From IMG/VR virus record IMGVR_UViG_3300045988_110372, positions 1 to 64,000 of that record: a stretch of 64,000 nt of DNA; one strand, given 5' to 3'. Below are positions 1-64,000 of this stretch, in pieces. The notes beneath the pieces are model-generated. The model searched no databases. It had not been told where the DNA came from and worked only from the letters and a program-made list of their open reading frames with translations. Within the stretch, counting starts at the first letter, position 1. Each line of letters starts with the position of its first letter. This stretch comes from a virus. Both the position numbers and the translations under genes were made by a program.

Positions 1-86
1 ATATTGCATTTGTTGTTTTAGAAATAAAGAAACTTGGATATGATGGGCTTAGTGGTTACTATTCTATTAATTTTCAAAATGAAGGT

Positions 87-650
87 ATGAAACTTCAAAA
101 TGAAGATTCAGAAGAAAAAAATGAAGCAGCAATAACAGAGATTACTAATAAAGATTATAACATAGAAAAAGAAGATACTAACGTATCTAAGAAAGACAAA
201 GATTTGCTTTTTGAAGAATGTTGGAAACTGTATAACAGAAAAGGTAGCAAGGGGAAATCTAAACCCTATTGGGATAAACTTACCATAGAAGAAATGCAGT
301 TGGCTAAATCTCACATACAAGCATACGTTCAATCTGTTTCTGAAAGAAAATATCAAAAAGACTTTGAACGGTATTTGAGAGATAAGATATTTAAAGATGT
401 TGTTTACAAAGGAAATATGATTATCTTTGACCCTGAAAGAGAAAATAATACCGATAACGAATATAGACCGCAGTTAGATGGTTTTAATCTACATTGGAAC
501 GAACAAGTTAAATGTTACATCTCAATGTATGATATTGACATGCTTTTTGATGGGTACACTGCCGAAAACAGACCGTCCTCTGCTATGGTAATGAAAGGTG
601 GTATAAGATACAAATGGAATACGCAAACAAAGAAATGGGAGGTGCAATAA
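87..650 (+). CDS. hypothetical protein (187 aa) next to the replication genes
   Basis: Intact ORF. Its TAA stop at 648-650 directly abuts the ATG of the primase-helicase gene at 651. It carries an 'ECWKLYNRKGSKGKSKPYW' Trp/Tyr-basic motif. I cannot assign a family by eye. Confidence 0.55.
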   Translation: MKLQNEDSEEKNEAAITEITNKDYNIEKEDTNVSKKDKDLLFEECWKLYNRKGSKGKSKPYWDKLTIEEMQLAKSHIQAYVQSVSERKYQKDFERYLRDKIFKDVVYKGNMIIFDPERENNTDNEYRPQLDGFNLHWNEQVKCYISMYDIDMLFDGYTAENRPSSAMVMKGGIRYKWNTQTKKWEVQ

Positions 651-2804
651 ATGGATATTGATGAGATAAAAAAGACATTAAATGTATTTCGTACAGACAA
701 TGGTCTTATTGAGATAAGGGTTTTTAACACAATTAATGGTAACGAAAATTACTCAGGTATATTTAATAATGAAGAATCTTTAATAAATGAAGTACAAAGA
801 TTCGACAAAGAACCTTACAATACATACTTTGTATTTAACGAATTAAAGGATGCTATGAGTGGTAGACCTCAGTTTAATAAACTATTAAAAGGGGTATCTG
901 CCGTAAAAGACCCTGATATTAAATATAGAAGATGGTTATTTCTTGATTTTGACCCTATAAGAGAAGGAGGTGTAAAAGATATTGCAAGCACAGAGGAAGA
1001 AATGGAATACGCACACCTTAAAGCCGTAGAAGTTTATAGGTATTTGATGTCTATTGGTTTCCCTAAACCTATTGTTTGTAAATCAGGGAATGGCTTCCAT
1101 GAGCTTTTCCGTATTGATAATTGGGATAATTCAGAAGAAATAGACAAGGAGTTTAGCGACTTTTTGAATTATATCTCTATGAGGTTTACTGATAGTAAGG
1201 TGGATTGTGATATAAAGAATAAGAACGCATCAAGATTAACTAAATTTTATTCGTCTAAATCAAGAAAGGGAGGTGATACACAAGAAAGACCTCATAGATA
1301 TAGTAAGATAATTTCAATACCTGAAAATATTGAATATCTAAGTTATGATGTTTTTAAGTCTGTTGTAAACGAGTATAGAAAGATTAATAACCCTGAACCA
1401 ATAGAGCCTAAGATTAACAATTCTCAATATCAAAGAGGGGTTAATAAAAAGCCATTTGATATAGATGAGTTTTTGTCTGTCAATGGGATTGAGGTTTTAA
1501 AGGAAGAAAGACTGTCGGATAAATCAAGAAAAATTGTATTAAAGACATGCCCTTTTCATCCTGAGCATGGGAAAGATTCTGCAATATACGTTTCAGACAA
1601 AGGTATAGTTTTCACGTGTTTTCATAGCGGATGTCAAGGTAATACGTGGCGTGATTTGCGTCTTAAATTTGACCCGCACGCATACGATTATGAGAATAGA
1701 CCACCACAACAATATATGCAGCCGCAAGGCAGGTATATGCAGCCTCAAAAGAAAAAATATGAAATAAAAGAGGAAAGCCCTGAATTGGGTAAGAAGTGGT
1801 TTAGCATGTCTGATATTAAGAAGGTGGATTTATCAAGTCTTATGCACATAAAGACAGGATATACTGAACTTGATAAGAAGATTGTAGGTCTTTATGAGGG
1901 AGAAATAACAATTATATCGGGCAGTAACTCTTCGGGGAAATCTTCATGGATAAACAATCTTATCCTGAATGTTATACAGCAGAATTTCAAGGTAGCTTTA
2001 TGGAGTGGTGAGTTAAGACCTGATGTATTAAAGACTTGGATTTCTTTAAGCGCAGCAGGGAATAAATATATTCAACCGAGTAAAAAAGATGAGGGTAAAT
2101 ATTATGTTCCTGAATATGTTTCTCAAAAGATAGACTATTGGATGGATGGAAAGTTTTTTCTTTACAATAATGAATACACGAATAAATGGGAACAGATATT
2201 TAATGATATGAAGGAGCTTGTCAAGTTAGGGGTCAAGTTGTTTATTCTTGATAACTTATTTTCTTTGGATATTGATATATTTGAGGGGGATAAGAATAAC
2301 AAGCAGAAAGAATTAATTCTCCAACTTTGTGACTTTGTAAAAAAGAATAAAATCCACATCATGCTTGTCGCTCACCCAAGAAAGGTTACTACTTTTTTGA
2401 GAAAAACAGATATTAGTGGAAGTTCCGATTTAACCAATGCCGCTTCCAATGTGTTTATCGTACACAGAGTAAATAACGACTTTTTAAAGACAGGTGGAGA
2501 GTTCTTGGGTAATACGGTTGTCCAGCAATATTCAATGTTTGGCAACTGCATAGAAATTTGCAAAAACAGATTGTACGGAGTTGTGGATTGTCTTGTTGGA
2601 ATGTACTATGAAATACCTACAAGAAGATTTAAAAATACAGAAAGTGAGGATATTCACTACGGTTGGGAAGAAGAGCCAGTCCAGCAATCACTGAGTTACG
2701 AGCAGCATCAGTCTGACTTAGAGAAATTTCAGCAGCAATACGACAATGCAAGTAGTAATTTACCTTTTGGTTATACGATAGAAAAAGGAGAAATACCATT
2801 TTAG
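651..2804 (+). CDS. bifunctional AEP-type DNA primase-polymerase / SF4 (DnaB-like) helicase
   Basis: The N-terminal part has the AEP motifs 'WLFLDFDP' (DxD) and 'KSGNGFHELF' (sGxGxH). The centre has a Zn-binding 'CPFHPEH...CFHSGC'. The C-terminal part has Walker A 'GSNSSGKSS' and Walker B 'KLFILDNLF'. The gene ends with TAG at 2802-2804. Confidence 0.85.
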   Translation: MDIDEIKKTLNVFRTDNGLIEIRVFNTINGNENYSGIFNNEESLINEVQRFDKEPYNTYFVFNELKDAMSGRPQFNKLLKGVSAVKDPDIKYRRWLFLDFDPIREGGVKDIASTEEEMEYAHLKAVEVYRYLMSIGFPKPIVCKSGNGFHELFRIDNWDNSEEIDKEFSDFLNYISMRFTDSKVDCDIKNKNASRLTKFYSSKSRKGGDTQERPHRYSKIISIPENIEYLSYDVFKSVVNEYRKINNPEPIEPKINNSQYQRGVNKKPFDIDEFLSVNGIEVLKEERLSDKSRKIVLKTCPFHPEHGKDSAIYVSDKGIVFTCFHSGCQGNTWRDLRLKFDPHAYDYENRPPQQYMQPQGRYMQPQKKKYEIKEESPELGKKWFSMSDIKKVDLSSLMHIKTGYTELDKKIVGLYEGEITIISGSNSSGKSSWINNLILNVIQQNFKVALWSGELRPDVLKTWISLSAAGNKYIQPSKKDEGKYYVPEYVSQKIDYWMDGKFFLYNNEYTNKWEQIFNDMKELVKLGVKLFILDNLFSLDIDIFEGDKNNKQKELILQLCDFVKKNKIHIMLVAHPRKVTTFLRKTDISGSSDLTNAASNVFIVHRVNNDFLKTGGEFLGNTVVQQYSMFGNCIEICKNRLYGVVDCLVGMYYEIPTRRFKNTESEDIHYGWEEEPVQQSLSYEQHQSDLEKFQQQYDNASSNLPFGYTIEKGEIPF

Positions 2805-2805
2805 T

Positions 2806-2946
2806 ATGAAAGAAAGTTATGTAAAATTTGGAAAGATTACATGTCCTTACTATGAGAAGGGGAAATGTATCAAGGGAAAGAAAAGTTGTGACGGAGAATG
2901 TCAGGAGTTAATTGATTTTTTAAAAAGCTTGAAGTTATGCCAGTAA
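2806..2946 (+). CDS. small Cys-rich protein (46 aa)
   Basis: The ATG lies 2 nt after the primase stop. It contains 'CPYYEKGKCIKGKKSCDGEC'. It is below the ORF-track size cut-off and was translated by hand. Confidence 0.35.
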   Translation: MKESYVKFGKITCPYYEKGKCIKGKKSCDGECQELIDFLKSLKLCQ

Positions 2947-3068
2947 GAAAAGTAAAAGGTGGTTACAAGTGGGGCAAATCGGGAAAGGTTTATCCCACTA
3001 AAAAGCAGGCTGAAAAGCAAGGTCGTGCTATTTATGCGAGTGTATATAAAGGAAGTAGTAAAAAGTAA
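2937..3068 (+). CDS. small basic protein (43 aa)
   Basis: The ATG overlaps the end of the preceding small ORF. The motif 'KGGYKWGKSGKVYPTKKQAEKQGRAIY' resembles one I recall recurring in phage genomes. That recollection is unverified. Confidence 0.4.
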   Translation: MPVRKVKGGYKWGKSGKVYPTKKQAEKQGRAIYASVYKGSSKK

Positions 3069-3079
3069 AAATCAGAATT

Positions 3080-3286
3080 ATGCGAAAGTATTATTATTAC
3101 GTTTACAGAGTTGATGGTATGGTTAGTGGTAGATTTGGCAACGGAATATGCTATTCAGATAGCGGTGAGTTTGAGTTATTAGGAATGATGGAGGTATTGA
3201 AAAACCAAAATAAGGCAGATTGTGTTATTACCTTTTGGCATGAAATATCTTCAAGTCAATACCAAAAACTATTTGAAATGTTTTGA
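3080..3286 (+). CDS. hypothetical protein (68 aa)
   Basis: Intact ORF in a co-directional block. No motif recognised. Confidence 0.45.
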   Translation: MRKYYYYVYRVDGMVSGRFGNGICYSDSGEFELLGMMEVLKNQNKADCVITFWHEISSSQYQKLFEMF

Positions 3287-3304
3287 TTTTCAAAACAAAT
3301 AGCT

Positions 3305-3312
3305 TATCTTTG
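3305..3312 (+). promoter_or_regulatory. candidate Bacteroidota-type -7 promoter box (TAnnTTTG)
   Basis: 'TATCTTTG' lies in an intergenic gap about 20 nt upstream of the ATG at 3333. The motif is short and expected by chance in AT-rich DNA, so its position is the main support. Confidence 0.4.
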
Positions 3313-3332
3313 TAAAAGTAAACTTTATTTTT

Positions 3333-3836
3333 ATGGAAATAGATTTAAAGAAATACAGAGAAAACGCAAGGATTCACAATCTTTGTTCCGAGTATTCGGA
3401 GGTTTGGGACAGATGTAAAAGTGACAAGCAGATTATGGATATGGCTTTAGGTTCTAAAGGTCTTGACTATATCTGTGATACAATAGCAAAAGGATGGGGC
3501 ATAAGTCCTGATATTATATGCAGCAGATTTGCACGATTTATCAACGGTGGATATGTTGCTAGTCTTAACGGATATAATTCAAAATTGTACTGTCACTACA
3601 ACGGAGAAATAGAAGCTGACACTACTATCATGGGAATCATTGAATCAGATGTTGCTATCAATGTTTCTTCTTTCAAGATTTGCGATGTATATGTGACTGG
3701 CAAATGTCATATAAATGTAAAAGGCGAAGGCTCTATGGTTCTCGTATGCTATGGAAATCCCGAAGATATAACTGTGAGTGGGAATTGCGGAAATTTGAAA
3801 CGTATCAATAAGAAAGAAAGGGACAGATATGAATGA
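3333..3836 (+). CDS. hypothetical protein (167 aa)
   Basis: Intact ORF preceded by a candidate promoter. No motif recognised. Confidence 0.6.
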   Translation: MEIDLKKYRENARIHNLCSEYSEVWDRCKSDKQIMDMALGSKGLDYICDTIAKGWGISPDIICSRFARFINGGYVASLNGYNSKLYCHYNGEIEADTTIMGIIESDVAINVSSFKICDVYVTGKCHINVKGEGSMVLVCYGNPEDITVSGNCGNLKRINKKERDRYE

Positions 3837-4287
3837 GGACTATAAGTTTTATATGTCAAGATACATAAATGACGAAGAAGGATGGGAAGCGGAAGTAGAA
3901 CTTACCGAAAAGTTTAAGGGACTTATATTTTGTCAGGTTGAAGGATTGAGCAGCTACGGAGAGGTAAAAAATATATACACAGAATCATTTGCTGAATCAG
4001 ACATGTTGAGAGTGTATTTGCCTGAAAAGGTAACAAGAGAAAGCACGGATATAAAGCTGACGGTTGTATTCTCTGACAAAGATAGACGAGATGTGTACGA
4101 CAGCTTTGTTGAGTTTATCAGCGGCAAGATTATCAAGTATTGGGACAACGTGAGAAACCGAGAAGTTGAAATGATACAGACTGACAAAATAAAGGTAGAC
4201 GAGGATATTATTTACGGAAGTGCGCCATATATTGCGGTTGAATTTCCGTTCAAGAACATTAAAGGTCAAACAAGTAAACATGTATAA
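3829..4287 (+). CDS. hypothetical protein (152 aa)
   Basis: Intact ORF. Its start overlaps the upstream stop by 8 nt, which suggests translational coupling. Confidence 0.6.
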   Translation: MNEDYKFYMSRYINDEEGWEAEVELTEKFKGLIFCQVEGLSSYGEVKNIYTESFAESDMLRVYLPEKVTRESTDIKLTVVFSDKDRRDVYDSFVEFISGKIIKYWDNVRNREVEMIQTDKIKVDEDIIYGSAPYIAVEFPFKNIKGQTSKHV

Positions 4288-4290
4288 TTT

Positions 4291-4779
4291 ATGAAACCAC
4301 AAGTAGATTTTTTTATTCCAAGTTATGAAAACGAAGATGAAGGTATGGTACTCCACTTCACAAGTGTAAATGAAATTGATTCAGTAATTGAAAGTCTGAA
4401 TGAGGCACGTGCGGAGTTGGAACATCAGATTGAAATGAAGCGTATCAAGAACAAGGAAAGACGGAAGAGAAGAAAGGAAAGAATTGAATTAGATAAACCA
4501 AATGTAAAACAAGGTTTGGATGAATCGGTTGCTATTCCTGATGATTTGAGTGAGGCTATGCGTAAGGCTTTCCTTGAAATTTCAAAGAAGATGAAAGAAG
4601 ATATTCTCAAAAGAGAAGTAAAAATAAATCCTGACGCAGAAAAAGAAGAACAGCTTTATAAGGATATTATAAAGCATTATGATGAGCTTGATGATTTCAC
4701 CAAGTCTATTATGCGTCCTATTATTGAGCAAGTAGAAGATGCTCATAAGAAATTCTGCGAATCTAAAAAGAATGACTAA
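4291..4779 (+). CDS. hypothetical charged / coiled-coil protein (162 aa)
   Basis: Intact ORF rich in Lys and Glu, with 'KNKERRKRRKERIE'. Confidence 0.6.
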   Translation: MKPQVDFFIPSYENEDEGMVLHFTSVNEIDSVIESLNEARAELEHQIEMKRIKNKERRKRRKERIELDKPNVKQGLDESVAIPDDLSEAMRKAFLEISKKMKEDILKREVKINPDAEKEEQLYKDIIKHYDELDDFTKSIMRPIIEQVEDAHKKFCESKKND

Positions 4780-5305
4780 ATACGTTCCATACATAGTGAT
4801 AGCCGTATTGTTGGTGTCTTTGTTAGTTTCATTAACCAACAGAAAGGAGGTGGTAATAGAGAAGATTACCAGCGATACGGTTTATTCCGTAAAATTAGAT
4901 ACGTATAAGGTCAAAACACCGATTTTTATTACGGAAAGGATAGTTGATACCATTTACGTAAAAAGTGACGAAAATGGCAATATACTATTGCCGATTACAC
5001 AGAAGTATTACAAGGACAGTCTTTATGAAGCATGGGTAAGTGGATTTAAACCAAGTTTGGATAGTATTAATATTTACAACAATACTAAATTTGTAACTAT
5101 TACAAATACTGTAACGAGGGAGATATATCCTAAACGAACTGATTTTTATTTCGATGCAGGCGTATTGTATATGAATGAGAAGTTTGCTCCTAATATCGGT
5201 GCTAGTATAAAGTTCAGAAATGACATGACATTGAGAGGCGGTATAGGTTACTACGACAAGAATTTGTACTATATGTTTAACGTAGGATTTAAATTGAATA
5301 AATAA
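4772..5305 (+). CDS. membrane-anchored protein with a beta-rich C-terminal domain (177 aa)
   Basis: I chose the ATG at 4772, which forms an ATGACTAA overlap with the upstream stop, over the track start at 4739. The N-terminal TM is 'YIVIAVLLVSLLVSL'. The C-terminus 'GGIGYYDKNLYYMFNVGFKLNK' has an alternating aromatic pattern reminiscent of beta-barrel strands. Confidence 0.55.
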   Translation: MTKYVPYIVIAVLLVSLLVSLTNRKEVVIEKITSDTVYSVKLDTYKVKTPIFITERIVDTIYVKSDENGNILLPITQKYYKDSLYEAWVSGFKPSLDSINIYNNTKFVTITNTVTREIYPKRTDFYFDAGVLYMNEKFAPNIGASIKFRNDMTLRGGIGYYDKNLYYMFNVGFKLNK

Positions 5306-5315
5306 ACGTATTTTT

Positions 5316-5855
5316 ATGCAGTTAAATATTGAAAAAGAATCGCTGGTTAAGGTTTTGAATGAATGTTACCAGCATGAATTACCTGAACCTTTGAAAGAGG
5401 GTGACAACAGAATTTGGGTAAAGGCAGTCGCTAAGGTTTGGAAATGTGACGGAAGTACGAACTATTGCGTGGTTGCAAATGACGGAAGCAACAACCCAGT
5501 AGTTATGAAAGACTTCGGCAATCCTGCTACTATTATGAAGTATGATGAAATTTATCCTACTTTGTTTTTAAAAGACGGATATATGCCTGACTTGCGCAAG
5601 CAGTCTGACTGTATCGAATATCTTGCAAAGCATGAATACAAAGCTGATGAAGTTGCCGCTTATCTTTCTTCTAAGGATGAAAACGGAGAAGCAAAGACTG
5701 ACGAACGGAAGAAATCAGACCGTGACAAGGTTAAGAAATGTATTATCAAGTGTGCGATAAGAGATTACCTTAATTATTTGGAAGAAAGAAAATACGAAAG
5801 AAACTTTACTAAAGATTTTGAATATGGAAAAGAAGGAACTGAAAACGAAAATTGA
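5316..5855 (+). CDS. hypothetical protein (179 aa)
   Basis: Intact ORF. No motif recognised. Confidence 0.6.
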   Translation: MQLNIEKESLVKVLNECYQHELPEPLKEGDNRIWVKAVAKVWKCDGSTNYCVVANDGSNNPVVMKDFGNPATIMKYDEIYPTLFLKDGYMPDLRKQSDCIEYLAKHEYKADEVAAYLSSKDENGEAKTDERKKSDRDKVKKCIIKCAIRDYLNYLEERKYERNFTKDFEYGKEGTENEN

Positions 5856-6414
5856 TGAAGTAGTAAATCAGATTAAGACAAACAGTAAGGACGCTAAGTT
5901 TGCGGCTTCTCTTATTGACAAATTACTGTCTTTGAAAGGTCAGTTGGATGTAGAGCCTATGCGCTTCTGTATTCCTGAAAAAGACGTGATTAAGGAATAC
6001 GACAATGATTCAATAAGATTTGTGAGATGTAAGGGCTATATTGCTTTTCAGGCAAAAGGTGGATTATATTTGATTGTAAGTCCTAGAATGTCGGGACTTT
6101 ATCAGCATTTGGAAGTAGTGCTTGACATGAAAGACAAATATGACGAGCTTACCGAAGAACAGAAGAAAACATACGACTTCTTGTATTTGGCTACCACACA
6201 GATTTTGCAGTTGGGCATCTTTGCCACTTGTGACGATGAGTTTTTCTTCGGTATTGCAGAGGATATTGTAAAACGCTTGCAAACAATGACTGAAAAGTCT
6301 TTGAACGCAGAGTTGCAGGACGAAACGTACAAGGAGAACGCAGAATTTGAGAACAACATGGAATTGGCAAATCAAGTTTTGCTCGGAGATAAGAATGACA
6401 GAACGGTTGGATAA
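5818..6414 (+). CDS. hypothetical protein (198 aa)
   Basis: Intact ORF overlapping the upstream gene. An alternative ATG lies at 5824. Confidence 0.55.
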   Translation: MNMEKKELKTKIDEVVNQIKTNSKDAKFAASLIDKLLSLKGQLDVEPMRFCIPEKDVIKEYDNDSIRFVRCKGYIAFQAKGGLYLIVSPRMSGLYQHLEVVLDMKDKYDELTEEQKKTYDFLYLATTQILQLGIFATCDDEFFFGIAEDIVKRLQTMTEKSLNAELQDETYKENAEFENNMELANQVLLGDKNDRTVG

Positions 6415-6430
6415 TTAAATATGGGAACAG

Positions 6431-7129
6431 ATGCTTAAAAAATCAATAAATGATTTGCAAAAGACTTCTTTTTATCATGCAAAATATGGAGAATACAATA
6501 TCGTTGAATATTTTAATTGTGAAAAAGTTAAGATAAAGTTTAAAAATACTGGATATGAATACTTTACTTCTATGAATCATATAGAAAACGGAGAAGTTCG
6601 TGATAAACTTTACAAGAATATCTTTGGGGGATTTACGGGAACTTCCGATTATGATTCAAAAATGTATGATATATGGTATAATATGCTTTATAGAGCCAAT
6701 CGTATAGGAGGTTCTTATAGCGATGTTTGTGTGTGTGAAGAATGGCTTTGTTTTAAAAATTTTTTGGATTGGGCTAAAAAACAAAAGTATGAAAGTGGGT
6801 GGCATTTAGATAAAGATATTTTAGTAAGAGGTAATAGAGTATACTCTCCAGCCACTTGCTGCTTCGTTCCCCCTCAAATCAATACTTTTTTTGAAAAAAG
6901 CAATAAAGCTGCTGGATATGGGTTTAATAGGTCAAAAACTAAATATGTATCTTTTATTCGTTCTAAGGGAAAGAAGATACATTTAGGTACTTTTGAAACA
7001 AAAGAAGAGGCTAAGTTTACATATTTAAAGAAAAAACAAGAATTGCTTAATGATTTAATTGATGAATATAAAGATTGTTTATCTGAAAAAGTTTTATCAT
7101 CTCTGAAAAAATATTACAAAAATGCTTGA
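6431..7129 (+). CDS. free-standing homing-endonuclease-like protein with an AP2-type DNA-binding domain
   Basis: The stretch 'CEEWLCFKNFLDWA...LDKDILVRGNRVYSPATCCFVP' is followed by the AP2-like 'SKTKYVSFIRSKGKKIHLGTFETKEEAKFTY'. The protein is clearly paralogous to the C-terminal half of the 29768-30763 product. Confidence 0.65.
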   Translation: MLKKSINDLQKTSFYHAKYGEYNIVEYFNCEKVKIKFKNTGYEYFTSMNHIENGEVRDKLYKNIFGGFTGTSDYDSKMYDIWYNMLYRANRIGGSYSDVCVCEEWLCFKNFLDWAKKQKYESGWHLDKDILVRGNRVYSPATCCFVPPQINTFFEKSNKAAGYGFNRSKTKYVSFIRSKGKKIHLGTFETKEEAKFTYLKKKQELLNDLIDEYKDCLSEKVLSSLKKYYKNA

Positions 7130-7793
7130 AATATATAATGTAAAAGTATATGACCTCAAAGAAAGCGTCATAGCAAGTAGAAATGCAATGAGATTGGAAA
7201 TGCCGGAATACACGGATGAAGAGTTTGAAGAAAGCCTGAAACGTGCTATCAAATTGGCTAAATGTGGTGGTGGTACTGGGCATAGCAATTTTAGAACAGG
7301 TATCAGAGTGTCTTTCGATATGAAATATACTCAATATATCACAAAGCAACTTCAACGCTATCATTGGTTTGATTACATCACTTCAAGTTCGCTTATGCAC
7401 AGAATCACTAAAATGGATTTTGACAAGTGTTGTAACAAGTATATTTCCCAAGCAACTGTTGATAAGATGAACGCTTTAGTTTATGCTTATAATATGTTTG
7501 CTGGCTTAGAAGGAGAGGCTTTTGAAAGGACTACTTTTGAATTGAGAAATGGCGAAGTAATTGAAGCAAATACAAAAGAAGAGTGCTTATATCACATGTT
7601 CATGCAGATTATTTCTGAATGTCCTATGGGTACAGAATTGTTTGTTCGTGTTTCTACGAACTATGAACAGTTATCTACGATATACAAGCAAAGAAAAAAC
7701 CACAAGCTAAAAGAAGATTGGGGAAACTTTAAGAAGTTTGTGGAATCTTTGCCCTACGCTCACGAACTGATTATATGCGATAAGGAGGTGTAA
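7122..7793 (+). CDS. ThyX-fold-like protein with degenerate motifs (223 aa)
   Basis: 'GHSNFRTGIRVSFDM...QLQRYHWFDYITSSSLMHR' and 'CPMGTELFVRVSTNYEQLSTIYKQR' resemble the layout of flavin-dependent thymidylate synthase. The canonical RHRxxS motif is not intact. Confidence 0.35.
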   Translation: MLEIYNVKVYDLKESVIASRNAMRLEMPEYTDEEFEESLKRAIKLAKCGGGTGHSNFRTGIRVSFDMKYTQYITKQLQRYHWFDYITSSSLMHRITKMDFDKCCNKYISQATVDKMNALVYAYNMFAGLEGEAFERTTFELRNGEVIEANTKEECLYHMFMQIISECPMGTELFVRVSTNYEQLSTIYKQRKNHKLKEDWGNFKKFVESLPYAHELIICDKEV

Positions 7794-7817
7794 TAATATG
7801 AAAGACTTTACAGAGAT

Positions 7818-8183
7818 ATGACAAAAGTAAAAATACATGAATTTGATTTAGGCATATATCCTAGAAAGATTTGGATTGCTATCACTACCGAAAATAAGTT
7901 TGATGGTTTTAAAGAACTTTCTGATATGGACGATAGTTGCGATGCGGTTATAGAACCAGCTTATGATTGTACTAATAATAAAGGAGGAATATTTATTAGA
8001 TTTGCATCTAAAAAAAGTATGACTAATCCTATTATAGCACATGAATCATTTCATGCCGCAATGAGAGTTTTTGAATATATTGGAGCTAAATTAGACTTTG
8101 ACAATCAAGAACCATTGTGCTATTTAGCTGAATATATAGTTAAATGTTGCGAGCAAGTTAAACTTAATAAATTTGAAAGCTGA
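7818..8183 (+). CDS. small HExxH protein, putative Zn-metallopeptidase-like (121 aa)
   Basis: 'IIAHESFHAAM' contains HExxH. Nothing else diagnostic was seen. Confidence 0.45.
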   Translation: MTKVKIHEFDLGIYPRKIWIAITTENKFDGFKELSDMDDSCDAVIEPAYDCTNNKGGIFIRFASKKSMTNPIIAHESFHAAMRVFEYIGAKLDFDNQEPLCYLAEYIVKCCEQVKLNKFES

Positions 8184-8448
8184 TATGACCAAAGAAGAAA
8201 AATTCTCACAGATAACAAGTGAATTGCTTGAAACATACAAAGCAAAGAACAAGGACTACGGAGATAGTTTTGTCAAGTTGTTTGAAGAATACGGAATGAC
8301 CTATTCTATCATTCATTTGCAGGAAAAGATTAACCGAATCAAGTCTTTGCAGAAGAAAAGCAACGAAGTAAAAGGTGAAACATACGTTGATTCTTTAAAA
8401 GATTTAGCTAATTATGCAATTTTAACACTTATAGAGTTGGAATCTTAA
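8173..8448 (+). CDS. DUF1599-like (nucleotide-modification-associated domain 1-like) protein
   Basis: 'KAKNKDYGDSF', 'QEKINRIKSL' and 'DSLKDLANYAILTLI' match my recollection of the DUF1599 pattern. An alternative start lies at 8185. Confidence 0.5.
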   Translation: MKADMTKEEKFSQITSELLETYKAKNKDYGDSFVKLFEEYGMTYSIIHLQEKINRIKSLQKKSNEVKGETYVDSLKDLANYAILTLIELES

Positions 8449-8458
8449 AAAGAATTAT

Positions 8459-8466
8459 TACATTTG
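8459..8466 (+). promoter_or_regulatory. candidate -7 promoter box (TAnnTTTG) upstream of the tRNA
   Basis: 'TACATTTG' lies in the non-coding gap about 90 nt upstream of the tRNA-Cys candidate. Confidence 0.35.
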
Positions 8467-8554
8467 TAATGTACTTCATAGAATTAAAGAGTTGATAATT
8501 GTTAGTATTAGCCTAGATGGTCTGTGAAGATAGTCTAGGTTTTCTTTGAAATTC

Positions 8555-8628
8555 GGGCAAAATGGGTGAGTGATTTAGCCAACACTCTGCAAAAGTGTTT
8601 TACAGCGGTTTGAATCCGCTTTTGCCCT
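8555..8628 (+). tRNA. tRNA-Cys (anticodon GCA), slightly non-canonical
   Basis: Hand-folded cloverleaf:
- Acceptor stem GGGCAAA/TTTGCCC (8555-61 with 8621-27).
- Anticodon stem ACACT/AGTGT with loop CTGCAAA, giving U33 and GCA at 8589-91.
- 5-nt variable loop.
- T stem AGCGG/CCGCT with loop TTTGAAT.
- D stem with one G-G mismatch and a D loop lacking GG.
- No encoded CCA. Confidence 0.6.
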
Positions 8629-8714
8629 CTATGTTTTCATAGATGTTGTTTTTCACCATGAGCAGGATTTGTGTTCTCATATTATTACAGTTTAAATTTT
8701 TACGCAAAAGGGTT

Positions 8715-8757
8715 AGCGATAGGTTTTTCATGGTGACTTATCGCTGGCTCTTTTTTT
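8715..8757 (+). terminator. intrinsic-terminator-like hairpin
   Basis: The stem AGCGATAGG/CTTATCGCT (8715-23 with 8737-45) is followed 5 nt later by a T7 run at 8751-57. Confidence 0.45.
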
Positions 8758-8772
8758 ATAGGAGGTTAATTT

Positions 8773-8910
8773 ATGGCGAATAGCAAAGGGAAAGTAAAGG
8801 TTAAGGTGGAAGCGAAGAAGGCGGTTAAGCCTAAGATGGGTAAAGGTACTGGAGGCTTTATTACAGCAAGAGTTATAGCTAAAGTAAATAAAGATAGAGC
8901 AAATGGATAA
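8773..8910 (+). CDS. small basic protein (45 aa)
   Basis: A strong 'AGGAGG' lies 6 nt upstream of the ATG. The sequence is 'MANSKGKVKVKVEAKKAVKPK...'. The stop overlaps the next ATG as ATGGATAA. It is below the ORF-track cut-off. Confidence 0.4.
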   Translation: MANSKGKVKVKVEAKKAVKPKMGKGTGGFITARVIAKVNKDRANG

Positions 8911-9301
8911 GTTTGTAGTTAGATTTTGCATATTTGGTTTGAATACATATATGCTGATAGTTTTGATTTACGCATTAAATGGAGTAGATATATCTGAATA
9001 TGACTACCTATTTACAAATTCATTGCTATTTGGAGTGTTGCTTACTGTTTTGTCACATACACAAGGGAAATATCATTGTAGGTGGGCAAGATTTCTTTGC
9101 TATAATCTCGTTTTAGTCCCAATTGTTAATTACATTGATTGTAAATACTCTATATTTGATACAGCAGAAGAATACATATATTTTGCTTGCGGAACACTTA
9201 TGTTTGCTACAATATCTACTATTATACTAGCTATTAACCATTCCAGAAGAGCAAGAAAAGTTAAGAAATCAAGATACAAGGAGTATGGAATTAAGCGATA
9301 A
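8903..9301 (+). CDS. integral membrane protein (132 aa, about 4 TM)
   Basis: Four hydrophobic segments, for example 'LNTYMLIVLIYAL' and 'LLFGVLLTVL', and a basic C-terminus. Confidence 0.6.
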   Translation: MDKFVVRFCIFGLNTYMLIVLIYALNGVDISEYDYLFTNSLLFGVLLTVLSHTQGKYHCRWARFLCYNLVLVPIVNYIDCKYSIFDTAEEYIYFACGTLMFATISTIILAINHSRRARKVKKSRYKEYGIKR

Positions 9302-9737
9302 AACTAAAGAAAAGATAGACAAATTACCTATCGTATTGAAAATGGCAGTCAACTACTTACTTGACATGGTTGACAAGATTATAAACGGTGAATGTAACGA
9401 AGATACGGTAGCTTCTACTATTGCTACACTGAACAACAATGCAAGCGGAAGAGTATGCAAGGACGATGTACTTAATTATGACAAGGCAGGTGAAATACTA
9501 GGATTCGGTGCTACAAACAGAAGCGGTCTTAAATCCGTACTTGACAAATACGGAATAAAGCAGGTAGTAATAAACAATCAGCGTTGCGGTTTCTTACGTT
9601 CCGATATTATGGCACTTCGTGATAAGCTGAATGAGGATATTCGTAAACGTGAAGCTAAGAGAAAACGTAAGGAAGAAAAGGAATTACAAAAGTCTAGGCT
9701 TAAAGAAAACAGATTGAGAAAGTTGTTTAAAAGATAA
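9285..9737 (+). CDS. putative HTH DNA-binding protein (150 aa)
   Basis: 'LNYDKAGEILGFGATNRSGLKSVLDKYGI...GFLRSDIMAL' looks like an excisionase/MerR-type HTH. It is followed by a Lys/Arg-rich tail. Confidence 0.45.
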   Translation: MELSDKTKEKIDKLPIVLKMAVNYLLDMVDKIINGECNEDTVASTIATLNNNASGRVCKDDVLNYDKAGEILGFGATNRSGLKSVLDKYGIKQVVINNQRCGFLRSDIMALRDKLNEDIRKREAKRKRKEEKELQKSRLKENRLRKLFKR

Positions 9738-9770
9738 AGGGGAGCGATTAAAACTCCCCTTGTTTATTTT
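9737..9770. terminator. bidirectional intrinsic terminator
   Basis: The stem AAGGGGAG/CTCCCCTT (9737-44 with 9754-61) is followed by 'GTTTATTTT'. It sits between convergent transcription units. Confidence 0.65.
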
Positions 9771-9941
9771 ATCCCTCTACTTGCTCAACGTAAAGTCCTA
9801 CGAGTGCCGACAAGTCCTGATAAACTGCTTGTTCGTCTGCCAGCATCAATCAACGCCTTTGCTTCTTCTTTCAATTCTTCTTTCATAATTCAAAACATTT
9901 AGTTAAACATTAATTTATCGTCACAAATATACGTTAATCTT

Positions 9942-10256
9942 TTAAATATACTTCATCCAGGAATATTTTTTTCTGTTACTCAGGTAAAACATGTCACTTT
10001 CATTGCTGTATGCCTCCTTCTCAAGTGATATGTTTTTGTAAGCATTTCCTTTGTAAAAAAGCCTTACAATCCATTCTACAATATACCACAAGTAGAAGAA
10101 TATATATAACATTTCTTTCATTTGTGCTGTATGTATTTCCTCGTGGTTAATTGTTTTAACGTCTATATTTGCTCTTTCTCTTACAAACAATACACCGAAT
10201 ATGTTTATTGCCTTAAACCCATTAAAAGGGATTATTTTATTTCTTATTATCTTCAT
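9942..10256 (-). CDS. small HExxH protein with a hydrophobic segment (104 aa)
   Basis: 'INHEEIHTAQ' contains HExxH. It is followed by 'MLYIFFYLWYIVEWIVRLF'. Confidence 0.45.
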   Translation of the reverse strand: MKIIRNKIIPFNGFKAINIFGVLFVRERANIDVKTINHEEIHTAQMKEMLYIFFYLWYIVEWIVRLFYKGNAYKNISLEKEAYSNESDMFYLSNRKKYSWMKYI

Positions 10257-10268
10257 ATATCTTACTAT

Positions 10269-10748
10269 TTACTCTGTTGCTTTATCTGTTATAGGCGAAT
10301 AACTTGCTACTGTAATTTCGGGTGTTTCTTCTGCTGATACGTTTTCAACTGCTTCTGTCGCCTTGTATAATACATTATTGTAGTTTGTCTTAAAATCTTT
10401 AGGTATTGACTGGTTAATAAAATTACTCCAGTTCGGGAACAGCTCCTTAACCTGCAATGCTTGTTCGTCCGTAAGATTCATAGTGTTTATACTTGATTCA
10501 AACAGCTTAGACATAACATCTACCTTTTCTTTTAATAATTCTATGCTTTCGCTCGAAGTGCTCTTAATAGAACGTATTCTTTCCGCTTCCGCTTCGTCTA
10601 TCTCTTGATATTGGTCTATTTCCTCCCATGAAGGAATTGTAATAGTGGTTAAGATAGGTTTATACTTATCTTCCACATCTGCAAGTGTAATGTAGTGCTG
10701 GTATGCAGCACTGATAACTTTTCCGTAGGATTGATTTTTAATATCCAT
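10269..10748 (-). CDS. hypothetical acidic protein downstream of the tail fibre (159 aa)
   Basis: Intact ORF. Its position suggests a tail-fibre accessory or assembly factor, but that is inference only. Confidence 0.55.
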   Translation of the reverse strand: MDIKNQSYGKVISAAYQHYITLADVEDKYKPILTTITIPSWEEIDQYQEIDEAEAERIRSIKSTSSESIELLKEKVDVMSKLFESSINTMNLTDEQALQVKELFPNWSNFINQSIPKDFKTNYNNVLYKATEAVENVSAEETPEITVASYSPITDKATE

Positions 10749-10757
10749 AATTATTTT

Positions 10758-11036
10758 TTATAAAGGTTGAACTTCTTGAACATCCGAAACCATTTCTTCA
10801 AAGGCTTTCTTTACAAACGCCTTATATCCGCTGTCGATGTACTTTCGGATGATTTCTATTTCACTCTCATTTGCTTCTACTTCTCCGTCTTTATAGATTC
10901 TCTGTGCAAGGTCTAATTCTCCCAAGTCAGAAGTTTCACGATAGATGTAATTCCCCAGTTCTTTCGAGATGTCACGAGGTTCCAAGTTACCTTCAATGTC
11001 CCTTGTCGGGACAGCTTTAAAATTAAGTTTTTTCAT
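10758..11036 (-). CDS. hypothetical protein (92 aa)
   Basis: Intact ORF immediately downstream of the giant tail gene. Confidence 0.55.
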   Translation of the reverse strand: MKKLNFKAVPTRDIEGNLEPRDISKELGNYIYRETSDLGELDLAQRIYKDGEVEANESEIEIIRKYIDSGYKAFVKKAFEEMVSDVQEVQPL

Positions 11037-11065
11037 AATTAAACAGTTTTTATAGAAAGTTTTAT

Positions 11066-14000
11066 TTAAAATGTTCCAAGTTTGGGTGATTCGTAATAAA
11101 CAGCTATAAATACTTTTGCATCCATAAGAGACCAGTTGTTATAGTTACTTGTCGTACTATATTCAAAGTATGTACTATAAATGTTTTCAATTACTGCAAC
11201 AGTTAATTTTCCATTAGATAAAGCTGTTATCTGAACATGATAAAGTGTATTCCCTATATTGTGTGTTACTCTATATAGACCTGTAGCTTTTTTTGTTACA
11301 GAAAATTCGATAGGAGTTCCTGAACTGTTAGGAATAGAAGCGCCAATAGATCTATTTAGATATCCCGAAGCTGTTATATATGCAGAGAATATACACTTAG
11401 CATAATGCACAACAGCACAAACATTACTACCCCCCTGAGTTCTTCCACAATACGTAAGCTGTATTCCTTTTGTGTTAACAGTAAGACCTGTACCATTTTC
11501 ATCATATATCATCAAGCCATTATACATCAATGTAGTTTTCAAAGTCTTATCTGTACTTTTAGTTTTACCTCTAAGGAACAAAGATTCAGGTGTTAATGTA
11601 CCTTGCAAAGTAGAACCATCCGAATAAACCGTTGTCAAGTCCATTTGCGCATAATATCGTGTCGTTCCAACAGTAGCCTTATTGGATATCAGTTTGAACA
11701 GTACATTACTTCCTTGCGTCATTTTCATGCCGTCCTTGTTGACAAGTGCGCTTACACCATCTGTATTTGAAGCATTAAGTGTTTTTACTACAAGAGCATC
11801 CGCTTCAATCAGACTTGTACGAATATGTCCTCCCTCAATGATTGTATTTCCGGCTGTTGCTGCGGAAACCATATCAGCATAGCTGGCATATCCTAACTTT
11901 TTAGCCATATCCTCTTTAGAGGAATTTATACTAGAAGTGACATCGCCTGAGTCAGCTTTATTATTGATTGTGCTCTGCAAACTACTATTAAGAGAACTGA
12001 ATGTAATCTTTCCTTGTAAAGATACATCTTTTCCGAAAATACTTATGGCGTTCTCTTTAACGGTAATTCCTGTCTTAATCTCTTCTGTTGTGGAATAATC
12101 GCTAGGTGCAGCACTCCACGGTGTTGACCTTTCTCCTTTTTCGACTTTGAGATTCCAAACACGGAAGTAACCTATTGGTTTATTGTCTTGTAACACAGAA
12201 GAAATGTAATAAAAAACCATTTCAATATTAGAATCTTTGATATTTGTATCACTACCACCTAAAGTTAAGGGAGGAGTAATAATTTTACCTGTACCATTAG
12301 ATTTTAAATTAGGAATACTATGAGCAGTCCAACCAAATTTATCGTCAAACTGAACCCTAAAATATGAGTTCTCCGTTGCGTTCCAAATAAGATTTCTTGC
12401 TTCGTATTCAAATGAAATGGTTACTATATCTCCTTTTTTTAAACCTGACGTTTTGTATAATGTATTTCTTTGATTTGCTACATTATTAAAAGTAGTCAAT
12501 CTTTTTTCGTTGCTTGTCAATAAAGCATAGTTTTGATTAATAGATTCATCTACTTTGTAGGCATAAACTTTTGTAAAGTAAGCTTCGCCTAAATTAGATG
12601 TCCCTTTAATACTGAAACATATACTTGCAGAAATAGAATCTGTTGGTATTGTTATATATCCTGACGAGGTATTCCATCCTTTTGTTTTGGATTCTATTGC
12701 ATCAAGCTCTATGTATTTGTATGTTTCATTTTTCAGTTTTATTCTAAGACCTACTGTTACATTATAATTACACTTCTCCGCATTAACTAAGGCAGTTACA
12801 TAATATTTTTCTCCTACATTAACATTAACGTATGACTTAGCATAAATCGTACCAACTGTACTTTTCATACAATAACTTGTAGGACAACTATTGTTGGCAG
12901 TTGCCGCACTAACTCGTGAACCTCCGGTATAAAGCAAGCTATAATTAGCATCATCGAAGCAACTGTCAGGAACAATGTTGGTTATCTTGCTCACACTTGT
13001 AACCTTAGAAGAAATACCAATCCAAATGTTATCAGGTTGTAACGCGACTTCTGCTTTGCTTACACGTGTAGTCAGCGCTGACAAATTGTTATTAGTCTGA
13101 TTCAGGTTGTTCTGAACGGTAGTTACTTCTGTCTTTTCGGCTTTTAGCAATAATTTTTCTGAGTGCTGTTCTATGACTGTCTGCATAGATTTTACAGTCG
13201 TAATCGTTGCGTACTTCTTGTCTGCATTTTGTCCGGCTGTTGTTATAGCATCATTCTTAGCCTTATTTGCCTTGTTGGTAGCATCTGTAGCAGCAGTAGA
13301 TATAGCGTCCTGCTTTGCCTTATTTGCCTTGGAAGTTGCGTCAGCAGAGGCAGTACTTATTGCTGAAGTCTTTGCATCATTCGCCTTTTTGGTTGCATCG
13401 CTCGCAGCAGTATTAATTATTTCCTGCTTAATAGTAGTAATTTCAGTAGAAGAAACCTTACTATTAATTTCACCTTCTAATACACTGAATTGTGCCGTAA
13501 CTTCTTTTTTATATTCAGTCAAAGCGTTTTCCGAATCTTCGGGAGCAGGTGACCAGTCTGTAGATTTAGTTCCTGTTTCAAGTTTCCAATTACCTTCAAC
13601 ATTACCTTTTATTAAGGTAAACTTTATATATTTTGTAGTTTCTAAAGTTTGGAAAGTCTTTGTTTTTGGAGATGTCCAAGTAATACCAGGCAAACAAATG
13701 CCTAACCATTTTTTGCTACTATCGTAACAATGAATAGAGCCTGAATGTCTATCTACCGATATACTTTTGTATAATGTTAGTGTATAATATCCATATTTTG
13801 CAGGGATAAAATCTTTTGAGCAGTAATTGTATCCATCTTTTACACTGTAATAATTTCCGTTTTCTGCTTGTATATAACCATCTACTATATTAGATATAGC
13901 AATTAGATTTCTACCTCCAATCTGAATATTATTAATAGCATTATTGGTGTATTCTTTTGAAGAAGTTACAGCAGCAGTAATACTGTTGTTGGTCTGCTCA

Positions 14001-17000
14001 AACTGTGAACTTACCGTTTTCTTATAAGAACTTAAATCGTTGGCTATACCTTGCGCATAATCACGTGCCGCATTTGAGATAGCGGTTAAAGCATTTGTTC
14101 TCTGTGTATAATACGTTGTCTGCTTTGTAGCAAAATCAGAAGGAATAGCAATTGTTTCAGGAGATGAAGCCGTAAGAGTTACCAACACAGCACGATAAGT
14201 CGTGTGTGCATTGTTGTAATTTGTAGGAGTACCTAGATTGTACTTACTATATCCGTTTGCAATCTGTGTCTTGTCTGCGTCAATTCTAGCTATTTCTTCT
14301 TTCAATGACTGCTTTTCTGTTGGAGAAATAGAACCGTCAGAAGCCCAACTATCTAATCGGCTCTTAGCTTCATCAGCATCACTTTGTGCATTGTTTGCTG
14401 CCGCTTTTGCGTTGGCAGCATCCTTTATTGCCTGATTAGCCTTTTCTTGTGCCGCATCTGCAGTTTGTTGTGCAGCATCTGCAAGGGATTTAGCCTTTGC
14501 TGATATAGCGTTCAATAAATCGGTGCGAGCATCGTAGTAATCCTTAAACTTGCTTCTGAATGCAGCTCCTGATATATTACTTGTTGTTGAAAGACTTGAA
14601 AGCAACGGTGTTATATAAGCACTTAGCGTATTATAAGCCGTATCGTAAGCAGTCCTGCTTACTCCGTACTTGTCAGCACTTGCATTGTTTTTAGGCTTTT
14701 CAGAAACAATAATATCCCATTCTTTTTTTGTTTCCTGCTTTTCCTGAGCAGTCAGCTTGTTGTCATTTGCTATATCAGACAATAAGGCGTTTGCAGTTGC
14801 CGCGCTTTGAACGGCGTTATTGGCTGTCTGCTGTGCACTATCAGCTGCTTGTTTAGCTGCATCTGCCGCAGCCTGAGCCTGATTTGCCTTAGTATCATCC
14901 GTATACTTAGAAGCAAGTTCCCAGTGCTCAATAGAAAACTGAGCATTTGCTTGTTTGGCAGTCTTGCATCGAAGCAAATCATTCTTGTAGCTTCCGTATG
15001 TAGCATTAACCCACAAATCTCCAATATCATACACCGAGGCATTAGACGGGGTAGTCACAAATACCCTTCTTTTTCCATCTGCCGTGTCCTGCGCTTTTTT
15101 AGCGTCAGCCAAAGCTTTTGTGATATCAGAATCGGTTATTACCTGCCATGTATACTTACTACCACTCACTTGAAAGCGATACGCTTTTCCATTACCATCA
15201 TAATACAAGTCGCCTAAATGTACGTTCTTGTCTTCGTTTGTAGTCCAATTTACAGCAGGCTCGTTACTTAATGTAGGAACTGGTTCATAAAACCATGTTT
15301 CAATAGCACCGTCTATTTGGTTTTTAACAGCTTCTAAATCCTTAGATAACTGATTTACAAATGAAATGTTTTCAGATAAATCAGATATAGCATCGTCTAC
15401 TTTTGTATTGACTTCCCCTACTGCGTTGTCGATATAGTCCTTTACGCTTTCTCCCGAACTGAATCTTATTGCATCGGCAATAATCATTACTTCCGAACGA
15501 GAAAATGAAACAAATTCTTTTCCGTCCAAAGAATAGGAATTGATACCACGATACAATTTAAAATACGGTGCATCATTGCCGTATGCAGACAAGATAATAG
15601 CTGCCTGACGTGTAGCATCAGACTTATTACCCAACTGTACGATATCATCGCCAGCCTTAGGTTCAGTAGAACCTGTATCGCAATCGGTTTTAGAAAGGTC
15701 TATATAGTTATCTCCTGTGCCTACAACAGCACGCCAATAGTAGGTATTAGTGACGTTCTCATTAACACCTTCCTTAACGTTAAAAGTCTGTGCCCTTGCC
15801 AAGTCACCGACAACAAATTCCTGCTCTATTGTTCTTTCTCCGTCCGTGTTCTCAAAATAGCAACGATAGAAATCTCCTTTATCCTCTATCTTAACGCAAG
15901 ACATAGATGCCGGAGTCAGAATAATCTGACCGCCAACATGCTTTATCTGTTGTATAAGCAACCGAATAAATGTGGCTACCTTTCTGACAAGCATACGGTC
16001 TACCTCCAGATAACTGTCACCGTTTTCGTCTTTCTTCAGACAGAATCCAGCCCCTAACGCACCAGTAGAGAAATTAGCTGATTCTATTCCGCTTCGTACA
16101 AGTATAGAAAGTAAATCTGCAACACCCTGTTCGTCAATATTGGCTCCTTTCAAGCCTTTTTTATAGTCGCCTATTGCCAACGCACCTCTAAGCAACAAAT
16201 TAAGCAGCTCTGCTGCTCCGTCCGCTGAAATCTTTGCACCTGACTTTTTGCTTAGATATGTACCTATTTCCAAACCGTCAATTAGCTTTACAAGGTCGTT
16301 GAATGTCTTTTCTCCCTTTGCTCTGTCGGCTACGTCCTTTCTAATAAAGTATTTGTTCCCTTGACTTAGTATGTCACCGCTTCCTATATTGGAAAGTACG
16401 TCCTGCTTAACACCGTCAAGCATTGTTTGTAATGAGTTCTGACCGATAGAAAGCGTATCTGCCAAGTTTACTTCTATTTCAGGCAATGGCGAATCTGAAC
16501 TCATTGTATATGTAAAGTTGTCTACATAGAAAGTATACTGTACCTTGTTGTATTCTACTATAAGCCGTGAATTTTCGTTCAACTGTTCAAGAATATCAGG
16601 ATGTTCTGCAAAGAATATACGGCTGAACTTTATGGAGAAGTTAAACTTCTCGCTGTTGTTTTCTGCCATATACTGAATGAGGTATTCTTTAAGGTCGTTT
16701 TCGGCTTTGTATATGTACGAATCGGGCATGTTTATGTTCAGTATGACAAATGTATCACCTGCTTTCGGTTTGAGGTTTTTTGATACATTAGGCATGACGT
16801 TTGTATAGGTTGTATCGTCTTTCTTTAGTGCAACCCATACTTCATAGTTTACCGTATCGTTCTGTCTGTCTTGCGGTGTTTCTTTCTGCAATCCGTCACG
16901 ACCGCATCTTACGTTTCCGTTCTCGTCACGTAACAGATTCCCGCTATCGTCTACCTGAACCAAATTCTTCTGTGTTTCATCTCCTGCTCCTATTTCAAAG

Positions 17001-18835
17001 GTACAAGAGCCGCACATACCGCTTGTAAACGAAAATTCCATATTTCCGCTTTCGGATGCTTGGTCGAATAGATTGAATCCGTAATCTCCGTTGAACTTTC
17101 TAAGCTTTCCGAAGAAGTAAGGATGAACGTATTCGTTTTTCTCGCCGTCAAACTCATCACTGTCATTTTCGTCATACGCAAATTCGGTGAACATGTCTAT
17201 TCTAAGTCCTTCCGCATTTGTCATTCCCTTGATAGACGGTTTAATATCTTCTGCGGTAACTTTGCCCTCTAAAGGATTGCCCTCTGAATATACGTTCTCA
17301 AATGTGTAGTATTCGTCTGAATCAGGCTTCTGATATGTGTCGTTCAGCGCATTGTAGAATCTTTGCTCGCCTTCCGTTTCTCTGTATATAGGCGGCATAA
17401 GTTCCGTACAATAAGGTATCTGCTTGCCTATATTCTGTGTAAAGTAGTCACCTACTACTAGTTTAGGGCTTCCGTTAAGACTTATACCTATTTCTTCAAG
17501 CTTGACTTCCTTTCCGTTCAAGTCCCAATATTCATAGTATGAACTAGGGAATGAAGCCTCAAAGTAGAATTTGGCACTTGTCACAGAATCACTTACAATG
17601 CCAGTGTAGGAAACCTTGAATACAACCTTGATTGTGTAGTCACCTGCTGCTACCTTATCTCCGTTGTTCAGGACTTTGTACTGTGTATCTTCTTCGCCAT
17701 ATCCCTTAATCGTAAATGACGGTGAACTTAAAGCACCCAAGCTGAAATTAATAGGCATAAAGGCGGTATTGACTGTAATGCTTGCATCATGCAGTATCGT
17801 TACGTTTACAAGGAATGTAGCCGTACTTTTATAAGCACTGCCTTCTTTTCTTACTGGTATTGATATTTCAGAATTTGCTTCGTAGTCGACAAATGTTGAC
17901 GAATTGTAAAACTCGTAGAAATTTATGACAACGACATTTTCGCCACTTTTCTTTGAGTAGATACATTTGTCAGTCGAACCTACTTTCTCGGCAAATTTGA
18001 CCGCATCTACAAGCGATAAATCGGATTGTGACAGACCTTGATTGCCTGAATATACATTTATTGAAACTTCACCCTTTGGTGTCTTGTTCGGATAGTAGTA
18101 AGGGATATTGTCACTGCTTCCTACACCAGTAATTCTGTTTACAAGGTTGTAGTTTGCGTTCTCTTTTGATACGGAAAGCAAAGCACCGTCAATGCCGTAC
18201 TTCATCACCGTAGGTATTGCGTTCTGCTCATATCCTACGTGTATGGTCTTTCCGACAAAATAGTAAGGCAGCTTATATACATTGTATATTTCCTGCAAAG
18301 CTTCAAGAATGTATTTGTCCTCGAAAGATACAAGCTGGCTTTCAGAAGTTATGCCCTCGTCAATTACGGCTGTATAGTCTATCTTTGAGTAGGACATGGA
18401 AGCATTAAGTCTAGCGACAAATTGTGTTATGTCACCCATGAACTGTACTTTCAGACTGTTGGAAACAACACCGTCAATCGTGCTGTCGCCCTGAACCGCA
18501 TCTATGAAATAGGTATGATTGAGGACTTCACGTTCGGATTTGAGAGTAACCGAATGTTCGTATCTTTCGTCCTCGTTGCTTTTAGACGATGAGGGTGTAT
18601 CTTTTACATAGAACTTCTGACCGTCAAATGAAGCATACACCTTGTTCGTCCAAAGCTTGTCGAGGCAAAGTCTGTGCTTTACGGTAGCCTCTATTGTGGG
18701 TACGCCGCCCATTCTTCCGTTTGCATCGTATTTGAAATCGCCTATGACAATCTGTTCCGTCTTGTTTGGGAACGGTGTATCCTCGATTCCGTCTACGAAT
18801 GTGTATAACTTTAAAATCTTCTCCATTGTGCACAT
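11066..18835 (-). CDS. giant tail fibre / host-recognition structural protein (2589 aa)
   Basis: A single uninterrupted 7.8-kb ORF.
- The N-terminal region resembles phage minor-structural / tail-tip proteins.
- The centre holds long Ala/Gln/Lys coiled coils such as 'AADAAKQAADSAQQTANNAVQ'.
- There are three 19-aa tandem repeats.
- Several beta-rich putative binding domains follow.
- A motif 'GDLYYDGNGKAYRF...WQ' is typical of phage fibre proteins.
An alternative ATG lies at 18826. Confidence 0.8.
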   Translation of the reverse strand: MCTMEKILKLYTFVDGIEDTPFPNKTEQIVIGDFKYDANGRMGGVPTIEATVKHRLCLDKLWTNKVYASFDGQKFYVKDTPSSSKSNEDERYEHSVTLKSEREVLNHTYFIDAVQGDSTIDGVVSNSLKVQFMGDITQFVARLNASMSYSKIDYTAVIDEGITSESQLVSFEDKYILEALQEIYNVYKLPYYFVGKTIHVGYEQNAIPTVMKYGIDGALLSVSKENANYNLVNRITGVGSSDNIPYYYPNKTPKGEVSINVYSGNQGLSQSDLSLVDAVKFAEKVGSTDKCIYSKKSGENVVVINFYEFYNSSTFVDYEANSEISIPVRKEGSAYKSTATFLVNVTILHDASITVNTAFMPINFSLGALSSPSFTIKGYGEEDTQYKVLNNGDKVAAGDYTIKVVFKVSYTGIVSDSVTSAKFYFEASFPSSYYEYWDLNGKEVKLEEIGISLNGSPKLVVGDYFTQNIGKQIPYCTELMPPIYRETEGEQRFYNALNDTYQKPDSDEYYTFENVYSEGNPLEGKVTAEDIKPSIKGMTNAEGLRIDMFTEFAYDENDSDEFDGEKNEYVHPYFFGKLRKFNGDYGFNLFDQASESGNMEFSFTSGMCGSCTFEIGAGDETQKNLVQVDDSGNLLRDENGNVRCGRDGLQKETPQDRQNDTVNYEVWVALKKDDTTYTNVMPNVSKNLKPKAGDTFVILNINMPDSYIYKAENDLKEYLIQYMAENNSEKFNFSIKFSRIFFAEHPDILEQLNENSRLIVEYNKVQYTFYVDNFTYTMSSDSPLPEIEVNLADTLSIGQNSLQTMLDGVKQDVLSNIGSGDILSQGNKYFIRKDVADRAKGEKTFNDLVKLIDGLEIGTYLSKKSGAKISADGAAELLNLLLRGALAIGDYKKGLKGANIDEQGVADLLSILVRSGIESANFSTGALGAGFCLKKDENGDSYLEVDRMLVRKVATFIRLLIQQIKHVGGQIILTPASMSCVKIEDKGDFYRCYFENTDGERTIEQEFVVGDLARAQTFNVKEGVNENVTNTYYWRAVVGTGDNYIDLSKTDCDTGSTEPKAGDDIVQLGNKSDATRQAAIILSAYGNDAPYFKLYRGINSYSLDGKEFVSFSRSEVMIIADAIRFSSGESVKDYIDNAVGEVNTKVDDAISDLSENISFVNQLSKDLEAVKNQIDGAIETWFYEPVPTLSNEPAVNWTTNEDKNVHLGDLYYDGNGKAYRFQVSGSKYTWQVITDSDITKALADAKKAQDTADGKRRVFVTTPSNASVYDIGDLWVNATYGSYKNDLLRCKTAKQANAQFSIEHWELASKYTDDTKANQAQAAADAAKQAADSAQQTANNAVQSAATANALLSDIANDNKLTAQEKQETKKEWDIIVSEKPKNNASADKYGVSRTAYDTAYNTLSAYITPLLSSLSTTSNISGAAFRSKFKDYYDARTDLLNAISAKAKSLADAAQQTADAAQEKANQAIKDAANAKAAANNAQSDADEAKSRLDSWASDGSISPTEKQSLKEEIARIDADKTQIANGYSKYNLGTPTNYNNAHTTYRAVLVTLTASSPETIAIPSDFATKQTTYYTQRTNALTAISNAARDYAQGIANDLSSYKKTVSSQFEQTNNSITAAVTSSKEYTNNAINNIQIGGRNLIAISNIVDGYIQAENGNYYSVKDGYNYCSKDFIPAKYGYYTLTLYKSISVDRHSGSIHCYDSSKKWLGICLPGITWTSPKTKTFQTLETTKYIKFTLIKGNVEGNWKLETGTKSTDWSPAPEDSENALTEYKKEVTAQFSVLEGEINSKVSSTEITTIKQEIINTAASDATKKANDAKTSAISTASADATSKANKAKQDAISTAATDATNKANKAKNDAITTAGQNADKKYATITTVKSMQTVIEQHSEKLLLKAEKTEVTTVQNNLNQTNNNLSALTTRVSKAEVALQPDNIWIGISSKVTSVSKITNIVPDSCFDDANYSLLYTGGSRVSAATANNSCPTSYCMKSTVGTIYAKSYVNVNVGEKYYVTALVNAEKCNYNVTVGLRIKLKNETYKYIELDAIESKTKGWNTSSGYITIPTDSISASICFSIKGTSNLGEAYFTKVYAYKVDESINQNYALLTSNEKRLTTFNNVANQRNTLYKTSGLKKGDIVTISFEYEARNLIWNATENSYFRVQFDDKFGWTAHSIPNLKSNGTGKIITPPLTLGGSDTNIKDSNIEMVFYYISSVLQDNKPIGYFRVWNLKVEKGERSTPWSAAPSDYSTTEEIKTGITVKENAISIFGKDVSLQGKITFSSLNSSLQSTINNKADSGDVTSSINSSKEDMAKKLGYASYADMVSAATAGNTIIEGGHIRTSLIEADALVVKTLNASNTDGVSALVNKDGMKMTQGSNVLFKLISNKATVGTTRYYAQMDLTTVYSDGSTLQGTLTPESLFLRGKTKSTDKTLKTTLMYNGLMIYDENGTGLTVNTKGIQLTYCGRTQGGSNVCAVVHYAKCIFSAYITASGYLNRSIGASIPNSSGTPIEFSVTKKATGLYRVTHNIGNTLYHVQITALSNGKLTVAVIENIYSTYFEYSTTSNYNNWSLMDAKVFIAVYYESPKLGTF
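13230..13405 (-). repeat. 3 x 57-nt in-frame tandem repeat inside the tail fibre gene
   Basis: The period of 57 nt is seen from 'GCCTTATTTGCCTTG' recurring at about 13260 and about 13317, with a diverged third copy at about 13374. It encodes 'ATKKANDAKTSAISTASAD / ATSKANKAKQDAISTAATD / ATNKANKAKNDAITTAGQN'. Confidence 0.7.
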
Positions 18836-18845
18836 ATATTTAGCA

Positions 18846-18853
18846 CAAATATA
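18846..18853 (-). promoter_or_regulatory. candidate -7 promoter box for the tail fibre gene
   Basis: The minus-strand sequence reads 'TATATTTG', just upstream of the ATG at 18835/18826. This would give a very short leader. Confidence 0.35.
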
Positions 18854-19099
18854 CTACATTTTTGTACTTATTACAATTATGCAAAGTTAAACTATGTTAA
18901 TTTGTTTGCAGATTGAAAATTAATGATTATATTTGCTTCGTATTTGATAAATGTACCGTGCGAAAATTGTAGAAAGTTCTTTTTAATAAGATATACTATA
19001 AAGAAGGCATTGGGACTACACACGGTACATTTCCAATGCTTTCTTTTTTTTTATATACTTTATGTTGTATCGGCTAGAAACCTCGGACATAAAGTTAAA

Positions 19100-19320
19100 C
19101 GCTTAGAGTAAAGCCCATGCTTAGGCGAACTGGGGAGTTAATGAACGGTAGCATGGATGCGGCATACACGCATAGGTTCTAAAAGTTGTTTCATGTATGC
19201 AGGTAAACAACCACGACTGATGGGGTGCGATGTGACGACTTGTTACATTAAAAATCCAAAAGAGTGTAACCTAAAAAGAGGATTGTACCTCTAAAGGGGA
19301 ATTTACACTCTTTCCAAAAT
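19100..19320 (+). ncRNA. candidate structured non-coding RNA (strand uncertain)
   Basis: A roughly 220-nt ORF-free stretch that is visibly more GC-rich than its flanks. It has several nested stems of at least 7 bp:
- CCATGCT/AGCATGG (19116-22 with 19150-56).
- GCATACA/TGTATGC (19163-69 with 19194-200), competing with GTTGTTT/AAACAAC (19185-91 with 19205-11).
- GAGTGTAA/TTACACTC enclosing AGAGG/CCTCT (about 19262-19310). Confidence 0.35.
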
Positions 19321-19460
19321 GCTCAGTTCAAACTTATTACCCTGAATAGCTAATGTATATAATAGGAATATTATAGTAAGTATATATTACTAATTAGGTT
19401 ATTAGTTAATTTATTCCTATATAAAATATTTATTCATGTCAATTTTTAATTTAGTAAAAA

Positions 19461-20494
19461 ATGTCTAAAAATCAACAACAGAAGAATTTATCGAAAAAGC
19501 AAGAGCTGTACACGGTGACTAGTACGATTACAGCAAAGTTGAATATAAAGGAAACAAAATTAAGGTATGTATAATTTGTCCTATACATGGAGAATTTTGG
19601 CAGAGACCAAATGACCATTTAAGTGGTTATGGATGTAAACTTTGTGCTAACTTTGAGAATGGGGAAAGGTGTAAGAGTAATATTGATGAATTTATTAAAA
19701 AAGCCGAACAAATTCATACGGGTAAATATGATTATTCCAAAGTTGAGTATATAAATAATCATACGAAAGTATGTATTATATGCCCGATTCACGGAGAGTT
19801 CTGGCAAATTCCAAATTCACACTTATTAGGTCACGGATGCCCATATTGTGCTAACTGTAAAAAGATAGATGAGAATGCGTTTTTAGAAAGGGCTAAAGCT
19901 GTTCATGGCGCGAAATACGATTATTCTCAGGTTGAATTTGTCGACAGTAAAACGTATGTTAATATAATTTGTTCAAAACATGGTAGTTTTTGGCAAACAC
20001 CTGAAAGTCATTTAAGAGGAGCAGGATGTCCTCGTTGTTCTTCTTCTAGGGGAGAGAAGGAGATAGAACGTTTTCTAAATATTTTGGGCGTTAACTTTCA
20101 ACCTCAATACCAAATAAATCTTGAACAAAAAATGTTTTCAAGAAACAACATAAGGGTTGATTTTTATCTACCAAAGTATAGCACTATAATAGAGTTTAAT
20201 GGGAAGCAGCATTATGAGTATAATTCATTTTTCTATAAAAATAGAGATGACTTTGATATACAAGTTGAACGAGATAAAAGATTAAAAGAGTATTGCAAGA
20301 ACAACAAGATAAATCTTATTATAATTAAATATAAAGATATAGATAAAATAGAAAAAATACTTGAAAAAAACATAATTAAGTTAATAAAAGCTAAATGTTT
20401 GGATGCTTTTGTTGAAGTTGCCAAAGATTATGTACCTTTACAACACTATGATAGTTTTATAAAAGATATTAATTTAAAGTTTAAAGACCTATGA
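19461..20494 (+). pseudogene. decayed homing-endonuclease-like gene (3 Zn-ribbon repeats plus a Vsr/PD-(D/E)xK-like nuclease domain)
   Basis: The ATG at 19461 is out of frame with the homologous reading frame by one nucleotide, at the A5 run 19467-71. There is also an in-frame TAG at 19520-22, giving 'VHGD*YDYSKV'. The paralog at 29768-30763 reads 'VHGDEYDYSKV' at that position. The rest is open to 20494. It has three 'HG..YDYS.VEY...K....C..HG.FW..P..H..G.GC..C' repeats and a C-terminal 'IRVDFYLPKYSTIIEFNGKQHY'. Confidence 0.7.
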
Positions 20495-20742
20495 AAATTC
20501 TATTTATCATTGCACTTTGCATTTTTGTTGCGCTCTCTTTCTACAAGTACAAATGTACTTCAATCAGCAAGTATATCAATTTCGTTGACAAGGAACTGAT
20601 GAATATCGAAACCATGAAGCGTGACCTTGAAGATTTAAGTCCTAAGGCATGTACGTTTACTTATTGTTTTGGTTATATAACCTCTCTTCTTGTGAAGCTT
20701 TCAATCGTATATCTTTCATGTTTAGGAATTTCAACACTATGA
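20491..20742 (+). CDS. small membrane protein (83 aa)
   Basis: Two hydrophobic segments. The start overlaps the upstream stop. Confidence 0.45.
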   Translation: MKILFIIALCIFVALSFYKYKCTSISKYINFVDKELMNIETMKRDLEDLSPKACTFTYCFGYITSLLVKLSIVYLSCLGISTL

Positions 20743-21005
20743 CAAACAATGAAAAGATTGATTTTATAGACAGTGTTCTAGTATATAGTTTCCAATGGGA
20801 AATAAATTTTAAGAACATACTTTTGTCTAGGATAAAGAAAGCTATGCCCGAAGCGTTAGATGTAAGTATATGTGACGATTCTTTCGACAATTATTACGTA
20901 TGCGTAATTTATAAGGATGAAACAATTCACAGCCTTTACGAAATACAAGACGGACTAGTTATTGACATGCTTTATGATTTGTGTCTGTTTATTAAGGAGG
21001 ATTGA
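20739..21005 (+). CDS. hypothetical protein (88 aa)
   Basis: I chose the ATG at 20739, which forms an ATGA overlap with the upstream stop, over the track start at 20649. Confidence 0.5.
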   Translation: MTNNEKIDFIDSVLVYSFQWEINFKNILLSRIKKAMPEALDVSICDDSFDNYYVCVIYKDETIHSLYEIQDGLVIDMLYDLCLFIKED

Positions 21006-21007
21006 CT

Positions 21008-21148
21008 ATGGAAATATATTACACTGAAGAAGAAATCAGGAATTTCCCAAGATGTGCCTTATGTGGAAGAATAATATTTCCTGACGAACCTATTTATGGC
21101 AATTTTGTATACTATTGTGAATATTGTTGGTTTAATCATGTAAATTGA
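21008..21148 (+). CDS. small Zn-ribbon protein (46 aa)
   Basis: 'CALCG...CEYC' forms two CxxC pairs. It is below the ORF-track cut-off. Confidence 0.4.
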   Translation: MEIYYTEEEIRNFPRCALCGRIIFPDEPIYGNFVYYCEYCWFNHVN

Positions 21149-21224
21149 GCCTATGGATTTCGGACAAGATTACCCAAGTGACGAAGAATACGATGATTTT
21201 GACAATTATAATGATGAGTAATTT

Positions 21225-21443
21225 ATGCAAAGAAACTATGTGATAAACAGAGGCAATTTTGAAATAAGAATTGACTTTGGAAAAGAAAACTCAAAGGACT
21301 ATACCACAATGGTAAAGTCCGAAGTAAAAGACGGAAAGGTAAAGGTTGTTGAAGCAACTACTTTAGGGAAAGCCTACAAATGGGATAAGGATAGGATAAA
21401 CTCGTATCTCATGGAATTATACGGATTGGAGGATAAAGAATGA
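21225..21443 (+). CDS. hypothetical protein (72 aa)
   Basis: Intact ORF. No motif recognised. Confidence 0.5.
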   Translation: MQRNYVINRGNFEIRIDFGKENSKDYTTMVKSEVKDGKVKVVEATTLGKAYKWDKDRINSYLMELYGLEDKE

Positions 21444-21594
21444 AGGAATTTTAATGTTTTATATTGTATTTAATTATTTGTGGCGTTCCAATAGAACTGA
21501 TATTAAGATATTTCAATTACACCCCTAACATAATGGAAAGTCTTATCCTAGGTGCTTGCTTTTGTATCTTATACGAAATTAACAATAAAAAGAA

Positions 21595-21633
21595 ATCCCC
21601 ACCTGCTGAATGAGTAAGTGGGGATGTTTATTG
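21595..21633. terminator. bidirectional intrinsic terminator
   Basis: The stem ATCCCCAC/GTGGGGAT (21595-602 with 21618-25) is flanked by A/T runs and lies between convergent genes. Confidence 0.6.
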
Positions 21634-21636
21634 TAT

Positions 21637-22198
21637 TTAAACTAATTCTACATATAAACCTACTAGCGCACTTAAATCGTGGCTTAATGGAATGCCGCTG
21701 TCACGTGTACATCTGTATAACACGCCATCCTGGGTATAGTATTTATTGGCAAATATTTCCATAGGAGGCGTATATGGAATAGCATCATCTATTGTACCCT
21801 CATGTTCTTCATCAACTACTTTCCACAATGATGCAGTTTCAAGACCTGGCTTCCCAAAGCAAATCGTCACACTGATATTTTTCTCCTTTCTTCACCGACA
21901 AGTCATCCGCTGACCACATCGGGAAAAGCGACTTTCTTTCGAGTGCCTGATTATTCGTAATAGGAATAGCGTGATACATTCAGGTATAACATAAGCCTTG
22001 TATGAGTATTCGTCTATCTTATCAAGCGAATCAATATCTTTCACCGCTTCATCGTGCTTCATTATTCCGTTGGCTTCTTCTTCCGTCACTTCAATGTAGT
22101 TGTCTTAACTTACATTCTCTCCTTTCACAGACTTATAAAAAAAACATCTTGTCCTTATCCGACAAGTAATATCCTTCTTTTGCTTTTATCTCTTTCAT
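21637..22198 (-). pseudogene. fragmented gene for a protein with an aromatic 'W..Y..G..Y.C' (CBM5/12-like) motif
   Basis: Coding potential continues across at least three frame changes and one in-frame TAA at 22105-07. The first break falls in an 8-nt homopolymer at 22137-44. The fragments read 'MKEIKAKEGYYLSDKDKMFF', '...DNYIEVTEEEANGIMKHDEAVKDIDSLDKIDEYSYKAYVIPE', 'AIPITNNQALERKSLFPMWSADDLSVKKGEKYQCDDLLWEA' and 'KPGLETASLWKVV...YYTQDGVLYRCTRDSG...DLSALVGLYVELV'. Confidence 0.55.
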
Positions 22199-22212
22199 AA
22201 TTACTCCTTTCG

Positions 22213-23133
22213 TTATGCGGATGCAAGTGAAACATTTGGTTGTGCTTCAAGTGCTGCTACTACATCAGGGTCAGCATTATACTTATTATAACAATAAGCC
22301 GAAAGTGTAATTGTAATTTTTTTTGTTGGTGCTGCGTTGTTAATGATGTAAAGTAGGCTGTCTTTGGCAAATAATGATGAGCTGGTTATATTTAACGATG
22401 TATTAAGTTTTGATATGTTTGCAAATTGCATAGACACACAATTAGTAAACATATAATCAATATCCACATCATTACTTGCATCAAACTGTAGTATATAAAT
22501 TAAAGAAGAACAACCAGTAAACATATAACTCATATCTATAGCACTGCTTGTATCAAACTGTGGCACAGAAGTTATAGAATAACAGTTAAAAAACATGTGA
22601 TTTATAAACACAGCACTGCTTGTATCAAATTTTGGAACATAAATTAAAGAAGAACAACCAGCAAACATATAATTCATATCTACAGCACTGCTTGTATCAA
22701 TCATAGGAATGAATATTAGCGAACTACAATCTTTAAACAATTTGCTTAAACTTGCCCTTTTGCTTGTATCAATCTTAGGAAGATAAACAATTCTATCTTT
22801 ATATTCCTGAATATTATCAATAGTCAACACACCATACAGGTCAATATTATCCTGCGGTACTTTATGATAAACATCATCTTCTTCATTCCAATTAACACCG
22901 TGCGTCTGATAGTATTCTATATCTTCATCAGTCCAACCAATAGCTTTCAACCCCTCTACGTCTGCATGACCTGTAAAACCACTACTTCCACCACCGCTTT
23001 GAATACTTGCAATCTTATCGGGGTAGTTAGCCAACACATCTCCCACATCACTAACGCCTTTCGCTTCGATAGCAGCCTTAATCTTTGCTTTGCTATCTAA
23101 TATTTTATTTAATTTCTCTGCCGTTGTTCCCAT
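22213..23133 (-). CDS. BspA/DUF285-type leucine-rich-repeat protein (306 aa)
   Basis: At least four 26-residue repeats, 'F..C.SLI.IP.fDTSSA.dM.YMF.gCSSLI', follow an N-terminal 'AEKLNKILDSKAKIKAAIEAKG' segment. Confidence 0.7.
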   Translation of the reverse strand: MGTTAEKLNKILDSKAKIKAAIEAKGVSDVGDVLANYPDKIASIQSGGGSSGFTGHADVEGLKAIGWTDEDIEYYQTHGVNWNEEDDVYHKVPQDNIDLYGVLTIDNIQEYKDRIVYLPKIDTSKRASLSKLFKDCSSLIFIPMIDTSSAVDMNYMFAGCSSLIYVPKFDTSSAVFINHMFFNCYSITSVPQFDTSSAIDMSYMFTGCSSLIYILQFDASNDVDIDYMFTNCVSMQFANISKLNTSLNITSSSLFAKDSLLYIINNAAPTKKITITLSAYCYNKYNADPDVVAALEAQPNVSLASA

Positions 23134-23134
23134 A

Positions 23135-23695
23135 TCAAATCACCTCCTTAAACCATTTATAACCATAAGCGGTTTTTAATTTACCGTTCAAAGCTGACGA
23201 GATATTGCAACCTTTTACGTTTAAACTTTTAGCCGCCTCACATACTCCATTATAATGAATAATATTTCCGTTTTTATCTATAGAATATATTCTTTTCCTT
23301 TGGGTAATACCTGCAATTATATGCCTTCCATTATAGGTGTTATTGTATTTTATATCACACCATTCAAGATTTCCTTTTCTATTATCACTTTTATTCTCGT
23401 TTTTATGATTAATAAACTTATAATTTTCTTTATTATCAATAAATGCTTCTGCTACAAGTCTATGCACTTTACACATCTTTACATGACCTTTTTCGTTTCT
23501 AAACATAACGGTAGAATATCCATCTTTATCTTTGTACAAACGAAGTTCTTTTTCTTTATATAAAACTGTTCTACCCATTGAATCTACCTGCTCATATCTA
23601 TTCCTTTTTACTTTCCCATTATCACTAATACTATATTTAGGGAAATTATCTATAACTTTCCACATATTTATTACTATATTACACACTTTCACCAT
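23135..23695 (-). CDS. free-standing HNH homing endonuclease (NUMOD4 / HNH_3 / IENR-type)
   Basis: It has 'WKVIDNFPKYSISDNGKV' (NUMOD4-like), 'HRLVAEAF...INHKNENKSDNRKGNLEW' (HNH) and a C-terminal 'AYGYKW'. An alternative ATG lies at 23665. Confidence 0.8.
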   Translation of the reverse strand: MVKVCNIVINMWKVIDNFPKYSISDNGKVKRNRYEQVDSMGRTVLYKEKELRLYKDKDGYSTVMFRNEKGHVKMCKVHRLVAEAFIDNKENYKFINHKNENKSDNRKGNLEWCDIKYNNTYNGRHIIAGITQRKRIYSIDKNGNIIHYNGVCEAAKSLNVKGCNISSALNGKLKTAYGYKWFKEVI

Positions 23696-23933
23696 TTATT
23701 GAATCCAAAATAGCATCAATGTTTCCGATTTGCTCTAATGTAGCATACTTTCCGTCTGCCTGAGTAGATGTGATAAAACCGCTTACATCAGGTATATCAC
23801 TTGGTTTAGCCAACTGATTTGTTTCAATATATTTAGGTACACCACTTCCATCAGAAACATATATTCTTTCTGTACCTTGTATATCACTTACTTTATCCGT
23901 AAGTTCACTTAGTTTCTTTCCGTTTACTGCCAT
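23679..23933 (-). CDS. hypothetical virion-module protein (84 aa)
   Basis: Intact ORF in the structural block. No motif recognised. Confidence 0.55.
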   Translation of the reverse strand: MAVNGKKLSELTDKVSDIQGTERIYVSDGSGVPKYIETNQLAKPSDIPDVSGFITSTQADGKYATLEQIGNIDAILDSINGESV

Positions 23934-23935
23934 AA

Positions 23936-24250
23936 TTATTTATTGTTTGTAAAGTGCCAATAATTTTTATCTACCTTCTTGGAGGTAGCCGTATTTTTGC
24001 TTGTAGTAGAACGTGGTTTTCTTGTTTTCGTAGTCGTATTGGTATCATTTACCTGATTAACACTGAAAGTCTGTAAAACCGCACTATCTTCAAGTATAAA
24101 ATAGCTTCCATCTTCCATAAGAAACAAACTTCCGTCCTCCATCAGCAAAGCATCCGTTATATCAGGCTCAGGAGGATTTACGTTTGCATTTCCCAATTTA
24201 GGTGCAGGGTATCTTAACCCTACACCAATTCCTATATTGAATCCACCCAT
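23936..24250 (-). CDS. hypothetical protein (104 aa)
   Basis: Intact ORF with an internal duplication 'LLMEDGSLFLMEDGSYFILED'. Confidence 0.55.
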   Translation of the reverse strand: MGGFNIGIGVGLRYPAPKLGNANVNPPEPDITDALLMEDGSLFLMEDGSYFILEDSAVLQTFSVNQVNDTNTTTKTRKPRSTTSKNTATSKKVDKNYWHFTNNK

Positions 24251-24252
24251 AG

Positions 24253-24519
24253 CTATTCCATACCGTAAAAAATTCTGTAACTTGTCAAATCTTCCGGCTT
24301 TACGTTAAGCTTCGTACATACGACAGGATTCCACGTACTTGACATGAATGGGAAATCCACAAGCCCAGTATTATCTGCAAGCTGTACGTTTATTACGTAT
24401 ACCGAAGCCGCATCGGTGGATTTAGGTACAAGCATGATATAGAAAGAATCAACCTTGTTAAATTCTCCCTGACTTGTTATCTCTCCACCGTTTCTTATCT
24501 TGTCACTCATAAAAGACAT
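24253..24519 (-). CDS. hypothetical protein (88 aa)
   Basis: Intact ORF. No motif recognised. Confidence 0.55.
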   Translation of the reverse strand: MSFMSDKIRNGGEITSQGEFNKVDSFYIMLVPKSTDAASVYVINVQLADNTGLVDFPFMSSTWNPVVCTKLNVKPEDLTSYRIFYGME

Positions 24520-24539
24520 ATTTACCTCCTTTTTAAAAA

Positions 24540-24914
24540 TTAGTTATTGTTTATACCACACTGTTGACATTTCTCTTTGAAAGTCTGCATAACAATACAA
24601 TCTTCTGCTTTCTTTACGAACTTGCATCCGCTTGAAGCGTAGATAGCTTCGTGTTTTATATCAACCCTCAAAGACAATTCCCTTACCTCTTTTTTCAAAG
24701 CGTTTATTTCTTCGGTAGTAGTCTTTCGGTATTCTTTGCTGCTTTCCGAGTTTTGCTTGATAACATCTTGCAACTCGTCAATCACAGTACGCATATTCTC
24801 AATCTCAATGCTGTTTTTCTTTGGTTTTGCATTGTAGAAATTGAGAATCCATCCACCGCCAAGAAATGCTCCAACTGGGACTAATACATTCTGTACTATT
24901 TCCGACCACTCCAT
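24540..24914 (-). CDS. membrane-anchored coiled-coil protein (124 aa)
   Basis: An N-terminal TM 'VLVPVGAFLGGGWILNF' is followed by a heptad-like region. The gene abuts the portal stop. Confidence 0.55.
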   Translation of the reverse strand: MEWSEIVQNVLVPVGAFLGGGWILNFYNAKPKKNSIEIENMRTVIDELQDVIKQNSESSKEYRKTTTEEINALKKEVRELSLRVDIKHEAIYASSGCKFVKKAEDCIVMQTFKEKCQQCGINNN

Positions 24915-26489
24915 TTACTCTTTACTTGCGCCTCCTACGCCATTTTGATTTGAATCAACATTACTGTTTCCACCATCTCCGTTATTATTGTTCCCGTATT
25001 GCAAGGACATTTCTTTTTCTTTAAGCTTAAACTCTTCCTCTTTCTGCTTTTTCATTCTAATCTTTTCGTCAGGTGAACTTTCAGTATTCTTGTCAATCAG
25101 CGTTTCTTCCGAAATGCCACCTGCGCCTTTAAGAGAAATAAGCATGTTGTTGTATTCTGTATCGTTCTGCGGTCGCCATACCTTGAACTTCGCATTAATG
25201 TCTATGCTTTCAAAATCAGTCACAGCCGTAAGATTCTTGCCGTTATTGACAAGTTCCTTTGCAAGTCCTTCCTTAAACAACCGGCACATCTTATCCGCAA
25301 AATTCTGCCAGTCAATAACACCCTGCAAGGCTGTTTCAATATCCAAAGACTGTGTAAGCATGATAGCCTGAGCCGAAATATCACCTGAACTTTTCACATC
25401 TTTAGGCAGCAGGAAAGTAGCACCGCATCCTTTCTGAATGGTTTCTTCCATAAGACCAAGCGTATCAATCATATTCTGCGGACTAGGCGGTGTCTTGAAA
25501 TCTGCACTACCGTTGCCTTCCATAGAAGTGTCATTCAGAATGACCGCACCTGCGACCTTTTCAGACAAAGCCTTGAAGTTACCTTTTACATACAAGATAC
25601 CCCAACCGTGCCGCTTCTGAATAACCAAGAACACGTTGTATATAACCTCGTAAACTTCGATTATGCTCTGTACGTTATCCCAAGCTACACGACCTCTCTT
25701 AGTCACCAAAGGTATCTCACTGAATCCGTGCGGCACTGGCTTTTCCATTCTCCAGCTATAAGGATTTACGCTGTCGTCATTCCATTCGCATACATATCTG
25801 TACATATACGTATCGTCATAGCTGTCAATGTACTGCGTATCTCCTACTGAATAATACACCGATTCAAGTATTCTGTCACCGTTCTCGTCATTGTGAGGGC
25901 AAAGAATATATCCATCTTCGTAGCTTAACAGTCTAGCCTTGATTCTGCCTTTATAGTCAAAGTAAAACAAAAGACCTGCATCTCCGTAAGACTTCTGCGC
26001 ACTTACAGCCTTTGTACGCATACCGTCCATATTTCTCAAATTCCAATACTGCTTGAAATCAATGAAAGCCTTGTTCTGTTTTTCGTCAGGCTCTGTATTC
26101 ATCAGCGTGAACTGCATAGGGTTTCCGCACAAGTGAAGAACGTGCTTGTCCCTGATTAATCTCTGATAAGGAACAGCCATTTTCTTGTATTCTATCTCAT
26201 ACATCTGCCCTTTCTTGTTCTTCATGGTAATGGACGGTATATTCTCGTCAAACAGTACCTTGTGGCTCATAGGGTCTAGTTCTCTGACAAACTCGTCCTG
26301 ACTTACTACGTTTCTCTTGATATTAGACAGCGTAGCCTGAATCTTGCCGTTTATGGAAACTTCCTTATCCAAGAAACCATAGTGGCAGTTATTACCAGCG
26401 ACAGTGCCCCTCGTGAAAGGCTTCTTCTCCAAAAGCTTTTCAGGTTCTGCCAACAATTCATCAATAAGTTTTCTAGTCTTGCTATTCAT
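24915..26489 (-). CDS. putative portal protein
   Basis: About 525 aa, encoded downstream of terminase, with a charged and Gly/Asn-rich C-terminus. I chose the ATG at 26489, which forms an ATGAATAG overlap with the upstream TAG stop, over the TTG at 26534. The call rests on size and synteny only. Confidence 0.6.
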   Translation of the reverse strand: MNSKTRKLIDELLAEPEKLLEKKPFTRGTVAGNNCHYGFLDKEVSINGKIQATLSNIKRNVVSQDEFVRELDPMSHKVLFDENIPSITMKNKKGQMYEIEYKKMAVPYQRLIRDKHVLHLCGNPMQFTLMNTEPDEKQNKAFIDFKQYWNLRNMDGMRTKAVSAQKSYGDAGLLFYFDYKGRIKARLLSYEDGYILCPHNDENGDRILESVYYSVGDTQYIDSYDDTYMYRYVCEWNDDSVNPYSWRMEKPVPHGFSEIPLVTKRGRVAWDNVQSIIEVYEVIYNVFLVIQKRHGWGILYVKGNFKALSEKVAGAVILNDTSMEGNGSADFKTPPSPQNMIDTLGLMEETIQKGCGATFLLPKDVKSSGDISAQAIMLTQSLDIETALQGVIDWQNFADKMCRLFKEGLAKELVNNGKNLTAVTDFESIDINAKFKVWRPQNDTEYNNMLISLKGAGGISEETLIDKNTESSPDEKIRMKKQKEEEFKLKEKEMSLQYGNNNNGDGGNSNVDSNQNGVGGASKE

Positions 26490-27081
26490 CTCCGTTCTCG
26501 TTTTCGTGTTCTTTAATACTATTCGGGTTCTCAATCAAATTCCAATGCTGCATCGCATATTCCTTTGTCTGCACCCAACACTCCCTATGTGTATGAGGAC
26601 ATATCGTGTTGAACTTGGTTTCTACGATTATCCTCTGCTCGTCCTGCTTCTCCGATACAGCAAACTTGTCGTTCAGCTTTGTACGGATTTCAATATCAAG
26701 CTTGATAAAATCCTTAGCGTCAAGTTCACCGTTCTCGTTCATCTCCTTAATCTTTGCAAGGTTCTTAATCAACTGTTCCTTGTTTTCTTCAAAGGTAATA
26801 TCATCGTACTTTACCTTGCAGCTAGTTGCCGTGTTTACATCTCCCTTATCCGCATAATTGGACTTCATGTATTTTCTCAAATACCGCATCTTCTGACTTT
26901 TGTCGTACTTGTCAAGTACATCAGAAGTAAAGTCCTTACCGAAAAGACCTGCATAGACAATGTTCTTGTCCTTGAAGCTTCTGCAAAGAATAACGTAGAA
27001 TATATCTCTGACGCTTATCTCATGCTTCATCTTCTTGCCATCGTCTATAATCTTCGTAATGTCCTCTATCGCTATCGCCAT
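26482..27081 (-). CDS. hypothetical protein between terminase and portal (199 aa)
   Basis: Intact ORF ending in TAG at 26482-84. Confidence 0.6.
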   Translation of the reverse strand: MAIAIEDITKIIDDGKKMKHEISVRDIFYVILCRSFKDKNIVYAGLFGKDFTSDVLDKYDKSQKMRYLRKYMKSNYADKGDVNTATSCKVKYDDITFEENKEQLIKNLAKIKEMNENGELDAKDFIKLDIEIRTKLNDKFAVSEKQDEQRIIVETKFNTICPHTHRECWVQTKEYAMQHWNLIENPNSIKEHENENGDE

Positions 27082-27104
27082 ATATATCTCTTATATTTAA
27101 AATA

Positions 27105-29768
27105 CTAACTCCAAAAACTATCGTCAAATACGTTTGCCTTATCCAATCCTAAATCGTTATCCTCTTCCAACGCCACTTCCGAAGCTATAAGCTCCTGACC
27201 GTATTCGTATTTCAACAGAGGAAGCATCCTCATTGCAATAGGGTCTAGCAAGTCCATAGACCTGTTCTTTCCCAACATCTGATTCATTTCCTTCTTGTTG
27301 AAAAGCGTCTTTTTACCACTGGGCAAACCTTTCCATCTCACGACAGAACACTCTTCTATAAATTCCGTCTTTATCGTAATGGGATTGCTCATTCTCTTGT
27401 GAGGATAAATAGCTTCCGCAATAGAATCCTCAAATGAAAGCAAACCTCTCTTTATAACCTCTACCAATCGTCCGTAGCACTCGTCCTTCATGTTGTAGTG
27501 CATACGCCAATACAACCCATTTGGTCTGTTGTATGATTTAAAACCTATCGCACCGTTGATATAGTCGTTTATATAAGCAGCCCTAATAGCATCGTAGATT
27601 ATATGATTGTCAGGTATTCCGTGTCTTTCTGCCATCTGCATCAGCATCTCTGCGTTAAGTCGTGGCGTACTTGTACATAATATCTTATAGTCTATGATAT
27701 GCAGACCGTTCCAAACAAGTATTACCGTGTTATCGTCACCAGTGTCAGCCAAGTCTGCCGTTATCCATTTGTCGTTGTTCTTTCGTGGGTCGTTGTTGAA
27801 AACGCTTTCGGCAGTAGCGTATGGGATAGGTGCTTCTGCATCGTTTTTTAAAGATACATTCCAATTACCTTCAATAAGCTGTTGTGCCTGCCTTCCACCA
27901 ACTGCTGCAACACTACCAGCGTAGTCCATATTGTTACCGATAGAAGCCTTGTTCTCTGACATTCTACCTAAATAGAATGTAAAGCTTTTTATAAGGTTCT
28001 TATATGTAAACCCACCACCTAAAGATTTTATCTTTCTATCAATATCGTCCCTGCATTTTCTGTAAACTTCTTCTTTTGAATCACCCCAAACAACATCGTC
28101 TACATTCTCTCCTTGAAGATAGAAGTATCTCACGACACCGTTTCTATCTTCCATTATTTGCCCATCCAATCCAACATACCAATCAATGAATTTTCTAACC
28201 CAGCAGTCTTTTTCGGGGTTTGTAGTTCCTCTGAATTTGCCCGACCATTTGGCTTTACCACGGTTACGTGATAGTAGATATTTGAACGTAGAAAACTCAT
28301 ACGAAGTCAATTCGTCCATATATATTAAGTCGTACTGGCTACCTTTCCAAGTTTCAGTTACCTTTCGTATATTTTCATCGTTAATCTGCCTGAAATCAAC
28401 AAACGCCCCTGACGGAAACCTTACACGTGGAGGGTCTGTTGATTTCACTTCAATGTGATTACCATAGGCAGATTTAAAATCGTCTGTCAAAGAACCACCA
28501 CCTTTCAATTCCGAGAATGTTCTTCGTGTGAAACATGCACGGAAATTTGGGTCTAATGATGGCTCGGCAACAGAAAGGATTGCAGCAAAAGACTTTCCGC
28601 AGTTCCTTGTTATAACGTATCCATCTGTTAAATATATATGCTCGTTACCCGAAACATTTATACATCTAACATTTTTTTTGCCGACAAGTTTATAATCCAT
28701 AATGCTTAGCATTGTGCTACATTTTCTGTCTTTTTCAGTTATAGCCTTATTTTTTTTTCTATCTAAGCAAAACAAATCTTTATCATTCTTAGTCCACACT
28801 AACAATCCGTAAGATTTAGCACAGTTTACCTCTTTCCCATTTTGTATTCTTTTTGTTTTATCTGTAATGTGTATTGAACATCTTCCACCTATACTCCATA
28901 TTAATTCTTGAATATCATTTGCCAAATTTTCACTTGTTGTCCTGTAAGAAACTCTGCTTTTCCTATTTGTGCTAGATTGGGAGCAGCAGCCATCTGTATC
29001 GAACAGCCCTCTTATAAGCTCCATTCTGTCTTCTATACTTGAATACTTATATATGTTAGGTATAAATTTATCATAAGACAATTTGCCCCACAATCCAAGT
29101 TCCTTCAAATACTCAACAACTTCTTTATTTCTGATGCAATAATGCAGGCTATTCTTATTTTTACTTTCTTTAACTATATCATATCCTAACCCTTTTATTC
29201 TTTCAATAGTTTGATAATCCTTAGAATGGCAAGCAAGGTCAGCTCTATGTAACTTATTAGATAAACAACCATCGCCTATTAGACAACCTAGTAAATACGG
29301 ATGTATTTTAAGATTATCTTTTTTGTAAAAAGATACAGGCTGAGTAAGAGGTATTCTCAATCTATTCACATGTCTTTTATCCCTATTCTTAGATTTATCA
29401 ATATATTTTATAATATCTTCGGAAGAAATATCAATAATATTTCCATGCCTTTCTTTTACCATCCAACGGTGAGAAAGAGCACTCTGAACCTTCCTTCCAT
29501 CTTGTAACGTAAACTCAACAACATCTTGTAGTCCTTTGTCTATTACAAAATTAACCACTTGATTTCCACCCATTGGATTATGTATTATATCTCCTACCTT
29601 TATATCTCCCATTTTTCTAAATCCGTCAGGAGTTGATATTAAGGCATCCATTGGTTGAGGGTTGAGTACCCCTCCGCCTATAACCACGTCTATATTGCTG
29701 CGGACGAAATTTTCTTGAAATCCTTCCTGCGGTCTGATAATTCTTATTTCACTTTCTTCATTTGCCAT
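27105..29768 (-). CDS. terL: terminase large subunit, interrupted by an intein
   Basis: The exteins give a P-loop 'VVIGGG|CGKSFAAIL', a Walker B 'YDLIYMDELTSYE' and a C-terminal nuclease-like half. A 356-aa insertion has Hint and LAGLIDADG motifs. Confidence 0.9.
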   Translation of the reverse strand: MANEESEIRIIRPQEGFQENFVRSNIDVVIGGGVLNPQPMDALISTPDGFRKMGDIKVGDIIHNPMGGNQVVNFVIDKGLQDVVEFTLQDGRKVQSALSHRWMVKERHGNIIDISSEDIIKYIDKSKNRDKRHVNRLRIPLTQPVSFYKKDNLKIHPYLLGCLIGDGCLSNKLHRADLACHSKDYQTIERIKGLGYDIVKESKNKNSLHYCIRNKEVVEYLKELGLWGKLSYDKFIPNIYKYSSIEDRMELIRGLFDTDGCCSQSSTNRKSRVSYRTTSENLANDIQELIWSIGGRCSIHITDKTKRIQNGKEVNCAKSYGLLVWTKNDKDLFCLDRKKNKAITEKDRKCSTMLSIMDYKLVGKKNVRCINVSGNEHIYLTDGYVITRNCGKSFAAILSVAEPSLDPNFRACFTRRTFSELKGGGSLTDDFKSAYGNHIEVKSTDPPRVRFPSGAFVDFRQINDENIRKVTETWKGSQYDLIYMDELTSYEFSTFKYLLSRNRGKAKWSGKFRGTTNPEKDCWVRKFIDWYVGLDGQIMEDRNGVVRYFYLQGENVDDVVWGDSKEEVYRKCRDDIDRKIKSLGGGFTYKNLIKSFTFYLGRMSENKASIGNNMDYAGSVAAVGGRQAQQLIEGNWNVSLKNDAEAPIPYATAESVFNNDPRKNNDKWITADLADTGDDNTVILVWNGLHIIDYKILCTSTPRLNAEMLMQMAERHGIPDNHIIYDAIRAAYINDYINGAIGFKSYNRPNGLYWRMHYNMKDECYGRLVEVIKRGLLSFEDSIAEAIYPHKRMSNPITIKTEFIEECSVVRWKGLPSGKKTLFNKKEMNQMLGKNRSMDLLDPIAMRMLPLLKYEYGQELIASEVALEEDNDLGLDKANVFDDSFWS
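28602..29669 (-). mobile_element. intein (Hint domain plus LAGLIDADG homing endonuclease) in the TerL P-loop, class-3-like
   Basis: The element spans residues 34-389.
- N-terminal Hint block: 'ALISTPDGFRKMGDIKVGD'.
- Block B: 'ALSHRW'.
- LAGLIDADG motifs: 'LLGCLIGDGCL' and 'LIRGLFDTDGCC'.
- Blocks F and G: 'VRCINVSGNEHIYLTDGYVITRN', followed by Cys at +1.
The N-terminal boundary is inferred from restoring the sequence GGGCGKS. Confidence 0.75.
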
Positions 29769-30763
29769 TAATCACTCTCCCACACTTCGTAGGCTAGCAA
29801 TGATTTGTATGCTTTTTCAGAAATCAAGCCTTTACTGAAATAATCTTCGGCAATGTCTTTAATATATGCTTCCTTTTCTTTCTTATAAGCTTGAAATGCT
29901 TCTTTTTCAGTATTGAACCGCCCCAAGTAAACTTGCTCTCCACCTTTTGATAATCTTGAACTAAAAGTTCCTTGTTTCGTTTTACTGACACCAATCATTG
30001 TGTCGCCACGATTTTTATCTGATTTTGTAAATAACGTATTAATAAATCTAGGTACTATCAGACATGTGTCGGGGCTGTAAGCCTTGTTTCCGTGAACCAT
30101 AATATCCTTGTCAAGTTCATATCCGTCTTTGTACCCATTTTCAGGATTTTCAAACCATTCCCTGAAATTTTTATAATGAAGCCATTCTTCGCAAACATAA
30201 GCATCTTTATATGTCAGATTCTCGGCTTTATAATCTTCGCAATAACATCTTCTAAGCATGTGCATCCACGCTGAATATGCTGGATAGTATTTACCGTCTT
30301 TATCTACACAGAATCTTTCATCATCGTTTATCCCAGCACCGTAAACCAATTCCCCTCTTGAAGATTTAGATATAGCCTCTTTCGCATAACATTCGCAACC
30401 GCTTCCTCTTGATATATGACTATTAGGAATTATCCAAAATTCCTTGCCACACCTTTTACATATTAAGCAAACTTTAGTATGTGAATCTACATACTCTACC
30501 TTTGAATAGTCATATCTACCTCCGTGTATTTTCTTTGACTTTTCTATAAAGTATTCCTTACCCATTACAACGCCGCTACACTTCGCACATTTGCACCCCT
30601 GAAGATGTATTCTTGGTAATACCCAAAATTCTCCGTGTTCGGGGCAGATAACACATACTTTTGTGTTGTTGTTTACATATTCAACCTTTGAGTAATCATA
30701 CTCATCTCCGTGAACTTTTCTTGCTTCTGCAATAAACTGTTCCGTTGTTTTTCTTTTTCCCAT
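29768..30763 (-). CDS. free-standing homing-endonuclease-like protein (2 Zn-ribbon repeats plus an AP2-type domain)
   Basis: Two 'HG..YDYSKVEY...TKVC.IC..HGEFW...C.C' repeats are followed by 'CEEWLHYKNFREWF...LDKDIMVHGNKAYSPDTCLIVP' and the AP2-like 'VYLGRFNTEKEAFQAY'. It is paralogous to 6431-7129 and to the 19461-20494 pseudogene. Confidence 0.7.
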   Translation of the reverse strand: MGKRKTTEQFIAEARKVHGDEYDYSKVEYVNNNTKVCVICPEHGEFWVLPRIHLQGCKCAKCSGVVMGKEYFIEKSKKIHGGRYDYSKVEYVDSHTKVCLICKRCGKEFWIIPNSHISRGSGCECYAKEAISKSSRGELVYGAGINDDERFCVDKDGKYYPAYSAWMHMLRRCYCEDYKAENLTYKDAYVCEEWLHYKNFREWFENPENGYKDGYELDKDIMVHGNKAYSPDTCLIVPRFINTLFTKSDKNRGDTMIGVSKTKQGTFSSRLSKGGEQVYLGRFNTEKEAFQAYKKEKEAYIKDIAEDYFSKGLISEKAYKSLLAYEVWESD

Positions 30764-30882
30764 AATTCTAAAATTTTAAAAAATTAACTTAATTCCACAA
30801 TTCACAAAAATAAAGGGAAGGGCGAATCATGGAAAGTCCCTTTTCGAAAGGTTAATTACTCCTTTCTATCCCTTTACATACG

Positions 30883-30890
30883 CAAATATA
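30883..30890 (-). promoter_or_regulatory. candidate -7 box for leftward transcription
   Basis: The minus strand reads 'TATATTTG' within the divergent intergenic region. Confidence 0.3.
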
Positions 30891-30928
30891 CAAATAAATA
30901 ATATAAATATAAATATGTATCTAAAAAG

Positions 30929-30947
30929 TTAGTTCATAGTGAACTAA
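30929..30947. promoter_or_regulatory. perfect palindrome, operator-like
   Basis: 'TTAGTTCA-TAG-TGAACTAA' lies in the divergent promoter region between the packaging and morphogenesis operons. Confidence 0.4.
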
Positions 30948-30986
30948 GTTGATAGCAATTCCTATTGTAATGATTACAAAAGTGTT

Positions 30987-30994
30987 TATATTTG
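30987..30994 (+). promoter_or_regulatory. candidate -7 box for the morphogenesis operon
   Basis: 'TATATTTG' lies about 30 nt upstream of the ATG at 31026. Confidence 0.4.
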
Positions 30995-31025
30995 CGATAA
31001 GTTAAATTTTTATAATTGCAAGTTT

Positions 31026-31673
31026 ATGAAATTCACTAAGGAAGAAGCCTTTGAAAGCCTCAAAGGTATTTTGACGAATAGCGGCAAGAAACCCTTGCGC
31101 ATGTCGGAAAGAAGCATACAGAAGCAGTTAGAATCCCTAATGCCTCTAGTTGCGAATGATGAAATGGAATTGAATGACTTCATTGCAAAGGTGAAAGATA
31201 CTTTCAGCGTAATGAACTCAAATGCCGAAAAGGACAATTCCGATTTTGTCAATCAATGGAAAAAGGAACATCCCGACCAAGAACCTAAACCTGCTGGTAG
31301 CAGTGATTCGGACAATCCGCAGATTAAAACTCTTATGGATGAAATCAAGGCGATGCGAGAAGAAATGAACGCAGGCAAGCGTGAAAATGCTATCAAGGCA
31401 AAACGTAACGAGCTTGCTTCGGCTTTGAAGAAGAAAGGTGTAAAGGATGAGGAATGGATGAGTGATTTTCTTTCGGAAATCAATATTACGGAAGATATGG
31501 ATGTTGATGTTAAGGCAGATTCTTTCCTTAAAATTTACAACCGTTCAAGAGCAGATGTCGGTGACGGGGCTAGTCCTAAAAATGCTTCCAACGGTGATAC
31601 CAAGAAATATAAAACTATGTTCGAGGACATCAGAAAAGAAAGAGAGAAGATGCAGGAGAACGAAAAAGTCTAA
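31026..31673 (+). CDS. putative scaffolding protein (215 aa)
   Basis: Highly charged and predicted helical, with no Cys or Trp clusters. It is the first gene of the head block, upstream of the capsid genes. The call rests on position. Confidence 0.5.
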   Translation: MKFTKEEAFESLKGILTNSGKKPLRMSERSIQKQLESLMPLVANDEMELNDFIAKVKDTFSVMNSNAEKDNSDFVNQWKKEHPDQEPKPAGSSDSDNPQIKTLMDEIKAMREEMNAGKRENAIKAKRNELASALKKKGVKDEEWMSDFLSEINITEDMDVDVKADSFLKIYNRSRADVGDGASPKNASNGDTKKYKTMFEDIRKEREKMQENEKV

Positions 31674-31697
31674 CAAATTAAACAAGGAGAAGAAAGA

Positions 31698-32432
31698 ATG
31701 AGTAATTATTATGATGCTTACAGAGTGCCCGGAGTTGCTTATGCAAGGGTACAATTAAGTGCTGCTGGTGATATTGGAGGTCAACGTTCGGTGTTCGTTG
31801 ATATTAGCGGACAGAAAAACGATTTGGTTGCTCCTACATTCGGTGCTACTTGGATGAATCCTTTCAAAGGATTTGCTAAAATCTATGCAGGTGACTTGTT
31901 TGAGTTCAGAACAGACGACAAGGGTGAACATCCCGAAGCTTATCTGTTGAAAACATTCAAGGTCAAATCACAGTCAACCACTACTATTAAAATCTACCGT
32001 GACGGATATTCACATGTTCCGTTTGTAGGTGACGTATTGATGAAAGCACCTGATACTATCGGTGCTGAAGGCGGTCAGGCTTCTAAGGTTACTTCCGTAA
32101 CTGAATCTATTGACGGTGGCAAAGACGTTTGGGAAGTTGTTGTAGATACTGAAATTGCAAGTCTGACTGACGGTGATATTTTGGTTGAAGCACAAGATAA
32201 ATCACAAACTGCTACTGGTACAATGCTTGTGAAGAATATCAGTGCTGTTGCTCCGTGTGACTATGACTTCGTTTACTATCCTATGACTAACAACTACAAG
32301 GATGTAAGCAAGGTACGTGTAAACATTACACCGATGCTGCACAGCACAATGTACATTCACAAGATGTCGCCTATGCCTAAATGTGTGTTGGATTTGAACA
32401 AGAGCCGTATCAACGGTTGGTATGAGGTTTAA
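31698..32432 (+). CDS. capsid-associated protein, decoration-like or minor capsid (244 aa)
   Basis: It sits between the scaffold-like and capsid-like genes and is preceded by 'AAGGAGAAG'. No motif recognised. Confidence 0.4.
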   Translation: MSNYYDAYRVPGVAYARVQLSAAGDIGGQRSVFVDISGQKNDLVAPTFGATWMNPFKGFAKIYAGDLFEFRTDDKGEHPEAYLLKTFKVKSQSTTTIKIYRDGYSHVPFVGDVLMKAPDTIGAEGGQASKVTSVTESIDGGKDVWEVVVDTEIASLTDGDILVEAQDKSQTATGTMLVKNISAVAPCDYDFVYYPMTNNYKDVSKVRVNITPMLHSTMYIHKMSPMPKCVLDLNKSRINGWYEV

Positions 32433-32451
32433 TTAAAGAAGGAGGTAAGAA

Positions 32452-33618
32452 ATGGCAAAATTCGATATTAAAAACAGCATGTACGCACAATTCTATTCGG
32501 ATGCTACAATGCTGCGTACTTACGTAAACGAAGATGCTCTTTTGCGCACCAATTTCGGTTTTTGGAGAAGTCAGTTTGAAATCAATCCTGAAACTACTCC
32601 TACCGATGAAAAGGGCGTAGCGGCTTATCATGTTGAGGAAGTTATTGAAACCATAGCTCCGATGGCAGAAGTACGTGCCCCGCTTGGTCGTTCTAAGGCT
32701 ATTGACCGTGAAGGAACAGCGTGGAGAACTGGTACTATTCCTGACTTGATTTCTTTCGGTTACTACGAAAACGCTTTTGAAAGAAGCTATGAAAATGACA
32801 TCTTAGACCAGTACGGTCGTGACAAGGCACTTATCATGCAGTGGACTAAACAAGTTCAGAAGCAGGTGGATTCACTGAATCAGGCTTTGTCAAACATGTC
32901 TGCACAGTTACTGTCTACTGGTAAGATTGACTACACAAACGGTCGTGGTCTGAAATACTACCATGACATGCAGTTGCCTAAAGAAAATATTCAGAAGGCA
33001 GGTACAGGTGCTTGGGCTACCAAGTCTACAAAGATTTTAGACCAAATGGCTAAGATTGAGAATGACTTCCGCATGAAAACTGGTTTTGAAGGTGCTATGA
33101 AATGGCAGATTCCTTACGATATGTGGATGAATACATTCCTGACTAACGAGCAGGTAATTGAATGGGTTAAATTCTCTAAGGCACTTGTAGGAATCACTGT
33201 TCCCGAAACATCTATCGTAACTCCTGACGAAGCAAATATTGCTATCGCTAAGTACGGTAAGATTTCACCTATTGAAATTATCGTTGAAAAACAGAACAAC
33301 TTCTCTACAATGGTTAGCGGATGGAAGAGCAACATGGCTGTATTGCGTCCTGCGGGATATGCTGGTTACATCATGCACACAGACATTCTTGACAAGAAGA
33401 TGCACGACAGAGCAGGTGCTAAATCTGTATCTAAGGTGTTTGCTCCTGTTGGTGAAGGCGGTCTGTTCACATTGATTAACATCAACCGTGACAACGGTGA
33501 CTATCAGGAATGGTCTACTGAAACAGTTGTTTCTGCTGCTCCTACATTGACAGAATTTACAAAACACATTCTTGTCAAGACAGACGAGGCAGGTGAAGGA
33601 ACTACAACTTTGGATTAA
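32452..33618 (+). CDS. putative major capsid protein (388 aa)
   Basis: A strong 'AAGGAGG' lies 6 nt upstream of the ATG. Size, position and composition fit a major capsid protein, possibly of the lambda gpE-like family. No direct motif proof. Confidence 0.6.
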   Translation: MAKFDIKNSMYAQFYSDATMLRTYVNEDALLRTNFGFWRSQFEINPETTPTDEKGVAAYHVEEVIETIAPMAEVRAPLGRSKAIDREGTAWRTGTIPDLISFGYYENAFERSYENDILDQYGRDKALIMQWTKQVQKQVDSLNQALSNMSAQLLSTGKIDYTNGRGLKYYHDMQLPKENIQKAGTGAWATKSTKILDQMAKIENDFRMKTGFEGAMKWQIPYDMWMNTFLTNEQVIEWVKFSKALVGITVPETSIVTPDEANIAIAKYGKISPIEIIVEKQNNFSTMVSGWKSNMAVLRPAGYAGYIMHTDILDKKMHDRAGAKSVSKVFAPVGEGGLFTLININRDNGDYQEWSTETVVSAAPTLTEFTKHILVKTDEAGEGTTTLD

Positions 33619-33634
33619 TTTAGGGTAATGTATT

Positions 33635-33991
33635 ATGGTGCAGTTTGATATTATAGAATATATTTCCACATTGGCTGGTAATTTTGTGATGGATGCCTCG
33701 CTGTGCAAACGTATTGCAATGGAAAGGGGCGTACTTGACGTAACGGATTTTTCTCAGCTTGAACAGAAACAGAAAGATTTGCTGTTAGCTGATGTTTTGT
33801 TTGCCATGTACCTTTCCCCAAATTCTTCTTCTAGTATAACACAGCAGCATGGGGCTTATTCAAAGACAGTAGGTAGTCAGACGATTAATGACAAGAAAGG
33901 TATCTATAATACGATGATTGCATTATATAGAAAATGGGATGATGAGAAACTGAGCAGTGTCGAAGAGGGCACTGTTCAGTGGCTTGAATAA
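33635..33991 (+). CDS. putative head-tail connector / head completion protein (118 aa)
   Basis: Small ORF immediately after the capsid gene. Synteny only. Confidence 0.4.
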   Translation: MVQFDIIEYISTLAGNFVMDASLCKRIAMERGVLDVTDFSQLEQKQKDLLLADVLFAMYLSPNSSSSITQQHGAYSKTVGSQTINDKKGIYNTMIALYRKWDDEKLSSVEEGTVQWLE

Positions 33992-34011
33992 TATATATAA
34001 AATGTAGCTTT

Positions 34012-34356
34012 ATGATTGCAGACAAGAACCTTATACAAGAATATCCGTTTGATGGTGCTTTCTACCGTTTGGAGAAAGATATGAGCAAGCCGCCTTCTCA
34101 GCAAAAGTTGGAAGAGGTGCTTGTCTTTGAAACCAAGTGTGACATTCAGGAGGCACAGAAGAGTGATTCTTCGGGGGTGTTCGCTTCTACATACAATGTA
34201 TATTTCCCTTTTGACAAGGATAAGGGTGTTGGCGTAGAGAAAGGAATGGTGTTCAAAGGTTCTTTCTACGGTGTTAAGGTTGAGGGAGAGATATTCGGGC
34301 TTTTTCCTACACAGCTTGGCGGTTGTGCGGTTTACTTAAAAGACAGAAAGGTATGA
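34012..34356 (+). CDS. putative head-tail adaptor (114 aa)
   Basis: Synteny only. Confidence 0.4.
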   Translation: MIADKNLIQEYPFDGAFYRLEKDMSKPPSQQKLEEVLVFETKCDIQEAQKSDSSGVFASTYNVYFPFDKDKGVGVEKGMVFKGSFYGVKVEGEIFGLFPTQLGGCAVYLKDRKV

Positions 34357-34808
34357 GCAGTTTCAAGGACAAATACATACAGAAATATGCCGAGAAACTG
34401 GCAGACGATGGAAGAAAGCTGATAAATAAAGCCTTTCTCACCGCAGACTTCAAAAAGGACAAGACACAGAACTTGCACGATTCATACGGATGTGCGGTGT
34501 ATTACAACAGAAGGCTGGTATTCGGTACTAAGAGATTGTTGTCACCACGTGCAAACGAGCCTAGATACAACAAGTATTCAGGTCAGAACGAATACGGATA
34601 TAACGAGATAAACGACTTTCTTGATTCGTATAGACCAAGCGGTGATGGACTTGTATTAGTTATTGCAGTAGCAATGTTCTATGGCGAGATACTTGAAAAG
34701 AAAAAAGGAAGTCTAAAGAGGAAATACAATGTTATTTCGGGTGTAAGTTCTGACATAAAAGCTTTGGCAGACAAATATAAAGGTACGGTAAGAGATGTAA
34801 ATTTGTGA
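34353..34808 (+). CDS. putative head-tail joining / tail completion protein (151 aa)
   Basis: I chose the ATG at 34353, which forms an ATGA overlap with the upstream stop, over the track start at 34323. Synteny only. Confidence 0.4.
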   Translation: MSSFKDKYIQKYAEKLADDGRKLINKAFLTADFKKDKTQNLHDSYGCAVYYNRRLVFGTKRLLSPRANEPRYNKYSGQNEYGYNEINDFLDSYRPSGDGLVLVIAVAMFYGEILEKKKGSLKRKYNVISGVSSDIKALADKYKGTVRDVNL

Positions 34809-35194
34809 TTATGATAAAGGATAGTCTTGAAATACAGAATGTGTATGATTTCTTTCACGGTCTTTTCTACGGAGAAGATAAGCTGACGCTGAACTTATAT
34901 TTTGACCGTTTGCCTGACGGTATAGAGAGAGAATTGAACGAAATGGTTCTCGTTGACATATCGGATGCCATTCAGGATTTAGGAGGGTGTGGGAAAGCTA
35001 CGATAGCGGTATATTGCTATGCAGTACCCGATGGGGAAGTCAGTCTTGGCGATATAGATAAGAAACTTTTCCAACTTATAAAAAGCTACAAAAGCGAACA
35101 TTATTTCATTGCAAGGGATAAGACGTACCCTGACTATGACTACGAAAGAGGTATGGATTGTCACGTTACCTTGTTGAATTTATTGATTGTTTAA
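34805..35194 (+). CDS. putative tail terminator / completion protein (129 aa)
   Basis: The start overlaps the upstream stop. Synteny only. Confidence 0.4.
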   Translation: MIMIKDSLEIQNVYDFFHGLFYGEDKLTLNLYFDRLPDGIERELNEMVLVDISDAIQDLGGCGKATIAVYCYAVPDGEVSLGDIDKKLFQLIKSYKSEHYFIARDKTYPDYDYERGMDCHVTLLNLLIV

Positions 35195-35215
35195 ACTTTA
35201 AAAACAGATATAATT

Positions 35216-35797
35216 ATGGCAATAACAAACAATGCTCTTGATAAAAACAAGATTTTGCTTTACGGATTGACAGAGTTGAAGCTTATTCCGTATGCAGGTG
35301 ATGCTTTGGGTACAAAGTCTTTCACATTTGACACTTTGCTTGCGGATAGTGTTTCCTTGCAGCAGGATGAAAATACAATCAACCAGCGTGACTGTGAAAC
35401 TAAGTCTGAACCTGCAATTAAGAACGTAGTATTGGGTTCTTGGCAGTTTGCAGCTACTTCACTTGACTTGCAGGGTGAAATCCTTGCTAACTTCGGTGGC
35501 TGGGTTGCTGGTAGCACTGATACCGATGTATATCTTGCACCTTCCGCTTACAAGACACTTTACGCTATGGCTATCATGAAATTCGGTTCTAGCGACATGT
35601 GCGTAGTATGTCCGAAGATTCAGATTGACGCTCGTGCGGTACTTGCTTCACTGAAAACAAGTTCAAGTGAATGTGCTATTTCAGGTACAGCCGTTGAAGG
35701 CGAATTGACTGTTGACAGCGGCAAGAAGAAAGCTACTGTTGCTTTTGTTCCTGCTGGAAAGCTTGAAACAGTTATCCCTGAATTGGCTGGGGAATAA
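35216..35797 (+). CDS. putative major tail (tube) protein (193 aa)
   Basis: It lies directly upstream of the chaperone frameshift pair and the tape measure, which is the canonical siphovirus gene order. Confidence 0.55.
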   Translation: MAITNNALDKNKILLYGLTELKLIPYAGDALGTKSFTFDTLLADSVSLQQDENTINQRDCETKSEPAIKNVVLGSWQFAATSLDLQGEILANFGGWVAGSTDTDVYLAPSAYKTLYAMAIMKFGSSDMCVVCPKIQIDARAVLASLKTSSSECAISGTAVEGELTVDSGKKKATVAFVPAGKLETVIPELAGE

Positions 35798-35882
35798 TTG
35801 GAGAGTAACAAAACTCTATAAAAGGAAAGGGTGGTGGTAGTTTTGCCACTGCCCTTTTTGGTTATAAAACGGTATATGAATT

Positions 35883-36410
35883 ATGGCTACAAGAAGAAAG
35901 AAAGAAATAAAGGAAGTATCATTGGAAGCAATGGAAAGACTTGCTCAGATTATGAACGACAGTCCTACTATTGCTAAAATGGGGAAAACAGAGTTTCCTA
36001 TTACGGCTTTAAAACCCGGCACTCAATGGCTGATAGCGGAAGAATCGTGTAAGATACAAAAGGCAGAGAAAGGGAATATGGTCGATATAATCAAGCAGTA
36101 TTCGGTTAATTTGCCCTCTGTTGCTCACGTAATAGTATTGGCTATCCTTAACGACAAAGACCGTATTTTCAGTGATTACAAACGTAAAATATACAGTGAG
36201 GAATACGAAGCTGTACGTGACACGATAATGTGGAATACCAATCAGAAATACTGGATAGGTCTTTTGGTAGAGATTATGAACATGCTTTCGATGGACTATT
36301 TTTTCGAGAGTACCAACGCTATAACAATGATAAGGGAGATGGCGTTGGGGATAAAGACGAGGATGGACGAACAGAAATCATTGTCAGCAGAACAGAATAC
36401 GGACAGATGA
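35883..36410 (+). CDS. tail assembly chaperone (G-like, 175 aa)
   Basis: It lies immediately upstream of the tape measure and contains a slippery heptamer, with an overlapping -1 frame ORF. Confidence 0.7.
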   Translation: MATRRKKEIKEVSLEAMERLAQIMNDSPTIAKMGKTEFPITALKPGTQWLIAEESCKIQKAEKGNMVDIIKQYSVNLPSVAHVIVLAILNDKDRIFSDYKRKIYSEEYEAVRDTIMWNTNQKYWIGLLVEIMNMLSMDYFFESTNAITMIREMALGIKTRMDEQKSLSAEQNTDR

Positions 36411-36610
36411 TTGACTTCCTCAAAGCTAACCCTTATGTAACTAGAGAGGAATATCTTTGGGAATGGACTATACCGCAGATAAGGCTTGCTTCTTACGACT
36501 TCACACATGTAAGATACCTTTCTGAAAAAGAATCAGAGAACAAGAACGCACAATCCTTTGACAATCCCGAAGATTTGATGAAGGCTTTAGGTCTTAAACC
36601 TACGATTTAA
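35883..36610 (+). CDS. tail assembly chaperone, -1 frameshift fusion product (GT-like)
   Basis: Slipping at 36299-36305 joins '...MLSMDYFF' to 'REYQRYNNDKGDG...LGLKPTI'. The -1 ORF ends 12 nt before the tape measure ATG. Confidence 0.6.
36299..36305 (+). promoter_or_regulatory. -1 programmed ribosomal frameshift site (T TTT TTC)
   Basis: The heptamer has the X XXY YYZ form in the zero frame, reading 'tat ttt ttc'. The -1 frame is open from here to 36610. Confidence 0.65.
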
Positions 36611-36621
36611 AACTTATATAT

Positions 36622-39600
36622 ATGGCAGAAGATTTTGCAATAGGTAAAGAGTTGGAGATACCGAAATCGGTACTTGACAATATAGACAAGATAGACAAGA
36701 AGATTAACGACATATCTAAAGATTCTGAATTGATGGCACAGAAGTTTGGCTTGGCAATGACTAAAATGGCATCCAATTCCGACAGCTTGCTAAAGAAGTT
36801 GACCGAGATGCAGTCTAAGATAAATTCTATGGATATATCAAAGTTTGCACAAGGTGTTTCTAATGTAAGCAAAGGAACTGCCCAAATAGAACAATTCTCA
36901 AACGCAATATCAAAGGCTGCTGCTGCTATCAATAAATACAACAACAGTCAGACTAAACAGAAGTCTGTAACAAACGACAAGGAAATAGAACGGCTCAACA
37001 AGGAAATAGAGGCGTTAAAAAAGAAAACGGAGCAATTAGAAAAATATAGAAAAAAACAGAAGCAAGTAACCGAAGAACAAAGTAGTTCACGAGTTAATAC
37101 AAAAGCTATTGATGCCTACAACCGTGCTATGGCTAGTTCGGAAGCTTTGGTTACTCAACGTATCAACAAGATAGCGAAGCTTCGTCAGGCAGAAGAGATG
37201 CTTTTAAAGACAGGCAAAGATTATTCTGCAAACATATCTAAGATTCGTTCAGAGATAGAAAGACTGAATAAACTAAATCAAGGTCAGGTAGATTCTTACG
37301 GAAGGATAATAAGGTCACATCAGAATCTGATGAATACCTCCGACCAGTTAATGAGAAAGCTTGCTTTGATTTTCTCTGTTTCTCAGATACAAGGCTATCT
37401 TATGAACTTGGTTAAAGTTCGTGGAGAATTTGAATTGCAGAATACCGCACTTGCTTCTATCTTACAGAATAAAGATAAAGCCGACAAGTTGTTTGCGCAG
37501 ATTACAGAATTGGCGGTTAAGTCACCTTTTACATTGAAGGAATTGACTACTTATACAAAGTCTTTGTCTGCTTATCAGGTAGAATACGAAAAGTTGTACG
37601 ATACAACTAAAATGCTTGCTGATGTATCGGCAGGTCTTGGTATAGATATGCAACGATTGATTTTGGCTTTCGGACAGGTGAAAGCCGCGAATGTTTTGCG
37701 TGGAACTGAAGTAAGGCAATTTACAGAAGCAGGTCTTAACATTCTTGGTGAACTTGCTAAATACTATACTGAACTTGAAGGCAAAATGGTTACGATAGGA
37801 GAAGTACAAGACCGTGTTACCAAGAAAATGGTTGCTTTTGGAGATGTGGAAGAAGTGTTTAAGCGTGTAACATCAGCAGGAGGTATATTCTATAACATGC
37901 AGGAAAGACAAGCTGAAACTTTGGCGGGGCAAATGTCAAACTTGCAGGATAGTATAGATATTATGCTGAACGATATAGGTAAGGCAAATGATGGCATAAT
38001 TAAAAATATCGTAGCTTCTGTAAGAACTATTGTAGAAAATTGGGAAATATTTGCCAATCTTATAAATGCAGCTTCGGTAGGGTTTGTTTTATACACAGCT
38101 AAAGTTTTACTTGCCGCTAAAGCCAACAATGCCTTTGCTGCAAGCTCTATTGCTGCTACTGCCGCACAAAGTGGTCTTGTTGGTGCTACCGCTAAAACGA
38201 TTAAAGTATTTAACTCTTTGATTGCTTTTGCTAAAGCCAATCCGTTTGTAATGATTGCTTCCGCAGTAGCATATTTAGGTTATGAACTATACGACCATGT
38301 AAAGAAAGTTGAGGAAAATAAAAAGGCTTATGATGTCTTAGTAAACAGTGTAAAAGAAACAGGAAAAAGCTTCAACTCTATCACTTCTAAAATAGAAGAA
38401 CAAAATGAAAAAATAAGAAAATCCTTAGATTCACTAGAATCCATAAAGAAAGGAACTAAGGAATATTACGAAGTAGAAAGTGAAGCCAACAAAGAAAGAG
38501 AGAAGTTAAATACACTTCTTAATGATTTAAAAAACAAATTCCCCGAAGTATATAGTGGAATTGTAAAGCAAAAGGACGGAACGGTAGATTTGACTTCTGC
38601 CCAAAAAATATTAAATGAGGAACTTGAAAAAACAACATATCTGTCATATCTGTCAAGACAAACCGAAACTTTTTGGAATGAAGGTCTTGTAGAAAACATA
38701 AAAGATGCCTCAAAGGAGCAGCAAAACTATAAGTCAAGCATGGATAACGTTTCTAGCGGATTTATTCAAATGAGTGCAAGAATAAAGGAATATTTTGCTA
38801 CAAATAAATACGCTTCTAAAGAATTGCAGAAACAGCTTGACGATATTGCAAAAAGCTCCATGTCTACATACGATAAGATACAGAAGATGTATTTTGTAGT
38901 AAGTAATACAACAGGTGTAAATATTGGAGATTTGAGAGATATAATATACGATTATCAAGAAGAAGCTAGAAAAGCCGAAAAAGCTAACGATGCTCTCAAT
39001 GATTCAAATGGTAAACTTTCTGAAAGTATAAAGCAAATAGCGGAAGGATATAAGTCTGCTTTTGACATTTCAACAGAAGAAGGCAGAAAATCTGCGCAAA
39101 AAGCCACAGAAGAGTTTATAAGGTTGCTTGATATTAAAGACGAAGCTGTTAGAAAGTTTGTTCAAACCCAATTTGAAGTAAATATAGGGGTAAAGCTTAA
39201 CATTGAAGGAAAGATTGAAAAGCAATTCTCTGATATGGAGAAAAGAGTAAATGATTACCTTAAATCCAAAGAGTTTTCTTTAATCCCTAAAGTTGAAGCA
39301 GGAGAGGGCACTTCTAAATACTTTAATGACCTTAAAAATGAATATAAGGACTTAGTAGAAGAAGCAGAAAAGATAAAAAGGGCTAATCAGGAATTGTACC
39401 CTGACAAGACAAATGCACAAAGACTTGATGAGTTGAATAAAAAGATGGTTCAAGTCAAAAACACCCTTAAAGACTGGGGTGAACTTGAAGAAAAGGGAAC
39501 TAAGACTTCAAAGCAAAATCCTGAATTGAAACGTCTTAAAGACCAAATAGCATTAATCAAGAAAGCAGGAGATGAATACAAGAAGCTAAGACAATATTAC

Positions 39601-41820
39601 AGCGAAGAAGATGCTATCAAGCAGGTACGTGAATCGTTTGCTGATGCTTTCAGTAATTTAGACCTTGACATTGCTATGTCATTTGATACGGAAGGAGTTG
39701 TAAAAGGTATAGAAAACCTTACCTACAAAACAATACAAGGCGGTAAGGAAGCCGTAGATGAAGCTTTAGCACCTCTGAAATCCGAACAGAATATCAAGGT
39801 TAAGGCAGAAGGTCTTGAAGAAATACAAAGACAGATTGATGATATTTTCTCTAACTATGAGTTTAACCTCGAACTTCAATCAGCAGGAATAGATGCAGGT
39901 GCTTTCAAGAATATGCTTCAAGATTTAGGAGTAACTGACGAAGAGATATCTATGGTTGGTCTTGACGCTACTACTTTTGAAGAAGTTGCTGAAAAGGTAA
40001 GAAAGGTTATATCTGACTTACAGAAACAAGGCGGTGACGACCAAATAAAGCAAGCTAGAAAATTCCAAGAGCAGCTTACGGCTTTGGAAGTAAAGGAAGC
40101 TAGAAAGAGATTCGATGAACTTGCTAAACTACGTGAGAAGTATCAGACCAATCAAGAAAAGATGCAGACAGTTCAGACCAATCTGTTTGCCGACAAGGAC
40201 GCTTTAGCTTTATTGGAAGAACAGAAAGCTATGGGCAAAGCCGTAAACAAGGAGCAGGAAGAACTGTTGAAATTAAGAATACAAGCTGGCGAGGATGCTC
40301 TTTTACAGTTAAAGAGTGAAGCGTTGCAGCTTACGGACTTTTGGCAAAGACTATTCGGTGACTTGAATGATATAAGCGTAAATTCATTGCTTGAACTGTC
40401 TAGGATAACCGATGAAATTATTGCTAACAGAACAGAGATAAAAGGCGACAAAGGTGATATAAAAGGATATTCTTCGTCTTATACGGATAAGGACGGAATA
40501 ACCAAGCAGGTTACACTTACAAAACAGCAATATCAGCAGTTACTGAAACAGAATAATCAGGTTGCCGATGAAATACAGAAGAAGAATCCTTTCCGTGCGT
40601 TGTATGAAGCCATACTGAAAGGCAAGCAGGAAGGAGAAACACAGCTTGACTATTATACTAGACTTGAAAGTATTATAAACAGTGTATCTGATGCAGCGTT
40701 TGGAGCAGCCGAAAACCTTATGGATATATTCGGTGCAAGTGACGAAGCAAAAGAAATGCTTAACAATATCAAAGGTATAGCTGACGGTGCTGTAAGTTTG
40801 GGAATGGGTGTAGGACGTATAGCGTCAGGAGATATTATAGGCGGTGGCTTGCAAGCTATAAGCGGTGTGGCAAGTGTAGTCAAGTCAATAATAAATATCC
40901 ACGACAACAAACGAGAAAAAGAGATTCAGCGTCAAATAGATTTGATAGAAGAATTGCAGCGTTCTTATGAGAAGTTGCAGGGAGCTATCGAAGGTGCATA
41001 TTCTATCAACACATACAAGGCTTCATACGAACAGTCTGTTGCTAATTTGGAAGCACAGAATGAGGCTTTGAGAAATGCAATAGCAGCGGAACAAGACAAG
41101 AAGAAACCTGACGATGATAGAATAAAGGAATGGCAGAATCAGATACAAGACAATCTTGACGCTATAAAGGAATTGGAAGAACAGTTTATAGCTGACTTAG
41201 GAGGATTCGGAAGTGATGCAAATGTCAAGTCTGCCGCACAAGAATTTGCTGATGCTTGGCTTGAAGCCTATATGGAAACTGGTGACGGTCTTGATGCTCT
41301 TAGCGACAAATGGGATGAGTATATTCAGAATGTAGTAGCCAAACAGTTGATGCTGAAAGGCACTGAAAAGTATTTGAAACCTGTCATGGATATGCTTGAC
41401 GGTATGTTGCAGGATTCAGTATTTACACCGAAAGAAGCGGAAGAGATACAAAATAAGATAGACCAAGTTATACCTCAGTTAAATGAGTTTTGGAAAGCGA
41501 TAGCCGGAAGCTTTGATTTAGGTGCTGCGGACGAGGGTGATACGATGAGTGGATTGTCTAAATCTATAAGCGGTATCACAGAAGAAACCGCTGATGCTTT
41601 GGCTGCAATAACTGAAAGTATAAGATATTTTAGTGCGGACACAAACGTCAAGGTTAGCGGAATATATAACTTCTTGTTAAATCCACCAGTAGAAAGTCCT
41701 TTGTTTGCCGAAATGAAAATGCAGACTGAACATTTGAGATTGATGTATAATCTTTGGAACTCAATGTCTAAATCAAAGGCAGGTGTTCAAGGACGTGTAT
41801 TGAAAGTGGAAGTAGTGTAA
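36622..41820 (+). CDS. tail tape measure protein (1732 aa)
   Basis: Very long coiled-coil protein with a central hydrophobic stretch 'AASVGFVLYTAKVLLAAKANNAFAASSIAATAAQSG...'. It has a TP901-type core-like 'ILAFGQVKAANVLRGTEVRQFTEAGLNILGELAKYY'. Confidence 0.9.
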   Translation: MAEDFAIGKELEIPKSVLDNIDKIDKKINDISKDSELMAQKFGLAMTKMASNSDSLLKKLTEMQSKINSMDISKFAQGVSNVSKGTAQIEQFSNAISKAAAAINKYNNSQTKQKSVTNDKEIERLNKEIEALKKKTEQLEKYRKKQKQVTEEQSSSRVNTKAIDAYNRAMASSEALVTQRINKIAKLRQAEEMLLKTGKDYSANISKIRSEIERLNKLNQGQVDSYGRIIRSHQNLMNTSDQLMRKLALIFSVSQIQGYLMNLVKVRGEFELQNTALASILQNKDKADKLFAQITELAVKSPFTLKELTTYTKSLSAYQVEYEKLYDTTKMLADVSAGLGIDMQRLILAFGQVKAANVLRGTEVRQFTEAGLNILGELAKYYTELEGKMVTIGEVQDRVTKKMVAFGDVEEVFKRVTSAGGIFYNMQERQAETLAGQMSNLQDSIDIMLNDIGKANDGIIKNIVASVRTIVENWEIFANLINAASVGFVLYTAKVLLAAKANNAFAASSIAATAAQSGLVGATAKTIKVFNSLIAFAKANPFVMIASAVAYLGYELYDHVKKVEENKKAYDVLVNSVKETGKSFNSITSKIEEQNEKIRKSLDSLESIKKGTKEYYEVESEANKEREKLNTLLNDLKNKFPEVYSGIVKQKDGTVDLTSAQKILNEELEKTTYLSYLSRQTETFWNEGLVENIKDASKEQQNYKSSMDNVSSGFIQMSARIKEYFATNKYASKELQKQLDDIAKSSMSTYDKIQKMYFVVSNTTGVNIGDLRDIIYDYQEEARKAEKANDALNDSNGKLSESIKQIAEGYKSAFDISTEEGRKSAQKATEEFIRLLDIKDEAVRKFVQTQFEVNIGVKLNIEGKIEKQFSDMEKRVNDYLKSKEFSLIPKVEAGEGTSKYFNDLKNEYKDLVEEAEKIKRANQELYPDKTNAQRLDELNKKMVQVKNTLKDWGELEEKGTKTSKQNPELKRLKDQIALIKKAGDEYKKLRQYYSEEDAIKQVRESFADAFSNLDLDIAMSFDTEGVVKGIENLTYKTIQGGKEAVDEALAPLKSEQNIKVKAEGLEEIQRQIDDIFSNYEFNLELQSAGIDAGAFKNMLQDLGVTDEEISMVGLDATTFEEVAEKVRKVISDLQKQGGDDQIKQARKFQEQLTALEVKEARKRFDELAKLREKYQTNQEKMQTVQTNLFADKDALALLEEQKAMGKAVNKEQEELLKLRIQAGEDALLQLKSEALQLTDFWQRLFGDLNDISVNSLLELSRITDEIIANRTEIKGDKGDIKGYSSSYTDKDGITKQVTLTKQQYQQLLKQNNQVADEIQKKNPFRALYEAILKGKQEGETQLDYYTRLESIINSVSDAAFGAAENLMDIFGASDEAKEMLNNIKGIADGAVSLGMGVGRIASGDIIGGGLQAISGVASVVKSIINIHDNKREKEIQRQIDLIEELQRSYEKLQGAIEGAYSINTYKASYEQSVANLEAQNEALRNAIAAEQDKKKPDDDRIKEWQNQIQDNLDAIKELEEQFIADLGGFGSDANVKSAAQEFADAWLEAYMETGDGLDALSDKWDEYIQNVVAKQLMLKGTEKYLKPVMDMLDGMLQDSVFTPKEAEEIQNKIDQVIPQLNEFWKAIAGSFDLGAADEGDTMSGLSKSISGITEETADALAAITESIRYFSADTNVKVSGIYNFLLNPPVESPLFAEMKMQTEHLRLMYNLWNSMSKSKAGVQGRVLKVEVV

Positions 41821-41852
41821 TTTCTTTTTCATAATTCATATACAAATAAGTT

Positions 41853-41885
41853 AGCCACCCCGATTATGAGGTGGCTTTCTTTATT
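41853..41885. terminator. bidirectional intrinsic terminator
   Basis: The stem AGCCACC/GGTGGCT (41853-59 with 41870-76) is followed by 'TTCTTTATT'. It lies between convergent genes. Confidence 0.65.
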
Positions 41886-42741
41886 ATTGTCGTTCTCTTA
41901 AAATATCGTCTACTATCTTCTTGAAGTATTCCCTACCTTTTACCGTAATAAGAGTTTGTGTACCTGCCTTACCATTCTCTTCTCTGTTCCATTCTTTCAG
42001 AACGAAATACTTGTCTACATACTTCGCAATAGGTTTCAGTTTACCTTTAGCGTCACGATATATATACTTGTTATCAATCAGCATGAAGATAAATGCCTTT
42101 TCTCCTATTCCTAAAAGTTTGGCTGTATCACGGAAGTTTAGGTTATTTCCTCGTTCAATAAGACCGTTAAAATATTCCACTTTGGGGGCATCTTTTTTGA
42201 TTTTGTTTTCTGCTTCAAGTAATCTTTGCTCTTTACGCTTTAATGTTTCTTGTGCAATCATTAAGGCACGAGCCATAAGTTCTTCGGGGGTTTCATTTTC
42301 TTTGGCTAGCATATAACCACCCTGTTTGCGTATTGAGGGCAACACTTCACTTGTAACCCATTTTCTAAATGGTCTTACATTAGGACTATCTGAGAATAAA
42401 AGCACATCATAAAAGCCACTTTCATTAACAAAATTAGCCATCGAATTGCCTGTTATTTCACCCTCACCGTGTTTTAGGGCGTGTAAATCAATGAGTTGCA
42501 AATCTTGTGGGTCTAATCTTGATTTCACAGATGATGGATTTTTTAGACCAACAGCCTTGCAAATATCACTCAAACAAAACATAGGCTCATCATTCTTGAT
42601 TATTACCCTTACATTACCAAACTCTTGATTGTTGAAAATCTGAATGCCTTTTTCGTTGGCAGACGCTGAATTTTGCAAGCTATCGTTTGCGGAATCAGAA
42701 AAATTCATTATCTTTGTCATACTTTGTATGATTTGCAGCAA
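41884..42741 (-). CDS. Bro-N / KilAC (ANT) domain antirepressor-like protein
   Basis: The Bro-N part reads 'FNNQEFGNVRVIIKNDEPMFCLSDICKAVGL...SVKSRLD'. The C-terminal KilAC-like part reads 'NFRDTAKLLGIGEKAFIFMLIDNKYIYRD'. Confidence 0.75.
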   Translation of the reverse strand: MLQIIQSMTKIMNFSDSANDSLQNSASANEKGIQIFNNQEFGNVRVIIKNDEPMFCLSDICKAVGLKNPSSVKSRLDPQDLQLIDLHALKHGEGEITGNSMANFVNESGFYDVLLFSDSPNVRPFRKWVTSEVLPSIRKQGGYMLAKENETPEELMARALMIAQETLKRKEQRLLEAENKIKKDAPKVEYFNGLIERGNNLNFRDTAKLLGIGEKAFIFMLIDNKYIYRDAKGKLKPIAKYVDKYFVLKEWNREENGKAGTQTLITVKGREYFKKIVDDILRERQ

Positions 42742-42801
42742 ATATACTAATTAAAGCGTTAATTACAAAATGTATTTGCTTAAAAGTTAGCCATGCCTTA
42801 G

Positions 42802-43107
42802 TCAAGGTGTGGCTTTCTTGTATTCTTCCGTAAAGTTGCTATACATATCCTTGTATATTCTCTGATTGTTAATCATCCAGCCGATGTTGCTTATTCCTTT
42901 GAATACGGCTCTTTTGCTTCTGAAAAACTCTTTGGATAATGTACCTATTGATACGTTTAATTCCTTGTGAAGATAATACCATACAAAATGCCTTGCAAGT
43001 GGTATCTGACTGCTTCTGCTTGAACTGTAAAGTTTTTTTTCTTCAATTCCGAAATGTTTTGATGCAAATCTACTCAATTTCTCAATCTTCGATTCCATAT
43101 AATACAC
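42802..43107 (-). CDS. small DnaA-domain-IV-like HTH protein (101 aa)
   Basis: 'SQIPLARHFVWYYLHKELNVSIGTLSKEFFRSKRAVFKGISNI' resembles the DnaA C-terminal HTH layout. It is paralog-like to 59701-59991. Confidence 0.45.
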   Translation of the reverse strand: MYYMESKIEKLSRFASKHFGIEEKKLYSSSRSSQIPLARHFVWYYLHKELNVSIGTLSKEFFRSKRAVFKGISNIGWMINNQRIYKDMYSNFTEEYKKATP

Positions 43108-43317
43108 TATGATTCAATTAATTCACTAATGTAATAATAATATCACTAAAATCCAAATATATTCGGTATTATTTATAACTATTTGATTATTAAGTCAATA
43201 AAATATTTTTATACTTATTAGTCTTGATTTGCTTGTATATATACTTTCGGTCAGCTTTGAGAAATCAAGGTCGTCAAGGCGCAAAGACAAAAGAGCGCAA
43301 GATAAATTTTAAAATTT

Positions 43318-43392
43318 ATGCAAATCAAAACTATGGACGGTCAGTCTTATAACGTGACTGGCGCAGGTCAAGGTAATTTTAACACAGTGGGT
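43318..43392 (+). CDS. exon 1 of the intron-split Cys-rich protein gene (25 codons)
   Basis: 'MQIKTMDGQSYNVTGAGQGNFNTVG' ends on a complete codon GGT. The final U pairs with G43406 in the predicted P1 helix. An in-frame stop follows 2 codons into the intron. Confidence 0.6.
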
Positions 43393-44502
43393 AAATAAGG
43401 CAGTTGCTCACTTAAAACTCCCTTAATTGCTGGAAACTCCTAACGTAAAGACGAGGACAATCAGCAGCCAAGTTCTTTGAAATGTTGATTAATATTGCTA
43501 TATTTACAAATAAATGCATAATTATATGGAAGGAGTAGTTTATAAATATACGTCTCCAAGTGGAAAGGTATATATAGGACAAACTTCAAATGAGAAAAGA
43601 AGACGTTCTGAGTTTTTTAGAATTAATCAATCTTATGGTGAAAGTAAAATGGATAACGCAAGAAAAAAATATGGAGTTGAAAATTTCTTATATGAAGTTT
43701 TGTTCAGGGAAGAATTTGACGACTTGGGTGTTATGGCTAAAACTTTAAATGAAAAGGAAATGTATTATATAAAACTTTTTGATTCATTTAAAAGTGGCTA
43801 TAATATGAATGAAGGAGGTGCTGGTAATGTAGGATTTGAAATGCCAAATGATTCAAGATTGAAAATATCAGAAAACACTAAGCATACAATAAAAGAAAAA
43901 GGACATCCGATGAAGGGTAGAAAGCATACAGAAGAGAGCATAAATAAAATGCGTAAAAATACCCAAAAAAAGTTCGGTAAAGAAAACCCAAATTATGGAT
44001 GGAAACCATCAAAGGAATTGATTGATAGGCTTTCTGAATTGTCAAAAATGAGAGTTGGAAATAAGAACCCGTTTTTTGGTAAGCACCATACCGAGGAAAA
44101 TAAACAAAAATATCGAAATTTGTTTGGAAAGAAAGTTGTTCAAATAGATAAATTCACAGATAAGGTAATATCAATTTATGATTCAGCAAATGAAGCCGCT
44201 ATTTCTGTATGTGGTAATATAAAAGCTGCGTCAGACATAGGAAAGTGCTGCAATGGATACATAAATAAAAAAGGCGTAAAAATAAAAACAGCTCATGGGT
44301 ATAAATGGCAATGGTATCAACAATTCGAAGAAAAGGTTCATCGACTATCGAAAGCATAGGTTAATCCGAATAAGCGAGTAGAGTACATTCAAGTGAATGG
44401 AAATGGGGAGCACCAAAAAGGTGAAGATATAGTCAAATCTGTATAGAAATATACAGCTGCTTTTAGGCGGGTTAGAATTAACGAATCTAACTGAATATTA
44501 TG
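43393..44502 (+). mobile_element. group I self-splicing intron (IA-like) carrying a GIY-YIG homing endonuclease ORF
   Basis: Recognised core elements:
- P 'AATTGCTGGAAA' at 43425-36.
- Q 'AATCAGCAGC' at 43459-68.
- R 'GTTCATCGACTATCG' at 44336-50.
- S 'AAGATATAGTC' at 44424-34.
Predicted helices:
- P1: 43386-92 with 43406-12, with a U-G pair at the splice site.
- P3: 43418-23 with 44405-10.
- P4: 43427-32 with 43462-67.
- P7: 44343-47 with 44430-34.
- P8 hairpin: 44411-23.
- P9 hairpin with a GAAA loop: 44439-56.
The terminal G is at 44502. Confidence 0.8.
43514..44359 (+). CDS. GIY-YIG homing endonuclease (I-TevI-like architecture)
   Basis: It has 'GVVYKYTSPSGKVYIGQT...RRRSEF...YNMNEGG' (GIY-YIG). 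It also has three NUMOD3-like 'G(H/K)..(K)GRKHTEE' / 'NP.FGKHHTEE' repeats and a C-terminal 'AHGYKWQW'. The ORF end overlaps the intron R element. Confidence 0.85.
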   Translation: MHNYMEGVVYKYTSPSGKVYIGQTSNEKRRRSEFFRINQSYGESKMDNARKKYGVENFLYEVLFREEFDDLGVMAKTLNEKEMYYIKLFDSFKSGYNMNEGGAGNVGFEMPNDSRLKISENTKHTIKEKGHPMKGRKHTEESINKMRKNTQKKFGKENPNYGWKPSKELIDRLSELSKMRVGNKNPFFGKHHTEENKQKYRNLFGKKVVQIDKFTDKVISIYDSANEAAISVCGNIKAASDIGKCCNGYINKKGVKIKTAHGYKWQWYQQFEEKVHRLSKA

Positions 44503-44934
44503 GCTGCTGCTGGTATTGCTTCTTTCTTGGGTATTAACGGTGGTAATATCTTAGGTCGCAGCGGTTGGGGATGTAACGGTGAAGGTTGTTGCTCTGACAA
44601 CACAATGGTAAACCGTTACGAACTGAACATGGCACGTGAAGCAGATTCTCTGAAATCAGAAAATGCTTTGCTGCGTTCTCAGGTTTACGTTGACCAAAAG
44701 CTGGTTGATGTTGTGAACGACTACACATCTAAGATTAACGCTTTGGGTGTAGAAGTACGTGCCAACAAGGATGCTCAGACTGCCGTTAACTTGCAGCAAA
44801 CAGCTTTGAACGCTACTCAGACCGCTACAATTAGCGCAATGAGTGCTCAGATTGCTCAGTTGCAGTCTTTGTCACAGTTTATTGTACCAAGCAATAAGGT
44901 TTGCGACACTTGCTGCTGCGGTTGTGCTCAGTAA
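44503..44934 (+). CDS. exon 2 of the intron-split Cys-rich protein gene
   Basis: It is in frame with exon 1 after removal of 43393-44502. The sequence is 'AAAGIASFLGINGGNILGRSGWGCNGEGCCSDN...coiled coil...VCDTCCCGCAQ'. The unspliced alternative is a 144-aa ORF starting at ATG 44500. Confidence 0.6.
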   Translation, partial: AAAGIASFLGINGGNILGRSGWGCNGEGCCSDNTMVNRYELNMAREADSLKSENALLRSQVYVDQKLVDVVNDYTSKINALGVEVRANKDAQTAVNLQQTALNATQTATISAMSAQIAQLQSLSQFIVPSNKVCDTCCCGCAQ

Positions 44935-44943
44935 GGATTTTTT

Positions 44944-44975
44944 GGGGCGGTGAAATATCTGCCCCTTAAACTTTT
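44944..44975 (+). terminator. terminator-like hairpin
   Basis: The stem GGGGCGG/CTGCCCC (44944-50 with 44959-65) is followed by a T-rich tract. Confidence 0.45.
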
Positions 44976-44990
44976 AAAACACTTTTATAT

Positions 44991-45446
44991 ATGCAATATA
45001 CAAATTCACAGATTTTAGCAGCAGTATTAAACAAGTGGCTACAGCCAGTGGTGTTACAACTATCTCAGGCTAAGATGGCTTCTTTCCCTTTTGTTCAGGC
45101 AATAGAAAACAAGGTTAAATCCATAGGTTTCGTAAGTCCGAACTGGTCATTGACTCAGGAATTATCTCCAATGATTGAACCTATTACAAACAGCATCGTA
45201 CAGCCTATGCTGAACAAGTACCTGTCAAATGTTCCTGATGAAGCCATTCCTGCTATGGCACACGGAATTATAGACAAGGCTTTGGCTAACGGGAAATTGG
45301 AACTTATGGAAGGTAAGTTGATATTTGACAAGGATGATTTGACTGAATTAAAGAAGCTGCTTGACTACAACCTTCCTTTGGGACAGACGGAGGGATATAG
45401 TGTCCGTACTGCTCCCTCCGAAACAAGTACAGAAAAAGTATTATAA
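44991..45446 (+). CDS. hypothetical protein (151 aa)
   Basis: Intact ORF. No motif recognised. Confidence 0.55.
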   Translation: MQYTNSQILAAVLNKWLQPVVLQLSQAKMASFPFVQAIENKVKSIGFVSPNWSLTQELSPMIEPITNSIVQPMLNKYLSNVPDEAIPAMAHGIIDKALANGKLELMEGKLIFDKDDLTELKKLLDYNLPLGQTEGYSVRTAPSETSTEKVL

Positions 45447-45514
45447 GATATAATCGAGCCAACGCCCTCGGCACGATTGTAGAATATTAATAGGGGGCTA
45501 AATTTTGTATAACT

Positions 45515-45946
45515 ATGAATTGCAACATGATTCAACCTGCGGTAATTACCGCTACGCTTGCGGCTGGCTCTACTACATCGCCTTACTATGCACAAGTAAA
45601 CATCTCACAGCGTTTGTGCTACAAGACATGTGCTGATGTAACTCCAGTATTCAATCCTCAGTTCTCGGTGGTTTCTTTGGATTCGGTAGGCACTAATCAG
45701 TATGTAGCTACTATCCATGTAGAAGGTATCATTTCTTATGTACCTTGTGGCGGTGGATGCTGCACTAAGCAACAGCCGTTATCGCAGAACTTCACAATTC
45801 CTATCTACTCTACAACCGCACTGACAGGCGCAACCGTAGCAGCAGGTAGCGTGGTAAATTCTGTAGCTGCTTCTGCTTGTCAGAATTGTAGCCGTGCATT
45901 TGTCAGCGAAACACCGCTTACAATCACAACAGCCACAGCAGGATAA
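45515..45946 (+). CDS. Cys-containing Ala/Thr/Ser/Val-rich protein (143 aa)
   Basis: It contains 'VPCGGGCCTKQQ' and 'ACQNCS'. The composition is low in charge and beta-rich. Confidence 0.55.
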   Translation: MNCNMIQPAVITATLAAGSTTSPYYAQVNISQRLCYKTCADVTPVFNPQFSVVSLDSVGTNQYVATIHVEGIISYVPCGGGCCTKQQPLSQNFTIPIYSTTALTGATVAAGSVVNSVAASACQNCSRAFVSETPLTITTATAG

Positions 45947-46224
45947 TGGGGTGGTTATTGATTGCTCTAATCTGTATGGTGGTGGGTGTGACAGCCCATC
46001 ACCTCGGATTGACGGAAGAAGCGGCAAAGATGGCGAGCAAGATAGCGAAGTGTCCTAAATGCTGTTCGTTTTGGCTCTCTCTGCTTGTACTATTATACAT
46101 TGGCTGCAACCCGTTTGTTTCTGTTGCACTTTCTTTGTTTGTCGCTTATCTTTCTTATTATTTCGGATTGATATTGATTCTATTACAAAAACTATATAAT
46201 TGGTTATGGCAAAAAGTAAATTGA
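45946..46224 (+). CDS. small membrane protein, 3 TM (92 aa), holin-like by topology only
   Basis: Its TM segments are 'WLLIALICMVVGV', 'FWLSLLVLLYIG' and 'ALSLFVAYLSYYFGLILILL'. It also has 'CPKCC'. The start overlaps the upstream stop as ATAATGG. Confidence 0.55.
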   Translation: MGWLLIALICMVVGVTAHHLGLTEEAAKMASKIAKCPKCCSFWLSLLVLLYIGCNPFVSVALSLFVAYLSYYFGLILILLQKLYNWLWQKVN

Positions 46225-46337
46225 AAACAGAAACAGAAGCAAATGTTTCGACAGAAAACGTAAAGCAGGTGTTTGTACCTATAAACAAGAAATACAAGCC
46301 TGTTCCTAAGTTTAACGGGAAATGCCCTAATTGTTAA
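46206..46337 (+). CDS. small protein (43 aa) ending in 'GKCPNC'
   Basis: Hand-translated ORF overlapping the end of the upstream gene. It is below the ORF-track cut-off. Confidence 0.3.
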   Translation: MAKSKLKTETEANVSTENVKQVFVPINKKYKPVPKFNGKCPNC

Positions 46338-46356
46338 AAACTAAAACTTATATATT

Positions 46357-46905
46357 ATGATGACAAAAGAACAAATGATAGACAGATACGAGGAATTGTA
46401 TCACAAGATGAAAACATCTAAGGATGTCAAGAATATGAAGGCTTTCGGAGATGCAATGACGTGGACTTTCGGTGAGTTGGCAAAAGTACATCCCGATATG
46501 GCTGAAAAGTTTTTATCGCACATAGAATGTATCGAGTGGGAGAATTTTTTATCACAAGATGAAGCAAAGAACATAGGCATGCGTATCGTAAATCAGGACG
46601 GTATAAAAGGCTTTCATTGGACTTATGACGTGTTTACAAAGGCAGTGGAAAGTCTTGGAGGTGTTGTAGAAGAAAAGCCTTACTACAACTCATACGCATT
46701 ATATGTGACTGCGTGCACAATCTATTCAGACCACGCTTTGAGCATTGCTATGGATTTGGGATATAAAGAGCCGAAAGAAGTGCCTAACGAGAAAATGGCT
46801 TTGTCATGCTATCGAAAGGCAGTTGAGAAACTGAAAGACATTGACGGTGGGTTTCAAGTCAGAAAATATTTCAAAGGAAAGATGTACGCAGATTCACCAA
46901 TGTGA
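46357..46905 (+). CDS. hypothetical protein (182 aa)
   Basis: Intact ORF. No motif recognised. Confidence 0.6.
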   Translation: MMTKEQMIDRYEELYHKMKTSKDVKNMKAFGDAMTWTFGELAKVHPDMAEKFLSHIECIEWENFLSQDEAKNIGMRIVNQDGIKGFHWTYDVFTKAVESLGGVVEEKPYYNSYALYVTACTIYSDHALSIAMDLGYKEPKEVPNEKMALSCYRKAVEKLKDIDGGFQVRKYFKGKMYADSPM

Positions 46906-47029
46906 TTTGAAGCGTATAGAAGATAAGTTAGACTTGATACTTGACAAACTTAACAGTATGAATGGAATAAAAGGCTTCGGAGTAAACGTATTGGCTAACA
47001 TTGTCGGAAATAGAATTGACGGACGATAA
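46841..47029 (+). CDS. possible small protein (start uncertain)
   Basis: The track start is a TTG inside the upstream gene. The 'RIEDKLDLILDKLNSMNGIKGFGVNVLANIV' segment is helix plus hydrophobic. The true start is unclear. Confidence 0.3.
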   Translation: MTVGFKSENISKERCTQIHQCDLKRIEDKLDLILDKLNSMNGIKGFGVNVLANIVGNRIDGR

Positions 47030-47207
47030 AAAGGTTATTATTATGTGCAACAATACATCATGCCCTGTATATCGTGAAGAACACGATGAAAGGCTGAATA
47101 TAGAGGAACGTATTAAGGAACTCTTAGGTGAACTTACAAGAGATTTACCCATGCAGGAGTTCATAATGATTAAGAAAGAAATTGAATACTACATTGACAA
47201 GTTATAA
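47001..47207 (+). CDS. hypothetical protein (68 aa)
   Basis: Intact ORF followed by a terminator. Confidence 0.45.
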   Translation: MSEIELTDDKKVIIMCNNTSCPVYREEHDERLNIEERIKELLGELTRDLPMQEFIMIKKEIEYYIDKL

Positions 47208-47213
47208 AAAGAA

Positions 47214-47239
47214 AAGGCTACCCGATTGAGAGTAGCCTT
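47214..47239. terminator. bidirectional intrinsic terminator
   Basis: The stem AAGGCTAC/GTAGCCTT (47214-21 with 47232-39) lies between convergent genes. Confidence 0.6.
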
Positions 47240-47250
47240 ACTTGTGTTAG

Positions 47251-47658
47251 TTATGCGTTTAATGCAAATGCTTTCTTTCTATTGTTACCGTCTTTCTTGT
47301 AAGAAACATGAATCCAAGCACCGTTGTTCTCAAACAAGCATTGGTCGAATGTAAGATTTTGCGTAATGTAGTCGTATAGCTTCTGATTTTCTTCCGTATT
47401 GTGTACGTCAATATCAGCAGCTTCACCTTTCACATGCTGGCTATTACTTACACCACCTACGGCTCTATTGAGAATTAGGTTTCTATATCCGCTATTCACG
47501 TAAATAGGTTTCCCATACCATTCTCTCAAAGGATCAAGAACATTTTCAATCAATGCTTCAAGGTTTTCTTTTACATCATCTGTTGGTGTATTGTCTATAC
47601 CTCTTGCGTTAGCTGTATCGGAATGACACAACTCTTTAATGTCGAAATATTTTCCCAT
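47251..47658 (-). CDS. peptidase M15-family cell-wall hydrolase (endolysin)
   Basis: 'SGYR...SQHVKGEAADIDV...WIHVS' gives the H-x6-D...H zinc triad of M15 (VanY/M15A-like) peptidases. Confidence 0.75.
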   Translation of the reverse strand: MGKYFDIKELCHSDTANARGIDNTPTDDVKENLEALIENVLDPLREWYGKPIYVNSGYRNLILNRAVGGVSNSQHVKGEAADIDVHNTEENQKLYDYITQNLTFDQCLFENNGAWIHVSYKKDGNNRKKAFALNA

Positions 47659-47663
47659 ATTAT

Positions 47664-48095
47664 TTATTGTTTAAATTGTTCTATCTTTATTGAACCATCA
47701 AAACGGTATTTACTTTTACATCTTTCCTTTTTGTATGGAATGAGATATACAATACGTTTAATACCGCTTTGAATAATATTTTTCAAGCATTGGTCGCAAG
47801 GCTCATGTGTGCAATACAAAGTACATCCATTAACAGATAAACCGTTCTTTGCGGCAAACATTAATGCGTTCATTTCGGCATGTATTTCGTGGCTATCAGA
47901 CCATTCAGAATGATTGTCACGTATAAACTCTTTGTCAATACATTCGTTGCAATTAAGGCTTCCGCTAATAGTGCCGTTATATCCCATTGAAATAATGCGG
48001 CTATCTTTTACAATAACCGCACCAACTTGTAGTGATACACATTTACTTTCCTTTGCAATAACCTTTGCTATCTCTATGAATGTAGATTCTTTCAT
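47664..48095 (-). CDS. dCMP deaminase (CMP/dCMP deaminase zinc-binding family)
   Basis: It has 'HAEMNAL' and 'PCDQC' motifs at the correct spacing. Confidence 0.85.
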   Translation of the reverse strand: MKESTFIEIAKVIAKESKCVSLQVGAVIVKDSRIISMGYNGTISGSLNCNECIDKEFIRDNHSEWSDSHEIHAEMNALMFAAKNGLSVNGCTLYCTHEPCDQCLKNIIQSGIKRIVYLIPYKKERCKSKYRFDGSIKIEQFKQ

Positions 48096-48616
48096 TTTCC
48101 GCTACTACCGAAGCCTCCCTCTCCACGTTCTGTTTCCGATAATTCAGAAACCTCTTCAAAATCAATAGGAAATGTAACACCAATTTTCATTTGTGCTATT
48201 TTATCCCCGACCTTATATCTCGGCATGTTTGGCATAACGTGATAGAATACAAGCATATATTCTCCAGTGTAACCTTCATCTCCAGTGGCTTGTGAATTGG
48301 CTAAGACCATACCAGTTTTCCAAATAGAGCTACGAGGACGGAAGTCTAATGACAGGGTTATAGGTGAATTATCAAAATCTACATTTTTGCTTGAATAAGT
48401 TCCATAGCAATTCCCATGTCTATCAACGCTAGCTATCCCTTCTTCGATAATTTCTATATCTCTATCAATCTGCATAGCAATACCAAGTCTGTATCTCCAT
48501 ACATTTGGTGCAATCTCTTCTTCTGATACAGCTACTACATCGTAACAAAAGTCTTTTTCGTATGCCTTAAACGGAATAACTGCATCTTTATGTAGTTTCT
48601 TAATATTTACTTTCAT
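48092..48616 (-). CDS. dut: dUTP diphosphatase (trimeric dUTPase with an insertion)
   Basis: dUTPase motifs present: 'PRSS', 'GDEGYTGE' and 'RGEGGFGSSG'. An insertion of about 40 aa follows motif 1. Confidence 0.85.
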   Translation of the reverse strand: MKVNIKKLHKDAVIPFKAYEKDFCYDVVAVSEEEIAPNVWRYRLGIAMQIDRDIEIIEEGIASVDRHGNCYGTYSSKNVDFDNSPITLSLDFRPRSSIWKTGMVLANSQATGDEGYTGEYMLVFYHVMPNMPRYKVGDKIAQMKIGVTFPIDFEEVSELSETERGEGGFGSSGK

Positions 48617-48879
48617 TTCAATTCCTCCTTCAATTCGTTAGATGTTCTTGTTCCTGCAATACGTTTGATTACTCTGTTTTTCTCAATAACAAGGATTGTA
48701 GGCACGTTTCTTACCTGATATTTGCTTGACATATCTACTCCCCAATCGGATTCACAGTCCACATCAGTAAACTTCATGTTTTCAGACTTCATTTCCTTTG
48801 CTACTTCACCGAACACCTGTGCCATCTTAGGACAGCTTTTACACCAATAAGCGTGGAAGAACATAACTTCTTTTTTCAT
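48613..48879 (-). CDS. thioredoxin-fold protein
   Basis: 88 aa with an 'AYWCKSCPK' (WCxxC) active site and 'VPT' (cis-Pro region). Confidence 0.8.
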   Translation of the reverse strand: MKKEVMFFHAYWCKSCPKMAQVFGEVAKEMKSENMKFTDVDCESDWGVDMSSKYQVRNVPTILVIEKNRVIKRIAGTRTSNELKEELK

Positions 48880-48890
48880 CTTTTGTAAAT

Positions 48891-49742
48891 TTATTGTTTA
48901 TAAAAATCCTTTGCCTTAAACAAGGCATTGTTAATTATATCTCTGTTTGTTAAAGTCTTGTCAAGGTCACGATATGCTTTCATTACATTGTCGCATTTGT
49001 TCAGGTCAAGTTTGCCGCATTTTCTTGAAACCCAATTACTGAAATTCTCTGCCACACGAAGCATATCAAGCATCTTATACTGACGCAAATGTACGGAATC
49101 TTTTTTGAATTTCAAACATTCCTGCACTCTATTTTCTACGTTTTTAACAGAATACCCTACTATCGTCCGTACTATCTCGGCTAAAGCTATGAAGTATGAA
49201 TTTTCTGCACCTATACTGTCTAAAGCTGACTTCATTTCGTTTATGAACGTATCAAGTTTAGGCTGCACGCTTTCATCCATGTATGAGTTATATTCTGCCA
49301 AAAAATCCATATTTTCAGGAAGAATACCTGATATAAGACTTTCGTACAGTTTTTGTCTTTTCTCCAAAGCACCGAATATCTTCTGTGTTTCCTTGTCCTG
49401 ATTCTTGATAAAGTCTTTCATCTGTATGATACATGCACAAGCTAGGTCGTTTACATACATGATGTTGTAGATAGAAGTAGTGACTACATAGTTTCCGTCT
49501 ATCGGGCGTACTTTATAAAACTCACACTTGCGGAAAGTGTCTACATAGTGGAATTTTACTTCGGGTGTATCTGCTGACTTCGATTTATAGCTGTTGTATT
49601 TAAAGCAATTTTCGCAGTTCTTGCACTGCTCGTATGTTTTACTTGATTTCTTGTAAAACTGTCCGCTACACACGCTTCTGACATCTAAATTAGCTTCTCT
49701 GTAAACGGCTTCTTTTGCTTCTCTTTGTTTTTCGTTACTCAT
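48891..49742 (-). CDS. hypothetical protein (283 aa)
   Basis: Intact ORF with an N-terminal Cys cluster 'CSGQ...CKNCENC'. Confidence 0.6.
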   Translation of the reverse strand: MSNEKQREAKEAVYREANLDVRSVCSGQFYKKSSKTYEQCKNCENCFKYNSYKSKSADTPEVKFHYVDTFRKCEFYKVRPIDGNYVVTTSIYNIMYVNDLACACIIQMKDFIKNQDKETQKIFGALEKRQKLYESLISGILPENMDFLAEYNSYMDESVQPKLDTFINEMKSALDSIGAENSYFIALAEIVRTIVGYSVKNVENRVQECLKFKKDSVHLRQYKMLDMLRVAENFSNWVSRKCGKLDLNKCDNVMKAYRDLDKTLTNRDIINNALFKAKDFYKQ

Positions 49743-50209
49743 AACATCTTATCAAATTCGTCAAACAATTTATCTTCTTGTTCTCTTTCTTTTTTGAGTA
49801 TTTCGCACTCGTTCGGCATTGCACAATCACATCGTTTGATTATTTCTTCTCTCTTTTCTTTGCGCATCATACGTACTTTCTTTTCGTAGTACATTTTCTT
49901 GCCTGTCTTTTCGCATATAAAGTCTGTAATGTATAGGCTACCGTCACAATTACCGTCATCTTTTGTGCATTCCGCATACCCATAATTGTTATAATCTACA
50001 TCGTAATATTTGCAACGCTTACATCTTTTACCTTCTGAATCTTCTATTTTACGGCTTTCGACTTTCAGATATTCACACGAAGCGCAATCAGTCCAATTCT
50101 TTGGATTTTTCTTGCAGTTCATTTCGTGTACTACCATTCCACCTTTGCCTAAAGAAAGTTTTCCGCAAAATTCGCATTGATATACTTTCTTATCTGTTAT
50201 AGTTTTCAT
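49739..50209 (-). CDS. Cys-rich zinc-finger protein (156 aa)
   Basis: Several CxxC pairs: 'CEFCG', 'CASCEY', 'CKRCKY'. Confidence 0.6.
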   Translation of the reverse strand: MKTITDKKVYQCEFCGKLSLGKGGMVVHEMNCKKNPKNWTDCASCEYLKVESRKIEDSEGKRCKRCKYYDVDYNNYGYAECTKDDGNCDGSLYITDFICEKTGKKMYYEKKVRMMRKEKREEIIKRCDCAMPNECEILKKEREQEDKLFDEFDKML

Positions 50210-50652
50210 AACTCTTTTATTTCTAAATCACCTCTTGTTATCAATCTTATTCCGTTTTGTAATTCATGCAGATATTGGAAGTCAAATCCTCCGATAGAAG
50301 AATGTTTTTCGTTGTCTATCTGACAATACCAGTCACGGCATAAATAATTGGATATGTATGATATTCTCAAGAAACATTTGTTTACTACTTTATGATACTC
50401 AAAAATATCCATTCCGTAGAACTTTGAAAGATCCTTGTCGAACTCTTTTTCAAATCCGGATTTTACTAGAATTGAATCTTCTACTTCTATCGGTGTCATA
50501 TATTCATCTATTCCGTCAATCGGATCAGCTTCATTGCCTTCAAAGTTTAGATAGCAATAATCTTCTCCTATTCCTACTACTTGCATTGGGTATTTAGTGT
50601 ATTTACTATTGTAAACCCAATCTCCTATCATCAGATCTTTGTAGTTTATCAT
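50206..50652 (-). CDS. hypothetical protein (148 aa)
   Basis: Intact ORF. No motif recognised. Confidence 0.6.
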   Translation of the reverse strand: MINYKDLMIGDWVYNSKYTKYPMQVVGIGEDYCYLNFEGNEADPIDGIDEYMTPIEVEDSILVKSGFEKEFDKDLSKFYGMDIFEYHKVVNKCFLRISYISNYLCRDWYCQIDNEKHSSIGGFDFQYLHELQNGIRLITRGDLEIKEL

Positions 50653-50754
50653 ATCTCATTGTTTTATTAGTTTCACACCACAAAGATACGTTATAAGTTT
50701 TAAACTTACAACTTTTAGATAGAAAATAATCGGGGAATTTTTACCCCGACTATC

Positions 50755-51243
50755 TTATAGATTCTTTCTTCGTGCGTATTCAGCTATTAATAAGCCATCT
50801 CTATCAGGATGTTTTACTTCTTCAAATTGAGGAAATAGTCTGTTCCCAATATCCAAAGACGCTTTCTTTAATTCTTCGCCACTGCAACCTTTTGGGAGCA
50901 TTGCTTTCTGCCATTCCTTAGAATCTATGAACATGTGCTTACAACCAAGCAATTCTATCATTATCAATTCTGCTTCATGGCAGCGTAATGCTGATGCGGT
51001 AGCAACGAACCTCTGCGGGTTCACCATAGCTCGTTCCATTACTACACAAACATCGTTTTTATTCAGCCCGCTAAATAATTCCATAAACTTTGAATAGTCA
51101 AGTCTTGTAATTATTTTCTTATCTTTCGTGTAGTCTTGTTCTTTCTTCACAGGTGTCTTAACGAACACAGGGTCTATACCTTCGCCAACGATACCTATTG
51201 TCCCGCTAATGCCGTTATCTATTCCAACGTAAATCTTACTCAT
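50755..51243 (-). CDS. RuvC-like Holliday junction resolvase (RNase H fold)
   Basis: It has 'IYVGIDNGISG', 'VVMERA' and 'DRDGLLIAEYA' acidic motifs. I chose the ATG at 51243, which forms an ATGAGTAA overlap, over the track start at 51285. Confidence 0.65.
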   Translation of the reverse strand: MSKIYVGIDNGISGTIGIVGEGIDPVFVKTPVKKEQDYTKDKKIITRLDYSKFMELFSGLNKNDVCVVMERAMVNPQRFVATASALRCHEAELIMIELLGCKHMFIDSKEWQKAMLPKGCSGEELKKASLDIGNRLFPQFEEVKHPDRDGLLIAEYARRKNL

Positions 51244-51628
51244 TCTTATATCCCTCCTTCCCAACTTTAATATGCAAGAAATCAAGACTTGTCATTTGAG
51301 GATATACTCCGTACCACTTTTTCAAGAAAGTCCAAGCATCAAGGTTATAAAGACACTTTATATCTTCTTCAAGTGATACGATACTTTTACTATCCCATTC
51401 GAATACTTTTGCGGTTATATTGTCGGCAAATAATAAGTATTTGTCGCCTTTAGACAACACGAATCCGCAGTTGTTCTGTATAGCAAGCAAAGGGACAATT
51501 ACCTCTTCTTGAAATCTGTGCGCTATCTTGTATGTATTTTCACTGTTATTATCCATAGACATATCTGTTATATCGAAAACTCCCAATCGGTTTAACAATC
51601 GGATTGCTTCACCTAGCGTTTGTGCCAT
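51236..51628 (-). CDS. hypothetical protein (130 aa)
   Basis: Intact ORF. No motif recognised. Confidence 0.55.
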   Translation of the reverse strand: MAQTLGEAIRLLNRLGVFDITDMSMDNNSENTYKIAHRFQEEVIVPLLAIQNNCGFVLSKGDKYLLFADNITAKVFEWDSKSIVSLEEDIKCLYNLDAWTFLKKWYGVYPQMTSLDFLHIKVGKEGYKNE

Positions 51629-52347
51629 TAGAAATCCTCTGAATTTAGTTCAACTTTTACGTTTTTATCCGCTATAATCGGTCTTATCCCAACTTCTTCA
51701 AATACCATCTTCTGAAATAACTTCTCGTCACTTTGTCCGTCAGATAAATGTACAAGCATCAAAGTTCTAAGTTCGGGATTTATGTTTCGCTTAATAGCTT
51801 CGATTGTTTGATTTATCTCCATGTGAAACTCGTTGTGAGAACGTATTTCCTGATTCCGGCATAGATTGTCTATCATTAAATCCTCGCTGTAATTCCCTTC
51901 GATAAGCAAATGATTCAGACCTTTTATCTTATAAGGAAAGCTGACCGCATCCGTGCAAAAGACTAAACTTCCGAACTCTTTATGAGTAATCAAAAAGGAA
52001 TAATTCTCACAATTATGATGAACAGGCAAAGCCATAACAACAAAAACACCAATCTTGTACTGAACTTTTGGCTTCAATACTTTTACTCCTTGATATTTGT
52101 CGGCTACTTCTTGGTTTGAGTAGATAGGTATTTGCTTTTGAAGCATTTGTTTTATGGACTTTGAATGGTCTCCATGAAGATGCGTGACAAGGGCATAACA
52201 TTGTGATACATTATGGTTTAAGCCCTCCATAATATCTTTGTATTTGCAGCCTAAATCAAGAAGCAGGCGTTCATTACCTGCTTCAAGAATATAAGTGTTT
52301 CCTTGTTGACTACCACTACCAATTACCTTTAGTGTTGCCATAATCAA
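51628..52347 (-). CDS. metallo-beta-lactamase-fold nuclease (likely RecT partner exonuclease)
   Basis: It has the 'VTHLHGDHS' (HxHxDH) motif and lies immediately downstream of the recT-like gene. Confidence 0.7.
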   Translation of the reverse strand: MIMATLKVIGSGSQQGNTYILEAGNERLLLDLGCKYKDIMEGLNHNVSQCYALVTHLHGDHSKSIKQMLQKQIPIYSNQEVADKYQGVKVLKPKVQYKIGVFVVMALPVHHNCENYSFLITHKEFGSLVFCTDAVSFPYKIKGLNHLLIEGNYSEDLMIDNLCRNQEIRSHNEFHMEINQTIEAIKRNINPELRTLMLVHLSDGQSDEKLFQKMVFEEVGIRPIIADKNVKVELNSEDF

Positions 52348-53189
52348 AATTCAGGTTCATTCTTCTTTTCTTCGGCTGGCTGAATTACCTCGCCCGTCTG
52401 AACGTCTACAACTTCACCTTCTTCTGTTTTGATTTCTTCGGCTTCTGCGTCAATTACCTGCTGTGTAAATTCAGGCTGTTTGTCACCTGCAAGCATCGTA
52501 TCATCATCGTCATTAAAGGTAATACCTACCGCTTTTACATTTGCATTCACAAGTGATTTTGTACTTTTTTTGATGATAGAACGGAATATCATGTCGCGCT
52601 CGAACTCTTTTGCAACCGCACAACCGTTAGATGATTTTTTCCAACTAGTAAGCCATTCCCTTTTAGTCATAATATAGACTTCTGTATCACCTTTATCGTC
52701 TGTAACGTAAGTATATGCAGCAATAATAGGCTTATCAAGATTTTCAAGACTTGTTTCGTGCTTCTTGATAACAGTCTGACCGTTTTCTACGTTTACACCG
52801 ATTTCAAATACATCATCTTCGTGAACGTACTGAACAATAGGTTTATAGTTTTTACTTGCTCTTTTGGCACGAGCAATACGACCATAAACAGATTCCATCG
52901 TAGTCATAGTATTTTGACGAGGGATGAAGTAAATTTGGTTCTCTGAAAAGTCTAAGCCTTTGCAACAAGCGTCAATCAAACACTGAATAATACTTGCTTG
53001 TGATACTACTTCAAGCACTGGTTTACCGCCCACTTTCATGTCGTTAAGCATCAAACGGGCTTTCTTTAAGCTGTTAGCCGGGTTGAAGCCATCGGGCAAT
53101 ACCATACCCAAATCCATATACTGATTAATCTTTGCTAATGCAACTTCTTCTACCAATGTAGATTTTGCTAATTCATTTTTGTTTGCCAT
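52344..53189 (-). CDS. recT: RecT-family single-strand annealing protein
   Basis: The overall pattern 'SIIQCLIDACCKGLDFSENQIYFIP...YGRIARAKR...VHEDDVFE...AAYTYV...' and the acidic C-terminal tail match my recollection of RecT. Confidence 0.65.
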   Translation of the reverse strand: MANKNELAKSTLVEEVALAKINQYMDLGMVLPDGFNPANSLKKARLMLNDMKVGGKPVLEVVSQASIIQCLIDACCKGLDFSENQIYFIPRQNTMTTMESVYGRIARAKRASKNYKPIVQYVHEDDVFEIGVNVENGQTVIKKHETSLENLDKPIIAAYTYVTDDKGDTEVYIMTKREWLTSWKKSSNGCAVAKEFERDMIFRSIIKKSTKSLVNANVKAVGITFNDDDDTMLAGDKQPEFTQQVIDAEAEEIKTEEGEVVDVQTGEVIQPAEEKKNEPEF

Positions 53190-53201
53190 AATAATTAATG
53201 T

Positions 53202-53972
53202 TTATCGTTTGTATCTGAATATATAGTCATTCACATTATTTACTTTACCTCTACAATTTAAGCCGATGGAGGTTGCGCATAAGTTTAACTTTCTTCCAGC
53301 GTCTGCTATTGATTCATAATCACATACATAATCACCATTTAAAAGAAAGCACGAAACAGGCTGTTTATTAAAATCTTGGTATTCTTCAAATTTGTCATTT
53401 TTGTTTGCTTCATTCCTCCAAATAAATTTATTCGCTGATTTCGCTAACCCACACAAACAATTACTTATAGAGCTTCTATTTGTGTTAGTTGCTCGATAAG
53501 CCTCTAATACCGAGTTAAATCCCGCAATAAATTCACCGTTTAAAGAATATTGGTAAACTTTTGTTGAATTGCAATACTTCCTGCTTCCATATTTTAAATT
53601 ATAAGAATACGTGCAATGCTCTAAATTTTCAGCTCTGTTGTCTGATTTTATTTCATTTTTATGATTTACGCATGGATGATTGTTAGGATTTGGTATAAAT
53701 ACGTCAGCGACACACTGATGTGATGAAATTCTTATCTTTTCTCCTTTTAAATTAGAGATACGACAAGATAGATACCCCTGCCAATTCGGGAATTGTTTAA
53801 TAATTCTTTCTCTGTGCTTTCGCTTAGTATTACCAAACTTTCTGATAGAAGCAAGAGCTTTTATCCTACCCATATTGCTTACCATATATAGGTTATCGCA
53901 ATCAGGTATAAACCTCCATTCCTCATTAGGAAGGTTTTCTAAACTTAGATTTTTGTAAATTTCTGTTTCCAT
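53202..53972 (-). CDS. free-standing HNH homing endonuclease (NUMOD4 / HNH_3 type)
   Basis: It has 'EEWRFIPDCDNLYMVSNMGRI', 'HQCVADVF...VNHKNEIKSDNRAENLEHC' and IENR-like C-terminal repeats. Confidence 0.8.
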   Translation of the reverse strand: METEIYKNLSLENLPNEEWRFIPDCDNLYMVSNMGRIKALASIRKFGNTKRKHRERIIKQFPNWQGYLSCRISNLKGEKIRISSHQCVADVFIPNPNNHPCVNHKNEIKSDNRAENLEHCTYSYNLKYGSRKYCNSTKVYQYSLNGEFIAGFNSVLEAYRATNTNRSSISNCLCGLAKSANKFIWRNEANKNDKFEEYQDFNKQPVSCFLLNGDYVCDYESIADAGRKLNLCATSIGLNCRGKVNNVNDYIFRYKR

Positions 53973-54117
53973 TTTCTGATGGTTTTAAAAGTTATTCTGA
54001 TGGGAAAGTGAAGTAGGGAAGAACCCATCAGATTTATTCTTATTATCGGCTCATGACTTCCGACTATCCCTACCCCACAAAGTTACAAAATATTTAGATA
54101 ATCTCCAACAGATTTGT

Positions 54118-54495
54118 CTATTTAATCTCACGGAGAGTTAAGTCCTCCATACCTTGCTTGATGTATTCCTGCATCTTCTTGTTGGCTTCGTTCATGTCGG
54201 CAGCAAACAAGGCTACTACCCATGACTTTTCTTTTTCCTTACCTTTCTCGTCTACATAAGTAGAGATAAGTTTCGCCTTGAAAATAGGAGTATCTTCCTT
54301 CTTTTCGTTTACTACTTCAATAACAGAAGAGCGTTTCATTGCTACGATATCCGCTTCACTATTATACAATTCCAGCCCACGTTGTTCGACTTCGCTCCAC
54401 AATTCAGCATTTTCTACCAAGAAGCTTTCTTTTACTTCCTTGTCCTTGCCTTTGTTATCTTGTTTTGTTACTTTAAGAGTTACTTCGTAATACAT
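54118..54495 (-). CDS. hypothetical protein (125 aa)
   Basis: Intact ORF rich in Lys and Glu. Confidence 0.55.
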   Translation of the reverse strand: MYYEVTLKVTKQDNKGKDKEVKESFLVENAELWSEVEQRGLELYNSEADIVAMKRSSVIEVVNEKKEDTPIFKAKLISTYVDEKGKEKEKSWVVALFAADMNEANKKMQEYIKQGMEDLTLREIK

Positions 54496-54497
54496 AA

Positions 54498-54854
54498 CTA
54501 TTCCTCCTTATTATCTTCTTCGTTTAACATATATTCGTCTACAAACTTATCCAATGCCTGAATACATTTGTCGGGTAATTGCTTAGCCGTTTCGTTTGAC
54601 TTGATGTAGTCAATAGTGCCGCCTACGCCCCAAATCATAAATGCATCCTTTGTGCTTGGGGTTAATACAAGTGCTATCATTAAAAACAGACTTACAAAAA
54701 TGCTAATTACAAAATGTTTAGCTTTTCCGTTTTTAATCTCTTTATCAACCCATCTTATAAAGCATACAATAACTGCAATAATAGATAGAGCTGAAAGCAC
54801 AAAAAGAAGTGCTTGTATTGCATCAAGTCTTGTTATCCAATAAATTTCATTCAT
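54498..54854 (-). CDS. membrane protein, 2 TM (118 aa)
   Basis: Its TM segments are 'ALLFVLSALSIIAVIVCFI' and 'FVISIFVSLFLMIALVL'. Confidence 0.55.
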   Translation of the reverse strand: MNEIYWITRLDAIQALLFVLSALSIIAVIVCFIRWVDKEIKNGKAKHFVISIFVSLFLMIALVLTPSTKDAFMIWGVGGTIDYIKSNETAKQLPDKCIQALDKFVDEYMLNEEDNKEE

Positions 54855-54897
54855 AGTTATTTGGCACTAACGTAGCTTTCCACTATTAAATTATTAC

Positions 54898-55407
54898 TTA
54901 TTTACTTCTCCCAACTTTCACCGCTTTAATGCGAGGTCTTTTAGGCTTCTCATATTTTATAAACTTAATTTTGCTGAAACCTTTCATCGGCTTCTGATTC
55001 GCTTTAAGCAATACGTTCTGCAACTTTGTAATTACAAATTCTTCGCTATCTGTCGAACGGATAAACATCGGATAGAAGTTTGCTTTCATTGACTTAAAGA
55101 AAAGATTAGCCTTTGAAACTTCTACTTCATCATTCATGTCTACTTGACGGATAACCACGTTTGCATCAGGAATAAAGATGTCGGTTGTGATTCTGTGTCT
55201 TTGTTTCTTCCCGTGAATAATTTCACAAAGAGTAAACGGCAATCCCCATTTCTGCAATGTTTCAATTACCGTGTGTGTCTTTTTGTTGAACTTAGCCATG
55301 CGTTGAATACGTTTCATCTTATAGGCTTCGTTCTTTGTTTCTTCAAAGTTTCCTACGTTCTTGTCTTGTGCGTACACAAGTTCTTTTAATTCATTCGGTT
55401 CTAACAC
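54898..55407 (-). CDS. hypothetical protein (169 aa)
   Basis: Intact ORF. No motif recognised. Confidence 0.55.
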   Translation of the reverse strand: MLEPNELKELVYAQDKNVGNFEETKNEAYKMKRIQRMAKFNKKTHTVIETLQKWGLPFTLCEIIHGKKQRHRITTDIFIPDANVVIRQVDMNDEVEVSKANLFFKSMKANFYPMFIRSTDSEEFVITKLQNVLLKANQKPMKGFSKIKFIKYEKPKRPRIKAVKVGRSK

Positions 55408-55411
55408 AATC

Positions 55412-55981
55412 TTATTTATTTACGATGTTATATTTCAGTGACTCTTCAATGTTGTTGGGGTTGAATTTATCCCACGGTATAATACAATTCCAATCAACTT
55501 TTCTCATTTCGTTATGCGATTTCCCTAAATCCCACCAAGTCTGACCTTTACCTGCATAAAACCTAACAAACCAAGCTAATTGCCCTTGCATAGAACAACT
55601 ACACATACACGGAGTATCAATCGGCAAATCTTCTTCAACTTTCAATGGTTCGATAATAAGTTTGCCTTCATTTTCGCTTATAGACACGCCCAAATTATGC
55701 GTTTTAATCACTTCGGTTATATCTTTTATCAGTTCGGTAGAAATAAGCGGTTTTTCGTCAGATACTAAAACTTCGATAAAATTTTCAAGAAGCCAATAAC
55801 CATTTGCAAAATAAGTTCCATCTGTATCTGTAGCTGTAATCTGATAGACTTTCCCGCACATTTCAGACATTTCAGCAGTAAATGTGCAGCACGGAAAATC
55901 TACATCACCATATTTATTTTTATTGGAATCATACCACTCTCTCGACTTAATACGAACCTTATCTCCTACTTTGTATTTCAT
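55412..55981 (-). CDS. hypothetical protein (189 aa)
   Basis: Intact ORF. No motif recognised. Confidence 0.55.
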   Translation of the reverse strand: MKYKVGDKVRIKSREWYDSNKNKYGDVDFPCCTFTAEMSEMCGKVYQITATDTDGTYFANGYWLLENFIEVLVSDEKPLISTELIKDITEVIKTHNLGVSISENEGKLIIEPLKVEEDLPIDTPCMCSCSMQGQLAWFVRFYAGKGQTWWDLGKSHNEMRKVDWNCIIPWDKFNPNNIEESLKYNIVNK

Positions 55982-56005
55982 AAGTTATTGATTTTTAGTT
56001 ATTTA

Positions 56006-56395
56006 TCAAAAAGGAAGTTCGCTTGATATTCCATTGTCTTGTGCTACTGCTTCACTCGCTTTAGGCACATCACCACTACTTTGTGTAGCTACTTGCGACT
56101 GACCGCCTTCCGAACGCTTGAATACAGACCAAGCACGGATAGTATTGTACCAACGTCCTTTAAATTCACGAGCATCGAAGTTATACATAATATCCACCTC
56201 GTCATTCATCTGAATGTTGAATTGTTGGATTTTCTCTGTACCGAAAACTTCAAAGCATACTTTCTGAGGATATGAATCATGTGTTTCAAGCACATATTCC
56301 TGAGAAGCCCATGTACCTTTCTGTGAAGTTCCCGTTTTCATTTGCATTACTGCGATGATTCTACCGCTAATTTTCTGTTTGTTTTCTTCTGCCAT
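56006..56395 (-). CDS. OB-fold ssDNA-binding protein (DUF3127-like) with an SSB-type acidic C-terminal tip
   Basis: 'GRIIAV...QEYVLETHDSYPQKVCFEVFG...FKGRWYNTIRAW' matches my recollection of Bacteroidota DUF3127. A Gly/Ser/Gln linker follows, and the protein ends in '...ELPF' like the SSB tips. Confidence 0.65.
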   Translation of the reverse strand: MAEENKQKISGRIIAVMQMKTGTSQKGTWASQEYVLETHDSYPQKVCFEVFGTEKIQQFNIQMNDEVDIMYNFDAREFKGRWYNTIRAWSVFKRSEGGQSQVATQSSGDVPKASEAVAQDNGISSELPF

Positions 56396-56464
56396 ATCTA
56401 TATGTTTTTAATGGTTTGTTTTCTTGTTACAAAGATAGCAAATTGGTTTGAAGTTTCAAAGTAT

Positions 56465-56773
56465 TTACTTCCAAAATTCGTACCATTTTTTGCTTTTATA
56501 TTTTGATAGTTCAGATTCTATTTTAGATATTGTATCTTTTAAGTTTTGTATCACTTCTTTTGCTTCGGACAAATTTTCTTCACAATCGTTGTACCTATTA
56601 GTCCAATATATCGTATTGTTAATAGATGCGTTTCTTGATAATTGTAATTCTTCAATTTCCTCTTTTGTATATCCGTATAGTTCTACAAAACATTTGTTTG
56701 AATTTTGTATTAATTGGTTATACTCCGAAAGCGGCATCGTGACCGTCTTAGTGTCTTGTTCCATATCTTCCAA
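56465..56773 (-). CDS. hypothetical coiled-coil protein (102 aa)
   Basis: I preferred it over the antisense low-complexity ORF at 56448-56789 because it is co-directional with the operon and has normal composition. Confidence 0.5.
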   Translation of the reverse strand: MEDMEQDTKTVTMPLSEYNQLIQNSNKCFVELYGYTKEEIEELQLSRNASINNTIYWTNRYNDCEENLSEAKEVIQNLKDTISKIESELSKYKSKKWYEFWK

Positions 56774-56838
56774 TTATTTTAACCAATAACTCAACGTTTC
56801 TTTCAATTCTCTCGCAAACGATGTCTATTTCCGTCATA

Positions 56839-57690
56839 TCACCAATCCGTACTTAATGCTAACTTGATTGTTTCTTCGCCTAAGATTTCTATGGCTTGCT
56901 GAGCTAAATACAATGTCTTAAAATGAACCACTTCGGAGCATTTCTGTAGTGCGAAATCTGTCGTAATAGAACTATCTTCTTTCTTAATTGATAAATAATA
57001 TTTCTGCGATGTACCATCACTCCAATCCGGTTGCCAATCACCATTCAAATATCTAGCTACATTCATCAGTCTGTTGATAGCAAGGAGTTTCTGAGCTTGC
57101 TTTTCTGACGTGAAGTTGTTAGGTTGTTTGTATTCGCTTTTACTGCAACTTATTACATTAATAATAGAACCGTCATACGTAGTATAACACATACCTTTTC
57201 CAAAAAACAATTCCTCTGCCACATCCTCATAAGTCAGCACTTTCTTAATAGGCTTAAACTTGATGAGTTCGAATGTTGAGTTTTCTTTGTCAATTTCATA
57301 ACCTTCCGGTACTTGAATTTTTACTTCTTTTGTTTCCATATTGTTTTCGTTTAAAAGTTGTTTGAATTGTTGGTAGGATGCTTTTATAAATTTTACATAA
57401 TTTCTATCACTTCTATCCTTTTTATCACAAGCACCAATGCCTTTCATATTTTGATGCTTGCATCCTCTTGTTGTATGAAAGTAACATCCGAAACAAGCTG
57501 AATCCATAGATTTGACTACTTTAAGTTTTGTTCCCTCAAACTCAAACACATCTCCAACAGGTCTTTCCTCTATGTTTTCTTTAGGAGAAATTTCTATGCC
57601 ATACCTTTTCAGTATCTCTTCCACCTCTTCCGCAGATTTTCTTTCAAAGTAGGCATCAATCTTCTTTTTCATTTCTTCGGTGAGTTTCAT
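56839..57690 (-). CDS. hypothetical protein (283 aa)
   Basis: Intact ORF. No motif recognised. Confidence 0.6.
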   Translation of the reverse strand: MKLTEEMKKKIDAYFERKSAEEVEEILKRYGIEISPKENIEERPVGDVFEFEGTKLKVVKSMDSACFGCYFHTTRGCKHQNMKGIGACDKKDRSDRNYVKFIKASYQQFKQLLNENNMETKEVKIQVPEGYEIDKENSTFELIKFKPIKKVLTYEDVAEELFFGKGMCYTTYDGSIINVISCSKSEYKQPNNFTSEKQAQKLLAINRLMNVARYLNGDWQPDWSDGTSQKYYLSIKKEDSSITTDFALQKCSEVVHFKTLYLAQQAIEILGEETIKLALSTDW

Positions 57691-57691
57691 G

Positions 57692-57937
57692 CTATTCTTG
57701 CTCTTTAATTGTGATATTTATACTTTCGGTGTATTGTAGCAATTTCTTAGCGTCTTTCAATGAATCAGCAAATGCTTTAGCATCCTCATAGTTTAAGAAA
57801 GCCTTTGAGACACACTCCTTTTCAGAACAAAATTCTCCGTATCTTGCATCCCATGACACCATCCAAACTTTTGCTCCTTCTGCATCTTTAACTTTGCTTA
57901 GTTTAAAGATTGCGTTTAATTTACTTACTATTTTCAT
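57692..57937 (-). CDS. hypothetical protein (81 aa)
   Basis: Intact ORF. No motif recognised. Confidence 0.5.
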   Translation of the reverse strand: MKIVSKLNAIFKLSKVKDAEGAKVWMVSWDARYGEFCSEKECVSKAFLNYEDAKAFADSLKDAKKLLQYTESINITIKEQE

Positions 57938-58054
57938 AATAACTATTTTATCCGTTAAACATAAACTCTAAATATATTCCTAATATATACATATACTTAC
58001 TCTACAAGTAGTATATACTGTCAAGTGTTTCATTTCGGGTACACATACCAAAAA

Positions 58055-58927
58055 TCAAGCATAAGCAGCCGTTAAAGGAGTTTCCATGATGTCAACTTCT
58101 TTAGTCTTAGCATTGAAAGTTTGTCTTTTCTTGTGATTGAAAATGATATTCCTGAAAGACTGGGTAATACTTCTGTTAGTTATCTTGTATTGATTCGGAA
58201 CAACTATATAGCCGAAGCCACGTTTTCTGTCATATACAATATTAACGTGTTCAAGTCCGCTTTCACGGATAGAACCTTCGCATACAGAAGAAAGGACTAA
58301 CTGTGTATATCCTTGTTTGATATTAATCATGTTGTTTGCTTGAAGTTTCAGAAGTTGTCTGCGTGCAGTAGATTTACATACACCACCGATATTCTTCATT
58401 TTGTTTAATGTCAGCGCATCTTTGGTTGTCAACAAGATATTGTTTTTGATTTCTCTACAAGAGTAAAACTTATCGCTTCTTTCAGTTGCGTTGATTGCAT
58501 GAAGATAAATCATGTCGTGTACATACTTCTCTATATCAAGTAAAGACCAGTCTTTGTCAATCACAAGTCTTACGACATACATAGACCAAATTTTCTTTCC
58601 GAACTTGTTATCTGATACGATAGTTTTGTTCTTGAAAGTTTTGGCTACAAATGCGTCAGTATACTTGTTGTACTTGAAATATGTATTGTTGTTTTTTACA
58701 GCGTTTATAATCTTTCTTGCTCTTACCTGACCTACACCGAATTTATCACGGATATTTCTTACGGAAGTATTTCGGAACATAGAATCACCGCTATGGGCTT
58801 TTACAAACAAAGCAATAGCTACCGAGAACAAGGTATTTTTATCCTTGCACTTGGTAAGAATGGAAGTAGGCAGATTGATAATTCTCATCTGCATATCTTC
58901 TTGTCGTATGTTCACTTTGTTTGCCAT
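58055..58927 (-). CDS. hypothetical protein, possible DNA-binding / replication-initiation factor (290 aa)
   Basis: It is the first gene downstream of the non-coding RNA-like locus. It has HTH-like segments 'VRNIRDKFGVGQVRARKIINAV' and 'GGVCKSTARRQLLKLQ'. The function is an inference. Confidence 0.5.
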   Translation of the reverse strand: MANKVNIRQEDMQMRIINLPTSILTKCKDKNTLFSVAIALFVKAHSGDSMFRNTSVRNIRDKFGVGQVRARKIINAVKNNNTYFKYNKYTDAFVAKTFKNKTIVSDNKFGKKIWSMYVVRLVIDKDWSLLDIEKYVHDMIYLHAINATERSDKFYSCREIKNNILLTTKDALTLNKMKNIGGVCKSTARRQLLKLQANNMINIKQGYTQLVLSSVCEGSIRESGLEHVNIVYDRKRGFGYIVVPNQYKITNRSITQSFRNIIFNHKKRQTFNAKTKEVDIMETPLTAAYA

Positions 58928-59306
58928 AATAAAACTTTTAGTATATAAAACAAGAAAACCTTATCAGAATCGCTATCTGACAAGGCTCTTGTTTATCTAT
59001 GAAGCCGTATAGATAGCATCAATTTTTGATGTAGGCAACCTATCTATACTCAACTTATTTACTATGTTTTTGATATGAAGTTTTCAAAGCTTTGCGTATC
59101 ACAAGCTGCCTATTCTTCTGATAACACTGCGAATATAATACATAAATTTCAAATATCCAAATCTATTAACTTTATTTAACTTTGTGGGAATTAATCACCA
59201 AATTGGCGACATTCCCGTAGGCAACATTGATTTGCTGTTTAAGCATCTTCTTACTGCCTTTTCAATTAAATAAAGAACTCTTTTCATTGTTATTTGTTTT
59301 TGGTTA

Positions 59307-59429
59307 GTGCATCGGCAGGATTCGATACCTGCAACCGCTTCCGCACTTCTGCGCTGAAACCTTTTTTGTTTAATGTGTGGTTCGGCTACCACATTACAGT
59401 TTTTTTGCGTCTACTTCCGCCACAATGCA
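59307..59429 (-). ncRNA. tRNA-like element 2 (acceptor, D and T arms around a roughly 75-nt insert)
   Basis: Read on the minus strand:
- Acceptor stem TGCATTG/CGATGCA with a G-U pair.
- D-like stem GCG/CGC.
- T-like arm GCAGG-TATCGAAT-CCTGC, whose loop is 8 nt.
- Internal hairpin AATGTGGT-AGCCGA-ACCACATT.
No anticodon arm can be recognised. Confidence 0.3.
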
Positions 59430-59546
59430 AGTTCCTCTCATCATCCACCACCGAGAGGGAGTGCCTACTGACGATTAGGATAAGCCAACTTTGTGCTTAC
59501 GTGTTTCGTTCCGCTTTTATTACGTAATTATTGTGCGGCTATTATG

Positions 59547-59614
59547 TCCCCTTGGATGAACTCGAATCACCTTTTTGCGCTTTTCTTCGTTTTACCATGT
59601 TAAACTACAAGGGG
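59547..59614 (-). ncRNA. tRNA-like element 1 (68 nt; canonical acceptor, D and T arms, no anticodon stem)
   Basis: Read on the minus strand:
- Acceptor stem CCCCTTG/CAAGGGG.
- D arm GTTT-AACATGGTA-AAAC.
- T arm GGTGA-TTCGAGT-TCATC, with a canonical T-loop and one G-U pair.
- The 16 nt 'AAGAAAAGCGCAAAAA' that occupy the anticodon/variable-arm position cannot form a stem. Confidence 0.4.
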
Positions 59615-59687
59615 ATAAAGCATCTATTCTCACGAACCAATGCTTTCAATCAAAAAAAATTGATTGTGAACCTATTATTATTCTTTG

Positions 59688-59695
59688 CAAATATA
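59688..59695 (-). promoter_or_regulatory. candidate -7 promoter box upstream of the tRNA-like locus
   Basis: The minus strand reads 'TATATTTG', immediately after the stop of 59701-59991. It would drive transcription into 59680-59300. Taken alone, the motif is weak evidence. Confidence 0.3.
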
Positions 59696-59700
59696 CAAAC

Positions 59701-59991
59701 TTATTTCATATCTGCAAAATTTTCTATCATTTTTTTACAAGTTTCTACTTTATCACGCAAATTCTTGTCGTATTTCAGGCGAAATTCCATATTTATAACA
59801 TGATGTCTTATGTTGGAATGAACAAATCCGTAAATCTCGCCTAGCTTTATGTATTTCAGGTCTGTATATTGTCTTAAAAGATAAAACAGTGTAGCACGTG
59901 CTTCTATGTATTCCATCTTTTTAGTGTTCCTAAATAAGTCCTCTATTCCGAAAACTTTAGAAACTACATTTTCATAACATTTAAGTTTCAT
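59701..59991 (-). CDS. small DnaA-domain-IV-like HTH protein (96 aa)
   Basis: 'EYIEARATLFYLLRQYTDLKYIKLGEIYGFVHSNIRHHV' is similar in layout to 42802-43107. Confidence 0.45.
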   Translation of the reverse strand: MKLKCYENVVSKVFGIEDLFRNTKKMEYIEARATLFYLLRQYTDLKYIKLGEIYGFVHSNIRHHVINMEFRLKYDKNLRDKVETCKKMIENFADMK

Positions 59992-59994
59992 ATC

Positions 59995-60378
59995 CTATTC
60001 CTCCACACTTAATGCTTCGTCAATACTATCTTCTGTCTTAGGCTTGTTGCCCCACCTTCTCTTATAGTTAGACCACGGAAACATGTGACCGATAAACTTT
60101 ACCTGCTCATAGAATCCTGCTGCCTTTATTTTCAGATACTCATGCTTCACCAACGGATTGAAGCAAAGCGAAAGGTAATGCGTTATATTCTGCGGATTCG
60201 GTCGTCTTGGTGTCACATACATTTCCATTAGCAATCTTCCCTTGTTTGTAAAGTGCATACCGTTTTCTTTTATCGGTATGCTGATACATTCTACGATTTC
60301 TCCGTTGAAAACTCTTTCGTGGACTTCTGCACCAATCAGTCTGTCTACTTCCAATACTTGTTTATACTGCTGCGGCAT
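59995..60378 (-). CDS. hypothetical protein (127 aa)
   Basis: Intact ORF. No motif recognised. Confidence 0.55.
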   Translation of the reverse strand: MPQQYKQVLEVDRLIGAEVHERVFNGEIVECISIPIKENGMHFTNKGRLLMEMYVTPRRPNPQNITHYLSLCFNPLVKHEYLKIKAAGFYEQVKFIGHMFPWSNYKRRWGNKPKTEDSIDEALSVEE

Positions 60379-60380
60379 AA

Positions 60381-60836
60381 TTATTCCTCCTTACTTGTTT
60401 TAATATATCCGTTTTCTATGCACCAACAAAGCATTTCGTAGGCTGCGTCAATAAGGCTTTCATTTTCCCTAATTACATATATACTATCCTCTATTGACCT
60501 ATATTGTACAAACCAATACGATTTATTCCTTTCGCTTACACCAAGTTCAAGCCAGTATTCATTAATCTCATCAGTGGTTTCTATACTTATTGTGCTTGGC
60601 AGTAAATCCAAAATATCCTGCAAGGTAAATGTCGGAAAACATTCATATTCGTCATACCCTACGTGCATGTGTTCTTTTTGTAAGTCTAAAAACCAATCTA
60701 TTAATACTTCCTTCTCTTTGTTCTTAACTTTTGGAAGTCTTACCAGCCTTACCCAATACATGCTTGCTTTACTTGTATGAACACCCAAATCTTTCAGGTG
60801 CTGCATCTGTGAAATATTTAAACATTGCTTACTCAT
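60381..60836 (-). CDS. hypothetical protein (151 aa)
   Basis: Intact ORF. No motif recognised. Confidence 0.55.
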   Translation of the reverse strand: MSKQCLNISQMQHLKDLGVHTSKASMYWVRLVRLPKVKNKEKEVLIDWFLDLQKEHMHVGYDEYECFPTFTLQDILDLLPSTISIETTDEINEYWLELGVSERNKSYWFVQYRSIEDSIYVIRENESLIDAAYEMLCWCIENGYIKTSKEE

Positions 60837-60840
60837 AACT

Positions 60841-62787
60841 TCAATCTTTTACTTCTACATTAAATTCACCACCATTGTTCCACATTTTGATAGTCTGATT
60901 TTCTATCAATGGGTAATTATCTTCATCTACCGTATGAGATTCGTCAATGAATATCGGCAGGTTAAGACCATAGAACTTCTGAAAACCTAACGACAAATCA
61001 AGTCCGCATCTAACTTTGCTTGCTGCATTTGTAACTTGTGCCGACACACCTTCTGAATCGAGGATTCTACAATCGGGTACAATATCTCCGCTTTTGTTTA
61101 CCGAAGTCATTACAACAGAAATATAGTCAAACATTCCGTTCACCTTATCAGAAACAAGCTGTGCTTTCTCTTGCTCGTACTTTATAGCCTTGTTTAGCAT
61201 ACCTTCAAGTCTTGCAAGTTCGATGCTGCTCTCTCTAAGTTCGTTCTGTTTATGCTTGATAACCTCAATCTGCTTGTCGTATGTATCTTTTACACCGAGT
61301 TTCTTAGAAAGTTCCTCAACATCATTCATAAGGTCTTTCTTCATGTTGATTAAAGCCGCATTATCCTGCGTTGGTACGACCGTCATATTTGCCTTCTTAT
61401 TTGAGATTTTAGCCACTTTCTCCTTGCCTTCGATAGTTTCCTTATACGGAATAAAATTCTTTCTCAAATCGGCTAATCTGCTTTCAAGTTCAGTCTTGTC
61501 AAGCAAAGGCTTTTCGGTATATCCTTTTTCGATAACAGTCATTGCTTCGTCAATCTCTTTCTTAACCTCGGCAATTTTTTCATTGTTTGCTCTACCTTCT
61601 GCTACAATAGCATTGTGTTTGGCTTCTTTTCTTTCAAAGAACTGCTTCTTGGCTTCTTCAAGTTTATCTTCCGGCAAAATCTGTCCGCAATAGGCACATT
61701 TATCATCTGTGAATACCATTGCTTTTACTTTCTCATTCTGTTTTAGCAATGTGTTGCGATACTCGTTCAGCTTTTCAAGTTTAGATGTTGCCGATTTAAG
61801 CGTTTTCTCTGCGTTTTCGATAGATTGCTTGGATAATTCATTTTCTTTCAAAATCTGCGCATTTCTAATATAAATTTCAGCCATTTCTGCCTTAATCTTG
61901 TTAGCTTCTTCAATCGGTTTCAGGTTGTACTTGCTTTCTGCTTCTGCCAACTCTCTTTCAAGTTCAGCAATCTCTTTCAACTCTGCATTTCTCTTGTCGA
62001 TATACTGCTGAACGCTTTCGCTGCTTCCTGTAATCTGTGCGTCAATGTCGGCAATCTGTTTCTTCGTTTCTTCGATTTCTTTCTTAACATCATCTAACCC
62101 TTGAATGTCAGGTAAACTTGTCTGCAATGTCTGAATAGTGATAGGCAGACTTTCTACGCTTGACTTTACGGATTTTATTTTTGACTTGTAAGAGCTTTTG
62201 ACCTCATCAATAGGATATTTCCGTAAGTCGTTCAGAATGTCGGTATAGTCGCCTTTCATTTCAGATTCATCAATATTGCCTACAAGTGATTCAAAGTGCT
62301 TGCGCATGTCTTTCCAATCAAGTGATTCGTAATGTCTGATATTCAGCATAAGTTTCAGCTTGTCGAAAGGCGCAAATGTTTCTTCGATAAATGACTTATA
62401 ATCTCCTGCGCTTCTCTCAATTCCATCAATGTAAAACTTGTAATCATCAGTAGCTTTCTTTTCGTATTCCTCACGCCCTTTCTTTCTCGTCCAACCTTGC
62501 TTTGCAGTCTTTTTCAACGTATATTCTACTCCGTCAATATCCAACACGGCTTCGGTAGATGCAAGTTTTGAGTTTTCATAAGTAAGCGGCAAAGTATCAT
62601 CGAACAGTTTGTAGTTTATTCTGTCTTGTTCGTCTGAGCCAGTAAGCAACCAAAGCCAAGCGTTGAAGCAACTTGATTTTCCACTCTTGTTTTTCCCTTT
62701 GATTTCTGTATTGTGACCGAAGTTTATAACTTTGTTCTGTCCTCGCCAATCCTGCAAGGTGAGTTTTTTAAGAGTTATTGTTTTCAT
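60841..62787 (-). CDS. SMC/Rad50(SbcC)-like ATPase with coiled coil and CxxC hook
   Basis: It has an N-terminal P-loop 'GKNKSGKSSCFNAWLWLL' and a long coiled coil. A central 'CAYCGQ' is zinc-hook-like. The C-terminal Walker B is 'LPIFIDES'. Confidence 0.7.
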   Translation of the reverse strand: MKTITLKKLTLQDWRGQNKVINFGHNTEIKGKNKSGKSSCFNAWLWLLTGSDEQDRINYKLFDDTLPLTYENSKLASTEAVLDIDGVEYTLKKTAKQGWTRKKGREEYEKKATDDYKFYIDGIERSAGDYKSFIEETFAPFDKLKLMLNIRHYESLDWKDMRKHFESLVGNIDESEMKGDYTDILNDLRKYPIDEVKSSYKSKIKSVKSSVESLPITIQTLQTSLPDIQGLDDVKKEIEETKKQIADIDAQITGSSESVQQYIDKRNAELKEIAELERELAEAESKYNLKPIEEANKIKAEMAEIYIRNAQILKENELSKQSIENAEKTLKSATSKLEKLNEYRNTLLKQNEKVKAMVFTDDKCAYCGQILPEDKLEEAKKQFFERKEAKHNAIVAEGRANNEKIAEVKKEIDEAMTVIEKGYTEKPLLDKTELESRLADLRKNFIPYKETIEGKEKVAKISNKKANMTVVPTQDNAALINMKKDLMNDVEELSKKLGVKDTYDKQIEVIKHKQNELRESSIELARLEGMLNKAIKYEQEKAQLVSDKVNGMFDYISVVMTSVNKSGDIVPDCRILDSEGVSAQVTNAASKVRCGLDLSLGFQKFYGLNLPIFIDESHTVDEDNYPLIENQTIKMWNNGGEFNVEVKD

Positions 62788-62789
62788 AA

Positions 62790-63755
62790 TTATTTCATTT
62801 CACTGATTAATGCATTTCCACAAGTAATTCTATCACTATCTTCTTCTTTTGAAGGAACAAATACGATGACATCCCATCCTTCTTCTAGCAGCGGCTGTTC
62901 GAATTTGCGGTACACATCATAATCAGCATATCCAGTTACTTCAAAACCATTTTCAATAGCTGAATTTGTTTCATGAATTGGGGTAATTTTTACAATAAAC
63001 TTATTCTTGTCAAATAACTCAGAGAGTTTCTTTGCATCAAGAATAGTCTGTGCAGTTACAGGAAAATTCAAAGTATATTTTCTACCTTTGGGCATTGGTA
63101 AATCTTCAGCTAATTCTGATATTTCAGTTAAAGATAAACTTTTTCTATCAAATAACTGATTTCTTTGTTCGTCACCAGTTGAATTGATAGAGAACTGAAG
63201 TCCTGCTTCACCATTGTAAAAATCATTTTTTATTTCGCACCAAGTAAGAATATACTGTTTCAATTTCTTATTTGCTTTTGGTAGCATAGTAGATACTACT
63301 GGATGAACAGTCTTTGCTTTTAATCCACAAGTCTTTACAAGTTCTTTCAGCATCATAGAAAAAGCCAGCACATTTTCATTCCAAGTTGGTTCTCCCATTC
63401 TTGCAAAGTGAACATTAAATCGTTCAGTTTCTCTTACATCTTCATTTTTGATAATCATTTTAATTTGATAAGCAAGTTCATTTACTGAAACATTACCAAA
63501 GAAGCCAAATTTAGGAACATCACAGAATTTACATTTCATCGGGCAACCTTTCTGTGTAGAGATAGTAGCAACCCATTTATTACGCAAATCTACTTCTGTG
63601 TTAGCTACTCCGTTGATTTCTTTTGTCAGACCGAGAAAGTCAGCCTTGATGTTATTTTCTTTTCCGTAATCACCTACTGTAAGAAATTCAAGTTTCTTTT
63701 CGGTATCTACATAAATCTTTCCTGTGTGAGTTTTAATTGTTTTCATATTATACAT
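62790..63755 (-). CDS. radical SAM enzyme, RlmN/Cfr-like
   Basis: 'ISTQKGCPMKCKFCDVPKFGFFGNVSVNELAYQI' has the CxxxCxxC cluster in an RlmN-like context. It also has 'ARMGEPTWN', 'KITPIHET' and a C-terminal 'DRITCGNAL', comparable to RlmN 'DIDAACGQL'. Confidence 0.7.
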   Translation of the reverse strand: MYNMKTIKTHTGKIYVDTEKKLEFLTVGDYGKENNIKADFLGLTKEINGVANTEVDLRNKWVATISTQKGCPMKCKFCDVPKFGFFGNVSVNELAYQIKMIIKNEDVRETERFNVHFARMGEPTWNENVLAFSMMLKELVKTCGLKAKTVHPVVSTMLPKANKKLKQYILTWCEIKNDFYNGEAGLQFSINSTGDEQRNQLFDRKSLSLTEISELAEDLPMPKGRKYTLNFPVTAQTILDAKKLSELFDKNKFIVKITPIHETNSAIENGFEVTGYADYDVYRKFEQPLLEEGWDVIVFVPSKEEDSDRITCGNALISEMK

Positions 63756-63774
63756 TTATTATTTTACGAATGAT

Positions 63775-63981
63775 TTATTCTTCTGTCTTTATGATTATCT
63801 GATTTGCATATCTCGGATTTACGATTAAATTTCCAATGCTTGAAGTAATCTCAATTTCTCCAAACGGATTTACGTTAATTACGTATTTGTTGTCTTTCCC
63901 ATCGTAAATTTCAAGACCGTAGTCTATTTCTTTTACTTCTGTATCGTCTTTAAAATCTCTTTCCTTGTATTTCATATTCAT
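63775..63981 (-). CDS. hypothetical protein (68 aa)
   Basis: Intact ORF at the window edge. Confidence 0.45.
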   Translation of the reverse strand: MNMKYKERDFKDDTEVKEIDYGLEIYDGKDNKYVINVNPFGEIEITSSIGNLIVNPRYANQIIIKTEE

Positions 63982-64000
63982 ACCAATTTAATATTTACTC

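Follow-up and report, generated by a model that had tools for sequence, protein, structure and literature searches.

The window, a stretch of viral DNA of 64 kb that was analysed as a whole, carries on its minus strand a radical SAM gene of 321 aa (positions 62790–63755), a member of PHROG 24834, which is a sister family of RlmN/Cfr, and, 2 nt downstream of it, a gene for an SMC/SbcC-like ATPase of 648 aa (60841–62787, minus strand); both are confirmed in the list of open reading frames (ORFs). The radical SAM ORF is a real gene and not a chance ORF, because 82 of its codons differ synonymously and 22 non-synonymously from those of a sibling phage, and because its product is matched over its full length by the PHROG 24834 HMM (E 4.6e-109, residues 5–318 on profile positions 5–323 of 336). 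The surrounding genes include RecT, SSB, HNH, and metal-dependent hydrolase genes as well as DnaB_C and DnaA_C domains, which backs the replication and recombination setting that a sequence-only reading had assigned to the gene pair. Every motif that this reading quoted for the 321-aa product was found in the translation, and its description of the neighbour as a 648-aa SMC/Rad50-like ATPase with a CxxC hook, set off by 2 nt, also held. The ATPase matches PHROG 77 ('SbcC-like', E 1e-40) and has the architecture of Rad50/SbcC, with a split ABC head, a long coiled coil that matches SMC and Rad50 models, and a CxxC motif at its middle. In its translation, a Walker A motif (GKNKSGKS, residues 31–38), a central CAYC (residues 364–367), and a Walker B motif (IFIDE, residues 612–616) are encoded on the minus strand at 62674–62697, 61687–61698, and 60940–60954, respectively. 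The ATPase sequence found no match in the PDB, no Mre11/SbcD-type nuclease partner was found (no Metallophos family among the 58 window ORFs), and the ORFs downstream of the ATPase (151 and 127 aa) matched nothing in Pfam or PHROG.

The radical SAM protein is homologous to RlmN and Cfr over the whole catalytic core, as indicated by three kinds of comparison. In hhalign, a profile of 37 family sequences matched E. coli RlmN with 98.8% probability (E 7.6e-17), placing residues 18–321 of the phage protein on RlmN 100–368 through 258 aligned columns; a profile search of the PDB matched RlmN and Cfr entries at E 1e-19 to 9e-21 and the Cfr structure 9p0p at E 4.5e-19, and the homology to Cfr is as remote as that to RlmN. 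With the AlphaFold model (pLDDT 92.9), the top seven Foldseek matches in the PDB were all of the RlmN family (E. coli RlmN and the S. thermophilus homologue 6fz6; E 5e-10, TM 0.58–0.67). Structurally close as well (TM 0.65–0.79) are BFVD entries labelled 'COG0820 Predicted Fe-S-cluster redox enzyme' and the Pseudomonas phage 201phi2-1 protein B3FJU2. Neither PHROG 24834 nor the BFVD entries carry a functional annotation, and the family is thus named but not explained. The core fold and the order of motifs are common to the phage family and RlmN, with S-T-x-x-P, LQFSINS, and KITP corresponding to STSG, LAISLHA, and KINLIP of RlmN, GEPxxN also aligned, and the invariant Glu23 of the phage family in the column of RlmN Glu105. 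The match to RlmN/Cfr proposed by the sequence-only reading therefore stands as far as the nearest characterised relatives and the catalytic core are concerned, but does not extend to membership of the family. The protein scored 43 bits against the RlmN model TIGR00048 (cut-off 290), 31.8 bits against NF000424 (cut-off 530), and 29.2 bits against TIGR04432 (cut-off 550), and these curated models matched residues 54–168 only; 34 of the 37 family members matched the RlmN model, all far under its cut-off. RlmN residues 1–99, which we take to be its RNA-binding part, have no counterpart, as only 17 residues of the phage protein precede the start of the alignment, and the phage family further differs from RlmN in a 22-residue insertion before the first core strand. 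Judged by its sequence, the phage protein is no member of the RlmN/Cfr family because of the score of 43 against 290 bits, the missing N-terminal domain, and the family-wide absence of one cysteine. Net charge gave no guidance, since pI values within the family run from 5 to 9.

The cysteines were followed through approximately 300 relatives. The [4Fe-4S] radical SAM cluster motif C71-x3-C75-x2-C78 (63522–63545, minus strand), shared as CxxxCxxC with RlmN, is kept in at least 98% of them (C71 in 292 of 293, C75 in 298 of 302, and C78 in all 302 sequences). Cys312 (codon 62820–62822, minus strand) lies in the conserved T-C-G-N/Q motif ('RITCGNA'), the counterpart of the RlmN C-terminal loop 'CG[NQ]', and is aligned by hhalign and by the PDB profile search with the methyl-carrying Cys355 of RlmN, as had been supposed from the letters; cysteine occupies this column in 264/268 sequences. 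Thr64 (codon 63564–63566, minus strand), in turn, falls on Cys118 of RlmN, the cysteine that resolves the covalent enzyme–RNA intermediate. This register was the same in the phmmer, profile, and hhalign alignments, which confirm the earlier observation that a threonine replaces the resolving cysteine, and a census of the column found no cysteine in any of 295 sequences (T 250, I 14, N 10, M 6, and others). Only 10 of 291 relatives have any cysteine within the 16 residues preceding this column, at scattered positions, and no other conserved non-cluster cysteine besides the C-terminal one was found family-wide. As the absence is common to about 295 relatives, the missing Cys118 equivalent is, on these alignments, a family trait and neither a local loss nor a peculiarity of one phage.

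The family is very large. It comprises 891 clusters at 50% identity and occurs on hundreds of viral contigs (approximately 500 recovered per scan), and significant matches made up 7,240 of 8,000 scored candidates. Its genomic partners also set it apart from RlmN: instead of housekeeping translation genes, they comprise hydrolases, flavoproteins, NAD genes, and a component of a transporter. In the closest bacterial relatives (41–45% identity), for example, the radical SAM domain is fused to the S-component of an ECF transporter and to an MTA/SAH nucleosidase. In all three distant cellular members examined, an isochorismatase-like hydrolase, a flavoprotein, and the radical SAM protein are encoded, in that order, in translationally coupled operons, and further fusions join radical SAM to isochorismatase or Pyr_redox_2 to radical SAM. 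The isochorismatase-like cellular partner gave mixed PDB matches and is missing the metal-ligand motif, so that it is not clearly a nicotinamidase. Nicotinamidase-like hydrolases are among the recurring partners of the family. Flavoprotein reductases also recur, and the thioredoxin-reductase-like ones would be electron donors rather than disulfide reductases because they are missing the CxxC motif. In phages, the partners include DNA methylases and MetK. The sibling phages have an FMN_red gene immediately downstream of radical SAM, an arrangement shared by 9 of 80 other viral loci. NAD-salvage genes form a further group, in arrangements such as NAPRTase, nicotinamidase, radical SAM, NadE, DUF5662, and NrtR; NadE, NMNAT, and radical SAM; radical SAM, NMNAT, and Nudix; or radical SAM, archaeal-type NMNAT, and a second radical SAM gene. 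Such NAD genes accompany a minority of the radical SAM genes: about 12 of the 79 genome loci have them, as do about 5 of the 160 viral ones (among them L185, L203, and L183, the last being identical with the contig of genome locus L065). The NAD-linked radical SAM genes belong to several separate clades with 30–76% mutual identity, and there are no NAD genes in the 64-kb window.

The transporter/nucleosidase, isochorismatase, and Pyr_redox_2 fusions and the hydrolase–flavoprotein operons are indicators of a small-molecule, high-flux substrate. The best explanation, advanced tentatively and at somewhat less than an even chance, is that the gene product is a stand-alone enzyme from a very large radical SAM family, uncharacterised and derived from RlmN/Cfr, and that this enzyme would act on a small molecule, be reduced by a flavoprotein, and work independently of the ATPase. 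The uniform loss of the resolving cysteine and of the N-terminal domain, with the methyl-carrying cysteine kept, suggests that a class A methyl-synthase scaffold was repurposed; the substrate is probably a small molecule, with a link to NAD possible. Since one catalytic cysteine and the RNA-binding domain are missing, the chemistry is probably other than that of RlmN/Cfr; the Cys355 equivalent, which is kept, speaks instead for chemistry of the RlmN type. Points against a small-molecule substrate include the small number of loci with NAD genes, together with their absence from the window, the frequency of DNA methylases beside the gene in viral contigs, and the fact that RlmN and Cfr, the sole characterised homologues, act on RNA adenines.

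The last of these points also underlies the first alternative, that the protein is a true RNA C-methyl synthase acting in the manner of RlmN/Cfr on adenines in the rRNA or tRNA of host or phage, with the adduct resolved otherwise than by Cys118, for instance through another base or an external thiol. The conserved Cys355 equivalent and core motifs (GEP, SxxS, and KxxP) are in line with this, as are the label of 23S rRNA (adenine2503-C2)-methyltransferase given by JGI to relatives, a gene for Thg1-like tRNA repair that one prophage lineage carries upstream of radical SAM, and a chimeric gene call (P0173) in which a kinase-phosphatase is joined to the radical SAM protein C-terminus. However, C118 mutants of RlmN/Cfr stall as covalent adducts according to established work, with which the titles of the PDB entries 5hr6 and 4pl1 agree, and the family has neither this cysteine nor a conserved substitute elsewhere. 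An RNA substrate is, moreover, ill-suited to membrane-transporter fusions and amidohydrolase operons, and the missing counterpart of RlmN residues 1–99 and the scores far under the curated cut-offs weigh in the same direction. This alternative is accordingly considered unlikely, and the roles in rRNA or tRNA modification and antibiotic resistance that had been suggested for the gene, while possible, are no longer the best-supported reading. Family genes resemble Cfr in mobility, being found on phages and beside resolvases in some bacterial chromosomes, but unlike Cfr they are without the resolving cysteine, and nothing points to a resistance phenotype.

Modification of phage DNA or of nucleotide precursors in an anti-restriction island, for instance by an undescribed sequence-specific adenine carbon methylation, is less likely still. 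In viral contigs, the genes most often found right beside radical SAM are DNA methylases; DNA methyltransferases of three different families adjoin it in about 20 of 80 loci, with a SAM synthetase approximately 680 nt upstream in six of these; in genome loci, DNA_methylase was an immediate neighbour five times and N6_N4_Mtase twice, and the gene is located in a replication/recombination module both in the window phage and in Bacteroides phage Versailles. Such adjacency in phages is weak evidence, because accessory genes cluster in islands and DNA methylases are frequent in phage early regions, and the bacterial relatives stand instead in hydrolase–reductase operons or transporter fusions. In addition, the domain search found no DNA-binding domain, and the generally slow turnover of radical SAM enzymes disfavours a bulk modification of DNA.

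The transporter fusions raise a further alternative, in which the family would be a non-homologous analogue of queuine lyase (QueL) or another 7-deazaguanine salvage enzyme, and in its bacterial relatives a queuosine precursor would enter by way of the fused QueT-like component and then be converted. QueL is a radical SAM enzyme that acts on an imported salvage substrate (PMC11477304), and its gene in C. difficile stands beside an ECF S-component and a nucleosidase, so that the three-domain fusions mirror the queK-qrtT-queL operon (PMC11477304, PMC11130926). Four bacterial relatives carry a fused QueT-type domain, which in two of them (P0127 and P0132) exceeds the Pfam QueT gathering score (37–40 bits, cut-off 33.7), and any known QueL is reportedly missing from streptococci (PMC12632869). 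However, the nucleosidase part of the fusions is of the ordinary MTA/SAH type (PRK05584, E 2e-66), neither a preQ1 nor any other riboswitch lies upstream of the three fused genes examined, TGT/DpdA is found neither among the 58 window ORFs nor among the 25 commonest neighbour families, and QueK is likewise absent from the window and from the commonest neighbours. Unlike QueL, the family is thus without accompanying Q-pathway genes or riboswitches, as far as the window ORFs and these three fused genes are concerned, and this kind of salvage is regarded as very unlikely. Homology to QueL itself was rejected, as the structure 6P78 (230 aa) ranked 15th in Foldseek (E 9e-4, TM 0.41, 15% identity), a generic match limited to the radical SAM core, and was not among the phmmer or profile PDB search matches.

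The ATPase is adjacent to the radical SAM gene without being a conserved partner of it. The junction of the two genes (62788–62800, minus strand) is a recombination breakpoint at which sibling phages carry a 598-bp gene for an iron-sulfur flavoprotein (FMN_red; PF03358, E 1.8e-20); in alignment with one of them (L001), precisely this gene is missing from the window phage, and nucleotide identity to the siblings jumps exactly here from 89% on the radical SAM side to 96–97% on the ATPase side. The coupling of the two genes that the sequence-only reading had drawn from their spacing does not recur in relatives: of 79 genome loci, L038 alone has an SMC-like ORF near radical SAM (24% identity to the ATPase), and no ATPase homologue is present in any of 160 viral loci, which makes 238 of 239 related loci without the pairing. 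Versailles likewise has no such homologue nearby. A single recombination or DNA-processing module formed by the two proteins, for which the shared strand, the 2-nt spacing, and the lack of a terminator-like site within 59500–64000 could be cited, is effectively refuted by this lack of conservation and is the least probable of all the alternatives.

For the repurposed enzyme with a small-molecule substrate, the reaction may be envisaged as follows. A flavoprotein would reduce the radical SAM enzyme, the reductant being the iron-sulfur FMN_red in sibling phages, a ferredoxin-NADP-reductase-like protein in bacterial relatives, and host donors in the window phage. The reduced enzyme would then cleave SAM to give the 5'-deoxyadenosyl radical, with Cys312 serving either as methyl carrier or as hydrogen-atom relay, and the substrate would be a small molecule and not rRNA or tRNA, a pyridine or NAD-related salvage substrate being the likeliest. 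The phage copy would be a mobile auxiliary gene in the early region, separate in function from the SMC-like ATPase and plausibly devoted to counter-defence or cofactor supply. In a more specific form, which is doubtful at present, the methyl-cysteine (or thiyl) machinery of RlmN would have been kept for a step of pyridine or NAD-related salvage, used by reduced-genome bacteria within NAD operons and by phages to replenish NAD+ or another cofactor in the face of NAD-depleting immunity. In several lineages, the family gene stands amid genes of the Nampt/NAPRT-like, NMNAT, Nudix, NadE, and nicotinamidase types. Phages rebuild NAD+ with such genes, as in the NAD+ reconstitution pathways NARP1, NARP2, and NARP3 (bioRxiv 10.1101/2024.02.11.579819; PMC13464706), although the NARPs as described in the NARP papers include no radical SAM enzyme. 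If this form were true, NAD salvage and phage counter-defence would each gain their first radical SAM enzyme.

The family is among the most abundant unannotated enzyme families of gut phages and is misannotated as RlmN by some pipelines, and the gene should not be taken as a Cfr-like resistance determinant without evidence. Once worked out, its reaction would extend radical SAM chemistry and, depending on the substrate, could bring to light a cofactor-salvage step, a phage counter-defence, or a nucleic-acid mark of a new kind.

The 321-aa radical SAM protein is encoded on the minus strand at 62790–63755, in agreement with the call made in the sequence-only reading, and an ORF for a 648-aa SMC/SbcC-like ATPase (60841–62787, minus strand) begins 2 nt downstream. 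The two ORFs, their spacing, and the motifs quoted earlier were all recovered when the window was translated. The translation places the radical SAM cluster motif C71-x3-C75-x2-C78 at 63522–63545 and the codons for Thr64 and Cys312 at 63564–63566 and 62820–62822, and it gives the ATPase a Walker A GKNKSGKS (residues 31–38), a central CAYC (residues 364–367), and a Walker B IFIDE (residues 612–616). The ATPase matches PHROG 77 "SbcC-like" (E 1e-40), and its matches to SMC and Rad50 models fall in their coiled-coil segments. Genes for RecT, SSB, HNH, DnaB-like, and DnaA_C-like proteins surround this block, no terminator-like site was found across 59500–64000, and INPHARED phages gave zero megablast matches to the region. 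Comparison of the radical SAM gene with that of one sibling phage gave 82 synonymous and 22 non-synonymous codon differences, which indicates purifying selection; the product is an intact enzyme under selection, derived from the RlmN/Cfr fold. Elsewhere in the window are a single tRNA-Cys (GCA; 8555–8629), ORFs of 2589 aa (11066–18835, minus) and 1732 aa (36622–41820, plus), domains of a dCMP deaminase, a dUTPase, and LAGLIDADG and HNH endonucleases, and an HNH/NUMOD-type homing endonuclease gene (53202–53972) directly upstream of a RecT/metal-dependent-hydrolase recombination pair.

The protein had been read as an RlmN/Cfr enzyme along its whole length, and the homology does extend across the whole core, but membership of that family is not borne out. 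Single-sequence searches reach only the cluster-proximal third, with PDB RlmN entries matched at E ∼4e-5 over residues 62–159, and curated models score below their cut-offs (24 bits and under threshold for Pfam Radical_SAM; 43 bits for NCBIfam RlmN, which requires 290; 29–32 bits for the Cfr models, which require 530–550). A profile of 37 family sequences widens the match to the whole core, with E-values of 1e-19 to 9e-21 against PDB RlmN and Cfr entries, and hhalign of the family profile with E. coli RlmN pairs residues 18–321 of the window protein with RlmN residues 100–368 (98.8% probability, E 7.6e-17), leaving RlmN residues 1–99 with no counterpart in the family. An AlphaFold model built from the 37-sequence alignment (pLDDT 92.9, pTM 0.92) has RlmN-family structures as its seven best PDB matches, all of them either E. 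coli RlmN or its S. thermophilus homologue 6fz6 (E 5e-10 to 1e-7, TM 0.58–0.67). Among viral structures it matches best a phage protein labelled "COG0820" and one from Pseudomonas phage 201phi2-1 that is a radical SAM protein. All alignments agree in placing Thr64 in the column of the resolving Cys118 of RlmN and Cys312 in that of the methyl-carrying Cys355, and this consistent register establishes that the central observation of the sequence-only reading, a Thr in place of Cys118 with the C-terminal Cys kept, was correct. RlmN and Cfr possess both the second Cys and the N-terminal domain, whereas the present family has neither and retains the C-terminal Cys; together with the sub-cut-off scores, this defines a sister family of RlmN/Cfr and not a member.

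The cysteines were counted in ∼300 relatives aligned to the family HMM, comprising close hits, representatives at 50% identity, and genome loci. Position 64 is Cys in none of 295 sequences (T 250, I 14, N 10, M 6, others), Cys312 is present in 264 of 268, the three cluster cysteines occur in at least 98%, and no further Cys is conserved family-wide in the census. The absence of Cys118 is a family trait. Conservation of Cys173 (207/291) and Cys143 (121/289) does not reach beyond the phage clade. Homology puts Cys173 on an outer helix, and it was judged an unlikely stand-in for Cys118.

The family corresponds to PHROG 24834 (function unknown; E 4.6e-109). A search for relatives scored 8,000 candidates, 7,240 of them significant; the family comprises 891 clusters at 50% identity, and two scans confirmed a family member on 485 and 501 viral contigs. 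RlmN is the name under which JGI annotates members. Among cultured phages, only Bacteroides phage Versailles (ON453897) carries a close homologue (54.5% identity), annotated just as a radical SAM protein, and in Pectobacterium phage Arno18 and Salmonella phage Arash the neighbours of the homologue are all hypothetical proteins. Literature on phage, RlmN, and radical SAM and on radical SAM and isochorismatase yielded no description of the family, the papers on NARP1, NARP2, and NARP3 do not mention a radical SAM enzyme, and none of the radical SAM, hydrolase, and FMN_red proteins (the last described below) matched PADLOC. The pI ranges from 5 to 9 across the family, so that charge is uninformative on nucleic-acid binding. 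P0070, P0107, and about 70 further close relatives are called at 386–437 aa with an N-terminal extension of 65–110 aa that has no Pfam match; the extension may be a true fusion, or gene calling may have merged in an upstream ORF. In one representative, P0173, an AAA_33 kinase and a Metallophos phosphatase (polynucleotide-kinase-phosphatase-like) are linked to the last third of the radical SAM protein, probably through chimeric or frameshifted gene calling.

Several kinds of gene recur beside the radical SAM gene. Nearest to the phage clade among bacteria (41–45% identity) are proteins in which an ECF S-component, the radical SAM domain, and an MTA/SAH nucleosidase are fused; the nucleosidase is an enzyme that removes 5'-dA and SAH. 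All three of the distant cellular members examined lie in operons that run hydrolase, flavoprotein, radical SAM and whose stop and start codons overlap; the hydrolases belong to the cysteine-hydrolase (isochorismatase) superfamily, and radical SAM-isochorismatase fusions make up two representative clusters. The thioredoxin-reductase-like flavoprotein occurs in bacterial operons and in one fusion with the radical SAM protein, and since it has no CxxC it looks more like ferredoxin-NADP reductases than disulfide reductases; external disulfide reduction by this partner in place of Cys118 was ruled out on the same ground. An FMN_red gene, whose product has a compact cysteine motif and looks like an iron-sulfur flavoprotein, lies directly downstream of the radical SAM gene in the sibling phages and takes the same position at 9 of 80 further viral loci. 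In 6 of the 80 viral contigs (L103–L182) a SAM synthetase lies ∼680 nt upstream; it is MetK-like, recognised by eye from "FRGHPDKVADQISDA...".

NAD-salvage genes form another repeated association. A cluster of NAPRTase, nicotinamidase, radical SAM, NadE, DUF5662, and NrtR is found in gut Alphaproteobacteria MAGs, where the hydrolase is clearly a nicotinamidase, and like gene sets occur in two further lineages at only 32–51% identity. Other loci carry NadE, NMNAT, and radical SAM (L066), radical SAM, NMNAT, and Nudix (L075), or radical SAM, an archaeal-type NMNAT, and a second small radical SAM protein (L099), and the association extends to two large viral contigs (L185 and L203); the NAD-associated clades are 30–76% identical to one another. 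The second radical SAM protein (234 aa) stands beside NMNAT/NAD genes and the RlmN-like gene in two unrelated loci (L099, 6481–7185; L185, 5080–5658), and its sole PDB sequence match is a weak one to 8wm2 (E 0.003). At one MAG cluster of NAD-salvage and radical SAM genes (L028), inspection by eye revealed a 1061-aa helicase-type protein on one flank (186–3371) and GNAT, nucleotidyltransferase-like, and kinase-like ORFs on the other (9647–11549), a layout that suggests an accessory, defence, or resistance island.

The transporter and MTA/SAH nucleosidase fusions, the coupled amidohydrolase/reductase operons, and the nearby phage SAM synthetase point to a small-molecule, multi-turnover reaction rather than action on a few rRNA sites, and repeated membership of NAD-salvage clusters makes a pyridine or NAD-related molecule the leading candidate substrate. 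This reading is tentative and somewhat less likely than not. NAD genes accompany the family in only a minority of loci, none is present in the window, and adjacency in phages is weak evidence. Cys312 may be methylated by SAM as in RlmN, or may instead act as a hydrogen-atom relay. Cysteines relay hydrogen atoms in some radical SAM lyases and epimerases. Either role for Cys312 would fit the loss of Cys118 on condition that there is no enzyme-RNA adduct to resolve.

A true RNA methyl synthase with another resolution step would account for the RlmN/Cfr homology and the retained Cys312, but it is unlikely: Cys118 is universally missing, the N-terminal domain is lacking as well, and the partners include a transporter component and hydrolases. 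The C118A variant of RlmN itself purifies with nucleic acid covalently bound. Less probable still is a role in DNA modification or anti-restriction, which is favoured by the position of the gene in a replication module and by its methylase and MetK neighbours, DNA methyltransferases of three families adjoining the gene in ∼20 of the 80 viral loci. Salvage of 7-deazaguanine by an analogous enzyme is a poor prospect, its sole support being the QueT-type fusion, in which the S-component matches QueT over the Pfam gathering score; NCBIfam gave no match to the S-component domains and a homologue search returned one fragment only. Against it, riboswitch, TGT, and QueK are all missing from the window ORFs, commonest neighbours, and fused genes examined, with no riboswitch found upstream of the fused bacterial genes in L086, L094, and L095. 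Homology to QueL, considered on account of the QueT/radical SAM/nucleosidase fusions, was rejected, as the QueL structure (PDB 6P78) is merely a generic radical SAM match, and QueL is kept as a weak functional analogy only.

That the radical SAM protein and the ATPase form one functional module is effectively refuted, since beyond the sibling phages an ATPase homologue occurs near the radical SAM gene in only one of 79 genome loci (L038, a 24%-identical SMC-like ORF) and in none of 160 viral loci, nor in phage Versailles. The coupling read from their spacing is thus unconserved in 239 related loci apart from that one exception, an absence that the sequence-only reading had itself named as decisive against the pair, and the radical SAM protein is independent of the ATPase. 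In the four closest siblings (contigs of 80–84 kb) the 197-aa FMN_red gene lies between the two genes (L001, 10957–11554; L002, 10962–11554), and sibling alignment shows this 598-bp gene to be cleanly absent from the window at 62788–62800. It is divided into 103-aa and 93-aa ORFs in L002, so in this lineage the accessory reductase seems to be either dispensable or in decay. At 62787/62800 the nucleotide identity between window and siblings steps up, being 89% across the radical SAM gene and 96–97% across the ATPase and replication genes, marking a mosaic recombination breakpoint.

Beyond the partners already described, the immediate neighbours of the family are heterogeneous, which fits a mobile accessory gene. 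A ∼110-aa protein starting "KIYISSPITG..." lies ∼48 nt downstream in ∼20 viral loci of one large gut-phage lineage (L230–L258) and occurs also at L049, L052, L062, and L073; by eye it resembles a nucleoside 2-deoxyribosyltransferase-like or DUF4406-type protein. In five gut Alphaproteobacteria MAG chromosomes (L010, L017, L018, L022, and L024) the radical SAM gene has a prephenate dehydratase gene on one side and a serine recombinase (resolvase) on the other, an arrangement that looks like a small mobile insertion, and a resolvase also lies ∼4 kb upstream in the sibling phages. The family is rated as a class A radical SAM scaffold that has been repurposed, and it is of interest because it is abundant in gut phages, is systematically misannotated as RlmN, and poses a mechanistic puzzle with its "half" RlmN active site.
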